A program made the translations under genes and the position numbers. A model generated the notes under the pieces. That model made no database searches, was not told where the DNA came from, and saw nothing but the letters and a program-made list of their open reading frames with translations. A DNA stretch of 64,000 nt from Candidatus Saccharimonadales bacterium (GTDB lineage Bacteria; Patescibacteriota; Saccharimonadia; Saccharimonadales; UBA4665), in the NCBI GenBank assembly GCA_041743655.1, contig JBGTMJ010000018.1:11225-75224 (forward strand), given 5' to 3'. Below, in pieces: positions 1 to 64,000 of the stretch (its first letter is position 1; the number at the start of each line of letters is the position of its first letter).

Positions 1-40
1 AAAAACAGAACACCCCCGGGTATTACCCTGAAGGTGCTCT
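1..40 (-). terminator. candidate intrinsic terminator downstream of the 58..255 ORF
   Basis: On the minus strand AGAGCACC (40..33) pairs with GGTGTTCT (14..7, one G-U) around an 18-nt loop, followed by GTTTTT (6..1). The window edge truncates the context. Confidence 0.35.
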
Positions 41-57
41 AATTAAAAGCGTCGAAA

Positions 58-255
58 CTAGCCGCGCTTGACGGTCAAAAAGCCGTTCCGTGGGTTTTCG
101 TTGACAACGAAACCAGTAGGAATGCTAGCGACAGCTTCTGGGCGCTCGTCTTTACTAAAGTAGTAAATTGTCTGCAGTTTGCCACCGCGAAGTGTGACTT
201 CCTTTGAGTTAAGGTAGTACTTTACGCCCTTGGAGTTTGTGTGACTGTATGCCAT
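58..255 (-). CDS. small basic hypothetical protein (65 aa)
   Basis: ATG at 255 with GAGGGAG about 10 nt upstream. The track ORF 58..330 only extends it with a TTG that sits inside the predicted -35 box. MAYSHTNSKGVKYYLNSKEVTLRGGK...; no function recognised. Confidence 0.6.
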   Translation of the reverse strand: MAYSHTNSKGVKYYLNSKEVTLRGGKLQTIYYFSKDERPEAVASIPTGFVVNENPRNGFLTVKRG

Positions 256-300
256 TGCTGATTTTCTCCCTCTCTTGAATGACTTAGTGATAGTACCCCT

Positions 301-330
301 ACCATACTCTGACAGTTTTTCGTTTGTCAA
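301..330 (-). promoter_or_regulatory. sigma70-like promoter for the 58..255 ORF
   Basis: Minus strand reads TTGACA (330..325), 18-nt spacer, TATGGT (306..301), about 46 nt upstream of the ATG at 255. The -10 is embedded in the recurring 13-mer GTCAGAGTATGGT. Confidence 0.45.
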
Positions 331-456
331 CTATTTTTCATATCTGGTGGCCAACTTATATCAGAAAAGCATCGTTATCGTGTTGCGCATGCAAGCTATT
401 GTGTATTACACTTATCCTTATACAGAAATATTTTAAGGGTGAGGAGCCGTAAGATT

Positions 457-1107
457 ATGGATTTTTTACGTCGCGGGGCTAATGACCAGCCACAAGCTGC
501 TAGGAATAATGGTGTAGGGCACAGCCCGACGGTTGGTACTGTTGGAGAAGTTAACAGGCCCAAGCATACAACGAGTGGGGGGCAGGTCCCTGGTTGGTTG
601 CGAGCTGCTTTTGTAATCTTACTAACTTCGTTAGTTATTCTTGCTTTGGCTGCCATAACACTGCTCTACTTTGGCAAAACACATGAGGCAGATTTAATAG
701 ATAGCAAGCGACAGCAAGCGATTTTCTTGACGAATGGTCAGGTTTACTTCGGTAAAATAAAAGGGCTTAATCCACAGTACGTAAATCTGACGGATATTTA
801 CTACCTAAACTCACAGACCAATTCTGACGAGGCCGCCGATAAACAAACGCCTAACTTGTCGCTTGTAAAGCTGGGTTGTGAACTCCATGGTCCGCAAGAT
901 CAAATGATTATCAATCGCCAACAGCTTAGCTTCTGGGAGAACCTAAGCAATGAAGGCAAAGTTGCTAAGGCAATCAGCCAGTGGAAGTCTGAAAATCCAG
1001 AAGGTCAAAAGTGTACAGATACCAGTAACAGCACGCAGCAAAGCCCAGGTGCACCTACCGGCACTACAGCCCCTGCACCCAAACCCAGCGACAATACACA
1101 GAATTAA
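457..1107 (+). CDS. membrane-anchored hypothetical protein
   Basis: ATG at 457 follows GGTGAGGAG (438..446); the track GTG start at 439 lies inside that SD. One N-terminal TM helix (AAFVILLTSLVILALAAITLLYF) and a Pro/Thr-rich C-terminus. Confidence 0.6.
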   Translation: MDFLRRGANDQPQAARNNGVGHSPTVGTVGEVNRPKHTTSGGQVPGWLRAAFVILLTSLVILALAAITLLYFGKTHEADLIDSKRQQAIFLTNGQVYFGKIKGLNPQYVNLTDIYYLNSQTNSDEAADKQTPNLSLVKLGCELHGPQDQMIINRQQLSFWENLSNEGKVAKAISQWKSENPEGQKCTDTSNSTQQSPGAPTGTTAPAPKPSDNTQN

Positions 1108-1176
1108 TAAAACGGTCTAAAACGACTTATAGCATATAGTCCCTGAAACATGGGACATATGTATTTCTGGCTGTAT

Positions 1177-1779
1177 CTAGCTTGTTAGCCTCTTGAGGAT
1201 CATCACCAAGACTAAACGGACAACCAGGGTTATGAATAAGATTGTACTCGCTACCATACTATACCCAGCAGTGTCCGGTGACCAGTTGGGCGAAACAAAG
1301 TCAAACTTATACATGGCGCTCGGCACCTCTCGTTCCTGGGCGTTATGCTCGCTGACATACTGTTCAATACAGGGCACCCGACTGCTACCCGAGAAACTGT
1401 CTGGGTGCTGTTGCTCACAATACCCTTGCGCAGCAGTATAGACTTGGGCGTTTGTCTTCTTAACACGATCCTTCTCGACCTGCTGCAAACGTTGGTACGT
1501 ATGTTTCAGTTGTATCGGAGGGTACACACTATCGCCGGTGGCCAATCCGGTATTCATGTGCGAGTGCACATGGGAACGTAAGCCTTGTAGCGCCGTTTCA
1601 ATATCGCCGCCAGCTTTATCAGCAACATATACTGCCTCACGAAGCTGCACCATACGGAGGTTATTAGCACGCAAAGCAACCATACATACTAATATGCTTA
1701 GTATGAGGGGCACTAACAAGTACCGCACATGGATTGACTTAGTGCGTACCAATAAATGATGGAGGGCTTTTTTATTCAT
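1177..1779 (-). CDS. hypothetical membrane protein with N- and C-terminal TM helices
   Basis: 200-aa ORF. TM helices near both ends; the central domain has two Cys. No family recognised. Confidence 0.55.
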   Translation of the reverse strand: MNKKALHHLLVRTKSIHVRYLLVPLILSILVCMVALRANNLRMVQLREAVYVADKAGGDIETALQGLRSHVHSHMNTGLATGDSVYPPIQLKHTYQRLQQVEKDRVKKTNAQVYTAAQGYCEQQHPDSFSGSSRVPCIEQYVSEHNAQEREVPSAMYKFDFVSPNWSPDTAGYSMVASTILFITLVVRLVLVMILKRLTS

Positions 1780-1852
1780 GTTAGTTTTTGCTCTTAGACC
1801 GTAACCAGTTTATCACAGAATAGTGGTAGAACACCTATGGTAGACTACTATT

Positions 1853-3157
1853 ATGCACGTCTATTTTTCGGGCATTGGAGGCACTGCTATCGGGCCGTTG
1901 GCACTTATTGCCTATAAAGCCGGATTAACAGTTTCAGGGTCTGACAAGCAGCATAATCTTTACATTGATTCCTTAAAGAAGTACGGCATAGATGCGATAC
2001 ACATTGGGCAAGGGTACGAAGAAATTGCTGCTGTTCATACCAGACGACCAATCGACTGGTATGTATATACTTCGGCATTACCCATGGAACAACCGGACGC
2101 ACCGGAACTACGTTTTTGCAAAGAGCATGGTATCAAAGCAACGAAGCGTGATGAGTTTTTGAATTTCCTGCTTACTGATAAAAAGTTGAAGCTCATCGCT
2201 ATAGCCGGTACACACGGCAAGACTACCACTACCGCCATGACTATCTGGCTTATGCAACAATTAGGCATTCCTATCAGTTACTCGGTAGGTGCCAAAATGA
2301 GTTTTGGCGATATGGGAGAATTTGATCCGGCAAGTGAATACTTTGTGTACGAAGCTGATGAATTTGATCACAATTTTCTGGCATTCCACCCTCATATGTC
2401 GCTCATTACCGGACTAGATTGGGACCACCCTGATATTTACCCAACACGAGAAGACTATATTAAGGCCTTTAGCACCTTCTTAGGCCAGTGCGAACAAACA
2501 GTGTTGTGGCAAGAAGATGCGAAACAGCTTGGCGTCAAAGAGACACAGCGCCAGACCATTCTGCCGGACGACACACAGTTATTGGCAGATATACACCTTG
2601 CTGGTTTGGTTAACAGACGGGATGCGCTCCTTGTTGCCGTTGCTATAGAGAAACTTACCGGCAAACCCAAGGAAGAGTTACTGGGACACCTTAATAGTTT
2701 CCCGGGCATTGGCCGTCGTTTTGAGCAAATCGTACCCAATGTGTATAGCGATTACGCACACACTCCGGCTAAAATCAGAGGCGCCTTACAACTGGCCCAG
2801 GAAGTGGCAAACAATAACAACGTTGTCGTCGTTTACGAAGGCTTGCACAATACCCGGCAACACTTCATAAAAGAGGACCTGAAAGATCTATTCAATGATG
2901 TCAAGCAGTTGTATGTAGTACCTATTTATCTGGCCCGCGAAGACCCCAACTTGCCCTTGCTGACTCCTGAAGACCTTATTGACCTGCTTAGTCCGAAAGT
3001 ACAACCACATGTTCAATCCGCCATGCTCGATAACAACCTCGCCGAACAGATCAGGCAGCATGCCAAGCAGGGCGACACGGTACTGTGTATCAGCGCAGGA
3101 GGAGGCAATAGTTTGGACGAATGGTTACGGAAAACGTTCTCATCCCTAGAAACTTAG
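1853..3157 (+). CDS. Mur ligase family protein (MurC/Mpl-like)
   Basis: N-terminal GIGGTAIGPLA...VSGSD Rossmann motif, P-loop IAIAGTHGKTTTT, C-terminal FPGIGRRFE...DYAHTPAKI. Cannot separate MurC from Mpl by eye. Confidence 0.8.
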   Translation: MHVYFSGIGGTAIGPLALIAYKAGLTVSGSDKQHNLYIDSLKKYGIDAIHIGQGYEEIAAVHTRRPIDWYVYTSALPMEQPDAPELRFCKEHGIKATKRDEFLNFLLTDKKLKLIAIAGTHGKTTTTAMTIWLMQQLGIPISYSVGAKMSFGDMGEFDPASEYFVYEADEFDHNFLAFHPHMSLITGLDWDHPDIYPTREDYIKAFSTFLGQCEQTVLWQEDAKQLGVKETQRQTILPDDTQLLADIHLAGLVNRRDALLVAVAIEKLTGKPKEELLGHLNSFPGIGRRFEQIVPNVYSDYAHTPAKIRGALQLAQEVANNNNVVVVYEGLHNTRQHFIKEDLKDLFNDVKQLYVVPIYLAREDPNLPLLTPEDLIDLLSPKVQPHVQSAMLDNNLAEQIRQHAKQGDTVLCISAGGGNSLDEWLRKTFSSLET

Positions 3158-4656
3158 GCAAATGCCGCTATAAAGAACGCAGCGATAATCAGTAGCGACA
3201 TCGCCCAGAGCCAGCCGTTTGACATGCCTGGTATCACCTGTTTTTTTGGTTCAGCAAGTTGGTGTTGAGGATCAGTGTATGAGCTTTGGCCTGATAGTGG
3301 CGGTAACGTTGGGCTGACCATACCACTACTTGGTAAGCCATCAGAGCGCATGACAGGATAGGCTTGGTTTTGTTGCTGGGAGACAACACTAGAACCAGCT
3401 GCAGCCACAGGCATTTCTTCACGGAGCACTTCTTGTCGGCGTTCCCTTTGATACCCTTCGCCATACTTGATGGCTTCACTCACTGCATGGCCATGCTCAA
3501 CGACAATCTCATGCCAGGTACTGCGCTCTCTGTGTTGGTTTGGTTTTAATGCCAGTGGTGGTTGATCTGTAGATTCAGGTACACCTCCTACATCTTTATC
3601 TTTCGCTAAATACTCGCGCCTTGACTCTGCTACAAAGCGTTGTTGCTCAGTAGCAATCTGTTGTTGCTTCTCTGTTAGCTGGGCAGTATCGAATCTTCTA
3701 TGTTGTTCTTGGGATCTCTGACTCTGCTCTATCTGCTGGCTCAGGTCGTTCTTCAGGTTACGGTCTGCCCATCTTCGGGCGAAGGATTCCCAAATAACGA
3801 GCAGTGTCGGTAGCAAGCCACCTATATTATGACTCCTCTCGTGTACGATGACAGGACGTTCTATAGGTATCGCTGGCGGCGGAGAATCGGCGTATATTTC
3901 GCGACCTCCTGGTGCTGAGTTTGAGTATGGAGAATATCCGTTCATCAACTTCTCGCCCGGTTGTGCAGGTATCTGCGCTGTAGATTGGTAAGCTTCCCCG
4001 AAGCCATCATCTTCTACAAACGACTCACCATGTTTTAGCTCTACAGAGGATGATTGGTAGGCTGGTGTCTCTTGCCGGGCATAATTATATCGTTTGTTTT
4101 CCTGTCCCGAGTACGTATCAGCATGCATAAAATTGTTGAACTCTACAGGTTCTTGTGAGGGGAGCTCATGCTGTCGGGGGGCAATGGGTGGTAGGTCATC
4201 TAGTTTGTTGCCAGAGAGTTCTGGTAACGCAGCAGCAGCTGAAGGGTCAAGTTCTTCCCTTTCACTTTCGTCTTCTGCAGGTGACGCAGCCGTTTCGGTG
4301 GGGACTACAGTTTTGTGCTTATCTGGCCGTCTCTTTTCTGGCTGCGGCTGAACTACCTGTTCTTTATCCTTAGATTCATCCTCGTCCTCCTTGTCTTCAT
4401 CTTCTTCGTCTTCAACGCTTTTCTCACTATCCGTCGCTTTGGCTTCTACCACTGCCCGCCCGAGCGTTGCTTCATAGGAGCCACGCCAGATAATACCTTC
4501 ATGTGGGATAGGAGCAGAGGGAAAATGGTTACCGTTTTGTGCTGCTGGGGGTTTTTGTTGCAGTGACCCAGTGATACCGGCACCGTACCTAGTAGGTTTT
4601 TTACCTTTACTATCGTCGTCAGTGTCTTCTGACTGGTAGGATGTCTGCTGTTCCAT
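3154..4656 (-). CDS. acidic, low-complexity tail-anchored protein
   Basis: 500-aa ORF with an EDEEDEDKEDEDESKDKE tract, a Q/E/R-rich probable coiled coil and a C-terminal TM helix (WLWAMSLLIIAAFFIAAFA). Its stop overlaps the stop of the convergent Mur ligase gene. Confidence 0.6.
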   Translation of the reverse strand: MEQQTSYQSEDTDDDSKGKKPTRYGAGITGSLQQKPPAAQNGNHFPSAPIPHEGIIWRGSYEATLGRAVVEAKATDSEKSVEDEEDEDKEDEDESKDKEQVVQPQPEKRRPDKHKTVVPTETAASPAEDESEREELDPSAAAALPELSGNKLDDLPPIAPRQHELPSQEPVEFNNFMHADTYSGQENKRYNYARQETPAYQSSSVELKHGESFVEDDGFGEAYQSTAQIPAQPGEKLMNGYSPYSNSAPGGREIYADSPPPAIPIERPVIVHERSHNIGGLLPTLLVIWESFARRWADRNLKNDLSQQIEQSQRSQEQHRRFDTAQLTEKQQQIATEQQRFVAESRREYLAKDKDVGGVPESTDQPPLALKPNQHRERSTWHEIVVEHGHAVSEAIKYGEGYQRERRQEVLREEMPVAAAGSSVVSQQQNQAYPVMRSDGLPSSGMVSPTLPPLSGQSSYTDPQHQLAEPKKQVIPGMSNGWLWAMSLLIIAAFFIAAFA

Positions 4657-4851
4657 GTTCTTAAGTGGCTAGTTTTTCGGTTATTACTTAGATGTGATCT
4701 ATTATACCGCGTCAAGGAAAATACCTGTACAAGAATATCTCAATGTTTGCAAGATTGCTCGTTTGTATACGTCAGAGTAATGATGCTTTTTCCACAAACT
4801 AACCTTCCTGTTTAACTTATGAGCTAGGCTCGCTTTTGGTATGCATCAAGA

Positions 4852-5169
4852 CTAGCGCATCCCTTGGGAATCGAGGTATATAATCACTGCCAGGAAAGCA
4901 AGTATGCCCATTACTAGTATCGTAACTATCACGGTAGCCACTGGAGCTGGCTGAATCGGACCTTTGGGCGTGGTAGCAGGGTTCGCTTCTTTTTTAACTG
5001 GCACCGGTGAAGCAGGTGTCGTCTGTTGTGGGGGAGTGGCAGTGGGATTAATCTGAGATGCTACCCCAGAGGCCTTAGGAGGTTCATGCATAGTCAACAC
5101 TTCAGAAGTCGCACTTCGAGGGGGAGAAGCGACGTCCATGACTGGTTTTTGAAGTGAGTTCGGGTGCAT
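4852..5169 (-). CDS. small Pro/Thr-rich tail-anchored protein
   Basis: 105-aa ORF. Pro-rich N-terminus and a C-terminal TM helix (VATVIVTILVMGILAFLAVIIYL). Low-complexity composition lowers confidence. Confidence 0.45.
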   Translation of the reverse strand: MHPNSLQKPVMDVASPPRSATSEVLTMHEPPKASGVASQINPTATPPQQTTPASPVPVKKEANPATTPKGPIQPAPVATVIVTILVMGILAFLAVIIYLDSQGMR

Positions 5170-5235
5170 ATTGGTTTATGCTCATTGTAGCACGTCACAT
5201 ACTGAGCAAGGCAGAAACCACAGAGCGGGGTTATG

Positions 5236-7173
5236 TTAGTATGGCTGAGCAAACCCGTATGTTGCCGCTACGTCAGCAATCTTACGGACCGAACCACCAT
5301 CAGGACTAGCCACGTAATCGGCAATTTCCGCTCCGTTGGCAATTCGGTAGATAATCGCCTTACTGCCTATCCAGCGCAACGGGTTAGTTATCCCGTCTTG
5401 GGAATGTAATACTTTGCTGGTCCCTTTTGCAGTGTCATAGAGCATCAGAACCCCTTTGCCATTTTGTGTATCGGACCAAACACTTCGGCCATTGCCGCCT
5501 GGTTCATCAACAAAAGCGTACGCAACAATTCGGGGCGGGGCAACAGTACTAATAAGCTGCTCGTTTCGCAAGTCATACGTAAACCAGGCGTCTGGAGTCT
5601 GCAAGTTGAACACATTGTAGCTGGTTCTTAGCCCAGTCCAAACTTCATCTTTGGACAGCCTTTTCCGTGCCGTGCCGTCTGGTTTTACGACAAATAAGCC
5701 AAGGGTTGCACTTGGGTCGGTGCTCGACATGGCGTAATATATACGGTCTGCTGCACTCAAAACTGCATTGAACTGGTTAGCAGTTGCCAGCTGGGTGCGC
5801 GAGTTGGAGACAGGGTTGTAAGACAATATTCTATTACGCTGTGGGTTAGCACCACTAGCTCCGGCAATTGTTGAACGATATATCAACCGGTCACCAGTCC
5901 AATCCACTAATTGGATCTGTTCAGCCCGATCAACTGCAGAGCTTGCACCGGTAGATACATTAATGATAGTTAAGGTTCGCAGCAGATAGCCATCTTGATC
6001 ACGCACATTATCACGTGTTGACACCAGCGCCACATGGGTACCGCCAGTATTAACAACCAGGCTTATATTTGATTCTTCGGTACCGGTACCTGCCAAGAGT
6101 AACTTTTTATCTTTACCGTCAAGGTCCGTCGCATACACGTCATACTTACCACTTTGTTTGGATACGAACACCGCTCTGCCAGCAGGCACCAGCATCACTT
6201 CCGGCACCGAGCTAGTAGCGACATCCAGCAGAACCGTCTCGTTGCGATATCCTGGCGCACTAAAGACTACTGGCAAATCTGCGCCATCCACGCTATCCAG
6301 AGTCAATGTCGCCTTACCTCCTTTGTCCGACAAGGCGTTCGCCTCTTCACTGCCAGCCTCTGCTCCGGCTATAGGTTTACCGGACACATAGTCCTTAACC
6401 AGGACAACGTATCTCAATCCAGTAGCCTTAAGCACATGAGTTCCCAAGGGATTACTACCCCAACCAATAGTGACGGGCTGTTCATACGCTGCAAAGGCGA
6501 GACGTTTAATGGACAGGGTATAGCGACCTAGCTTTAGCTTACTAAGCTTTGCAACTCCCTCGCGGTTCGTGAGAGACTGTTGTGCACCCAATCTTACAGT
6601 GACATTCTTAAGGGGCAGCTGCGTAGTAGCGTCTAGCACTGTCACCGAAGCAGCGCTACGCACACCGGCACTGTTAAGCATGAAGTACCGTGATTCAGGC
6701 ATGGATGCAGCTAGCACTATCGACAGACTACATAAGAGAAGCGTAATCGTTCGCGCCCGTTTATTACGCCACCAGGCTCGCAAGAAGTGTTTTAAGCTAC
6801 GTTCTGTTTTAATGGCAGGTAATACTTTTGGTGTGTTGTCTTGGACCGCCAGTAAAGCATCGCTTTCCTTGCTGACGATATCGGCAACGTCGGCTTCAGT
6901 CTCGGTATCATTAATATCTACGGACTCGCGAAAGAGTTGTTCCTCATCCACTGTAACTTCTGAGTCTGACCCGTGATGCAGCCCAAACTCTTTGGCCACC
7001 TCTGGTGGTAACTCGGGTGCGGAATTCTGATTTGCTCCTAGTTTGATGGAAGCGGTTGTAGATTGAGCAGGCCGATCAAGAGCTTCTTCAGCTACTGGCT
7101 GCTCGCTGTCGTCTATACTTCCGGTTGCCATGGGTTTTTGTCCTAAATGATTATTCTTCCTTAATTCTAACAA
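5236..7173 (-). CDS. membrane-anchored surface protein with carboxypeptidase-regulatory-like and beta-propeller (TolB/PD40-like) regions
   Basis: 645 aa. Acidic N-terminus, one TM (TITLLLCSLSIVLAA). Two segments resemble CarboxypepD_reg domains (VTVLDATTQLPLKNVTVRLG..., VLVKDYVSGKPIAG...). The C-terminal half has repeated propeller-blade-like motifs. Confidence 0.6.
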   Translation of the reverse strand: MLELRKNNHLGQKPMATGSIDDSEQPVAEEALDRPAQSTTASIKLGANQNSAPELPPEVAKEFGLHHGSDSEVTVDEEQLFRESVDINDTETEADVADIVSKESDALLAVQDNTPKVLPAIKTERSLKHFLRAWWRNKRARTITLLLCSLSIVLAASMPESRYFMLNSAGVRSAASVTVLDATTQLPLKNVTVRLGAQQSLTNREGVAKLSKLKLGRYTLSIKRLAFAAYEQPVTIGWGSNPLGTHVLKATGLRYVVLVKDYVSGKPIAGAEAGSEEANALSDKGGKATLTLDSVDGADLPVVFSAPGYRNETVLLDVATSSVPEVMLVPAGRAVFVSKQSGKYDVYATDLDGKDKKLLLAGTGTEESNISLVVNTGGTHVALVSTRDNVRDQDGYLLRTLTIINVSTGASSAVDRAEQIQLVDWTGDRLIYRSTIAGASGANPQRNRILSYNPVSNSRTQLATANQFNAVLSAADRIYYAMSSTDPSATLGLFVVKPDGTARKRLSKDEVWTGLRTSYNVFNLQTPDAWFTYDLRNEQLISTVAPPRIVAYAFVDEPGGNGRSVWSDTQNGKGVLMLYDTAKGTSKVLHSQDGITNPLRWIGSKAIIYRIANGAEIADYVASPDGGSVRKIADVAATYGFAQPY

Positions 7174-7212
7174 AATGCTGTTTCAAAAAGCCCGTGAAAT
7201 AGTATGCCCTTT

Positions 7213-8013
7213 TTAATTAATAATCATGGATTGAAATATAGATTTTATAGGCTTACCGAATGACACATCTTCCCACATTGTTGTCGTAATGCCCAAGGGA
7301 CTACCTTCACCACTGCAGCTGCTATTGACACATGTTAGAAACGTTACGCTCACTACAGGGTCAACAGGTACAAAGTCAGCCTTTGGTATGGCTTGGCCGA
7401 CTTTATAGCCAACGTCACCAGTAATAAACACGCCGTCAAGACCGCCTGGTTGTGTTGAACTGGCATACTGTAAGAAACTTAGATAGGTAGAGCCCCGCTG
7501 TACTGAACTGGGTCTCGTATAGGCTATCTTTTCGGATTCGCGTACAGCCACAGCATTGCCCTTATCAAATTCTGGCTGGGGCTGTTGTTTGTTACGAATA
7601 GTAAAGGCTACTTGTGCCAGTACTTTCCGCCCACTAGCTTCCTTGAGCCGTAACGCAGGCGAAACCAGGTCCAACCTACCTTTGTCAGTAGCCTCAGTTA
7701 CTGTCCAATCTTCCGGATAATCAAACTCAAGTGAGAATCCGGTTGAGATATGATGTTTCGTCTTTGTATTGATTGTAGTCTGCGTGTTTTCGGGTTCAGA
7801 TGATTGCTGCTTCATATTCGAACCAGGTCCTATACCGTCGCTAGACTTGTCGGCACTCCGAGACAAGAACCAATAAGCGCCAAAGCCAATCGTAATAAGC
7901 AGTGCCAACGTAACCAGGAGGGCTATTACTTTTCGCCAGCGACGTCTGGACAAATCAGAACCTTTATCATAGGAGCTGTTGTTGGCGTTATCTTGTTCGT
8001 TCATGTGTCTCAT
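7213..8013 (-). CDS. membrane-anchored hypothetical protein
   Basis: 266-aa ORF with an N-terminal TM (VIALLVTLALLITIGFGAYWFL). No family recognised. Confidence 0.55.
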   Translation of the reverse strand: MRHMNEQDNANNSSYDKGSDLSRRRWRKVIALLVTLALLITIGFGAYWFLSRSADKSSDGIGPGSNMKQQSSEPENTQTTINTKTKHHISTGFSLEFDYPEDWTVTEATDKGRLDLVSPALRLKEASGRKVLAQVAFTIRNKQQPQPEFDKGNAVAVRESEKIAYTRPSSVQRGSTYLSFLQYASSTQPGGLDGVFITGDVGYKVGQAIPKADFVPVDPVVSVTFLTCVNSSCSGEGSPLGITTTMWEDVSFGKPIKSIFQSMIIN

Positions 8014-8036
8014 ACTTTAAGTGCGCTTGGTAAGAG

Positions 8037-9350
8037 CTAGGGCGTAAGCCGATTGATATCACGCGGGAACAGAATAGCTTCCTTAATATTGTTCAAGCCA
8101 GCCACTTTTTCAGTAAAGCGGTCTATGCCAAACCCACAGCCGCCATGTGGTGGTAAGCCGTGTTTGAAAGCCAGCAAGTAATGGCTGAAGCCCGGATGCG
8201 TCGGGTCAATACCTTTACTTTTCATTTGCTCGATCATTTTGTCGTAGTTGTGCTCACGCATCGGACATGTGGCAATTTCTACGCCGCGAAAGAGCAGGTC
8301 GGCAGCGAGTACTGTTTCGCCGTCATCTTCCGGGTTAAGCATTTGGTAAAACTTGTGGACTTCTTTAGGAAAGTGCGTGGCATAGACTGCCTCACTGCCG
8401 TCATGCTTTTTAGCGTATTCGCAGATCCATTTTTCTTCGTCAGGTATAAGGTCTTTCTCGGCAGTGGTGTCTTTGCCAGTGGCCTTGGTATACAGCTCAT
8501 GAATTTGAGCTACCGTATAACGCGGGAATTTCTTGCCGATCACTAGTTCCGGGGCGTTGAGACTCTTAAGCTCGTCAGCATATTCTTTGTGCACATTAGT
8601 CAGTACGTAATACACCATGTCCTGTACCATGTTCAGGACGTCTTCGTGGCTTTCTATAAAACCCATCTCAATGTCAAGCATAGTTACTTCGGATACATGT
8701 CGCGTTGTAGCTGACAGTTCGGCCCTAAAAGCCGGAGCAATTTCAAACACACGTTCGAATACGCCTACCATAATCTGCTTATACAACTGGGGACTCTGGG
8801 CTAATGATGCTTCTTGTCCAAAGTAATCCAGCTTGAATACCTCCGCGCCACTTTCGGCAGCACCGGCGACCAGTTTAGGGGAATTGATTTCAGTAAAATC
8901 CTGGCCCGACAAAAACTCGCGGACATAACGTAAGATAGCAGCACGTATCTTGAATATCTTCTGCTCCTGCAGGTTACGCAGGCCAATAACGCGGTTATCA
9001 AAAAGGGTGTCGAGGTTGTCAGGTTTATGACTCAGCGGCTTGTCGATCTCTACGGGCGGTTCTTCGTTCACGGGAACCATAATTTCTAACACAGCATCGT
9101 GCAGTTCAACGCCACCAGGAGACCGGGGCTCCAGGGCGGCCGTACCTTCAGCTTTCATGACTGTACCAACTTGTAGGCCTCTCAGCTTTTCGACTTCGTC
9201 CTTATCTTTGATCACTATCTGCACTAAACCAGCTCGGTCACGCACATTAATAAATGTTAAGCCACCCAGCAACCTTTTTTTGTGCAACCAACCTTGCACC
9301 ATTACTTTTTTGCCAACGTGACCTTTCAGTTCTTTGCTCAGAATTCTCAT
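8037..9350 (-). CDS. aspS: aspartate--tRNA ligase, short archaeal/eukaryal type (class IIb)
   Basis: ATG at 9350 with AAGGAG upstream; the track ORF adds 23 unsupported residues. OB-fold N-terminus (VMVQGWLHKKRLLGGLTFINVRDRAG), FRAE...TRH motif 2, GGCGFGIDR...FPRDINRLTP motif 3. At 437 aa it lacks the bacterial insertion domain. Confidence 0.8.
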   Translation of the reverse strand: MRILSKELKGHVGKKVMVQGWLHKKRLLGGLTFINVRDRAGLVQIVIKDKDEVEKLRGLQVGTVMKAEGTAALEPRSPGGVELHDAVLEIMVPVNEEPPVEIDKPLSHKPDNLDTLFDNRVIGLRNLQEQKIFKIRAAILRYVREFLSGQDFTEINSPKLVAGAAESGAEVFKLDYFGQEASLAQSPQLYKQIMVGVFERVFEIAPAFRAELSATTRHVSEVTMLDIEMGFIESHEDVLNMVQDMVYYVLTNVHKEYADELKSLNAPELVIGKKFPRYTVAQIHELYTKATGKDTTAEKDLIPDEEKWICEYAKKHDGSEAVYATHFPKEVHKFYQMLNPEDDGETVLAADLLFRGVEIATCPMREHNYDKMIEQMKSKGIDPTHPGFSHYLLAFKHGLPPHGGCGFGIDRFTEKVAGLNNIKEAILFPRDINRLTP

Positions 9351-9476
9351 GTAGAAAATCTCCTTATACCAATAATCAGCTTTTAAGCAGGGCCGGGGCA
9401 GCTGCATATGAAGCGTCAAACGTAGCTGGCGACCCGATGATTACTACTCACGCTGCCTGGAGTGAAACACTAAGGC

Positions 9477-10562
9477 CTATTTTACCACCTCTGTTGCTCC
9501 AGGAGAAGCGGACTCTTCAATGGCTTCCGCATTTTGTTCTGACTGCCCTTGTTGTTCCTCTGCAGCACCCGATAATGGCTCGTAAGCGGCAACAGACCGC
9601 CGATCACCGTAGCTACTTACCATATCTACCTGTAGCTCACCAAGCAACTCTTCCATGAGAGCATCGAAGGTGACAACGCCAAGAAACTCTTCGAACTTGT
9701 TAATCACTGCCGCTATATGCTGTCCTGTTTCCTGAAATGCTGCGAGTACCTGTCTCAAGGTAAAGTCTTCGTGGATGAAAATCAGATCGTTCCGGATAAG
9801 ATCAATAACCCTGCCCCCTTGCTTAGCAGCCGCAGCGTCACTCATATGCAATGAGCCAATGATGTTACTTTTAGCGCCCTTATAGACCAGACATACTTTC
9901 TGACCGCTACTATGGATCTGGTCAAGAAGAACCGGACCAATCGATTCATCGGCATTGATTAGTTGTACAGAGTGACGTGGCCGCGCTATATCAGCGGCAA
10001 GCCTGTCACCAAATAGCAGGGCACGCTGAGTTAAGTCCAGTTCTTCATGAGAGATACGGTTATCAGACTGCTCCTTCTGGAGCTTTAACAGGTCAAGTAA
10101 GTCCTGCTTTTCATAGAGTCTGCTATGTGGTTCCAGCGCGCGGTGCCGGCTGATGAGTGCCGCCGTCCGTTGAAGCGGTGAGTACAAATAAGATAACGCC
10201 CCGGCAACTAACGGTGCTGCAAAGGCAGCTAGTCGAGCTGTATGGAGCGTCAGTCGCATTGAAGGTATCCACACGAAAAGGGTAGCTACTAAAATGACGA
10301 GCAGGACAAAGGCGGCAGCTACAGGTAAAACAGGCAGAATGACGAGTAGTCCTGCTGGCAGCATGATGATTATTATCAGCCACAAAAGTACCCGTAAGCT
10401 TGGACCATAGGCTATTGCCCGGTATAAAGTTTGAGCCAGTTGGTCTCCTTGTCTTGCCTGGCGCTTTACCTCCTTAACGGGGATGCTGCTGTAAAGCCGT
10501 TGAAGCATAGTAGCCAATACTGCGCATAGGACGAGTAATGAACCATTGACAATCTCGATCAT
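9477..10562 (-). CDS. CNNM/DUF21-type membrane protein with CBS pair (HlyC/CorC family transporter-like)
   Basis: About four N-terminal TM helices, then a CBS-pair-like region (…IIGSLHMSD…, …FLGVVTFDALMEELLGEL). No CorC_HlyC C-terminal domain is evident. Confidence 0.75.
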   Translation of the reverse strand: MIEIVNGSLLVLCAVLATMLQRLYSSIPVKEVKRQARQGDQLAQTLYRAIAYGPSLRVLLWLIIIIMLPAGLLVILPVLPVAAAFVLLVILVATLFVWIPSMRLTLHTARLAAFAAPLVAGALSYLYSPLQRTAALISRHRALEPHSRLYEKQDLLDLLKLQKEQSDNRISHEELDLTQRALLFGDRLAADIARPRHSVQLINADESIGPVLLDQIHSSGQKVCLVYKGAKSNIIGSLHMSDAAAAKQGGRVIDLIRNDLIFIHEDFTLRQVLAAFQETGQHIAAVINKFEEFLGVVTFDALMEELLGELQVDMVSSYGDRRSVAAYEPLSGAAEEQQGQSEQNAEAIEESASPGATEVVK

Positions 10563-10581
10563 ATCTTCATCTTACCATGTA

Positions 10582-10743
10582 CTATAGCCACCATACTCTG
10601 ACTTCTATTAGAGCTGGCTGATGATCGCTGAGATAAAACAGTTCATTTAGGCCTGAATCGTATCTTTTGATATGTTGATGAAAAGATCTGTTTAGCCAGT
10701 AAGGACAGTCAGATCGTGGTGAGTCAGAGGGTAGTGGCTATAG
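10582..10743. repeat. 22-nt inverted repeat pair (19/22) in a divergent promoter region
   Basis: CTATAGCCACCATACTCTGACT (10582..10603) and AGTCAGAGGGTAGTGGCTATAG (10722..10743), 118 nt apart. An internal hairpin ATCTTTT/AAAAGAT lies between them. Confidence 0.6.
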
Positions 10744-10806
10744 GCTACAGCTAATATTACGCTAGCGGATGATATACTTGAGATACATAAGGAGAAAGCG
10801 ATTAGT

Positions 10807-11448
10807 ATGGACAAACGTTTTTTGGCAACTGTCAGCATTATTATTGCCATATTTGTGGGTATCTTATGGTTGAGTAGCAGTAAGACCACGAACGATCAAA
10901 CCGCAAGCTCGAGCGCACAGCCAACAAGTCACCTTAAGGGAAACAAAAACTCCAGCATCAAATTTGTCGAGTACGGCGACTTTCAATGCCCAGCCTGTTA
11001 TGGATATGAACCCGTTGTGCAGCAGATACGCGAGAAATATAAAGATCAGATTACCTTGCAGTTTATACATTTCCCGCTAGTACAGATACACCCAAACGCC
11101 ATGGCGGCTCACAGGGCGGCTGAAGCAGCACACAAACAAGGAAAATTCTGGGAGTTTCATGACCTGCTCTACCAGAACCAGGAGCAATGGTCGAAATTGT
11201 CTTCGCTCACCCCAATATTTGAAGGCTATGCCCAGCAGTTGGGCTTAAATGTTGCACAATTTAAAACTGATACCGCAAGTTCAGGAGTGAATGCTATCAT
11301 CCAGGCCGATATCAAAAAAGGGCAAAAAATCGGTGTGAACTCTACGCCGACTTTCTTACTAAACGGCAAGAAGATCCAAGCTACTTCTTTAGAAGCTTCA
11401 TTTGAAGAGTTTTCTAAGCTCATTGACGAAGCGCTGAAGAAACAGTAA
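10807..11448 (+). CDS. DsbA-family thiol:disulfide oxidoreductase, membrane anchored
   Basis: AAGGAG SD. N-terminal TM, CPAC active-site motif (GDFQCPACYGYEP) and the thioredoxin-fold C-terminal motif VNSTPTFLLNGKK. Confidence 0.85.
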   Translation: MDKRFLATVSIIIAIFVGILWLSSSKTTNDQTASSSAQPTSHLKGNKNSSIKFVEYGDFQCPACYGYEPVVQQIREKYKDQITLQFIHFPLVQIHPNAMAAHRAAEAAHKQGKFWEFHDLLYQNQEQWSKLSSLTPIFEGYAQQLGLNVAQFKTDTASSGVNAIIQADIKKGQKIGVNSTPTFLLNGKKIQATSLEASFEEFSKLIDEALKKQ

Positions 11449-11709
11449 GCAATCATAAATTGGTCTGTAAAGAGCCTAGTACTTAAGAAACTCTTTCCAC
11501 GCTGGCCGGCGAACCGCAACTGGCACTCTTTCTGGCTTTGAACGAATAATTTTTATTTTTACTGACACTTTAACCTCCACGTGGGGCACGCTACCAAGCA
11601 ACGTAAAAACCCATGCAATTTTTATTTTTTTAACACCTTTTTATCTCCCAAGCGAAATAGATAGATCGCTTTAAGCTTACCCGTAGTCTAGCAATAGCCG
11701 TTATGCTTG

Positions 11710-12174
11710 TCAAGCTTGTTTCGTGTGCCCTATAAGCTTTTTGAGTGCCGCTAACCTGGGTACGAAACTTTGGGCAGCACCTTCAAGATCAAATATCCTC
11801 AGTGCGCCGACAAGTACATAGAGCCGATCTATATCTTCTTGCATAACTTCCCCTGAGTTCTCGGTATTCGTGAAGAAGTACTCAATCTTGCTAACTAACC
11901 ACTTCTCTTCACTAGGCATGATAGTGTTAACTGGCACCTCATGGTTATCCGTTGGCGCTGTAACTTCTAATGACCGTGCCGAATGCTGGCGCTTGCGTAC
12001 GTGGCCTCTCTTAACGAGGTTATTAATGTGTAATGCGACAGTAGCAACAGAGCTATAGTCGAGGCCTGTCATAATCTCTCGATAACTGGGGCTGTAGCCA
12101 TGTTCACTAATGAAGCGTTCAATAAAGGTTAGTAACTCACGTTGCTTTTTCGTTGGACGAACCGTGTCAGCCAT
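11710..12174 (-). CDS. LexA-type winged-helix DNA-binding protein lacking an S24 peptidase domain
   Basis: N-terminus TKKQRELLTFIERFISEHGYSPSYREIMTGLDYSSVATVALHINNLVKRGHV matches the LexA DNA-binding domain pattern. The remaining ~80 aa show no Ala-Gly site and no Ser/Lys dyad motifs. Confidence 0.7.
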   Translation of the reverse strand: MADTVRPTKKQRELLTFIERFISEHGYSPSYREIMTGLDYSSVATVALHINNLVKRGHVRKRQHSARSLEVTAPTDNHEVPVNTIMPSEEKWLVSKIEYFFTNTENSGEVMQEDIDRLYVLVGALRIFDLEGAAQSFVPRLAALKKLIGHTKQA

Positions 12175-12223
12175 ATACCCGCTCCCTATGCTTTTCTCGT
12201 TACGCTGTTATTAAAAATCTATA

Positions 12224-12403
12224 CCAGAAAGTTTCATATCGTGGAGAATCCTACATCGGCCATCGGTTTGGCAGGCAACCAGTTCCGCCCAAACACGCTG
12301 AAACAGATAGCGAAAACTATGTAGCCGGACCAGAGATATATGGTGTGCCCGACTAGATACTCAAAAAACTGAATAGCATTCCGGTGCGTAGGACGAAAGT
12401 CAG
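12224..12403 (-). pseudogene. 59-codon ORF resembling the N-terminal half of a GtrA-family protein (possible remnant)
   Basis: Not in the track (<60 aa). ATG 12403..12401 overlaps the TGA of the upstream ligase gene (ATGA), with GGAG upstream. MKRTDFRPTHRNAIQFFEYLVGHTIYLWSGYIVFAICFSVFGRNWLPAKP... has two TM helices and ends 50 nt before the LexA-like gene start. Confidence 0.3.
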
Positions 12404-13740
12404 TGCGTTTCATCTCCTTCTAGTATAGCAAGTGCTATGCCAGCTAGACCCCACCAAACAAGGCTCACACTATCATCGGTCCACGCATGCCAAAATAAAT
12501 TGATAACACTTATGCCGGCAAAACTCGCCAACAAGACTATTGGCAATATCTCCGTGCGCCGTGTCCACAACTCGCGCAGCACCGACACCACAATCACAAT
12601 GAAAAGAACCATACCTATCCAACCCACTTCCTGACCTATCTGTATATAGTAGTTTTCGGCTATCCGCGCAGGGTGGTCGTTGTGCTGGGAGGCCGGGCCG
12701 GCCGTACCAGGGCCTCTACCAAGTGGTTCTTTTGCCACATCCCCTAAACCACCCTTCAGGGCACTCAGACGATCTTCATTAGAACTTCGCGGAGAACCTG
12801 AATGTTCATCGGTGTGGAAAAAAGTATTCTGAAAGACATCATTGTGTCTAAGCACGGCAACGGCAACTGTGCCACTTAGGGCAACAAAGACCATGCCGAT
12901 TAACAATACGCGCCGCGCCTTGTAGCTACCCAGCAACAGCCAACACGCCGTAACTGTTGCAATAATCATTCCTATATATGCACTTCGCGAATAGGTAGAG
13001 CCCAATACAACTAGGGCGCTTATCAGGCACGCGCCTACCCCAACCTGCTCTCGCTTGCTCCATAGCTTTCCTTTTCTAATCAACAACACCAAAAGTGCAG
13101 TTACAACAACTACCAAATAAGCACCTAAAGGATTTGCGCCTCTCAAAGTAGATTGTACGCGCATATATTCGGGTTTCTGATCCACTGTTTGGTAGGGTGA
13201 GATGGTATCCTGCCCATAGCCCACATGGCGAAGAATATCAGCTGGCAATACAAAAGCTTGCAGTAGACCAAAGATAACCACCAACAGTGCAGGGACTAAT
13301 AAAAAAGCTTGCCAGTGGGCAAACAACACATTCCTATGCCCAGCCACCACCCAGCAAACCACGAAAAAGACGAGAAACCGTAAGTTAACAACCAGAGCAT
13401 ACCCTAACGCTGTAGTATTCACCTCGTTATACAGAATCGCTACTATCCCCCACAATAGATGCAATGCACTATAACTAGCTATTATCCAAAAAAGTGACCT
13501 CGTGTGCACTGGCCTACTATCTCTTCTGCTTTTGACGAGGAGATATAGTACAAGCAAGGACAAAACGACAATGAGCAACTCTTTCCAGAGTCTAGTCGCA
13601 TCGTAGCTGCCCGCAGCACTTCCTATCCATACCGTCAGTAATGCATGAAAAGGTATTAGTACAAAAATACCCAGGATGATTCCTGTTGCTACTTGGGCTG
13701 TGAGTTTGGTAGAAAGAAACTGCATAGATGTTACAATCAA
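12400..13740 (-). CDS. O-antigen ligase / Wzy-like polytopic membrane protein
   Basis: About 10-12 TM helices and a large loop after ...STYSRSAYIGMIIATV..., as in the Wzy_C family. The track start is TTG at 13740; an in-frame ATG at 13725 (MQFLSTK...) is an equally plausible start. Confidence 0.7.
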   Translation of the reverse strand: MIVTSMQFLSTKLTAQVATGIILGIFVLIPFHALLTVWIGSAAGSYDATRLWKELLIVVLSLLVLYLLVKSRRDSRPVHTRSLFWIIASYSALHLLWGIVAILYNEVNTTALGYALVVNLRFLVFFVVCWVVAGHRNVLFAHWQAFLLVPALLVVIFGLLQAFVLPADILRHVGYGQDTISPYQTVDQKPEYMRVQSTLRGANPLGAYLVVVVTALLVLLIRKGKLWSKREQVGVGACLISALVVLGSTYSRSAYIGMIIATVTACWLLLGSYKARRVLLIGMVFVALSGTVAVAVLRHNDVFQNTFFHTDEHSGSPRSSNEDRLSALKGGLGDVAKEPLGRGPGTAGPASQHNDHPARIAENYYIQIGQEVGWIGMVLFIVIVVSVLRELWTRRTEILPIVLLASFAGISVINLFWHAWTDDSVSLVWWGLAGIALAILEGDETH

Positions 13741-13752
13741 GTATAACGGCCT

Positions 13753-15195
13753 ATGAAAAATAATGCTTCCCTGATATATAGCCTTGCTTTGGTGGTGGGA
13801 GACTTATTTGCTTTGGTGGCTGCAGGAATTGTAGCGTACATCTTGCGCGTCAAGTTACAGATAGGCGTAGATGACCGAACACTGCCTCCGATAAATAGCA
13901 TTACCTATATCAAGCTGTTTTCGTCAATGCTACCGTTTTGTATCTTTATATTTGCCCTGCTCGGTTTGTACAACAACAGTATTTACGAGAAACGTTTTAC
14001 GGAACTTAACCGCCTTTTTATTGGCACGTTCATCGGACTACTTTTTGCCGTGTTTTGGAACTTCCTTGCCAGTGAACCTATATTTCCTGCCCGGCTTATT
14101 CCGATCTACGCATTCGGATTTGGATTTGTCTTTCTGGTCGTCTTGCGTAATTTGGCACGTCTTATACGCACACAACTTTTTTCTTATGAAATAGGCCTTA
14201 CTAAAGTACTGCTCATAGGCAATACTGATATGACCAGTGAAGTCGTGGATTGGCTGGCAGACAGCAGACGGTCAGGCTACAAAATAGTTGGAGTTGTCGG
14301 TCAGAAGCGGACAATAGGCAACCGAGATATTCCTACCTATCCTTCATTCCAACAATTCCTGAAAGAAAGAAACGAGGAGTTCCACGGTATAATCCAGACT
14401 GAACTTTTCGTCGACGAAGCAAAAAATGCTGAGATATTAACGTACGCGCAGCAGCAGCATGCCAGCTATCGTTTCGTTCCAACCAACACCGGTCTATTTG
14501 TGGGCAATCTGGAAGTAGAGCTATTCCGTTCCTCGCTGCCGGTTATCACCATCCATCAGACAGCTTTGTTCGGTTGGGGAAGAATTGTCAAACGTATTAC
14601 CGACCTGCTTTTCGGCAGCTTGCTACTGCTGATTGCTCTGCCGATGATGGTGTTTATAGCTGTAGTTATAAAATTATCTGGTGGTGGATCGATCTTTTTT
14701 CGACAAATGCGGCTCACCCGCTTCAATCAAACCTTCAAAGTCTTTAAGTTCCACACGCAATATGCTAAATACGATGGCACCACTCCAGAGGAGGCCTTTA
14801 CAATGATGGGCAGACCAGAACTGGCACAAGAGTATCGAGAGAACGGTGATTTCCTTGCCAATGACCCACGTATCACTCCCGTAGGCAAATTCTTACGAGC
14901 TACCAGCCTCGATGAATGGCCACAGCTTATCAATGTTCTCAAGGGCGACATTAGTATTGTCGGGCCAAGGGCACTCATACCTCAAGAGTTGGAGACATAT
15001 CAGAAACGCCACACCATATTAAGCGTTAAATCTGGTATAACGGGATTGGCGCAAGTCTCTGGAAGGCGGGATATAAGCTTTGAGGAACGGCGAACGTTAG
15101 ATCTTTATTATGTACAAAACTGGAGTTTGTGGCTGGATTTGACTGTTATGGCCAAGACCGTCCGTGCCATTATGGGGCGGGCAGGGGCAAGATAA
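13753..15195 (+). CDS. polyprenyl-phosphate hexose-1-phosphate transferase (WbaP/exopolysaccharide sugar transferase family)
   Basis: N-terminal TM bundle, central Rossmann-like segment (VLLIGNTDM...) and the C-terminal bacterial sugar transferase motif [22 protein letters not shown]...[11 protein letters not shown]. Confidence 0.9.
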
Positions 15196-16298
15196 TGGCC
15201 ACGAAGCGTCCGGGCTTAAAAGTAGCCATTGTCCACGATTGGCTTGTTAGCGGAGGAGCAGAACAAGTGGTGCTTGCCTTGCATCAAATGTTTCCCAACG
15301 CGCCTATCTACACATCATATTCCACTGACGAGTGGCGCACTAAGCTGGACAACAAGGTCATAACCGGCATGCTTCAGCATTTGCCCTTCTCTACATTGCG
15401 CAAATTCATACCTTTTTTACGTATATGGTGGTTTTTGCGCCTCAAGTTTGACGGCTATGACTTGGTAATCAGCAGCTCTGGCGCGGAAGCCAAAGGTATA
15501 CGGGTGCCTAAAGGCACAGTACATATCAACTACTGCCATGCGCCAACCCACTATTACTGGAGTCGTTACGATGAGTATATGGCACATCCGGGTTTTGGTT
15601 TTTTTGACCCGCTTGCCCGTTTGGGGTTACGCGTACTTGTCGGACCGCTGCGCAGTTGGGACTTGCAGGCTGCTAAACGCCCCGATGTCATGATCGCCAA
15701 CTCCACACATATACAGCGGTCTATTAAGAAATATTATGGCCGGGAGTCGTCAGTGATATTCCCACCCGTTGACATAGAGCGCTTCGCCCAGACGGGCGGT
15801 ACGCAGAGGGATGGTTATGTAGTTGCCGGCAGGCAGACGCCCTATAAACGGATTGATTTAGCCGTGCAAGCTGCTACCAGGCTTAATGTAGCCCTCAAAG
15901 TTATAGGCAGGGGATCTGACCACGCCAGGCTGGCTTCAATGGCTGGCCCGTCGGTGACATTTCTGGAGCATGTTTCCGATGCCGAAATGCCCAAATATTT
16001 TGCGGGAGCTAAGGCATTTTTGTTTCCAGGGCTTGACGATTTTGGTATTGTTGCCGTCGAGGCGTTGGCCGCCGGTACGCCAGTAATAGCATATCAGGCT
16101 GGCGGCTCGCTGGATTACGTGGAGCCACATAAAACAGGGATATTTTTTGACGAACAAACTGTTGATGCACTCTGTGGCGCCCTAGAAGAGTTTGAGCACG
16201 CATCGTTCGATTCTACCTATATCAGGCAGTACGCCGAACGTTTCACGCCCGATATGTTCACCCAAAAATTGACAAAACTAATTAAAAATGTACTATGA
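15195..16298 (+). CDS. glycosyltransferase family 4 (GT-B)
   Basis: ATG at 15195 overlaps the upstream TAA (TAATG). KVAIVHDWLVSGGAEQV N-terminus and a C-terminal EX7E-type motif FLFPGLDDFGIVAVEALAAGTPVIA. Confidence 0.85.
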   Translation: MATKRPGLKVAIVHDWLVSGGAEQVVLALHQMFPNAPIYTSYSTDEWRTKLDNKVITGMLQHLPFSTLRKFIPFLRIWWFLRLKFDGYDLVISSSGAEAKGIRVPKGTVHINYCHAPTHYYWSRYDEYMAHPGFGFFDPLARLGLRVLVGPLRSWDLQAAKRPDVMIANSTHIQRSIKKYYGRESSVIFPPVDIERFAQTGGTQRDGYVVAGRQTPYKRIDLAVQAATRLNVALKVIGRGSDHARLASMAGPSVTFLEHVSDAEMPKYFAGAKAFLFPGLDDFGIVAVEALAAGTPVIAYQAGGSLDYVEPHKTGIFFDEQTVDALCGALEEFEHASFDSTYIRQYAERFTPDMFTQKLTKLIKNVL

Positions 16299-16321
16299 TA
16301 TCATTCACGGAGAGCTTTTAA

Positions 16322-18163
16322 ATGTGCGGCATCGTAGGATACATTGGCGATAAACATAACGGCGTACAAGTAGTACTTGACGGGCTCCAGGCCTTAGAAT
16401 ATCGGGGCTACGATTCTGCAGGAGTCGCGTATATTGACAACAAACGGGTGGCCCATGTAGCAAAGCAACTAGGACAAGTTGCAAACGTGCGGGCAAGGCT
16501 ATCTAACTCTTCGAAAACAAAGAGTGCCTTAGCAATAGGGCACACCCGGTGGGCGACACATGGATCCCCCAGTATTAAGAATGCCCATCCCCACTTCAAC
16601 GCGGATAAAACCATATATGTAGTCCACAACGGTATTATCGAGAATTGCGCTTTGCTTAAAGACAAGCTTCAGAAGGCCGGCTATAGATTCATATCTCAGA
16701 CTGATACTGAAGTGATCCCTCATCTGATTGACTTTCACTACAAACAGACAAAGAATTTGAGAAAAGCTTTCGAGATCGCTCTGGAAGAACTTGAGGGAGC
16801 ATATGCCATAGCTGCGTTTGCTACGCATGAGCCAGAGACGCTACTAGCCGCCCGCCTCTCAAGCCCCCTCGTAGTAGGGATAGGCGATAGCGAATACTTT
16901 ATAGCTTCTGACCCATCGGCGATCATGGAGCACACAAAAGAAGTAATCTACTTGGAAGATTACGAAATGGCTGTGCTCACTCCAAATAAGCATTCAATTA
17001 AAAATATCCGGCAATCAAAAGAGATTGACCGTAAAAGCGAAACGCTCACGTTTGACACCTCTGGCGTAGGAAAAGGCAAATTTGCACACTACATGCTTAA
17101 GGAGATGTTTGAAACGCCTGACGCCATCCGGACTGCAACGCGCGGCAGAATCCGCTTGGAAGATTTAACTGTCAAGCTTGGGGGCTTAGGCGATGTGCGG
17201 CAGCAACTCAACCACATTGAGCGCATTATCGTTGTAGCGTGCGGAACCTCATATTACGCTGGTCTGGTTGGCGAGTACCTTATCGAGGAAATCGCAGGCA
17301 TACCGGTAGAGGTACAGTTGGCTTCGGAATTCAAATATCGTGACGAACCGCTAACTCGCAGTACGGCAATTCTGGCGCTCTCCCAGTCCGGTGAGACTGC
17401 CGATACTATAGCTGCACTTAAAAAGGTAGAAGACTACGGCATATTGCGCCTGGGCGTCGTTAACGCCGTTGGCTCTACTATTGCCAGGCTTACCGACGCT
17501 GGTGTGTATTTGCACGCCGGTCCAGAACAAGCCGTGGCCTCAACCAAAGCTTTTATGGCGCAGGTTACTGTTCTGACACTCATAGCTTTAGAATTGAGCC
17601 AGAATACCGCACCGACAAAATTGTTTAAACCGCTCTTGGGCGAACTTGCCAGTCTACCTGAAAAAGCAACGCTGATACTCCAGGACATCGCAACTATCCA
17701 TAACCTGGCAAAGAAATACGCCAATTATCGGGACTTCCTGTACATCGGCCGCCGCTACGGATATCCTTGCGCGCTTGAAGGTGCGCTTAAGCTGAAAGAG
17801 GTCTCTTATATACACGCCGAAGGCTATGCTGCCGGCGAAACAAAACATGGGCCGCTGGCCATGATAGATCCTAATTTCCCGACCTTTGCCATCGCCTGTG
17901 ATTCGCCTTTGCTGGAAAAAACCTACTCGACTATAGAGGAGATTCGTGCCCGGCGTGGGCCGGTTATCGCGATAGCTACCCAGGGCAACGAGCACATCAA
18001 GAAGCTAGCCAACGACGTCATTTATATCCCTAAGACACTTGAACAAACCCAGCCTCAACTCGTAGCTCTCGTAGAACAGCTTTTCGCCTACTATGTGGCG
18101 GTCGAGAAAGGCTTGAACGTAGACCGGCCACGCAACCTGGCAAAATCGGTTACCGTAGAATAA
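16322..18163 (+). CDS. glmS: glutamine--fructose-6-phosphate aminotransferase
   Basis: MCGIVGYIG N-terminal nucleophile, two SIS domains, C-terminal ...NLAKSVTVE, 613 aa. GGAGAG SD. Confidence 0.97.
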   Translation: MCGIVGYIGDKHNGVQVVLDGLQALEYRGYDSAGVAYIDNKRVAHVAKQLGQVANVRARLSNSSKTKSALAIGHTRWATHGSPSIKNAHPHFNADKTIYVVHNGIIENCALLKDKLQKAGYRFISQTDTEVIPHLIDFHYKQTKNLRKAFEIALEELEGAYAIAAFATHEPETLLAARLSSPLVVGIGDSEYFIASDPSAIMEHTKEVIYLEDYEMAVLTPNKHSIKNIRQSKEIDRKSETLTFDTSGVGKGKFAHYMLKEMFETPDAIRTATRGRIRLEDLTVKLGGLGDVRQQLNHIERIIVVACGTSYYAGLVGEYLIEEIAGIPVEVQLASEFKYRDEPLTRSTAILALSQSGETADTIAALKKVEDYGILRLGVVNAVGSTIARLTDAGVYLHAGPEQAVASTKAFMAQVTVLTLIALELSQNTAPTKLFKPLLGELASLPEKATLILQDIATIHNLAKKYANYRDFLYIGRRYGYPCALEGALKLKEVSYIHAEGYAAGETKHGPLAMIDPNFPTFAIACDSPLLEKTYSTIEEIRARRGPVIAIATQGNEHIKKLANDVIYIPKTLEQTQPQLVALVEQLFAYYVAVEKGLNVDRPRNLAKSVTVE

Positions 18164-18197
18164 GGGGTTATGTCGATAACGCAAGGCTTGCTGCCAG

Positions 18198-19280
18198 CTA
18201 GAGATATTCGCTCTCGCTCTTTTGAGCTAGTAAACCTTGTATATCCTTGATTTTTTCAATTTTGTCCTTTGGTATTACCAATAATACATCGTCTGTATCG
18301 ACGATCACCAAATCTTCAACTCCTGCGACTGCTATAAGTTTCTGTTTGCTGCTCGTCTTAATAAGTGAACCTGTTGTCTCAACAGCCACTACATTACCGT
18401 CAGTGTAGTTTCCAATGCCGTCGCCATCTATAAAGAACTCGTACACTGAACCCCAGGTACCGATATCCGCCCATTTGTATGGCAACAGAACTATACGCCC
18501 TTCTTTCATGACGTGTTTGGTTACTTCCTCAGTCGCACCCTTCTCCATACTTTCGTATATCTCTTCGATAACCGCATCCTCGCCAGGCTTATCGATGGCC
18601 TCTTTAATTCTCATGAGCGCCTCGTACCAGTCAGGCCGGTGCTTCTTATAGGCATCTAGCATAAGTTCCGGATACCAGCATGAATGATTGCAGTGGGTCA
18701 CAATATGATAGTTTTCGATCAGCTCCTTGGTCTCACGATAGCTGGATCTCCGGCCTAAGAACTCTTCTACTTCAAATACGTCTTGGCCATCATGAGCCAC
18801 TTCTTCACCAAGTTGTAGATAATCCACACCCATGTCCGGTGCAGTTGCCTTAATGCCACCAGAAATATATTTTTTGTCCCTTTTTACGAGTTTGCCGACA
18901 TCGTCAATCATCTGCAAAAAAGCTTCTTCTGGCTTGCGGACACAGTCGGCCTGCACTAAAAAGAAAGGTTCATTGGGATGTATAACACTGAGCCGTAAAA
19001 ATGCCAAGCCCTCGCCTGGACCACGGTCTTTAGCAACATCCGGCTCAACAATGTAGTTCTTAAGTGGTATCTTAGGGGACTGTTCGGAAATATATTTTAT
19101 AAACTTGCGTTTGGTAGAAACAAATATATCTTCGGGGGCAAACTTTTTGAGTAACGTAGTAATCGTATACGTATAGAGTGACGCGTCCCCAACAATAGAT
19201 TGGAATTGCTTAGGCTTATTCTTACGAGAGTAAGGCCATAGCTTCGTCCCCTGTCCACCCGCCGTAACTATTATTTTCAT
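18198..19280 (-). CDS. sugar-1-phosphate nucleotidyltransferase (mannose-1-phosphate guanylyltransferase-like)
   Basis: MKIIVTAGGQGTKLWPYSR... nucleotidyltransferase signature. 360 aa with no obvious cupin/isomerase domain. Confidence 0.75.
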   Translation of the reverse strand: MKIIVTAGGQGTKLWPYSRKNKPKQFQSIVGDASLYTYTITTLLKKFAPEDIFVSTKRKFIKYISEQSPKIPLKNYIVEPDVAKDRGPGEGLAFLRLSVIHPNEPFFLVQADCVRKPEEAFLQMIDDVGKLVKRDKKYISGGIKATAPDMGVDYLQLGEEVAHDGQDVFEVEEFLGRRSSYRETKELIENYHIVTHCNHSCWYPELMLDAYKKHRPDWYEALMRIKEAIDKPGEDAVIEEIYESMEKGATEEVTKHVMKEGRIVLLPYKWADIGTWGSVYEFFIDGDGIGNYTDGNVVAVETTGSLIKTSSKQKLIAVAGVEDLVIVDTDDVLLVIPKDKIEKIKDIQGLLAQKSESEYL

Positions 19281-19508
19281 TACTACTCCTACTCACCACC
19301 CCCTGTTAATTAGTGTTGTACGCTGCTTGTTGTTCGGCCATCAATAAACGGCAACCTTCATGCGTATCATAACACTTGTTTCGCACTAAAACAGATAGTT
19401 GTAGTAATGACATACTAGAAAACTAGCCTGCAATAGTATTATTACATTGTATGTTCCGCTTGTTTTGTGGCATAGATGGTTTTACTGCTTAATTACCAGG
19501 AGGCTCCC

Positions 19509-21889
<2,381 letters not shown>

Positions 21890-21906
21890 AGGAAGGATTT
21901 TACACT

Positions 21907-22476
21907 ATGAGCGTACCAACTACTGAATTTACTCCCCATCCAACCGAAATACCAGGTCTACTGATTTTTGACGTTACTGATGTGGGTGACGATCGTGGTT
22001 ACTTCCAGGAGAAATATCAAAAAGCCAAGTTGGTAAAGGCAGGTATGCCTCAGAGCTTTGATGTAGTACAGAACAGCTTATCATATAACAAAGAAGCTGG
22101 CGTTACTCGTGGGTTTCATGCCGAGCCTTGGGACAAATACATATCAGTAGTAATGGGGAAAGTTTTTGCCGCATATGTAGACCTGCGTTTAGGTGATACG
22201 TTCGGTAAAGTTGTAACAACCGAGATTACCCCCAATAATGCAGTATTTCTGCCCCAAGGAGTAGGCAACTCATTCCAAACACTTGAACCAAATACCTATT
22301 ATCTTTATAGCGTCAACGCCCATTGGAGTGCTGACAATTACGCTAAATACTTATCCGTCAACTTGGCCGACCCAGATGCTCATGTCGAGTGGCCAATCCC
22401 CTTAAACCAAGCCATCATGTCCGACCGGGACCGCAACCATCCCCGAATAAAAGACGTCAAACCATTGGAGGTTTAA
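21907..22476 (+). CDS. rfbC: dTDP-4-dehydrorhamnose 3,5-epimerase
   Basis: 189 aa. Cupin-type RmlC pattern (DDRGYFQE..., GFHAEPWDKY..., FLPQGVGNSFQ) and position inside the rfb block. Confidence 0.88.
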   Translation: MSVPTTEFTPHPTEIPGLLIFDVTDVGDDRGYFQEKYQKAKLVKAGMPQSFDVVQNSLSYNKEAGVTRGFHAEPWDKYISVVMGKVFAAYVDLRLGDTFGKVVTTEITPNNAVFLPQGVGNSFQTLEPNTYYLYSVNAHWSADNYAKYLSVNLADPDAHVEWPIPLNQAIMSDRDRNHPRIKDVKPLEV

Positions 22477-22480
22477 AAGT

Positions 22481-23356
22481 ATGGATACTTCTCGTTTCTT
22501 GATTGTCGGTGCCTATGGCCAGCTCGGGAAAGCGTTGCAGGCTAAGTACCCCGATGCTATTGCCGCAGACCGCGACACTTTCGATATGACTGACCAGAAA
22601 ATGCTACGCAGCTATGACTGGTCCAAGATTGATACTATCCTTAATGCTGCTGCTTTCACGAATGTCGATGGAGCCGAGACATCCGAGGGACGCAAAGCAG
22701 CCTGGGAGATTAACGCACATGCTATAGGCTCGTTGGCTATTATTGCTGCCGAACATAACTTAACACTTGTGCACATATCAAGCGACTACGTCTTCGACGG
22801 CAGCAAGGCACCACATAGTGAAGAAGAAGCTTTTACTCCATTAAACATGTATGGCAAGACCAAAGCGGCAGGTGATATTGCGGCGACTATTGCCCCTAAA
22901 CACTACATACTCCGTACCTCATGGGTGATTGGTGATGGCCCTAACTTTGTCCGGGCCATGATAGACCGGGCTGGTAAGAATATTTCTCCCACAGTTGTAG
23001 CTGACCAGGTAGGCCGTCTCACTTTTGTAGGCACACTTGTCGATGCCATCGATCACCTGTTACGAAACAAGCCAGGGTACGGTACATACAACGTTAGCAA
23101 TGATGGTGAGCCGGCAAGCTGGGCCGCGATAACCCGCACTATTTTTAAAGAGCTGGGCCACGATGACCTCGCTGTTACCGACACGACCACGGCAGAATAT
23201 TTTGTAACCAGACCTGCCGCCGCGCCACGTCCGCTGAAAAGTGTTCTAGACCTTAACAAAATCAAAGCAACTGGCCTCCAACTACGTGATTGGCGAGATG
23301 ATTTACACGATTATATTAAAGCAGAAACAGCCAAGCCAAAGGAACAAGAGTCATGA
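22481..23356 (+). CDS. rfbD: dTDP-4-dehydrorhamnose reductase
   Basis: [11 protein letters not shown]ossmann motif, [18 protein letters not shown] catalytic motif. Overlaps rfbA by 4 nt. Confidence 0.9.
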
Positions 23357-24225
23357 AAGGTATCATTCTAGCAGGTGGATCAGGTTCACGTCTGTACCCG
23401 ATAACCAAGGGAATTTCCAAACAGCTCATGCCTATTTATGACAAGCCAATGGTATATTATCCACTATCGACGCTCATGATGGCCGGTATCCAGGAAATAC
23501 TCATTATTACTACTCCTGACGATCAGGCACAATTTAAACGACTCTTGGGTGACGGGTCACAGCTTGGCTGCCGCTTCGAGTATGTCGCACAGCCACAGCC
23601 GAACGGTCTTGCCGAAGCATTTATTATTGGTGAAGAATTTATCGGTGACGATAAAGTTGCACTGGTACTGGGCGACAATATCTTTTACGGTCATGGCTTC
23701 GGTAACAGCCTCAAAAAATGCACCGATTCGGATGGGGGTGTTGTCTTTGCCTACCCGGTTTCCGACCCTGAACGATATGGTGTCGTTGAGTTTGACAAGG
23801 ATTTGAGGGCTGTCTCTATCGAGGAAAAACCTTCGGAACCTAAGTCTAATTATGCCGTAGTAGGGCTCTACTTCTTTGATAATGATGTAGTCGAGATTGC
23901 CAAAAGCATTAAACCATCTGATCGTGGCGAACTGGAGATTACTACGGTAAACGAAACGTACTTGAAACGTGGAAAACTAAAGGTTCAAACCATGGACCGT
24001 GGTACTGCCTGGCTGGATACTGGTACCTTTGGCTCCATGACCGACGCTTCACAGTTCGTAGAAGTCATTGAAAAGCGTACCGGTCTTAAACTCGGCTGTA
24101 TTGAAGAAGTTGCCTGGCAGGAAAAATATATAGACAGCAAACAATTGCTGGCCCTTGCCGAACCACTTGTTAAAAGTGGCTATGGGGTGTACTTAAAGAA
24201 AATTTTAGAAGACAGCCGCACATAA
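23353..24225 (+). CDS. rfbA: glucose-1-phosphate thymidylyltransferase
   Basis: [39 protein letters not shown]... is a near-canonical RmlA N-terminus. Confidence 0.96.
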
Positions 24226-24238
24226 ATATGTAAAACGT

Positions 24239-24664
24239 ATGTTACAACTCATCGAAAAGCACCGACATATAACAACCCAGTTTGTACGTTATCTATGGGT
24301 AGCCTTTGTTGGGCTTGGTTTCGACTTCGCTACTTTAGTTTTTTTACGCGAAATAGTTGGCACTCATTACCTCGTAGCAGCGGCTGGCGGTTTCGTTGTT
24401 GGTCTGGCAGTCAACTACTTATTGAGTATCCGATACGTCTTTAAGAACCCAAAAATAAAGTCCCACGCTATGAACTTCGGTATTTTTGGGCTTATAGGGC
24501 TTATTGGGCTTGGCATACTAACCTTGCTTATGTGGGCATTCACCGACGGCCTTACCTTTAACTACATCGTATCAAAGGTTGTTGCGACCTTTTTTGTCTA
24601 TATATGGAACTTTTTTGCCCGCCGCTCGCTCTACCACAACGAACCAACAGATCAAGCAGCGTAA
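24239..24664 (+). CDS. GtrA-family membrane protein (lipid-linked sugar translocase-like)
   Basis: 141 aa, four TM helices, typical ...QFVRYLWVAFVGLGFDF... and ...WNFFARRSLY motifs. Confidence 0.8.
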   Translation: MLQLIEKHRHITTQFVRYLWVAFVGLGFDFATLVFLREIVGTHYLVAAAGGFVVGLAVNYLLSIRYVFKNPKIKSHAMNFGIFGLIGLIGLGILTLLMWAFTDGLTFNYIVSKVVATFFVYIWNFFARRSLYHNEPTDQAA

Positions 24665-25470
24665 TACTTCTGTCCGAGTGCCACGGCTGCCCGGACTCGG
24701 TCAACATTCTCACCTTCGTCACCTGGACGCATCTCAATAGATACAAATCCTTTATGGCCAATCGCCTTAAGCGCTTCTGCTGCCTCCTGATGACGCACAT
24801 CTTCCCGTTCCACAACCTTATCCAACATCGGCGAACTTATATGGAAATGCTTCAGCCAAGAAGCGCCCTGCTTGATTGCTTTTTTCAAATTGTCACTTGC
24901 CAAAGTCATACAGGCAATATCTAGGTGAAGGCCAAAGCCTGGGTTGTTAATCTTTTTGACTAACTTGATACCTTCTTCGGCGTTCGTTACAAAGTCGCAG
25001 GCATACTGGGTAGCATTAGGTTCGATACAAAACTGCACGCCATGTTTGCGGGCTTCGGTACCTAGCTCATTAAAAAATTCATGCGCTATTACATCTGCTT
25101 TGGCCTTACTCAGAGTCCCGCGTTGGCGATTCTTAGGTGAGCCAAAAACTAACACACCCACGCCCATCTTACCGGCCAGGGCAATAAACTGCTTCAAGTA
25201 GGCGAGGGTCTCTTTGCGGTTTTCAGGACTTTCAAATATTTTTAACTCAGGGTGGGGGAAGAGCATCGACTGGAACGCCACCACCTTGATGCCGTGGTCT
25301 TCCCAGAACTTCAGGTAATCCTTGATTTGCTTATCAGTGGCCTTCAGTGGGTCTTCCCATACTTTGGTGGGCGCAATTTCCACATACTTTACTCCCAGTT
25401 TTTGCAGCTCTTTGGCGACTTCTTGTTCCTCGGCAGCCGTCCAGGCGATGTTAGATATAGCTAGCTTCAT
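24652..25470 (-). CDS. xylose-isomerase-like TIM-barrel protein (sugar phosphate isomerase/epimerase family)
   Basis: MKLAISNIAW...VKYVEIAPTKVW... and later HLDIACM.../HFHIS metal-site-like motifs. Paralogous to the next ORF. Confidence 0.7.
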   Translation of the reverse strand: MKLAISNIAWTAAEEQEVAKELQKLGVKYVEIAPTKVWEDPLKATDKQIKDYLKFWEDHGIKVVAFQSMLFPHPELKIFESPENRKETLAYLKQFIALAGKMGVGVLVFGSPKNRQRGTLSKAKADVIAHEFFNELGTEARKHGVQFCIEPNATQYACDFVTNAEEGIKLVKKINNPGFGLHLDIACMTLASDNLKKAIKQGASWLKHFHISSPMLDKVVEREDVRHQEAAEALKAIGHKGFVSIEMRPGDEGENVDRVRAAVALGQKYYAA

Positions 25471-25474
25471 ATTC

Positions 25475-26398
25475 TTAGTTTACAGGATAGTGTGTTCGGA
25501 CAAACCTGACCGCTCTTTCAATATCCTTAATATTTTTATCAAGGGGTTGATTCTTATCCGGCATCATTTCAATGGCAAGAGTAATCATCTTAAACATTTT
25601 TTTACCGCTTACAATATGGCCAAGCGCACGAGCAAACGCTCTATGGTTTTCGTGGGTCTTACTGCCAACAAGGGCCATGCCTTTTTCACTGACTTGCCAA
25701 TGAGAAGCCAGCCGCCCTCCTTCAGCCGCGCGGGTAATAGTTTTAAAGATATTCTCACCGGAATCCTGCATTGCAAATCTGTCCGGTACTAGGACAGGGT
25801 TATGGGCGCTAGACCCTTCCGGGTTGTTGAGCGCACTAAGAAAGCTATCAACTTCAGATCCGCTTCGGCCAAAACCATTCTCAACATACAATCTCGAAAC
25901 CGGTTCAATACCAAGGATGACGTCGTGTTTAGTAGCGTAACCGCCTAATTTGTCAAAGAAATCTGCAGCCATTGCTTGCATTTCACTCCGCGCACGATTC
26001 TTTGGCAATGCTCTGGTGTTTGGAGATCCGTAAATAATTGTTCTAACGCCCGCCAGTTGGGCAAGGTCAATAATCCCCCGTATATGCGTCTTGAGCGTAT
26101 CCCTGCCTTCTTTGTCTCCAAAGATCTCTCCAGGAATTTGATATGTCAATGCTTGGAAACCAGCAATTTTGCGTCCTCGTAAGGTATCGACATATTCACT
26201 TACATCTTGTTTATCAATGGCCTGCGGACCACTCGATAAAATCCTGGGCCATGCCTTTGTCGGAGCAACATCTATTGCCGGCACGTCAAGTTGCACCAAC
26301 ATATCAATGGCCTTTTGGTGAGCAATCCTCCTCTGATTAGCAGTTATTGTATCGGGCCAACATATATTAGAAACGGACAACTCAACAGGCGCAGCCAT
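25475..26398 (-). CDS. xylose-isomerase-like TIM-barrel protein, paralog 2
   Basis: ELSVSNICW...VPAIDVAPTKAW... parallels the N-terminus of 24652..25470. 307 aa. Confidence 0.6.
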   Translation of the reverse strand: MAAPVELSVSNICWPDTITANQRRIAHQKAIDMLVQLDVPAIDVAPTKAWPRILSSGPQAIDKQDVSEYVDTLRGRKIAGFQALTYQIPGEIFGDKEGRDTLKTHIRGIIDLAQLAGVRTIIYGSPNTRALPKNRARSEMQAMAADFFDKLGGYATKHDVILGIEPVSRLYVENGFGRSGSEVDSFLSALNNPEGSSAHNPVLVPDRFAMQDSGENIFKTITRAAEGGRLASHWQVSEKGMALVGSKTHENHRAFARALGHIVSGKKMFKMITLAIEMMPDKNQPLDKNIKDIERAVRFVRTHYPVN

Positions 26399-26417
26399 AA
26401 TAACCCTTCCTCAAGAC

Positions 26418-27188
26418 TTACTTATTCTTGCTTGATTCTACAAACTTTTTTATGTCCTGTAAAGTCTGTTGCTTAGAATATAAGTAACCGTCTTTGCCGC
26501 CGTAGACACCTGCATACTTACTGCGCATGTCCCACACTGCAGGTTTAATGCCTTCTGGCTCGTTCTTAAAGTCCTTGATGTCAAAACAGCAATCAGCAAC
26601 TTCGTCGGTCCGCACTGGTTCGGTTGCAAAGTTAACTAGCTCTAAATTGTTATTCAGCGCGATCTGAATATCTTTCCAGATGTTGCCGAGGTTATAGTAC
26701 TGGTACGATCCAGCGTAATGGATGCGGTCAACGTTATTGTTATGCAGCAAGTCGTAGATAACGTTCTTTTTAAGCCCTTGGCCAAATAAGCCAGGTAAGC
26801 GTACGATCGTAACATCAAATTTGTCCCGGCAGAAGTTTTCCAAGTAAAGCCGGTTTGCTCCGTAGGGGAGCAAGCCTTCTTGCTCAATTAGCGTATCTTC
26901 GTCAACGCCAACTGCAGTTTTATATACGCCTACACTAGATATAAGCACCAACTTCTTAATCTTTACTTGCTTAATGTGTTCAATATATTCATTAATTTCG
27001 GCCAGGTCTTTTTCCGGCTCCTGATTAATCCGCCACATTTCGGCACGGTTGGCAGCGCTAATTACCAAGTCGTATTCTTTACCCTCAATATCGGTGATAT
27101 TACTACTATTGTAAAGATCGTCAAACTTGTTCTGGGCAGCAATATTGCCGCCAACAAACCCAGTGTACCCAATAAGCGCGCTTGCCAT
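26418..27188 (-). CDS. NAD(P)-binding Rossmann-fold protein (epimerase/reductase-like)
   Basis: N-terminal ALIGYTGFVGGNI glycine-rich loop, ...LVISAA..., 256 aa. No precise family assigned. Confidence 0.55.
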   Translation of the reverse strand: MASALIGYTGFVGGNIAAQNKFDDLYNSSNITDIEGKEYDLVISAANRAEMWRINQEPEKDLAEINEYIEHIKQVKIKKLVLISSVGVYKTAVGVDEDTLIEQEGLLPYGANRLYLENFCRDKFDVTIVRLPGLFGQGLKKNVIYDLLHNNNVDRIHYAGSYQYYNLGNIWKDIQIALNNNLELVNFATEPVRTDEVADCCFDIKDFKNEPEGIKPAVWDMRSKYAGVYGGKDGYLYSKQQTLQDIKKFVESSKNK

Positions 27189-27245
27189 ATTCCCTCTTTT
27201 CTTAAATACTAACTCTAGTATACCAGCCAGTGTTTGCGATAGCTG

Positions 27246-27515
27246 TTACTTAGAACGTGCAGGCGGAACCTTATAGCCGTGGTTTTTGATCACATATCTT
27301 TCTATGGCGGCAATACTTTTTGCATATACTTTAAGGTCTGTGTTTCTCGTGATATTCTCCAAAGATTTCAACACAAAGTTCGCTAAGCCTCGATCAGTAA
27401 ATTTAATTTCTGGAAGGTTCAATAGATAGTCAAGCTGTAGCTTGAATTGGTCGTAACGCTTGCGGTCAAATTTAGGATTGTTAGTCTCTTCTAGTATCAT
27501 AGCCTCCGGATGCAT
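27246..27515 (-). CDS. hypothetical protein (89 aa)
   Basis: ORF in the operon orientation. No motif recognised. Confidence 0.4.
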   Translation of the reverse strand: MHPEAMILEETNNPKFDRKRYDQFKLQLDYLLNLPEIKFTDRGLANFVLKSLENITRNTDLKVYAKSIAAIERYVIKNHGYKVPPARSK

Positions 27516-27586
27516 AAGATCTATTTTACACCCCCAACAGGTAAATTACGTTTGTGAGCTTCTCGTGGAGTGTCATACAGATAAAT

Positions 27587-28191
27587 CTAGTTATTCATTC
27601 TAGGCTCAGTTACAGGATATTCTGCTAAACATGCTACCCCTTTCCTGGTGAACCCTCGCCCACCGCTTAATGCATCAGGTGGTAACTTGAGCGTGCGCTC
27701 TAAAATCCATGCCGCTAGGCGTTCAGTACGTTGTTGTACTGGAGGCAAACTATCCTCAGCCTTTTGAGTGTACGGCCGATAACCAGCACATCGTAACTAT
27801 CAAGCCCTCTGGAAATCTCTTCTGAGAAGAATGGCATCAGTGTCTTTTCAGGTTCTGAAGATAAAACCTTTTCCGCACCATGGTTGGCAGCATAGACTGC
27901 GCCCTGAATACGTTGTGTAGCAATCCCACCTACTTCGGCATGGACTACTGTAGCGCCCCGTTCCTTATGTTCCTTTGCTACCCATTCAGCATGTTCTTCA
28001 GGAGAAGAATCAACAACGATATAGGGGATATCCTGCTCCCTCATATTCTCTGCAGTGTTTAACGAAAGTCTAAAGCGTGCATCGTTTGGGTCGGTATAAA
28101 AAGTACCGGTCACAGCCACGAGATCCACGCCAAGGTAATCGGTAGCGATAGGCTTATCTTTAAGTTCGGCAGATTTGAGCATAAGCGGCAA
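27587..28191 (-). pseudogene. ~200-aa ORF interrupted by a -1 frame change (pseudogene, assembly error or recoding)
   Basis: Frame A runs 28191/28182..27715 and ends ...VLVIGRTLKRLRIVCLQYNNVLNA*. A start-less frame B is open from ~27796 to the TAG at 27589..27587 (...YTQKAEDSLPPVQQRTERLAAWILERTLKLPPDALSGGRGF...). The overlap contains CTCAAAAGG. Confidence 0.45.
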
Positions 28192-28294
28192 TCAGCTTCC
28201 ATTTTAAGCAAATATATTATATGTTATATAGTACGTACTTTTTCTTGTCTAGCAAGAGTAGTCCTAGAGCTAATCGCTTCATACAGTAAGCCAA

Positions 28295-29152
28295 CTACGG
28301 CCCGAATTTAAGAGACGTTTGTTTTTGGCGCGGGCGGTATTGGCGGCGGGCGGCCTTAAATAATACATTTAATACATGGAGGTTGCCTTTTATTGGGCTG
28401 ATTTTCGTCGGTGTCTTTCCTTTTTTGGGGTACCCACGTGTTACTGGCGTTTCAATAAGTTTGTATTTTTTGGCGCGGGCACTCTCAATGGCTAAATAAT
28501 AATGCAGCTCATACGTCTGAAAAACATCCCGCAGAATAGCCAAGTTTTTATCAGTAAGTAATTTAGCGCTATAAGCCCGAAAACCGTTAGTCGTGTCTGT
28601 GTGCCAGTGCCTCGCTGATAAGCTGATAATTGGCGCATGCAATAAACGTACGCCAATCAGACGTTCTAGTGGAGTATTGATTGCCTTACCGCCTTTGATA
28701 AAACGTGAACCTTGGATATGGTCATAACCTTTATCGAGCAGTCTAATAAAGTTGGAAATAGCCGAAACATCATCTTTGCCATTGCCATCTATAGTAATTA
28801 CACCTTGGTAACCTTCGTGAAGGGCATAGGCGAATGCCATGCGCATTTGGGCACTTAACTTACCTGGTCCAGTTTTAGTTAGTAAGGCTCTTACATCAAC
28901 CGACTTCAGAAAGTCTTCTTCTATTGACCCGTCAGTACTGCCACCATCTGCTATGATGATATCTACCTGATCGGCATATCTTTTCATATGTTTCAGCTGT
29001 TTCTGTATTTTCTCGCCTTCATTAATCACAAATACGCAAATGCAGTATGTATTTCTTTTCTTAGAAAATACGTGCTCGGTAAAATCTGGGAACTCCCACG
29101 TCCGGTGGACTTTCTTAATCTCAGTAATAATATCAGGAACTGTTCTTGCCAT
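28295..29152 (-). CDS. glycosyltransferase family 2 (soluble)
   Basis: VFVINEGEKI...IIIADGGSTDGS and ITIDGNGKDD (DxD-equivalent) followed by IQGSRF. Confidence 0.8.
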   Translation of the reverse strand: MARTVPDIITEIKKVHRTWEFPDFTEHVFSKKRNTYCICVFVINEGEKIQKQLKHMKRYADQVDIIIADGGSTDGSIEEDFLKSVDVRALLTKTGPGKLSAQMRMAFAYALHEGYQGVITIDGNGKDDVSAISNFIRLLDKGYDHIQGSRFIKGGKAINTPLERLIGVRLLHAPIISLSARHWHTDTTNGFRAYSAKLLTDKNLAILRDVFQTYELHYYLAIESARAKKYKLIETPVTRGYPKKGKTPTKISPIKGNLHVLNVLFKAARRQYRPRQKQTSLKFGP

Positions 29153-29153
29153 A

Positions 29154-37896: not shown

Positions 37897-39897
37897 ATGA
37901 TTCTGGAGGGGAAACTCAAACCATGGTTTGATGCCTGTATTACCATACTGCGTATACCTTTGGTGACTCCACTGATAGTCGGCCTGGTACTATCTACTAC
38001 ACCACTCCGATTCTTCGCTTTTGTCATTATTATATATGTTGGCGCTCGGCTATTGCCGTTGTCGATAGGTCTTATAGGGAAGGTAGTGGCTGCCTATTTG
38101 ATGATAGCCTCAGCCAACTGTATCATCGCGGGAGTCGCCTGGCTGCTTAAACTACAGCTTACTTCCGGTTTGCTTTTAAGCATATTGCTGTTCACCTTAC
38201 TCGTAACTGTCATGTTTATGCATAGCAAAAAGATTCGTTTACCGGCTATACCTAAGCTTTGGATGGGTGACGATTTGGTAGCAGTAGCTGTTGCCGTAGC
38301 GGCTCTGGTAATCCTCTTTCTGCCAGTCTTTCCGCGGCCCAATGCTAATACCTTAGCACCCGTCGTTATAGCAGGTGGTGACAATTCTGCACATATAGAA
38401 ATGCTGAAGACAAACGACTTTAACAGGGGTTATTCTATCGGTACCGACAACCGGTTTAATATGGCTTCAAATTTGTATGCTTATTCTCAGGGTTGGCATT
38501 TTAATGGTGCTTTTGTGAAATGGCTCATTGAGTCATTTGTATACATTGGTTCTTCGCCGAGCAGAATACTTGCCCTCTTTTATACCTATAGCGCTGTTTG
38601 GTTCGCTATTCTCGTATTCCTCATGACTCGTCTGTCACTAATGGTTGCATCTATCAATGGTAAACGCAAAGGTTGGTCGAGAATCGCAGCCGCTCTGATC
38701 TGCTCTCTTGGTGTCGCAGGTTGGGTCTTACCATTGTTTGCAAGTGGATTTGAACCGCAAATTGGCTCCCTTGCTCTTTTCTTGCTTGAAATCCTATTTT
38801 TGCTTGAAGCTTATGACAGACCGGCAGATAGGCGATACGGGTACCTACTATTGGCTGGTTTTGCAGCGGCAACCCTTAGTTTTGTGTGGGTCTTCTTGTT
38901 ACCTCTTGCGGCGCTTAGCCTTCTTCTATTTGTAGGCCACACATACTTTACAACCAAGCGAAAACGCCCCCCTATCTATTTTATGCTCATTGGTGCTCTG
39001 TTGGGTCTGACATCTTTCTTCCAGATATATATTCAGATGACTCATCCCGAATCAGGTGGAGGCATTGATGCGTACGGTTACATACCCTATATGCCGCCAC
39101 TGTATCCTTTTATTGGTGTCATTCTAGCGGCCGGTCTGTACGTATATCTGCATTTTACATCATTAAAACTACGTATACTCTACATCTACGGGCTTCTTAC
39201 AATCGCTTTCGCTATTGGGATGATGGTCTATCAAGTAACGGCTTTCGACGAAGTGAGGTATTACTACTATAAATCATTGCATACAGTGGTAGTAATTGCC
39301 ATTATCCTCGTAGCAGCTATTGGCAGCAGGCTTCTTCAACAAGTACTTGTCCACCGTCCGCAAAAGATATCTCAAGCACCCCACACAGTACTAGTTATAG
39401 GTACACTGCTAGTACTCTTCGGCATAGCTTTCGTGGCTGTCAAATCTCCGCAGTTTGATGACTACTATCACAAACGAATTGCAGGGATAACTCCAGAGCA
39501 AGCCAACACCATGGTAGATCTTATTGCAGCCAATCCAATCAATGGTTTTCGCTACGCTCCTATTGGCAGCTGCGACCGGGGTAATGATATTAGGGCGATA
39601 TTGCTTGCACACGCTTTGGCTTATACGCCCGCCGCATACAAAGAACCTACTGTCGTCCTGGGACTAACTAGCAGCGACAAGCAATTCATCTATTGGCAAA
39701 TCAACCTTTTCCTTAAGCGACACAAAAAAGATTTGTACGTTATCAGTCGTGACCAAAGCCTGAATGCTGGCTTATTTGATTATGTAGGTGCTAACAGCCG
39801 TTTCATACACCTAATAGACGTTGATCCTGATCCACCAGCCACTCTCCTGGCTGATTGTCCTGGCCGACTGGGCCGCCAGCCGATCCCGATCAATTAG
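37897..39897 (+). CDS. polytopic membrane protein, GT-C-like candidate
   Basis: 666 aa, ~14 TM helices, soluble C-terminal ~170 aa. No SD; TGCAATAAT (37881..37889) ends 7 nt before the ATG. Confidence 0.55.
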   Translation: MILEGKLKPWFDACITILRIPLVTPLIVGLVLSTTPLRFFAFVIIIYVGARLLPLSIGLIGKVVAAYLMIASANCIIAGVAWLLKLQLTSGLLLSILLFTLLVTVMFMHSKKIRLPAIPKLWMGDDLVAVAVAVAALVILFLPVFPRPNANTLAPVVIAGGDNSAHIEMLKTNDFNRGYSIGTDNRFNMASNLYAYSQGWHFNGAFVKWLIESFVYIGSSPSRILALFYTYSAVWFAILVFLMTRLSLMVASINGKRKGWSRIAAALICSLGVAGWVLPLFASGFEPQIGSLALFLLEILFLLEAYDRPADRRYGYLLLAGFAAATLSFVWVFLLPLAALSLLLFVGHTYFTTKRKRPPIYFMLIGALLGLTSFFQIYIQMTHPESGGGIDAYGYIPYMPPLYPFIGVILAAGLYVYLHFTSLKLRILYIYGLLTIAFAIGMMVYQVTAFDEVRYYYYKSLHTVVVIAIILVAAIGSRLLQQVLVHRPQKISQAPHTVLVIGTLLVLFGIAFVAVKSPQFDDYYHKRIAGITPEQANTMVDLIAANPINGFRYAPIGSCDRGNDIRAILLAHALAYTPAAYKEPTVVLGLTSSDKQFIYWQINLFLKRHKKDLYVISRDQSLNAGLFDYVGANSRFIHLIDVDPDPPATLLADCPGRLGRQPIPIN

Positions 39898-42725
39898 AGA
39901 TTACTACCTGTCTGCAGTGAGTTAATAAGTGCCTCTGAGACAGACATATATGGAGCGTATTGGGCATTGTAGGTTGCTGGCGATGTGATAAATCGCTTGG
40001 TACCGTTCTCGATTTTGAAGATACCCGGTCCGGCACCTTTGATTGATTTTTGTGCAGACCCAGTGAATAACAATAGATCTAGGAAACCGTTACTGACTGT
40101 CGGAACACTGAGGGATCCGGAATTAGTCCACTGGTTTAAAATAGCCGTATCGCTGAAGACGCGCTTACCGCCGCCGTCAATGGCAAAATAGGCGTTGTCT
40201 GTAGCCTTGATAACCACACTCGACCAAACAGAAATAGTATTGGGGGCAATACCTGGATCAAGCGGTGTAAATGCGGGATTATTGCCGCCAACGTTGGCTA
40301 GTTGTGTATCATCCGCGGTGTACCAATTACCTGACTCAATCACAAACTTACGATTATCGCCTTGCTGGTTGGATCGCGCGAATCTATACAATGCCTGAAT
40401 ACTCATAGAATTGGGTACCGCCTGAGAACTCATCTCTGGTGCATTTTTTATGTTCCAGACATCGGCAATACTGGGGTCGACTGTCGCATATGCCTTACCG
40501 CCACTAATAAGATAGTAGGTCCCATCAGCGCCGCGCGCCTTAGACTGTAGGGCCCCGGCTGTAGTTACTCTATCCACCGTCCCATCAGAAAGGGCCTGCG
40601 CATTACTAAGGCCCCAGTCTCCAGCTATGCTCGGGCTGACTGTCCACTTTTTACCATTATCAATCAAATAGTTAGTTCCAGCATTCGATACATATGTACT
40701 AAGGCTGCTAGCAGTCCCCATAGCGTTTACTATGTAAAAAGAGAGCTCAGTGGGTGTTGCTTGCTGGCCGCCCCAAGCTTTCATGGTACTGGAGCTTACC
40801 TGTCGTCGGTTACCGCTGTCATCTAGAAAGTATATTGTCGATGAGTCATTACTCTTTATGAAAGCCGTTACAGCCGTCGTGGTAGGGTAAAGAGCCATCA
40901 GGGAACTGCTAGCAGTAAGAACTGGGCCCGAATTCCTGTACGCAGTGTCCAGGCTGGGTGGGATAGGAACCTTACGTCGATTGATAAGATACAGTTGGCC
41001 ACCACTATCTGCTAGATATCCGTTTAAGTTTGCCCCTTGGGCAATCAAATTAAGAAAGCTGTTATTAACAATAGTGACATCTTGTGTCGGCGTACTCCAG
41101 GCATTGAGAGCTTCTGAGGACGGTAATGGGTATCTAACACCGTTATCAACGACATATACTGGGCTTGTCGGTGACTGAATAACCTGTGTTACATTAGGAC
41201 CGACGCTTAGCCGCCCGATCGTAGCCCACGATACAGTGTGCGCTGTTCCAGTAAATATTGAGGACACGGCGCTGGTCTGCCATAACCTATAACCATTAAC
41301 AATTTGGTATTCTGCGCCGCCGCATATTACCTTTGTACTAGCTAGCGTTGTACCAATGGCATTATCGATAGCGTTGAAATAGCCACTTGATAGTGTGATA
41401 TAGCCGGCATTCATACCTTCCCAAGCTCTAAAAACATCACTATTCTGATATGCCCGCAGGACTGTTTGGCCTTGAGTATTTGCACCGTCAACCAAATAAA
41501 TAGTAGAACTATCTGGACCCTTCATGGCATATGTTAAGTCACCGCCATCCGTTGGCACATTAAATAGCCCCTGGCTGACCCGGCTGACCACTTTTCCTCG
41601 TAGATTCCAAGTATCAAGCATAGCATCCCAAGGAATACGATACCGCTTACCATTATCAAGGAAGTAGACTGTCGGTTCATTATTCATACGCATTAACCTG
41701 TCAAGTGGCGGCCCGGTAGTAATAGTAGCGAGATAACTGGAGGGGAAGGTTATGGGCGTAAGAGCATCTAGACCCCACGCCTTTTTAGTCTCCACGTCAG
41801 AAACCATTTGTTTGACTCCAGTATAAATCACATATTGCGTAGCACTGCCATCATCGGTCACTGCGAATGTGAAGCCATCATTCCAGGTGCTGCCAAACCA
41901 ATCATTGTATAACCGCCAGAAGTTGCGGTTACCATATGCGCCACAGCCATCACCACTTCCATAGAGGTTATTGAGGGCGGACTGGTTTGGCTGATAGGGG
42001 GTGTAGTTGTACAGCCCGGCAGTTGCTTGGTTTTCCATTACAATGCTCGAACCACCACATGAACCAACGGGATTATATTGAACGTAGCTTGACCGTCCAG
42101 CCCGGTGATTATACAGATGGGCATCGCGAGAATACTTCTTAAATTGACGGGCCGCGTTATATACCTGATTGAAAAAGCCGTAATACTCCGAATCGCAAGG
42201 CGCTGAGTCTGGGCAACCATAACCCGTTGCACTTCTGTACTGAAGAGGCCAAGGCCAATCATCGGTAACTAGCGACTGCTCCTTCTGGAGTAATACAATG
42301 AGCGCCTTTTGGCTTATTCCACAACTCTGGCCAACTGCATATATAATTTCTGCTGCTGATTTATTGCCACCCGAGTAACTACCACACAAGCCTGTTTCTG
42401 CATTTCGTGCAGGAGTGTCTTGACGAAAGTCTTTTAAGCAAGTGTAGGGAGGCGGATACCCTTTTGATGCACCATATGCAGCCCGGGTCGTCCCCCCACG
42501 TGGCTGGGTCCCATTCGTATCACACACTGGTACTTTACTGTTTAGAAAGTTTTGAATATCATTGGCTGCTAATGTACTGCCGTTGAAGAATACCCCATCA
42601 TCAATAATACGGCCAGGCCTAAAATCACCACCGTTGAGCGCAGAAGCGTTTCCGGGTGTAAAAACAACGAGCGAGAGCATTACTGCCAGTGCCGTACATA
42701 CAACTGTTTTTCTCAACGTATGCAT
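39894..42725 (-). CDS. secreted 943-aa protein: N-terminal Cys-rich hydrolase-like module plus ~12 tandem ~55-aa repeats
   Basis: Signal peptide (VVCTALAVMLSLVVFTPGNASA). N-terminal module contains ...GISQKALIVLLQKEQSLV.... Repeats follow x-Y-[LFV]-[IV]-[DE]-[NG]-G-[KR]-x-x-x-[IV]-x-[SP]...W, e.g. TVYFLDNGKRYRIPW, PVYVVDNGVRYPLPS, TNYLIDNGKKWTVSPS, IFKIENGTKRFITSP. Confidence 0.75.
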   Translation of the reverse strand: MHTLRKTVVCTALAVMLSLVVFTPGNASALNGGDFRPGRIIDDGVFFNGSTLAANDIQNFLNSKVPVCDTNGTQPRGGTTRAAYGASKGYPPPYTCLKDFRQDTPARNAETGLCGSYSGGNKSAAEIIYAVGQSCGISQKALIVLLQKEQSLVTDDWPWPLQYRSATGYGCPDSAPCDSEYYGFFNQVYNAARQFKKYSRDAHLYNHRAGRSSYVQYNPVGSCGGSSIVMENQATAGLYNYTPYQPNQSALNNLYGSGDGCGAYGNRNFWRLYNDWFGSTWNDGFTFAVTDDGSATQYVIYTGVKQMVSDVETKKAWGLDALTPITFPSSYLATITTGPPLDRLMRMNNEPTVYFLDNGKRYRIPWDAMLDTWNLRGKVVSRVSQGLFNVPTDGGDLTYAMKGPDSSTIYLVDGANTQGQTVLRAYQNSDVFRAWEGMNAGYITLSSGYFNAIDNAIGTTLASTKVICGGAEYQIVNGYRLWQTSAVSSIFTGTAHTVSWATIGRLSVGPNVTQVIQSPTSPVYVVDNGVRYPLPSSEALNAWSTPTQDVTIVNNSFLNLIAQGANLNGYLADSGGQLYLINRRKVPIPPSLDTAYRNSGPVLTASSSLMALYPTTTAVTAFIKSNDSSTIYFLDDSGNRRQVSSSTMKAWGGQQATPTELSFYIVNAMGTASSLSTYVSNAGTNYLIDNGKKWTVSPSIAGDWGLSNAQALSDGTVDRVTTAGALQSKARGADGTYYLISGGKAYATVDPSIADVWNIKNAPEMSSQAVPNSMSIQALYRFARSNQQGDNRKFVIESGNWYTADDTQLANVGGNNPAFTPLDPGIAPNTISVWSSVVIKATDNAYFAIDGGGKRVFSDTAILNQWTNSGSLSVPTVSNGFLDLLLFTGSAQKSIKGAGPGIFKIENGTKRFITSPATYNAQYAPYMSVSEALINSLQTGSNL

Positions 42726-42729
42726 ATCC

Positions 42730-43290
42730 TTATTTTACCTCAAACGTAACTGCCGAGGACTTTCCTTCGGCCTTATTGGATTGATAGGTCATCACTACCG
42801 ACCACATACCGGCTGCAGGTAAGTCAGACCGGGCAAAACGGATAGGGGTACATAGTGTTGTTGTTGCGTCTTGAAGACCACCTGAGCTTTTTTCAATCGT
42901 TTCATTATCTTTGGTAAATCGTGCAGTACAAGCTCCGCCGTTTTCGGTGACGCCTGACACATAGGCATAGACTTCAATCTCTTTTTGGTCAGTGGTTTGT
43001 TGGGCCGAGCTTATATGCACTGTAACCGAACTCTTTTGTCCATCAGGCTTCTTAGCTTCTTGTTCTGCGCGATCAACCACTCTCTGTTTGCTTTCTTCTG
43101 CTTGCTGCTTCTCTTCTTTGGTTGCAGGATTGTAGTTGATCCCACTTTCACTATCAATGCCTGTCTTTACCTGTGTTGTGACGTTATCTTGACGAGTACG
43201 AGAGTGCACAACTCCAGCCACAATAAGGCCAAGGGTAATAACAGCGGCCAGGATAAGTACTTTTTTTGATCGTAGTCTATCTAGTTTCAT
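42730..43290 (-). CDS. membrane-anchored small protein co-transcribed with the 943-aa repeat protein
   Basis: 186 aa. N-terminal TM (VLILAAVITLGLIVAGVV), charged linker, C-terminal beta-rich domain with two Cys. Its stop lies 4 nt before the next start. Confidence 0.6.
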   Translation of the reverse strand: MKLDRLRSKKVLILAAVITLGLIVAGVVHSRTRQDNVTTQVKTGIDSESGINYNPATKEEKQQAEESKQRVVDRAEQEAKKPDGQKSSVTVHISSAQQTTDQKEIEVYAYVSGVTENGGACTARFTKDNETIEKSSGGLQDATTTLCTPIRFARSDLPAAGMWSVVMTYQSNKAEGKSSAVTFEVK

Positions 43291-43418
43291 ATTTTTGTTT
43301 TATTAACTGTCTATATATCTATAGTATCATTTTTTGACAAAATATTGTCTATTCTGCTGTAATTTTCTCGTAACAATCTTTGGTCACAAGGTTCACGAAC
43401 AATGGGCGTAGAGGAGAT

Positions 43419-44690
43419 CTAACTAAGTTCTTTCTTCAAAATTCTGTCCAGGTGGTCAGTGTACTTGAACCAGGCAAACTCTTTGGCGTAATCAGAAACT
43501 GCTTGCGCCTGTTTGGCTGGATCTGACGGGTTGGCTGCCTCCCAAATAGCGTCCGCTAAACCCTGTGGGCTTGGTTCCGCGTATTGTACGTATTTGGGAT
43601 AATGAACCATTGTAGTGTATGGTGCTTTATTAACAACAGGTATGCAGCCGCTCGCCATCATTTCAACTGGCAGCAAGGACATACTCGTAAATGATAATGC
43701 CAAGCCTGTTGCACTCTCGTTATAAAGCTTGTTCAGATCTTCAGTATCCAAAATACGCCTATTTACGTACGGAAAAGGTAGCTCGTATCGACTAATGTCC
43801 CAGCCGATGCAATGGATCTCAAACTCTGGGTGTGCTTGGTGAAACAATTGTAAGGCCAAGACACCTAGCTCAAAGCCACGACGTGGTGTAACTGGGCGTG
43901 CATAGAATACAATCTTCTTCCGTTTTTTGATGTTTGTTAAGTAATACTCACTGGGCGTTATCCCCAAGGAAAGCTCGTCGCAGACCATACCATACTCCCG
44001 ACTTACCTTGTCGGTCACCCATGGGCTTGTTGATACACCGTGGAGGCCCATCTTATACGTATTATCAGCTAGGGCATTATAAGTGCCCGCTGGCTCAAAC
44101 ATCGCCTCATAATCTTGGAGGAAATAAAATTTCTTGGCGTTACCTTGATAGTTATAGACAGGGTAGGCGGTGGTCCATCCCGTAGCGAATATAGCATCAC
44201 ATGGAGCAAAGCTACCTTCATTATAGAAAAGCTCAGCCTTTATAGGCACATGATGTTTCATATTCTCTTTAATCTCTTTTAAAGAGTGCTTTTTGAGACC
44301 GTCATAAAAGTAAACCCTGCAGGCATGTCCTTTTGACTCTAAGGATTGAATCATTCTAAATATAACGGCATGACCACCTGAAACAGACCCGACTGGCGGC
44401 ACTATCCAGTTGAGGGTATAAGGAGGGTTGTGCTTCCTAAGTTTTAATTGAGGGGGTATCTTACGATAATCTGCTGCGACCAAATCTTCTTCGGTCGCTG
44501 GCCACAAAACAGTTAAAGGTTTACCGTCACCCCGCATCTCCCTTACTTCTGCAGCCCACTCATCATTACGGTCTTCAAGCCTCTTAACAACATTATGCAG
44601 TTCGGCTATTTCTTGTTCCTTCTGCCTTATATATAAACCAGTAACAGGTAGCCTACGGATAATACTGCTAGCAATCTTTCTAGGTTTCAC
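43419..44690 (-). CDS. glycosyltransferase, WsaF-like (rhamnosyltransferase family candidate)
   Basis: LNWIVPPVGSVSGGHAVIFRMIQSLESKGH resembles the WsaF N-terminal signature. GT-B-like C-terminal half. Lies in an operon with the ABC exporter. Confidence 0.65.
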   Translation of the reverse strand: MKPRKIASSIIRRLPVTGLYIRQKEQEIAELHNVVKRLEDRNDEWAAEVREMRGDGKPLTVLWPATEEDLVAADYRKIPPQLKLRKHNPPYTLNWIVPPVGSVSGGHAVIFRMIQSLESKGHACRVYFYDGLKKHSLKEIKENMKHHVPIKAELFYNEGSFAPCDAIFATGWTTAYPVYNYQGNAKKFYFLQDYEAMFEPAGTYNALADNTYKMGLHGVSTSPWVTDKVSREYGMVCDELSLGITPSEYYLTNIKKRKKIVFYARPVTPRRGFELGVLALQLFHQAHPEFEIHCIGWDISRYELPFPYVNRRILDTEDLNKLYNESATGLALSFTSMSLLPVEMMASGCIPVVNKAPYTTMVHYPKYVQYAEPSPQGLADAIWEAANPSDPAKQAQAVSDYAKEFAWFKYTDHLDRILKKELS

Positions 44691-45922
44691 GCTTTTCTAT
44701 CCTTTGCAGGCAGAGACCACCGAGCCTGCATATTAAACTCACCGTTGCTGCTTGGTGAAATTTCCTGCACAGTAACACGCGGGGACTTATAACCGTAGCT
44801 TGAATCAAGGATATCAATCAGCTCGGGAATATCTATCGAAGGCCACTCACAATAGGTATATAGTGCTGCGTTGACAAAATAATCGCCCTTAGTAAGCTGC
44901 CCAGCCTTAACTGTGCAGGTGATAGTGTGGCTTCCATAATCAGGCCTGTAGTGTTTGAGGTCAGTTGTCGTATTGATGCCTGCAAGATACCGTCCGTCTG
45001 GATGTACAAGAAACATATTAAACTGCACTTCGGTAGGGATTCTAACGGTAAAGTTAATGTCTACAATAATATCCTCATCGATACCAAACGTACGCTTGCC
45101 ATTCTTGGCCCGAACGATAATATCGTTCATGTGTACAGCAGCGTTTTTAGGACGATCAGACTTTCTATCACTAACTTCGGCGTCATGTGCTGCATTGGCA
45201 ACCTCATAATGTAGGGCAACCTCACGCGGCTTACCTAGCATCAGCATCTTCGAGTCTTCAATCATGAGCGCCCTATCGCAGTACTCTTGTACAGCGTTCA
45301 TGTCATGGGTAACGAATATAACGGTACGGCCGGACTTTTTGATCTTGTTAAAGACATCGAAACACTTACGCTGGAAATTTGCATCACCTACGGCCAATAC
45401 TTCGTCAATTAATAAGATATCGTTGTGTGCTTGAATGGCGATTGAAAATGCCAGTCTTACCTGCATGCCAGAGGAGTAGTTTTTGAGTTTCTGATCCATG
45501 AATTTATGCAGTTCGGCAAAGTCTACAATTTCTTGATACTTCTCGTGCACTTCCTTACGTGTAAGTCCTAGAATAGCACCGTTAAGATATACATTGTCTC
45601 GACCTGTCAGTTCGGGGTTAAAACCAATACCCAATTCGATAAAGGGTGTTAGAGTACCGTTTATATGCACCCTACCGCTGGTGGGTTGATAAATACCGCC
45701 AATAATCTTTAGTAATGTCGATTTACCACTACCGTTACGACCGACAATACCGAAGAACTCTCCACGTCTTACCTCGAAGTTAATGTCATGCAAAGCATGG
45801 AACTTATCATAGGTGGGCTTTTTGAAGCTTAGAACCCGTTCCTTCAATGAATCACGCCGTTCATGAGGCAGTCGGAAGTCCTTGTAAAGATGTTCGATAG
45901 AAATTGCAATATCTCTATTCAT
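44687..45922 (-). CDS. polysaccharide/teichoic-acid export ABC ATPase (Wzt/TagH type) with ~160-aa C-terminal extension
   Basis: Walker A GRNGSGKST, the FIELGIGFNPELTGRDNVYLNG motif typical of Wzt/TagH/KpsT, signature YSSGMQVRLAF, Walker B ILLIDEVL. Residues ~250-411 form an extra beta-rich domain. Confidence 0.9.
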   Translation of the reverse strand: MNRDIAISIEHLYKDFRLPHERRDSLKERVLSFKKPTYDKFHALHDINFEVRRGEFFGIVGRNGSGKSTLLKIIGGIYQPTSGRVHINGTLTPFIELGIGFNPELTGRDNVYLNGAILGLTRKEVHEKYQEIVDFAELHKFMDQKLKNYSSGMQVRLAFSIAIQAHNDILLIDEVLAVGDANFQRKCFDVFNKIKKSGRTVIFVTHDMNAVQEYCDRALMIEDSKMLMLGKPREVALHYEVANAAHDAEVSDRKSDRPKNAAVHMNDIIVRAKNGKRTFGIDEDIIVDINFTVRIPTEVQFNMFLVHPDGRYLAGINTTTDLKHYRPDYGSHTITCTVKAGQLTKGDYFVNAALYTYCEWPSIDIPELIDILDSSYGYKSPRVTVQEISPSSNGEFNMQARWSLPAKDRKA

Positions 45923-45925
45923 GGC

Positions 45926-46738
45926 TTACAGCTCCTCGGCAAAGTTACGCGATGCGCGCCGGAAATAAAAGCCAGCCACGACCGCAAGAGCCACGACCGC
46001 AACTACAGGAAGGATCCGGCCAGTGAATTGTGATTGAAAGACCTGTTTTGTCGTTAGTGTTTCAGGGGTAATAAGGACTGACCGTAAGTCTTGTAGAATT
46101 TGTGTCGCCGGATTAAAGCTGATGATTTCACGAATACGTTGCGGGGGCATTGTTAATGGATAGATAATCGGAACGGCGTAAAACAGAATTTGTAAAATAA
46201 CATCCCATATATGACTGATGTCACGGAATTTTACATATAGCGCCGCAAGCAGAAAGGCAAAACCCATTGCAAACACAACTAGTTCGGCAATGAGCGGAAT
46301 AGCCCACAGGGCACTCCAACGAACTTCTACACCGCTGATAACCATAAAAAATAGCACTACGACCATATTCAAGGCAAAGTTAACAAACGCTGACAATGTC
46401 GTACTGATGACGAGCGTATATTTCGGGATGCTCACTTTACGTACCAGATCACCCCTACCAGTAATAGCATTCATACCACTTACTGTGGCTTCGATAAAGA
46501 ACGTCCAGGCCACAATACCCAGCAATAGATATGCCGGGTAGTGGGGAACGCCATCGCCCAGTTTTACAACCTTTGTAAACACAACGTACAGCACCAAAAA
46601 AAGCATCAAGGGGCGCAATAGTGACCACATGTATCCTAACAGTGAACCTTGATAGCGCATTTTAAAGTCACTAGAAACCAGCTCGCGTATAAGGCTGCGG
46701 TTGCTAGGCTTAAATGCGCGCTTTACTGCAGCAATCAT
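45926..46738 (-). CDS. ABC-2 type polysaccharide export permease (Wzm/TagG type)
   Basis: 270 aa, six TM helices, N-terminal ...LIRELVSSDFKMRYQGSLLGYMWSLLRPL... signature. Confidence 0.88.
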   Translation of the reverse strand: MIAAVKRAFKPSNRSLIRELVSSDFKMRYQGSLLGYMWSLLRPLMLFLVLYVVFTKVVKLGDGVPHYPAYLLLGIVAWTFFIEATVSGMNAITGRGDLVRKVSIPKYTLVISTTLSAFVNFALNMVVVLFFMVISGVEVRWSALWAIPLIAELVVFAMGFAFLLAALYVKFRDISHIWDVILQILFYAVPIIYPLTMPPQRIREIISFNPATQILQDLRSVLITPETLTTKQVFQSQFTGRILPVVAVVALAVVAGFYFRRASRNFAEEL

Positions 46739-48792
46739 TGCTTGGCTACCTTTTCATAAAAATCACTGACCTTTTTTATTACATGATCCCAGTGGTAAGC
46801 TTCTGCTGTTTTCTTCGCTTCCCTGGACAGCTGTTTACGGTAATCTGGATCGGCAAACAGCTTATCTAATGCTGTACGCAGGCCCTCCACATCATCATGT
46901 TCCACCATCAGACAGTTCTTACCATCTTTGCAAAAATCTTGATTACCATTGGCGTCGGTACATACTACAGGGGTGCCGGTCGCCATTGCCTCTAATAATG
47001 GCAGGCTGAAACCCTCATGGCGGGAAGTCTGCACAAAGACTGTGGCTTGATTGTACAGTTTGTTTACCTCTTCGTTACTTGGCTTGGAAACATATTTTAT
47101 TTTTTTGTCGCGGCGCGCCAATTCTGGTTCAAAACCAAACAAGGTCATAGCAGGGCGGTTATCTCCCATTGCCTGCCAACCGTTTAGGGTAAATTCAAAA
47201 TTCTTTTGGAAAAATTTGCGGCCCACGCCAAGAAGCATATCGTCTTTACGTTTGATATCCTTAAGGGCTTTGTATATTTTGTTGTCGAACCCGCACGGCA
47301 CAGTGGTCACCTTAAGTCCGAGCTCCTGTATTTCTTTGCTGTTATATTTGGAAGTAGTTATATTCTTAAACTCTTTACGGTAGCAGGATATAACTGCGCT
47401 CTGGGCGATAATATCATTCGGATAAAACCAGGACTCAATTTCCTGAATGAAATACACAGGAATGCCTTTTTTGACCGATGCGAGCCACACTGGGAACGCT
47501 GTTTCCCACCATGTAGCCACCTTTATTGCTTCTTGGTCTTCGAGTGCACTGCTCAAACGCTCGTAACTTTTAAAAGTACGCAACTTAACACGCCCATCTA
47601 GTTTCCACGGTGATGCATGGTGGTCAAGCCCCCATACTTCAATGTTAAACTTGTTCTTTGGCAACCGATTAGCCTGTTCGAAAACGATCTTAATTCCTCC
47701 GCTAAGTCCTAATGTTTGCAAAACGAAGATAACGCGAATCTTGCCGTCCTTATCCCGCACGTTGCGCTTATCAAACCAGTCCCCCCATTTTTCCCAGAAA
47801 TACTCCATTGAGCGTTTTTCTTTAGCCGACATGGTTTTATTTTTTGCGCGTGTGGCGGATTCTACATGGGTAAGTACGGCAGCCGGAAAATAAAGGCTGC
47901 GAAAGCCAGCTTCCCATCCGCGCAGACACCAATCGGCATCTTCGAAAGCAAACGGGAATTTTTCGTCAAACACGCCAACATAATCAAGAAATTCACGCTT
48001 TACATACATGCAGGCTCCAGTCAAGGCAAGACAGTATTGAGGCACGTTGGCTGGACCATAATTTGCATCTTGAAAACGGTAGTAATGATCAAAAAATTCG
48101 GGCACTTCAGTGTTACGGTAGCTGCCAGCACTTTGAATACGACCATCTGGATACAATAATTTTGGGCCGACTATTCCGGTATCAACGCCAAACTCATACG
48201 CACCATATTGTAAACCTTCAATCCAGCCAGGGTGGGCAACAATATCTGAATTTACCAGTACTACGTCCTGATCTTTAGGGGCCGCCAATAAGCCTGCGTT
48301 TACTGCCTTGGCAAAACCGCCATTTTCTTCACGAAACAAAATACGAACCTGTTCGTTTTCAAGCTTTTTTAGTTCTTTACGATGCTCTTTTTGACAATAG
48401 TCATCAACCACGATCACTTTGACAAGATCTGGGGAGCTAGTAGCTGCAATGCTTTCGAGGCAGGGTATTAATACATTTAAATCGTTATAGCTGGGAATAA
48501 CCACTGTCACTGGTTTTGCGTTGTCTATATACCACTCTAAAACCACTTCTTGGTTCACACCACTTACCAGGCCATTAGGGAAATACAAGTTTGCGCCGTG
48601 CTTACGGTCAATTGCCACAACTTCCTGTTTTAACTTAGTAACAAGAGCCTTCGGGCCATATTTAAAAGCATAGCGAGTAGCATAAAACGATACTGTCAGT
48701 AAACCCTTATTCTTATACCTAAGGTGTCCTTTGCTAATTTTCTTTACACCACGTTTCCCAACCCGGTACAAAAGTTTTATCTTCTTCTTCAT
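46735..48792 (-). CDS. bifunctional glycosyltransferase (GT2 domain + GT4/GT-B domain)
   Basis: ATG at 48792 (MKKKIKLLYR...); the track TTG/ATG extension is antisense to the neighbouring gene. VTVVIPSYNDLNVL...VIVVDDYC and a C-terminal ...VQTSRHEGFSLPLLEAMATGTPVV EX7E motif. Confidence 0.8.
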   Translation of the reverse strand: MKKKIKLLYRVGKRGVKKISKGHLRYKNKGLLTVSFYATRYAFKYGPKALVTKLKQEVVAIDRKHGANLYFPNGLVSGVNQEVVLEWYIDNAKPVTVVIPSYNDLNVLIPCLESIAATSSPDLVKVIVVDDYCQKEHRKELKKLENEQVRILFREENGGFAKAVNAGLLAAPKDQDVVLVNSDIVAHPGWIEGLQYGAYEFGVDTGIVGPKLLYPDGRIQSAGSYRNTEVPEFFDHYYRFQDANYGPANVPQYCLALTGACMYVKREFLDYVGVFDEKFPFAFEDADWCLRGWEAGFRSLYFPAAVLTHVESATRAKNKTMSAKEKRSMEYFWEKWGDWFDKRNVRDKDGKIRVIFVLQTLGLSGGIKIVFEQANRLPKNKFNIEVWGLDHHASPWKLDGRVKLRTFKSYERLSSALEDQEAIKVATWWETAFPVWLASVKKGIPVYFIQEIESWFYPNDIIAQSAVISCYRKEFKNITTSKYNSKEIQELGLKVTTVPCGFDNKIYKALKDIKRKDDMLLGVGRKFFQKNFEFTLNGWQAMGDNRPAMTLFGFEPELARRDKKIKYVSKPSNEEVNKLYNQATVFVQTSRHEGFSLPLLEAMATGTPVVCTDANGNQDFCKDGKNCLMVEHDDVEGLRTALDKLFADPDYRKQLSREAKKTAEAYHWDHVIKKVSDFYEKVAKQ

Positions 48793-48811
48793 ATTTACTA
48801 GAATATACCAT

Positions 48812-49927
48812 ATGGCTAAGAAAATCGTTATTGATGCAAGGGAACTGCGCACCAGCACTGGACGTTACATAGAACGCTTATTATATTATCTACAACAGAT
48901 AGACAATGAGCATGATTATATAGTACTGCTCAAACCTCAGGACATAGTGGGCTGGCAGCCAACAAGCAAACATTTTACGAAAATGCTATGTCCCTACAAA
49001 GAATTTACATTTAGCGAACAGTTAGGTTTTTTACAACAGCTTAACAAAATACGTGCCGACCTGGTTCACTTTCCTATGGTTCAGCAACCTATATTATACC
49101 GCGGCAACACTGTAACAACCATGCAAGACCTTACTACGTGCCGATTTCGTAATCCAACCAAAAACTGGCTGGTATTTACTGTTAAGCAGCAGGTATACAA
49201 ATTCGTAAATTGGTACGTGCCACGTAAAAGTACCCGTGTGATAACACCGACTGAATACGTCAAACGCGACATTACGGACTTTGCTGGTGTACGGCCAGAA
49301 AAACTCATTGTAACGCATGAGGCAGCTGACCCTATACCCTACTCCCCTGTTCCCCCTTCCCTGCCAATTTTACAAAAAACTAACTTTATTATGTACGTAG
49401 GAAGGCCTTTGCCGCACAAAAATCTTGGGCATCTTATTGAAGCATTCACTATATTGCAAAAAACATACCCTTCCCTTCACCTGGTGTTCGTTGGCAAAAA
49501 AGATACCATGTACGGGCAGATAGAAAACGGTGTACGGGCAATGGGTACAAAAAATGTAGTATTTACTGATTTTGTGAGCGAAGCTGAACTACGTTGGCTC
49601 TACGAGAACTGCGCTGTATATGTTTTTCCTTCCTTAAGTGAAGGTTTTGGATTGCCAGGACTGGAAGCAATGCTGCATAGTGCACCTGTAGCTTCGAGCA
49701 ATGCCACATGCTTGCCAGAGGTATACGGCGAAGCGGCTCAATATTTCAACCCACTCGATATACAAGACATGGCAACCAAGATTGCTGAGGTGCTTGGTGA
49801 TGAAAAACTTCGCACTCAGCTCGTCAAAAAAGGCCATGAACAAGCTAAAAAGTACTCCTGGCATAGAATGGCAGAAGAAACCCTGCTCGTTTATAAAGAG
49901 GCTTTGGGCGAAACAACAGACGCTTGA
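48812..49927 (+). CDS. glycosyltransferase family 4 (GT-B)
   Basis: ATG at 48812 (MAKKIVIDAREL...). C-terminal VFPSLSEGFGLPGLEAMLHSAPVASS motif. The track start at 48731 would add a Phe-rich artefact. Confidence 0.85.
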   Translation: MAKKIVIDARELRTSTGRYIERLLYYLQQIDNEHDYIVLLKPQDIVGWQPTSKHFTKMLCPYKEFTFSEQLGFLQQLNKIRADLVHFPMVQQPILYRGNTVTTMQDLTTCRFRNPTKNWLVFTVKQQVYKFVNWYVPRKSTRVITPTEYVKRDITDFAGVRPEKLIVTHEAADPIPYSPVPPSLPILQKTNFIMYVGRPLPHKNLGHLIEAFTILQKTYPSLHLVFVGKKDTMYGQIENGVRAMGTKNVVFTDFVSEAELRWLYENCAVYVFPSLSEGFGLPGLEAMLHSAPVASSNATCLPEVYGEAAQYFNPLDIQDMATKIAEVLGDEKLRTQLVKKGHEQAKKYSWHRMAEETLLVYKEALGETTDA

Positions 49928-49994
49928 TCGACGTAAGTAAAACTACCTGAGTACATCCCACTTCACATGTATTTAATCACGGAAGCAGAATGTG

Positions 49995-50468
49995 CTACTC
50001 TTCATCGGCCTCATTGTCTTCGGGCAATGTAAGTACAATATGTCGGTCGCGCCCTTCGCCTGCAGATTCGCTGGCCAAGCCATATTCCTGCGCAAGCTTG
50101 TGAATAGTACGACGATCTGCTGCATTCATAGGGTTCAAATCCATCGGTTTACCATTCTCTTTGACTTGTTTCATCCATTCTTCAGCCTGGTTTGCCAGCC
50201 GCTCGGCACGCTGCTTTTTATAATCCGCAACGTCTACGTTGACACGGGTATGCTCAAACCCTTGATTCTTTAATGCGTTACTAACCAAGAATTGTAAGGC
50301 CCGCATGTTTTCGCCACGCTGGCCGATAAGAAAACCATTAAGATGTGTTGACGGCACTTCCAACTCAATAACCTCATCTTCGCTCGTAGCATAGACATCT
50401 GTATTTAACCCAAAGAACGATAAGACGTCCTCGAGGTACTTTTTGGCATAGCGGATTGATTCTTCCAT
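49995..50468 (-). CDS. khpB: Jag/KhpB-type RNA-binding protein (KH + R3H domains)
   Basis: ATG at 50468 with GGAGAAG SD, 1 nt after the yidC stop. ...FLIGQRGENMRALQFLV (KH-like) and ...MNAADRRTIHKLAQEYGL (R3H). Conserved position after yidC. Confidence 0.85.
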   Translation of the reverse strand: MEESIRYAKKYLEDVLSFFGLNTDVYATSEDEVIELEVPSTHLNGFLIGQRGENMRALQFLVSNALKNQGFEHTRVNVDVADYKKQRAERLANQAEEWMKQVKENGKPMDLNPMNAADRRTIHKLAQEYGLASESAGEGRDRHIVLTLPEDNEADEE

Positions 50469-50469
50469 T

Positions 50470-51396
50470 TTATCTTCTCCTTCGCTTCTTGCGCCTGTTA
50501 GTTTTTTGGGATGTTGATTTTGGTTCCTTGACAACTTCAGCTTCGATTGCGTTCTTTTCCCGTGCTATCGCTTTGGTAGCAGCACTATCCATCTCGGTAG
50601 TATCTTCGCGCAAAACAATGCCCTGCTGGATAATTGCCACTAGTCCACTCACTAGCCAGTACAGACTCAGTGCGGCTGCCAAATTGATGGTAAAGATCAG
50701 TACCATGACTGGCAATATATACCGGATATTTCGGGACATAGCCGAGTTAAGCTCGCCCTGGTCGGCCTGTTTGCCTTCCTTAGCATCCTTTAATATTGCT
50801 TTCAAGCCGCGGGCACTAGCGTCGTCCGGCGCAAGCTGCTTGCTTTGGTAGTACTGTGTAATTGCGCTGGCAACAACAATGGCCAGCGCTGGCCAGTATA
50901 CACCGCTCTGGCTTACGGCACTTTTAGTAATGTCTATAACGCCAAAAAGCGTGGTGTCGAACAATTGTATATTGCCGGCAAGCTGTTTCAGCCAACTTAA
51001 ATCCTGTAAGAATGGATAGGCGAACGAAACAATTTCTTCAGGCTTATTAAGCACTCGTTGAAGACCAATATACAAACCCAAGAGTATTGGTATCTGTAGA
51101 AGCATTATGCCTATCTGGCCAAACGGATTGATACCCCGCTCTTTGTACAGTTCGAGCATCATCACTTGTTCTTTGCGCTTATCACCTGCAGCAGCCTTCT
51201 TGACACGTTTAAGTTCCGGCTGTATCTTGCGCATCTTCTTAACCTGGTGCATCTGCTTCTTGATAAGCGGCCACATGAGCAAGCGTATAACGATGGTGAA
51301 TAGAATAATTGCCAGGCCAAAGTTATGCCCAGGTATTAACGCATATATGAGCACAAGCAAGTTGAATAGCGGTTGTACAATAAATGTATTAAACAT
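50470..51396 (-). CDS. yidC: membrane protein insertase YidC (short, Gram-positive type)
   Basis: ...GLAIILFTIVIRLLMWPLIKKQ... and ...MPIWPNG-frame equivalents (PILLGLYIGL, LYWLVSGLVAIIQQ). Basic C-terminal tail KKRRRR. Confidence 0.9.
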   Translation of the reverse strand: MFNTFIVQPLFNLLVLIYALIPGHNFGLAIILFTIVIRLLMWPLIKKQMHQVKKMRKIQPELKRVKKAAAGDKRKEQVMMLELYKERGINPFGQIGIMLLQIPILLGLYIGLQRVLNKPEEIVSFAYPFLQDLSWLKQLAGNIQLFDTTLFGVIDITKSAVSQSGVYWPALAIVVASAITQYYQSKQLAPDDASARGLKAILKDAKEGKQADQGELNSAMSRNIRYILPVMVLIFTINLAAALSLYWLVSGLVAIIQQGIVLREDTTEMDSAATKAIAREKNAIEAEVVKEPKSTSQKTNRRKKRRRR

Positions 51397-51405
51397 TGCT
51401 GGTGT

Positions 51406-51804
51406 CTATTTCTCCTTTGGTACTACTATATCATGATTATCTGCTGCTACGTCCCGCATTCCAATAGCCCCCGCCTTCTGCAACTCATCAGTAATTGTAT
51501 GGTGAAGTTGGTTTGCTGGCATAGTAGCAAGCTGTTCATTGTACACAACAAATACTAAGTCGAAGGCTTTATGCATACGTGTTTCTTCCGACCTCACTAC
51601 TTCATATATGCGTCGTCTAATACGGTTACGTACAACTGCAGACTTATGGACTTTACGGCTTACCACAACTGCTGCACGATACGTTTCGCGGCGAGTATTA
51701 AGTATATATTTAAGCGAGCATTGTGTCCCTCTGATAGTTTTACCTTTTTGGTACACAAAACGTAGGCTGCCATAGCCCTGGAACCGGTGTGTTTTGTCAA
51801 TCAT
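51406..51804 (-). CDS. rnpA: ribonuclease P protein component
   Basis: VVSRKVHKSAVVRNRIRRRIYEVVR is the RnpA signature. Position between rpmH and yidC. Confidence 0.85.
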   Translation of the reverse strand: MIDKTHRFQGYGSLRFVYQKGKTIRGTQCSLKYILNTRRETYRAAVVVSRKVHKSAVVRNRIRRRIYEVVRSEETRMHKAFDLVFVVYNEQLATMPANQLHHTITDELQKAGAIGMRDVAADNHDIVVPKEK

Positions 51805-51859
51805 AGGTGTTTTTCGGCAACCTCGCTGTTACTACGTCACCGAAGACAGTCCGCAAGTC

Positions 51860-51997
51860 TTACTGTGAAAGGCGTGTTCGGCCTTTAAGCCGACGGCGAT
51901 GCAACACCAGACGACCAGCATGACTGGCCATGCGCTTCATAAAGCCGTGCACTTTTGCGCGGTGACGCTTTTTTGGTTGGTGCGTTCGTTTTGGCAT
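51860..51997 (-). CDS. rpmH: 50S ribosomal protein L34
   Basis: Not in the track (45 aa). Hand translation: [45 protein letters not shown], a canonical L34. Confidence 0.92.
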
Positions 51998-52128
51998 ATT
52001 TCTTCTACTCTACCTTACTGGTTAGCAATAGACAAATCAAGCTGATCGTCTATTAAGGATATCTTGTTTCCTAAGCTGATTATTATGCTGGTGAAAATAA
52101 CAATGTTTAACCCCTTTAGTATAGCAAG

Positions 52129-52252
52129 TTATCCACGACCAGCCAAGCATTTTCCACAGTTTATCAGATGAGGCTATTGCCTGTGTATAATCTTTCTCTA
52201 TCGGGTCGTGTTTTTGAAATTCTCCTTTTAATATTGTTTCTGGTGTGGAAAA
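52129..52252. other. DnaA-box cluster upstream of dnaA (oriC part 1 / dnaA autoregulatory region)
   Basis: TTATCCACG 52129..52137 (+), TTTTCCACA 52150..52158 (+), TTATACACA as reverse complement 52182..52190, TTTTCCACA as reverse complement 52244..52252. Confidence 0.6.
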
Positions 52253-52319
52253 GTCTCTTGATTTACGGTATATTTGCTTATATCGGGTTCTTATAAAGGT
52301 TGAGGGGAGCTTGGGGCAA

Positions 52320-53690
52320 GTGCAGAATGGTTTGTGGCAAGCGGTTTTGGGGGAGATAGAGTTATCAATCTCTCGTGGCAACTTTATGACGTGGTTCAAG
52401 AACACTGCCCTGCTTAATAACGATGAAGATAGTTTCGTAGTTGGCGTTCCTAATGTATTTATTAAACAGCAGCTAGAACGCAAATATAGTGAACTCATAC
52501 TTGAAACCTTAAAAAAGAATGGTATTTCGCCACACAGAATTGAGTATAAGATACACACAATTCCACTACGCCCGGACGAGTCAAAAAACGACAATCCAGT
52601 TACGCTTACGGGCCCCACACCTACTGAAAGGTTGGCAAGTCGTCCCAGATCCAATGTCCTGACTCATAATTACCGACTGGGATTAAATGAGAAATATACG
52701 TTTGAGAACTTTATTGTTGGTTCGGGTAACGAGCTGGCCTACGCCGCTTGTCAGGCAGTCGCTGCCCATCCAGGTACCAAATACAATCCGTTGTTTTTAT
52801 ACGGAGGCGTAGGAATTGGCAAGACCCACCTTATACAAGCTGTTGGCAATACCGTACTCGCAAACAAGGCCAATGCCCAGGTCGTGTACGTATCAACCGA
52901 ACAGTTTGTTCAGGAGTTCGTTGATGCCTTACGGTTTAAAAAGAATACTGATTTTGCCGACTATTACCGCGGAGCTGATGTGTTAATTGTCGACGATGTT
53001 CAATTTCTGGCCGGTAAAGAAAAAATCCAAGAAGAGTTCTTCCACACATTCAATGCCCTGCACCAAGCAAACAAACAGATAATAATAAGCAGTGATAAAC
53101 CTCCAAGGGAAATACCGACGCTTGAAGAACGCTTACGCTCCCGTTTTGTATGGGGTATGAGTATAGACATGCAGAACCCGGACTTTGAAACGCGGTGCGC
53201 TATCATTCAAACAAAAGCCCATACTCAAGGTATTGAACTTACATCTGACGTGGCTGAATACCTGGCCACCAATATACAGACAAACATTCGTGAGCTAGAG
53301 GGCGCTCTGAACCAATTGTTAGCTTTCTGTGAAATGCGTGGCCTCGACCCTGACATGGGTGTTGCCAGCAGCTTGCTCGGAACCAGCCAAACCAGGCCAA
53401 AACATATCAGCGCCAAACAAATTATTGAAAGGACAGCGAGGCACTTCCAGATTGCTTTCGAGGACATTGTTGGCCCTAAGCGTGATAAAGACATAGTCGT
53501 CCCCCGCCAAATAGCTATGTACATATTGCGCAGCGAATTACATCTAAGCTTTCCCAAAATAGCCCGTGAGTTGGGACGCAAAGACCATACGACCGCTATT
53601 CACTCTGTTGAGAAGATCGAAAAGGAGTCCCGTCTCGATGCTGATTTACGTGAGGCTATCGCTCAAATCAAGGAACGGCTACATGTGTAG
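52320..53690 (+). CDS. dnaA: chromosomal replication initiator protein DnaA
   Basis: AAA+ Walker A LFLYGGVGIGKTHL, Walker B LIVDDVQF, C-terminal DnaA signature ...IAMYILRSELHLSFPKIARELGRKDHTTAIHSV. GTG at 52320 (GAGGGGAG 10 nt upstream) gives the typical (M)QNGLWQAVL start. The track GTG at 52245 lies inside a DnaA box. Confidence 0.95.
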   Translation: MQNGLWQAVLGEIELSISRGNFMTWFKNTALLNNDEDSFVVGVPNVFIKQQLERKYSELILETLKKNGISPHRIEYKIHTIPLRPDESKNDNPVTLTGPTPTERLASRPRSNVLTHNYRLGLNEKYTFENFIVGSGNELAYAACQAVAAHPGTKYNPLFLYGGVGIGKTHLIQAVGNTVLANKANAQVVYVSTEQFVQEFVDALRFKKNTDFADYYRGADVLIVDDVQFLAGKEKIQEEFFHTFNALHQANKQIIISSDKPPREIPTLEERLRSRFVWGMSIDMQNPDFETRCAIIQTKAHTQGIELTSDVAEYLATNIQTNIRELEGALNQLLAFCEMRGLDPDMGVASSLLGTSQTRPKHISAKQIIERTARHFQIAFEDIVGPKRDKDIVVPRQIAMYILRSELHLSFPKIARELGRKDHTTAIHSVEKIEKESRLDADLREAIAQIKERLHV

Positions 53691-53694
53691 AGAT

Positions 53695-53886
53695 TGTGTA
53701 CAACCAGTGCAAGGCGTGCTAAAAAGTATGAGGAGTGAACACATTTTATGCACCGTTCCAGGTATCGGTTCTGGATGGGATGTGAACAACCGGTTCTTTT
53801 CCACGAACCTTACACATTGTTTGTCCTATAGTTTTCCCACTCTATTTTTAATACTTTTTTATCTGTTTAGTGGAACTTTTTCCACG
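53695..53886. other. DnaA-box cluster plus AT-rich tract between dnaA and dnaN (oriC part 2 candidate)
   Basis: TTGTACACA rc 53695..53703, TTGTTCACA rc 53781..53789, TTTTCCACG 53797..53805 and 53878..53886. AT-rich TCTATTTTTAATACTTTTTTATCTGTTTAG at 53841..53870. Confidence 0.5.
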
Positions 53887-53947
53887 GTTTGCACAGCACC
53901 TATAACTAAGACTACTAAATGGTGAATCAATAACTAGGAGTAATAGT

Positions 53948-55039
53948 ATGAAGTTACAAGTCACTCAGGAAAATCTAAACAAAGCACTTGGCACGGTCGG
54001 TCGGGTTGCTAATACTCGGAGTACTTTGCCAGTACTTGCCAATGTACTAATCAAAACAGTCAATAACCGTCTTAGTATATCTGCTACCAACTTAGACATT
54101 GCCATAACCCACTACATAGGGGCTAAAGTATCGGACGATGGAGCTATTACAGTCCCTGCTCGGTTAATGCAAGACTTTGTCAGTAGCTTACCTGCCAGCG
54201 TCATAAACCTGGATCTAGATGAATACAGGCTACATATTGTTACCGACCAATACCAATCAGTCGTTAATGGTGTGTCTGCAGAAGAATTCCCAGTAATGCC
54301 AACAATTGAAAGCGGTAAGACATGGAAAGTATCAGGAACTTTGCTTAAAAAGAGCCTTCAACAAGTAGTTATGGCAGCGTCTGGCGATGAAGCCCGTCCT
54401 GTTCTTACGGGGGTGCTACTTCACACTAATGACGGAAAACTTTATATGGCGGCTACCGATAGTTACCGGCTTGCAGAGAAGCAACTGGGTTCTAATAAAG
54501 AGCAGATTGAATTGCTTGTTCCTGGTTCGGCTATGCAGGACTTACTACGAATTCTTAGTGACTATGATGGTGACGTTGAGATTACGAATGATGAACAGCA
54601 GGTTTTATTCCACGTAGGTGACGTTGAACTCGTAACCAGACTCATTGAGGGTAAATACCCGGATTACCGTAAACTTATGCCACAAGAGTTTGCGGTGACA
54701 GCTAATCTTAAGCGTGCTGACCTGCTTAATGTCACTAAAGTATCAAGTTTGTTTGCCCGCGAGAGTGCCGGCAGTATAACTATTAATATTGACGAGGAAG
54801 AGCAGAAACTCAGTATACGTTCAGTGGCCTCACAACTGGGTGAAAATACCGCTTCTGCTAACGCCAAAGTTACTGGTACCAGTGTAATAACAATTAATTC
54901 ACGGTATTTACTGGATGCCTTACACGCACTCGGTGGAGAAGATGTATTATTTTCCTTTAATGGAAAATTGGAACCTACGGTTATACGTGACCCCGCTGCA
55001 ACAGATTATACCCATATAATCATGCCCCTAAAGTCATAG
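53948..55039 (+). CDS. dnaN: DNA polymerase III beta sliding clamp
   Basis: MKLQVTQENLNKAL...LPVLANVLIKT..., three-domain length (363 aa), AGGAG SD, position after dnaA. Confidence 0.95.
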   Translation: MKLQVTQENLNKALGTVGRVANTRSTLPVLANVLIKTVNNRLSISATNLDIAITHYIGAKVSDDGAITVPARLMQDFVSSLPASVINLDLDEYRLHIVTDQYQSVVNGVSAEEFPVMPTIESGKTWKVSGTLLKKSLQQVVMAASGDEARPVLTGVLLHTNDGKLYMAATDSYRLAEKQLGSNKEQIELLVPGSAMQDLLRILSDYDGDVEITNDEQQVLFHVGDVELVTRLIEGKYPDYRKLMPQEFAVTANLKRADLLNVTKVSSLFARESAGSITINIDEEEQKLSIRSVASQLGENTASANAKVTGTSVITINSRYLLDALHALGGEDVLFSFNGKLEPTVIRDPAATDYTHIIMPLKS

Positions 55040-55097
55040 TCCGTATACCACATAGAATGTTATTGGGTATAAAAATAAAAAGATACTCTGCCAAAAT

Positions 55098-55355
55098 CTA
55101 CTTATAGAGTTGACTATGGTTACCCAAGGCCACAAAAACGGCTATACCATCAACTATTTTGTAATGCGCTCGCCAGTCGCCACCAAAAGCTATAGACCGG
55201 TAGCCTGTCCATTCACTGGTTAGGGGGTGATTGTACAGGTCGGGATGCATCGGCTCATTAACAAAAAGCATAAGTGCTTTTTTAAGGCGTTCCCGTTGAG
55301 CTGGTTTCAGTTTAAGATATTGCTTATCAAAAGATTTGTGACGACGTATTTGCAT
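55098..55355 (-). CDS. type II toxin, RelE/YafQ-family mRNA interferase
   Basis: 85 aa. ...FDKQYLKL...HPLTSEWTGYRSIAFGGDWRAHYKIVDGIAVFVALGNHSQLY matches the YafQ/RelE pattern (HPL-x-G-x-W-x-G-x-R ... D-W-R-x-x-Y ... GTHS-like). Confidence 0.82.
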   Translation of the reverse strand: MQIRRHKSFDKQYLKLKPAQRERLKKALMLFVNEPMHPDLYNHPLTSEWTGYRSIAFGGDWRAHYKIVDGIAVFVALGNHSQLYK

Positions 55356-55357
55356 CG

Positions 55358-55639
55358 TCAGTCATTATTCTCCAAGTCGCCTAAAAAGTCATCTACATTG
55401 CTATAGATTTTTGACACATTCTTACCCGTCTTAATATCGGCATCGGCTTTCTGTATAATCTTTTCAAGATAAGGGGTAGGCTCTAGGCTGGTGCTAAGTA
55501 CCACGCGACGGTCTCGCAAGGCTTGCTTAATAACCATGTTTACGAAAGCGGTACTAGACACACCTAGTTCTGCAGCAAAATTTTTTAATTCCCGCTTAGT
55601 CTGTTCGTCAGTTTTGATACTTAATAATACACTATTCAT
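55358..55639 (-). CDS. type II antitoxin, RelB/DinJ family (ribbon-helix-helix)
   Basis: 93 aa. ...LSIKTDEQTKRELKNFAAELGVSSTAFVNMVIKQALRDRRV resembles the DinJ/RelB N-terminal RHH domain. Its stop lies 2 nt before the toxin start. Confidence 0.8.
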   Translation of the reverse strand: MNSVLLSIKTDEQTKRELKNFAAELGVSSTAFVNMVIKQALRDRRVVLSTSLEPTPYLEKIIQKADADIKTGKNVSKIYSNVDDFLGDLENND

Positions 55640-55646
55640 AATACAT

Positions 55647-55675
55647 ACATTGTATATATAACGTATATATTATGT
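55647..55675. promoter_or_regulatory. imperfect palindrome upstream of the antitoxin gene (candidate TA operator/promoter)
   Basis: ACATTGTATATATA ACG TATATATTATGT, starting 8 nt upstream of the antitoxin ATG (55639). The TATATA elements double as -10 candidates. Confidence 0.35.
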
Positions 55676-55729
55676 CAATATATTTAGCGCTCAAGTGCAA
55701 GAATAACTAATGTATAGGATAATAAGTGG

Positions 55730-56785
55730 ATGATAACCGATATACGATTGCAAAAATTCCGGTCGTATAGTGACGATTCTTTCGAAATTGACCCTGGGGT
55801 AAATATAATTGTAGGTCCAAACGCTAGCGGTAAGACTAACTTGCTGGAAGCGGTTCTGGTACTGGCTCGTGGAAGCTCATACAGGGCAAAGGATGTAGAG
55901 ATGGTGCAGTTCGGGTCGCCATGGGCGCGTCTGGACGCCCACACACCCTCACAAACACGCGTGGTGAAGATTAAGACCGATCCGACTATTACTAAAACCT
56001 TTGAAATAGATGAACAGACATTTTTCCGTTTGTCACAAATAAAAAATTTACCAACAGTTTTATTTGAACCAAACCATTTATCCCTTCTCAGTGGTCCACC
56101 AGAACTACGTCGTGGATTTATGGATGAGCTCATAGAACAAACAGAACCGGGCTATGCCAGTGTGTTCCGTCACTACCGGCGGGTTCTGGCGCAGCGCAAT
56201 GCTTTGCTCAAACTTAGCCCCAAAGATCTGAAAGAACAATTATTTGTCTGGAACATACGGCTCAGCGAGCTTGGCGGTAAGATTGCACGTGAGCGGAGCA
56301 CTATTATTGCTAAGCTTTCAGATCGTGCAAATGATTTATATAGCTCGCTTTCAGGGGATACTAAAAAAATTACAGTACTATACGACACACGTTTTAATAT
56401 AGGGAGCTACGAAACAGAGCTACTACACAAACTTGAATCAAATACACACCTGGATATGCTTCGCGGCTTTACTGCATATGGCCCACACAGAGATGATATT
56501 AAGATACTGATTGACGGACACGACGCTTCAGAAGTCGCTTCCCGCGGTGAACTGCGTACACTAGTGCTAATGCTCAAATTGACAGAGCTGCAACTCATCG
56601 AACAAGCACGTAATACAAAACCTCTACTACTACTAGACGACGTATTTAGTGAACTTGATACAAAACGCCGCCAAGCTTTAACCAGCTATGTTGCCGGCTA
56701 TCAGACATTTATAACTACTACCGATGCCGATGTGGTGGTGCATCATTTTACAAGCAGTAATATCATACCTCTCGCCGCCAAATAA
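55730..56785 (+). CDS. recF: DNA replication and repair protein RecF
   Basis: MITDIRLQKFRSYSD...NIIVGPNASGKTNLLEA Walker A, SMC-like signature ...ASRGELRTLVLMLKL..., Walker B LLLLDDVFSELD. Confidence 0.93.
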   Translation: MITDIRLQKFRSYSDDSFEIDPGVNIIVGPNASGKTNLLEAVLVLARGSSYRAKDVEMVQFGSPWARLDAHTPSQTRVVKIKTDPTITKTFEIDEQTFFRLSQIKNLPTVLFEPNHLSLLSGPPELRRGFMDELIEQTEPGYASVFRHYRRVLAQRNALLKLSPKDLKEQLFVWNIRLSELGGKIARERSTIIAKLSDRANDLYSSLSGDTKKITVLYDTRFNIGSYETELLHKLESNTHLDMLRGFTAYGPHRDDIKILIDGHDASEVASRGELRTLVLMLKLTELQLIEQARNTKPLLLLDDVFSELDTKRRQALTSYVAGYQTFITTTDADVVVHHFTSSNIIPLAAK

Positions 56786-56814
56786 TCTTCACAACGTACC
56801 TAAGATTGGGGAAG

Positions 56815-57489
56815 CTAGTTAGGGTTAGGTGAAAACGTTATAGTTTCCTTTATTGGATCGATGTCATTATCTTTAAGATATTTGAGTGCTTTATTTTTGT
56901 ACTCTTTAAGCTGTTGTTTATAGTCGGCATTATTGCTGGCTGGATCAGCTATTGGATAAAGAGTAACAATAAAACTTACCTTTTGAGCGGGAATTATAGA
57001 ATAATCCTTAGGGTCAATACCAGTAGAATAACTAATCTTGTAGTCCAATGTTTCATGGGGCAAACTGGTAAGTATCGGATAATCGCTTATAAGTTGCTGC
57101 CGCACTCTTGCTGCATTAATACCCCCTACTCTTTCTATTTCTTGTTGTATAGTAGGGTGATCTATTAACCATTGCCGTGCTTCAGGTGAATTTGCCTTCG
57201 GGAGTAAATAGATAGTTTGCTTTGGCGAATCAATCTTAGCAGTGTCTATGGTTACGCTATGTGCATCGAAGTATTGACGGGAGGCTTTCAGTACGTGTAT
57301 TCCAGGTGTTAAGGTTACCTTTCCATTCTTTATTGTTTTACCGCCAAGTGTAATTGTTGAGTCGTTAGGTATAGCGGTGACCGTTACTTGTAGTCTCTTG
57401 GGTTTGAGTAGTAGGAATAGTGCTCCTATGATAAAAGCTGTTATAAAAAGAATGATGATGAGTTTTCGTTGATTCTGTACCATTGCCAA
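56815..57489 (-). CDS. membrane-anchored protein with PEGA-like beta-sandwich domain
   Basis: N-terminal TM (LIIILFITAFIIGALFLLL), then VTVTAIPNDSTITLGGKTIKNGKVTLTPGIHVLKASRQYF (PEGA-like). Last gene of the T4SS-like operon. Confidence 0.5.
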   Translation of the reverse strand: MAMVQNQRKLIIILFITAFIIGALFLLLKPKRLQVTVTAIPNDSTITLGGKTIKNGKVTLTPGIHVLKASRQYFDAHSVTIDTAKIDSPKQTIYLLPKANSPEARQWLIDHPTIQQEIERVGGINAARVRQQLISDYPILTSLPHETLDYKISYSTGIDPKDYSIIPAQKVSFIVTLYPIADPASNNADYKQQLKEYKNKALKYLKDNDIDPIKETITFSPNPN

Positions 57490-57493
57490 ACCC

Positions 57494-58762
57494 CTACTTT
57501 ATTAGTCTGTACCATGCATAAGTTGTGAATTCGCTTGCTATATCTGCCATCGGCGCACGTGTATCAAGTGACGCTGACGCCGCGTTACCATTGAACCCAG
57601 GTATGCTGCCTACATAAATATATGTGTGTCCACCACCGGGGCCGCCATCGCGGATAGCAATGTCCCCAGGTTGTAGATTTTCAACGCCCGTTACCCCAGT
57701 CAATTTTTGGTATTTCTGAGGATTGTCTTCCATGTATTGCAGTTGATAAGTTGTGTTACCGTTCTTATTATTATATTCGGGATCAAGGCCACTATTTCTC
57801 ATTACTCGTGTTACGAAGCCTCCGCAATCTACGCCAGGATAGCTCAGTCCACCAATATATTCACCATTAGCCTGAGCAGTTTTAACAGCTGTCTCGTAAG
57901 CGGGCTTCATATCGAAGTTGCCTTCTTTATAATCCGGCCACGCGTAATTTGCGATTGTTTGCATCAGGTTACCCGATACAGCTCCCACACAATCACCGCT
58001 GCCTGAAGCTATTGTCTCACCGCTTGATCCACCGGTTACGGCTACCGGTGAGGCTATTGCAGGAGAATCATTCCATAAACGAGTTACATAGTCTTGCGCC
58101 TGCCCTTTCTTCTCGTTATATCGATCTGGGAAAGCGGAGCGTTGTACAGCCTGAGCAGCAGCACCAGGATCCATGGATTGCCAATTTGGCAGATTCTGCA
58201 ACCCTTTACTTAATGCTGGTGGTGCGTTAGAACCTGGTTTGCTGCCAAAAAACGCTTGTGCACTGTAAGCAGGATCCATGAGTTGCCATATAGCATCTTT
58301 ATTACCTAAGGCAGCATCGCCAGTGGCAATTGTGCTCCAGCCAGTTGAGGGCCGTTGCTGGAATACGCCCACGGAGTCGTGGTCTTTTCCAACGGCCTGT
58401 TTTTTGGGGTTATCGAGTGACAATGGAACGGTGGAGTTGGCATAGATAGTAAGGTGTGACTCGGTAATTCCTACCATCAGCCCAATAAGCGCACCTGCTT
58501 GCCCAAGGTTTTCTGTCTTGGCAATGCCTATAATCGTTTTAGCGATTTCATCTTGAGAAGCTGTTGTACTTATGTTGCTTCCTGTCCCTAGTGTTGTGCC
58601 GCACGCACCGAGCGGAAGTATGTCATAGAAGGTCGTCTCTTGCACCAGGCTATCCCTATCATGATCACTAATCGTAGCATACGTGACTGGAGTAGAACCT
58701 ATGAATACAAGCCCGAATATGACTATAGCAGTAGATTTTAGTATATGTGTAAATAATCTCAC
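57494..58762 (-). CDS. secreted two-domain cell-wall hydrolase (transglycosylase-like N-domain + NlpC/P60- or CHAP-like Cys peptidase C-domain)
   Basis: Signal/TM peptide. ...VGITESHLTIY...DHDSVGVFQQRPSTGWS...AAQAVQRSAFPDRY resembles muramidase-like modules of Gram-positive conjugation systems. C-terminal ...GVDCGGFVTRVM...GGHTYIYVG gives a Cys/His pair. Confidence 0.65.
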   Translation of the reverse strand: MRLFTHILKSTAIVIFGLVFIGSTPVTYATISDHDRDSLVQETTFYDILPLGACGTTLGTGSNISTTASQDEIAKTIIGIAKTENLGQAGALIGLMVGITESHLTIYANSTVPLSLDNPKKQAVGKDHDSVGVFQQRPSTGWSTIATGDAALGNKDAIWQLMDPAYSAQAFFGSKPGSNAPPALSKGLQNLPNWQSMDPGAAAQAVQRSAFPDRYNEKKGQAQDYVTRLWNDSPAIASPVAVTGGSSGETIASGSGDCVGAVSGNLMQTIANYAWPDYKEGNFDMKPAYETAVKTAQANGEYIGGLSYPGVDCGGFVTRVMRNSGLDPEYNNKNGNTTYQLQYMEDNPQKYQKLTGVTGVENLQPGDIAIRDGGPGGGHTYIYVGSIPGFNGNAASASLDTRAPMADIASEFTTYAWYRLIK

Positions 58763-58771
58763 CTTGTTCTC

Positions 58772-61492
58772 CTACCTAGTTCCATAACCGTATGCGTTTG
58801 CATCCAAAGTTTCACTGTTGTACGCTGCACCAAGGCCGCCACGGATTGATGAGTCGAGTAACGCACAGTTATACACCTGCTTTATTTTGTTCAGTGTTGC
58901 CTCGTCTGGTTCACCCCTATAGAGTCTGGCATAAAACGCATCACTGTTGCCGACAAGTTCCCAAGTTAGTTCTTCAGACGGAATAAGGTCAAAATCCTTA
59001 TCATCAGCATTAGTACTGGTTTGAGGTGTCATGTCAAGAGGATCCAGATCCATGCACTTGTCTGGGAAGTCGTATGTTTCAACTCCGCCAAACTGGGCAG
59101 CAGCGTACGAATCGTCATTAGCAGCCCTTGCTTTCATGAATATTGATCCGTTTAGTGTGTTACCAATCGTCGAAGTAACAGTAGAACGTAGCCCGTTATT
59201 GGTTACTGCGAATAGCCCTTGGGCCGTAACTGAATCATGGTTCCCTAACGACAGATATCTATCAAAGAGCCCAGTAGAATTGTACTGTTCATTTAAAAAC
59301 GCAGTCACATTTTGACGTGAGAGAGCTGCACTTGCAGCGGTTGTGGCAGCTGCTCCCTGGTTACGAGCGGCAAATTCTGCTGAAGCTGAGGCGCCCATAA
59401 GTGCATGGTTGAAAAGGACTCCCGCAGGGGCATTTTCCGACAGTGTCGGTCCGGCTCCCAAGATTGTGGAAAGACCAGTGACTACATATGCCATCATTTC
59501 CTGTAATGTTCCTCCGAGCCCACTTGCAGTGAGTGCAGCGGTAATTCCTGGTATCACTGGCCCAAGCAAACTGCTTATAAAGGCACCTATTGCATTGTTA
59601 ACCCATCCTACAACTTTTTCTGCGCCGCTAGCTCTATAGACGATGAACAATGGTTCTAAGCCCATGCCAAACGAGCTTTTATACATATTTTGGATATTTT
59701 GAGCAGTATTTCCTCCGTTACCCCCGTTGAGTTTCTCGAAATCACACATCCAATGATCCTGCTCTCTAGCAGCTTTTGCATTTTCCGGCCGCAGCATTTT
59801 TGCTTGGAATTCAGGACCACAGTACGTAGCCTTATCTTTTGTAGGTTCCAGGCTTGCCGCTGAAGCAACTGTTGAAGTACTTTTGTTCCTGATAACGTCC
59901 CAACCCTCACCAGAACCACCCCCCCTAATAACTCCCATGGCGTCGTTCACTTCAGTGGCAGTTACCTCACCTGTTCGTATCTGGTCGCGCATAATACCAA
60001 AAGTGGTGTACAAGCCGATGGCTTGTGTTGCTTTCGCCATATACACCATCCCCGTCAAAGCGCCACTTCTGATAGCTTTATCAATAGTGTTGAGTGTATC
60101 AACTATGTCCACAAGCGCAAGGGGACCAGCCAGTTTTGCTGCCAGGTTTTTGGTAAAAACAGCAGAGTCGAGCACCGCTTGGTCGCTGATGACTTCCGTC
60201 AAAACCCGTCCGGTTGCACCCTCATTTTTTATAAGCTCGCCTTGATTAGTTGCTTTCTTCCCATCAAGATCACTTGCCTTACACTCTGGAGGCTTGGTGG
60301 CTCCGGCGCACTTCTCTGACACTACGAGGCGTGTAGCTTTATTCGCTGGGTCACTGGGATCGGTCGAACCTTTGCAGTCTGTAATGCCAAAAATGCACTG
60401 GACGAACTTACCTGCTTTGGTGCTTTCCGGCAGCGCTTTGACGATAATTTTATTGCGTATGGATTTACCTTTTTCATCCACCTTGTCCCGTGTTGTCTCA
60501 AAAAAACGCCAGTCGCGAACACCAGTCATGTTCTGGATAGATTTACGCAGATAATATCGCTTTACAACCTGGTAGAACTTAGTATTTCTATTAACAGCCT
60601 CTTTAATGGCTTTCCGAGCTTCCTTATCGTTCTTTAAAACCTTTACCTCAACAAAGTCACGAAGACGGTTATTAAAACCGTTGGGATCTACTTTGTTCCA
60701 CGCATTTATCTCACCTTCAGTTGGAGCGTCAAGCTTAAACTCCTTATCGTTAATGGTTATAATTGCTGGCCGATACTTAACTACATTTCCTTCCTTATAA
60801 GCAAAACTTGCAAACTTAATACCCTCTTTTTCGAATAAATCCTTTTCAAACTTGGAGACCCGCATAAGCTTATACCAGACGTACAAAGGGTCAGTCTTAC
60901 TGATACCCTTAGCTTTGAAGATAATATTATCGCGGTCAGCTGGATTTAGGTTGGAGGCTACCTCTACTTCAGCTAATCGAAGCCTCATATAGGTAGATAT
61001 CCACTTAGTTGATCGGCCATCCATCGATACCTGGTAACGTATAAACGCCTTACCATCAATATTACTCAGCATGTGGTCTAGCTGAAATACATTAATAAAA
61101 CTGAAGATCCCAACAACACTTCCGCCAATACCTACTCCAAACACCCCGGCAACTAAGGCAATAATCTTACGCTTGCGGTTAAACTTGGAAAGAAAGCCAC
61201 GTTTTTTGCCTTTTCTTCCTTTTTTGGCCCATTTCCCCGTGTAACCTTTACCTAGTTGGTCACCAGGGGTTTTATTCTCAGTTGTGCCGTTACTCTGACC
61301 ATCCTGCACATTTTGTTTATCTTTCGTTGGACCATCAGAACCTGATTGCCCCCCATCTTCTGGGCTAGCTTCCCGTTCCCTTAAATCTTCCTTCAGCTCT
61401 TTGGGGATTAGAGTACCACTGTCACTATTCCAGTAGTTACCATCACCTTTATTTCTGTCTTCTTTATCTTCGTCATAGGGTTCGTTTGCCAT
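58772..61492 (-). CDS. 906-aa polytopic membrane protein of T4SS-like operon (VirB6/TrbL-like role possible)
   Basis: Disordered acidic/basic N-terminus, a TM at ~aa 110-135 (IIALVAGVFGVGIGGSVVGIFSFINVF), a large middle domain and a C-terminal TM cluster (…AFISSLLGPVIPGITAALTASGLGG…). No family recognised by eye. Confidence 0.6.
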   Translation of the reverse strand: MANEPYDEDKEDRNKGDGNYWNSDSGTLIPKELKEDLREREASPEDGGQSGSDGPTKDKQNVQDGQSNGTTENKTPGDQLGKGYTGKWAKKGRKGKKRGFLSKFNRKRKIIALVAGVFGVGIGGSVVGIFSFINVFQLDHMLSNIDGKAFIRYQVSMDGRSTKWISTYMRLRLAEVEVASNLNPADRDNIIFKAKGISKTDPLYVWYKLMRVSKFEKDLFEKEGIKFASFAYKEGNVVKYRPAIITINDKEFKLDAPTEGEINAWNKVDPNGFNNRLRDFVEVKVLKNDKEARKAIKEAVNRNTKFYQVVKRYYLRKSIQNMTGVRDWRFFETTRDKVDEKGKSIRNKIIVKALPESTKAGKFVQCIFGITDCKGSTDPSDPANKATRLVVSEKCAGATKPPECKASDLDGKKATNQGELIKNEGATGRVLTEVISDQAVLDSAVFTKNLAAKLAGPLALVDIVDTLNTIDKAIRSGALTGMVYMAKATQAIGLYTTFGIMRDQIRTGEVTATEVNDAMGVIRGGGSGEGWDVIRNKSTSTVASAASLEPTKDKATYCGPEFQAKMLRPENAKAAREQDHWMCDFEKLNGGNGGNTAQNIQNMYKSSFGMGLEPLFIVYRASGAEKVVGWVNNAIGAFISSLLGPVIPGITAALTASGLGGTLQEMMAYVVTGLSTILGAGPTLSENAPAGVLFNHALMGASASAEFAARNQGAAATTAASAALSRQNVTAFLNEQYNSTGLFDRYLSLGNHDSVTAQGLFAVTNNGLRSTVTSTIGNTLNGSIFMKARAANDDSYAAAQFGGVETYDFPDKCMDLDPLDMTPQTSTNADDKDFDLIPSEELTWELVGNSDAFYARLYRGEPDEATLNKIKQVYNCALLDSSIRGGLGAAYNSETLDANAYGYGTR

Positions 61493-61507
61493 ACTCTGTT
61501 ACTCTAG

Positions 61508-63430
61508 CTATACAGTGGGGTAAGCTTGGCCGCTAAGATCAATCGTGCCTTGGGGCTGATTCATGTCCTGAACTGGCCCATTATTTACTGGTCGTGCCTG
61601 GCCAGGGCTAGTACTGATAAGCCCGGCTTCAGTTGGGCTGGCTACTATCTGGATGTGGACATGGTTTTGGCCAGCAAAGAATAGCCCTTGCCCTACCGGG
61701 AACTGGCTTAAGCGCTTTTTCTCTTCAGAAGTAAGTTTAAACACGTCAGATAGTACATCCACAGCCGTTGGCGACTGTTTAAGGAGTAACTGCATTGAGG
61801 CGTTCGCTACGACTGCCCGGCCCATACGTGAACCCATAAAGTCTTCGACATCCTGGGTAATAGTGGTAATGCCCAGATTATATTTACGGGCGCGTTTTGA
61901 CAGGCTAAACAAAAAGTTTGCCGAATCTTCATATTTCATCAGCTGCCAAGCCTCATCGACTATCAGGAGCCGGCGTTTCTGATCAGTTTTGGTTCTATCC
62001 CATATGAAGCTAAGTACTATATACATTGCTACAGGGCGGAGTTCATCTTCCAGATCACGGATATTGAAGACTACTAACGGATTGTTGATGTTGATGTTTG
62101 ATGGTTGGCTGAATATGCCGGCAAAGGTCCCGGTAGTATATTTACGCAGCCGTTGGGCAAGTTGTGGACCGCTGCCGCCCATGTGTAGAAGCGTGTCGTA
62201 CAGGTTGCTAATAGTTGGGGGTGGAGAGGTGTGCGTAAGCGGGTCATTGGTAATACCTGCTTTGGCGTAGGTTTCAATTAAAGCTGCATCCAGGTCTGAT
62301 TCTTCGACTGGCGTTAGGGCTGGAGCCATTACCTGGTTGCCGCCAACCATCTGGGCTTGGGCGCCGCCCATCATCAGACGGAACAGACCATGCAGAGTAA
62401 TAAGGTTACTTCTCAGTGCGTTATCGGCTTCTTCCGTATCAACAACGCGGGGCAAATCGAATGGATTTATACGCGTAGCCGAATTAAGGCTCAGCCGCAC
62501 ATAAGTGCCGCCAACTGCATCACACATACGTTCATATTCATTCTCTGGGTCAATAATAAATATCTCAGTACCCAGCATGAGCGACCGGATTGCTTCCAGC
62601 TTAACAGCAAACGACTTACCCGCTCCAGACTTCGCAAATACAACTGAGTTACTGTTTTCCAGCGTAAAGCGGTCAAAGATGACCAGCCCGGAGTTGTGCA
62701 TGTTAATGCCATACAGAATACCATTTTCTTGGCTTAAATCGGCCGAAGTAAATGGAAAGCTGGTGCTGATTGCCCCGGTGCTCATGTTACGGCGGATTTG
62801 TAGCTGGTCGGTGAATTGGGGGACTGTACTGTTAAGCCCTTGCTCTTGCTGTGAGGTTGCAGCTTTGGAATAAACAAGCTGTTGCCCGAGTAATGATTCA
62901 ACCTTGTGCGAGACGAACTCCAGCTCTTCCAAGCTGCCACCGTATATGGTGAAGTAGAACCCAAAACGGAAAAAACGCTCCTCGCCCACCTGTAACTTAT
63001 CACGCATTTCCTCAGCGTCCAAGATAGCAGCTTGTTTAGCCGGGTCGCGTATACGCCCTTTTTCATTGTCAATTTGTATGCCGGCTTCCAATTGGGTTAC
63101 TTTTTTGCGTAAATTCTCCAGTACTACCTGGCTCTCGACAGGATAGATCATCACCGATATGTCTATAATCTCATCAAGGTTAATCAGGTTACCCATCCAG
63201 CCTGTATATAATTGGCGTGGGTAGCCATACACAAAGTAGGTGCGTGCAAACCTGGTTCCCAGGCGGAAGTAGGTACTTTGGAACTCAATCGAACTGGGTG
63301 CGATAAAATCACGCAGTGCGGTAATGCCTTTACGGAAGGCACTTTCCACCTCTTGTTTTTCCCGTTCCTGTTGTGCCTGGGCCAGTGCGACAGGGTCTAA
63401 CTTTTGTTGTCTCTTACCAAGTAAACCCAT
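61508..63430 (-). CDS. virB4: VirB4-family type IV secretion ATPase (Gram-positive PrgJ/TrsE-like)
   Basis: Walker A VFAKSGAGKSFAVK, Walker B RRLLIVDEAWQLM, the N-terminal ...DFIAPSSIEFQSTYFRLGTRFARTYFVYGYPRQLYTGWM... pattern typical of VirB4 N-domains, and ...GITTITQDVEDF.... Confidence 0.85.
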   Translation of the reverse strand: MGLLGKRQQKLDPVALAQAQQEREKQEVESAFRKGITALRDFIAPSSIEFQSTYFRLGTRFARTYFVYGYPRQLYTGWMGNLINLDEIIDISVMIYPVESQVVLENLRKKVTQLEAGIQIDNEKGRIRDPAKQAAILDAEEMRDKLQVGEERFFRFGFYFTIYGGSLEELEFVSHKVESLLGQQLVYSKAATSQQEQGLNSTVPQFTDQLQIRRNMSTGAISTSFPFTSADLSQENGILYGINMHNSGLVIFDRFTLENSNSVVFAKSGAGKSFAVKLEAIRSLMLGTEIFIIDPENEYERMCDAVGGTYVRLSLNSATRINPFDLPRVVDTEEADNALRSNLITLHGLFRLMMGGAQAQMVGGNQVMAPALTPVEESDLDAALIETYAKAGITNDPLTHTSPPPTISNLYDTLLHMGGSGPQLAQRLRKYTTGTFAGIFSQPSNININNPLVVFNIRDLEDELRPVAMYIVLSFIWDRTKTDQKRRLLIVDEAWQLMKYEDSANFLFSLSKRARKYNLGITTITQDVEDFMGSRMGRAVVANASMQLLLKQSPTAVDVLSDVFKLTSEEKKRLSQFPVGQGLFFAGQNHVHIQIVASPTEAGLISTSPGQARPVNNGPVQDMNQPQGTIDLSGQAYPTV

Positions 63431-64000
63431 TACGCTAGCTCCCTGTCTAATTGTGGCTGGCGGGCAAATCCTTTACCTTTGGTAATCACGTCAGCATTCA
63501 ATTGACCAAAGTTTTTTAGCTGCTGGCGGGTGGCAGTATCAGGGTTATAGGTATCATAGTACAGCTCAATTAATTCCTGGGTATCAAGCGGCAACCCCTG
63601 TATACTCGCTTGCATCAAGCCGCTTAAGACTGTCTGCACCCGTGTGCGTAGCTCTGTCTTGGCTTTTTCCAAATCTTCCTCGTTAATGACGACGTGTTGT
63701 TCTCTTTTGCTGAATAGGTCGGATAAGCCTGTAATAAAGTTCTTGCTCTGGGTAAGTGCTTTCTGGACATCAACGTGAGGGAAATACGGCACAACAACAT
63801 AAAAATTCTTATCCATAATATTGGTTTGCTGGGCAAGCGAGGTAATGTAGCTTATGTAGTCGTCCATCAGCAGCGCAAGCAGCATATTGTCATGTTCGGA
63901 GCGGATTTTGTCAAGCCGTTCCAAATACGGAGTGAGGTCTACTTTTTGGGAACGAATAAGTATCTGAACCGGAAAATACAAAGAGTTCAAAAAGCTCTGG
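63430..64000 (-). CDS. T4SS-operon protein, 5' end outside window (partial)
   Basis: The frame stays open to the window edge. The stop overlaps the virB4 start by 1 nt. ...DNMLLALLMDDYISYITSLAQQTNIMDKNFYVVVPYF...; function unknown. Confidence 0.5.
   Translation of the reverse strand, partial: QSFLNSLYFPVQILIRSQKVDLTPYLERLDKIRSEHDNMLLALLMDDYISYITSLAQQTNIMDKNFYVVVPYFPHVDVQKALTQSKNFITGLSDLFSKREQHVVINEEDLEKAKTELRTRVQTVLSGLMQASIQGLPLDTQELIELYYDTYNPDTATRQQLKNFGQLNADVITKGKGFARQPQLDRELA

Follow-up and report, generated by a model that had tools for sequence, protein, structure and literature searches.

A candidate wall-glycan hydrolase with twelve EccB-type repeats, encoded with a small anchored partner in a Saccharibacteria wall-polysaccharide locus

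A two-gene unit beside polysaccharide export genes

The window, a 64-kb stretch of DNA from a member of the Saccharibacteria with a tiny genome, encodes a 943-aa protein with a predicted signal peptide, a cysteine-rich head and twelve tandem repeats, preceded by a gene for a 186-aa partner protein. An earlier sequence-only reading had described this arrangement, including a 4-nt spacing between the two ORFs and the anchored nature of the smaller one, and our analysis confirmed it, the signal peptide again being recognised by reading the sequence. The features of the locus, in window coordinates, are:

20864..24225 (+): rmlB-rmlC-rmlD-rmlA, dTDP-L-rhamnose synthesis (tblastn, 54-76% identity to the rml genes of relative locus L002)
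37897..39897 (+): 666-aa polytopic membrane protein, convergent with the 943-aa gene, the two stops overlapping by 4 nt
39894..42725 (-): ORF of the 943-aa protein
39897..41852 (-): twelve tandem EccB-type repeats, aa 292-943 (repeat statistics, Pfam, Foldseek, strand/helix pattern)
41853..42638 (-): Cys-rich, putatively lysozyme-like head domain, aa 30-291, with candidate catalytic Glu149 (codon 42279-42281) and Asp173, Thr242 and Asn266
42639..42725 (-): predicted signal peptide, aa 1-29, read from sequence, with predicted cleavage after A-S-A
42730..43290 (-): 186-aa partner protein, with a putative signal anchor (aa ~11-28), a charged linker and a ~90-aa beta-rich C-terminal domain
43419..44690 (-): WsaF-like rhamnosyltransferase (Pfam)
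44687..45922 (-): Wzt ABC ATPase with Wzt_C (Pfam)
45926..46738 (-): Wzm ABC-2 permease (Pfam)
46735..48858 (-): fusion of GT2 and GT4 glycosyltransferases (Pfam)

For the 943-aa protein a cleavable-type signal peptide is predicted: the N-terminus reads RK, then a hydrophobic core, then ASA|L. An AxA before SGSDF is kept in the consensus of the head family, and aa 2-22 form an N-terminal helix in the model of the protein. The N-terminus of the 186-aa partner consists of a positively charged segment and a hydrophobic stretch of 18 residues; no cleavage site is apparent, and it reads as a signal anchor. The partner's C-terminal domain contains two conserved cysteines, C121 and C147. The partner has no Pfam family and no PDB relative, and its only PDB matches, to retroviral integrases (E ~0.3), are chance matches of the charged linker. 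Only 4 nt separate the partner stop from the start of the 943-aa gene (GAG GTA AAA TAA ggat ATG), a GAGG motif lies about 11 nt upstream of the ATG, and the sequence between the genes contains no terminator-like and no convincing promoter-like site. From this arrangement we infer that the two genes are co-transcribed. Partner orthologues are found directly upstream in syntenic loci, with 32-42% identity, and a partner homologue precedes the head gene in 12 of 16 relatives, regardless of tail type; those of Plantibacter and Leifsonia possess a lipoprotein lipobox.

Upstream on the same strand is a glycan module (43419..48858), whose gene order is kept in distant relatives and in Microbacteriaceae, and the pair belongs to this Wzm/Wzt wall-polysaccharide locus as a conserved component. 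The rml genes are 16-19 kb from the repeat gene, and RmlA and RmlC were also recovered in the source genome by whole-genome search. The 666-aa membrane protein has no Pfam match; it is a conserved neighbour, with an orthologue of 30% identity, likewise convergent, in relative locus L001. No LCP family protein was detected among the window ORFs scanned.

The tail is an array of EccB-type repeats

All twelve motifs quoted in the sequence-only reading were located, at residues 298, 352, 408, 472, 522, 577, 630, 685, 737, 793, 845 and 902, with a spacing of 50-64 residues; the repeat units themselves start at aa 292, 346, 402, 466, 516, 571, 624, 679, 731, 787, 839 and 896. In a leave-one-out HMM test nine of the units scored above all 200 shuffles and repeats 4, 6 and 10 were degenerate, and a broader family HMM recovered all twelve. 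BLASTP self-comparison of the protein revealed no internal repeats, because they are too divergent, and HMM methods are needed to find them. The 943-aa protein was modelled with high confidence, and every unit of the AlphaFold model exhibits the same DSSP pattern of four strands and two helices. A whole-genome search with a narrow profile found the repeat in the 943-aa protein alone (E <= 0.01).

Repeat detection and structure prediction, which the earlier reading had proposed, make it possible to name a repeat family that it had left nameless. Pfam PF05108 matches aa 294-343 (E = 5.8e-9, 35.6 bits against a cut-off of 27) over profile positions 414-462 of 474 only, which corresponds to one repeat, and Foldseek returned 11 matches to EccB1/3/5 at E <= 1e-4 with probabilities of 0.84-1.0, the E range against EccB1, EccB3 and EccB5 being 2.4e-7 to 1.1e-4. 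Judged by profile and predicted structure, the repeats are the small four-strand, two-helix fold of the repeat domains of EccB, a type VII secretion protein. They resemble EccB R1-R4 (PDB 3x3m, 4kk7, 5cyu; part of PF05108) in the ~55-residue unit with four strands and two helices, whereas global superposition is poor (rmsd ~37 A), and the array here consists of 12 units in tandem behind an enzyme-like head rather than four around a core. The EccB1 repeats have been described as four-strand, two-helix units, with PlyCB named as a fold relative, in a protein with an N-terminal transmembrane anchor and a central core flanked by the four repeats (PMC4769845).

The 943-aa protein is not EccB proper. 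It scores 23.5 bits against TIGR03919, where the cut-off is 154, and its PF05108 match is partial; it has a signal peptide, a helical head and 12 uninterrupted repeats instead of an N-terminal transmembrane anchor and a central beta-sheet core; and in the window its neighbours are glycan-synthesis genes, with no ESX genes nearby. The sequence-only reading had offered binding repeats or a propeller for the tail. A binding-type array with the EccB repeat fold is supported, and a propeller is not supported: Hemopexin, Kelch and WD40 matches have E > 0.5 and Foldseek probabilities <= 0.04. The B12-binding protein BtuK1 was matched to the model at E = 0.03 with a probability of 0.08. Assignment of the repeats to a domain known for something other than binding would have counted against the earlier reading, and this is not what was found: to our knowledge no role, binding included, has been demonstrated for EccB repeats, and their fold relative PlyCB is a proven binder of carbohydrate.

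EccB-type tails are associated with rhamnose synthesis

The conserved unit among relatives is the partner and the head, and the tail is swappable, being EccB-like, NBR1-Ig or FG-GAP, and differing even within one genus. The head remains 45-73% identical across genomes that differ in tails and glycosyltransferase sets, some of which lack rml. RmlA is present in all seven genomes with EccB-like tails, compared with one of ten with other tails; two of the EccB-tail genomes have no detectable RmlC. Across 301 genomes of the order, RmlA was found in 43 of 50 with the repeat and in 86 of 251 without it (odds ratio 11.8, p = 8.8e-12, kinship ignored). Repeat and RmlA are encoded on one contig in 30 genomes, 1.9-18.7 kb apart with a median of 9 kb. 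The association is one-directional, since 86 RmlA-positive genomes lack the repeat and seven repeat genomes lack RmlA.

It is probable, by analogy with PlyCB and from this genomic association, that the EccB-type repeats dock the 943-aa protein to a rhamnose-containing polymer of the cell's own wall. PlyCB binds the polyrhamnose backbone (bioRxiv 10.1101/2021.03.19.436156). The PlyC endolysin of streptococcal phage C1, formed by catalytic PlyCA and the octameric wall-binding ring of PlyCB, follows the same logic as we propose here, that is, a wall hydrolase targeted to a rhamnose-based wall polysaccharide by multivalent small modules of related fold. Surface proteins docked to wall polymers include SLH proteins with csaB in Bacillus anthracis, CWB2 proteins with the PS-II locus in Clostridioides difficile, and the pneumococcal choline-binding hydrolases. 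In these systems too the protein has a module that docks non-covalently to a particular secondary wall polymer, and its gene is linked to those for the polymer; the 943-aa protein differs in its docking fold, its head, the obligate small anchored partner and the wholesale exchange of tails between close relatives.

These data are the first genomic evidence for a ligand of EccB-type repeats, a rhamnose-containing wall polysaccharide. A further reading, an improbable one, would be that EccB-type repeats are a general rhamnose-glycan lectin fold. The mycobacterial arabinogalactan linker contains rhamnose, and the periplasmic domain of mycobacterial EccB would then dock ESX systems to that linker.

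The head defines a family with a candidate active site

The head is rich in Gly (11%), Tyr (6.9%) and Cys (3.1%). Six of its cysteines are nearly invariant, each occurring in 228 or more of the 230 family members; C114 and C135 occur in 183 of 230 each. Searches with the whole protein, the head alone and an 83-sequence profile gave no Pfam, NCBIfam or PDB sequence match to the head, and there was no Pfam match even at E = 10, so by family HMM it is neither PF01832 (GH73) nor PF01464 (SLT). The head-only model is confident (pLDDT 95, pTM 0.91). Twenty-two of the 33 PDB fold-match rows (11 distinct proteins) are GH73, GH23, lytic transglycosylases or lysins, i.e., members of the lysozyme superfamily, to which most of the named viral fold matches (BFVD) also belong. 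All of these matches are weak and none is individually significant, the best PDB E-value being 2.0, the best viral one 0.18 and TM-scores about 0.3; LytB (7pj4), for example, has E = 3.2 and TM 0.28-0.29. A GH23 chitinase and a GH124 cellulase are also among the fold matches.

The relationship to GH73 (LytB, AtlE, Atl, FlgJ) and to GH23/goose-type lysozymes would lie in a helical lysozyme-like fold, with the catalytic Glu at the C-terminal end of a helix after a helix-turn motif (...gi.p..l.a....E...), where E149 aligns. By hhalign the head profile scored 31.6 against SLT (P = 5.3e-4, probability 31%), with Glu149 on the catalytic Glu, and 23.7 against GH73 (P = 0.01, probability 4%), with E149 on the Glu of A-x-x-E-S/T-G, each over ~30 columns; among the controls, none of 60 shuffles exceeded 18.0, reversed profiles scored 12.7-15.5, and SLT against GH73 reached 40.7. 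The SLT alignment is limited to the Glu-bearing helix (motif ...LLQKE), and in the model E149 ends the helix 139-150. The head differs from GH73 and GH23 in lacking HMM-level membership and recognisable SLT motifs GLMQ and AYNAG, in its larger size (~260 aa), in 3-4 probable disulfides and in its own invariant motifs GYGCPD, LYNYTPYQPN and YGNRNFW. Searches of the head against hydrolase families, as suggested in the earlier reading, thus returned no family, and profile alignment placed E149 on the SLT and GH73 Glu.

Of the 230 heads, 225 have E149. The remaining five include four surplus copies in multi-head proteins, and these copies have also lost D173 and T242, and mostly N266. The near-invariance of E149, D173, T242 and N266, together with their joint loss in surplus copies, has the signature of an active site. 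We infer that the head is a new family in the lysozyme-like superfamily and, because a remote lysozyme-like fold is combined with active-site-like conservation, that it is most likely a glycan- or wall-active enzyme, in keeping with the sequence-only reading, which had it acting on a glycan or the cell wall. A head reduced to a dead lysozyme-like binding module, in a non-enzymatic surface or scaffold protein serving as structural wall, S-layer-like component or polymer ruler, would agree with its lack of a significant match to any enzyme family, with the view of EccB as structural, and with a long, repetitive protein modelled at high confidence. We consider this very unlikely, given the conservation pattern of the four residues and fusion partners that are typical of carbohydrate-active enzymes.

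The head family, a large enzyme-like family now defined but without a name, comprises ~3,655 clusters at 50% identity, whose annotations are limited to "hypothetical" and an unsupported "hemagglutinin". Elsewhere the head is fused to lectin, Ig-like and wall-binding modules, namely ricin-B, B_lectin, NBR1-Ig, CARDB, FG-GAP, SH3_3, CHAP and SlpA, the CHAP and SH3_3 fusions being rare. For the multi-head protein P0063, the Pfam labels (ANAPC2, DUF7055 and others) are artefacts that arise when recurrent weak matches are added up.

A modular hydrolase of the cell's own wall

We give an even chance to the interpretation that the 943-aa protein is secreted and acts on the envelope of its own cell as a modular wall-glycan hydrolase, docked to that cell's rhamnose polymer. 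Its leader suggests that it would be exported by Sec, after which the signal peptide would be removed. In the head, Glu149 at the end of the ...LLQKE helix would be the general acid, and Asp173, Thr242 and Asn266 would help to form the site. The 12 repeats, of which the fold is seen in the model and the ligand is suggested by genomic association, would be a multivalent carbohydrate-binding array, docking the enzyme to the rhamnose-containing polysaccharide of the adjacent Wzm/Wzt and rml cluster as PlyCB docks PlyC to polyrhamnose. The translationally coupled membrane-anchored partner, which appears to be obligate, may tether the enzyme, or restrain it, where the wall faces the membrane. Head and partner would form the conserved core, with the tail exchanged to match the polymer of each genome.

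As substrate of the head we lean modestly towards the glycan strands of peptidoglycan rather than the polysaccharide of the neighbouring cluster, because the level of head identity is maintained across genomes with differing polymers and tails. The other choice of substrate would make the head a polymer-specific glycanase that cuts the polysaccharide of the Wzm/Wzt cluster, for trimming, chain-length control or release, with the repeats holding the substrate. This is possible but doubtful in our view. The strict confinement of the gene to the glycan cluster in two phyla fits it equally well, a polymer-binding tail would present the polymer to the head, and lysozyme-like folds include enzymes that are not peptidoglycan-active, as the chitinase and cellulase matches illustrate. 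Parallels exist in the glycoside hydrolases of exopolysaccharide operons (PslG, BcsZ, PelA) and in mycobacterial LamH, an earlier case of an enzyme from Actinobacteria that acts on a glycan of its own envelope. However, similar heads in genomes without rml and with other tails and glycosyltransferases argue for a common substrate, the nearest relatives by fold and profile act mostly on peptidoglycan, and the rare CHAP and SH3_3 fusions point to peptidoglycan.

Families that cleave glycan strands include GH73, SLT, MltG, GH25, RlpA and Rpf. A search for GH73 and SLT found no member of either in the source genome, and the seven genomes that represent the order in the phylum sample, the source genome included, likewise lacked any match to these two above the cut-off. 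Their absence is a possible reason for needing another wall enzyme, and in this order of ultrasmall bacteria, which mostly lacks these two families, the head may do most of the glycan cutting in the wall.

The module is shared with Microbacteriaceae

Cultured, free-living members of the Microbacteriaceae (Actinobacteria) have the two-gene module as well; it lies in the same cluster of glycan genes there, and its copies form one clade. This points to inter-phylum transfer of the module between Saccharibacteria and Microbacteriaceae. Rhamnan and rhamnomannan wall polymers have been reported in Microbacteriaceae, and Leucobacter, a member of this family, is a documented Saccharibacteria host (PMC9894109). 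The wall-enzyme module is common to Saccharibacteria and to an actinobacterial family that includes their hosts.

Such a distribution bears on the suggestion of the sequence-only reading that the protein is an adhesin or lysin specialised for epibiosis and aimed at another cell. In its fullest form this would be a lysin or adhesin released against the wall of the epibiont's bacterial host and paired with an immunity protein; the tail would recognise host wall sugars and the partner would protect the producer. A lysozyme-like enzyme beside a small extracytoplasmic anchored protein does resemble muramidase effector-immunity pairs, tails vary within one genus as host-range determinants do, and a rhamnan-binding tail could also bind a host such as Leucobacter (PMC9894109), whose family has reported rhamnose wall polymers. 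Against this, the same pair occurs in the same cluster across free-living cultured Microbacteriaceae, and it resides in the producer's own wall-polysaccharide locus, with the tail type tracking the producer's own dTDP-sugar pathway. The signal peptide is of the ordinary Sec type, the 943-aa gene is not coupled to secretion-system genes, and searches turned up neither phage nor toxin-like relatives of the head. We regard a host-directed role as quite unlikely, and the epibiosis-specialised framing is not upheld.

Another link to the host is improbable: the module, possibly with the rhamnan cluster, would have been exchanged between Saccharibacteria and Microbacteriaceae, both partners might make a similar rhamnose polymer, and the epibiont's enzyme could dock to both walls at the contact zone and remodel them so that the two envelopes open to one another. 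The preferred reading, a hydrolase docked to the producer's own wall polymer, and the claims around it lend themselves to standard genetic and biochemical tests that need no epibiont culture, because the module is present in easily grown Microbacteriaceae.

A conserved gene pair within an envelope-glycan island

The 943-aa protein comprises a predicted signal peptide (aa 1-29), a head (aa 30-291), and 12 repeats (aa 292-943). Both ORFs of the gene pair and their 4-nt spacing, as described in the sequence-only reading, agree with the ORF coordinates and junction sequence:

37897..39897 (+), convergent 666-aa polytopic membrane gene, ORF reading
39894..42725 (-), 943-aa ORF, ORF reading
42730..43290 (-), 186-aa ORF (small anchored protein), ORF reading

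The junction between the 186-aa and 943-aa genes is TAA-ggat-ATG, with a GAGG motif ~11 nt upstream. Because the gap is only 4 nt and no terminator-like or convincing promoter-like site was found between the genes, we infer that they would be co-transcribed. A signal peptide is predicted on the 943-aa protein and a signal anchor on its 186-aa partner. The stop codons of the 943-aa gene and the 666-aa membrane gene overlap by 4 nt (window 39894-39897). The 666-aa protein, which has no Pfam family, is a conserved convergent neighbor, its counterpart in comparison contig L001 being 30% identical.

The 943-aa gene comes after genes for a WsaF-like rhamnosyltransferase, a Wzt ATPase with Wzt_C, a Wzm permease, and a GT2+GT4 fusion, in a window that is a large envelope-glycan island holding rmlBCDA, a phosphoglycosyl transferase, a Wzy_C/O-antigen-ligase-like protein, sugar-nucleotide enzymes, and additional glycosyltransferases. 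No LCP-family ligase was found among the window ORFs scanned. The second part of the island includes:

12400-24225, second part of the envelope-glycan island, also encoding GT4, GlmS, a ManC-like enzyme, PGM/PMM, and rmlBCDA
12400-13740 (-), Wzy_C/O-antigen-ligase-like protein
13753-15195, Bac_transf initiating transferase

The order GT2+GT4, Wzm, Wzt, methyltransferase or glycosyltransferase, small protein, large protein is kept in relatives at 41-47% identity, and a convergent polytopic membrane protein comes next in L001, the one contig checked for it. A small-protein homolog directly precedes the head gene in 12/16 further relatives, whatever the tail type, and Wzm and Wzt lie ≤10 kb from it in 11 of the 16. 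Head identity to relatives is 45-73% in most and 41% in one, against 24-42% for the repeats. This synteny with any tail, together with the higher identity of the head, argues that the small anchored protein and the head are the conserved unit, with a tail that is exchangeable even within the genus of the source genome.

The repeats resemble the EccB repeat unit

All 12 motifs quoted in the sequence-only reading were found in the 943-aa protein, spaced 50-64 residues apart. In a leave-one-out HMM test, nine of the 12 units outscore every one of 200 shuffles, and units 4, 6, and 10 are degenerate; a family-wide repeat HMM recovers 12/12. The only significant Pfam match on the protein is PF05108 (EccB C-terminal repeat) at aa 294-343 (E = 5.8e-9, over cut-off). 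A full-length AlphaFold2 model built from an alignment of 83 homologs is confident (mean pLDDT 92.3) and has about four strands and two helices per repeat unit; EccB1 repeats are described with four strands and two helices (PMC4769845). Using Foldseek, the model matched 11 EccB1, EccB3, and EccB5 structures (E = 2e-7 to 1e-4) with a global rmsd of ~37 Å, and the likeness therefore holds for the repeat unit, not the overall assembly. Propeller-type Foldseek matches were insignificant, which does not bear out the earlier suggestion of a propeller. Identification of the 943-aa protein as EccB was rejected: the repeat unit is alike, but EccB's membrane anchor and central core are absent, and TIGR03919 gives 23.5 bits versus a cut-off of 154. 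There are no ESX genes near the 943-aa gene.

The head as a proposed new lysozyme-like family

Gly, Tyr, and Cys are abundant in the head, as first noticed from the sequence. No family or PDB sequence matched it, profile search included. When modeled by itself, the head is predicted with very high confidence (pLDDT 95, pTM 0.91), and structural comparison gave no significant match (lowest E = 2.0 for the PDB and 0.18 for viral matches). Lysozyme-superfamily enzymes account for 22/33 PDB rows (11 distinct proteins), each individually insignificant; these insignificant matches include GH73 (LytB, AtlE, Atl, and Acp), GH23 (goose-type lysozymes and a GH23 chitinase), SltB1, another lytic transglycosylase, and GH124. 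The viral matches, likewise insignificant, are headed by a tail lysin, glucosaminidases, and SLT/LT_GEWL proteins.

A head profile of 230 sequences was compared with SLT and GH73 profiles built from Patescibacteria genomes plus E. coli FlgJ. The best alignment to each is the same 30-column helix-turn-helix, where head Glu149 falls on the catalytic Glu in both cases. Scores were 31.6 for SLT (P = 5e-4) and 23.7 for GH73 (P = 0.01), versus 12.7-15.5 for reversed profiles and ≤18.0 for 60 column shuffles; for SLT against GH73, a known clan pair, the score is 40.7 with the same helix aligned. Glu149 is kept in 225/230 heads. Of the five heads without it, four are extra copies from proteins that carry three or four heads in tandem; these copies also lack Asp173 and Thr242, and most lack Asn266, while at least one copy per multi-head protein keeps all four residues. 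Given the structural matches, the Glu149 alignment, and the conservation and joint loss of these residues, we read the head as a new lysozyme-like enzyme family of predicted activity. Metagenome proteins P0063, P0122, and P0123 have three or four tandem heads, typically one with the full residue set and the rest without it; such proteins look like one active domain with degenerate, perhaps substrate-binding, copies.

A head-only search returned 3,655 representative clusters, 2,184 of them at E ≤ 1e-30. Among the matches the head is always N-terminal and tail length varies; sampled tails include DUF5648, NBR1-type Ig, NPCBM-associated, CARDB, FG-GAP, B-lectin, ricin-B, SH3_3, CHAP, and SlpA. 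The head is single-copy in the source genome, and G003, of the same genus, has an FG-GAP-like tail behind it. Heads also occur on short contigs of 3.5-7.9 kb (L111, L123, and L163) in MAGs assigned to Limnocylindrales, Verrucomicrobiia, and Dokdonella; in the tree these heads fall among those of Saccharibacteria, and they are probably binning contaminants, not real occurrences.

Association of the repeats with rhamnose genes

RmlA was present in 7/7 genomes with EccB-like tails versus 1/10 with other tails (p = 4e-4, n = 17), and RmlC in 5/7 versus 1/10. With a broader repeat profile and 301 genomes sampled from the order Saccharimonadales, the repeat was found in 50 and RmlA in 129. RmlA occurs in 43/50 repeat-bearing genomes versus 86/251 without the repeat (odds ratio 11.8, Fisher p = 8.8e-12), a test uncorrected for phylogeny, although a single taxonomic family includes both tail classes. 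For high-quality genomes only, the counts are 38/42 versus 74/205 (p = 4.5e-11). Repeat and rmlA share a contig in 30 genomes, 1.9-18.7 kb apart (median 9.1 kb). From this co-occurrence and closeness we infer that the array serves as a multivalent lectin whose ligand is the rhamnose-containing wall polysaccharide of the same cell. In G017 and G038, two genomes with EccB-like-repeat tails, RmlA adjoins the gene (in G017, RmlB too) and RmlC is not detectable; they may make a different dTDP-6-deoxyhexose, and the repeat ligand may thus be broader than L-rhamnose. One in-frame TAA interrupts the RmlC homolog (G010:C3:85197-85754) of G010, a relative with the 12-repeat architecture; it marks either a pseudogene or an error in sequencing.

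Predicted function and substrate

The data favor a predicted wall hydrolase that docks to the polymer of its own cell and has an obligate anchored partner, over a weapon or adhesin specific to an epibiotic lifestyle. The 186-aa partner may be a tether, regulator, or inhibitor. A polymer-specific glycanase is a strong rival for the head; we prefer peptidoglycan as its predicted substrate on two grounds: conservation of the head extends over genomes whose polymers differ, and GH73 and SLT enzymes are largely missing from the order. A search of the 95%-complete source genome for GH73 (PF01832) and SLT (PF01464) found neither. In a phylum sample (G041-G190 plus the source genome), SLT is over cut-off in 58/151 genomes and in 0/7 of this order, the source genome included. 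A secreted protein of a T4SS-like operon (window 57494-58762, -) has a weak NlpC/P60 endopeptidase domain (E = 5.5e-5) and is a separate predicted wall hydrolase of this genome.

Relatives in Microbacteriaceae

Cultured Microbacteriaceae also carry the head, at 50-58% identity; genera with it include Plantibacter, Leifsonia, Agromyces, Agreia, Cryobacterium, Cnuibacter, and Rathayibacter. The same repeat type follows it in Plantibacter and Leifsonia (3-4 units detected); no EccB-like repeats were detectable in the Cnuibacter tail. In all three complete genomes examined (Plantibacter, Leifsonia, and Cnuibacter), a small-protein homolog precedes the head gene, bearing a lipoprotein lipobox in the first two, and the head gene lies ≤7 kb from the genome's best Wzt, with Wzm and a WsaF-like glycosyltransferase adjoining (40% identity over the full length in Plantibacter). 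In Leifsonia, RmlA and RmlB likewise lie close by. Rhamnan and rhamnomannan wall polymers have been reported for Microbacteriaceae, and Leucobacter, of this family, is a documented Saccharibacteria host (PMC9894109).

In a maximum likelihood tree of 81 heads, including the best 80 of 593 confirmed matches, the 19 actinobacterial heads form one clade (support 100/98) that groups with three Saccharibacteria heads (97/87) inside Saccharibacterial diversity. A single actinobacterial clade within the Saccharibacterial span fits one inter-phylum transfer of the head, in either direction. Database names for the Microbacteriaceae head proteins are "hypothetical" or, without evidence, "hemagglutinin".
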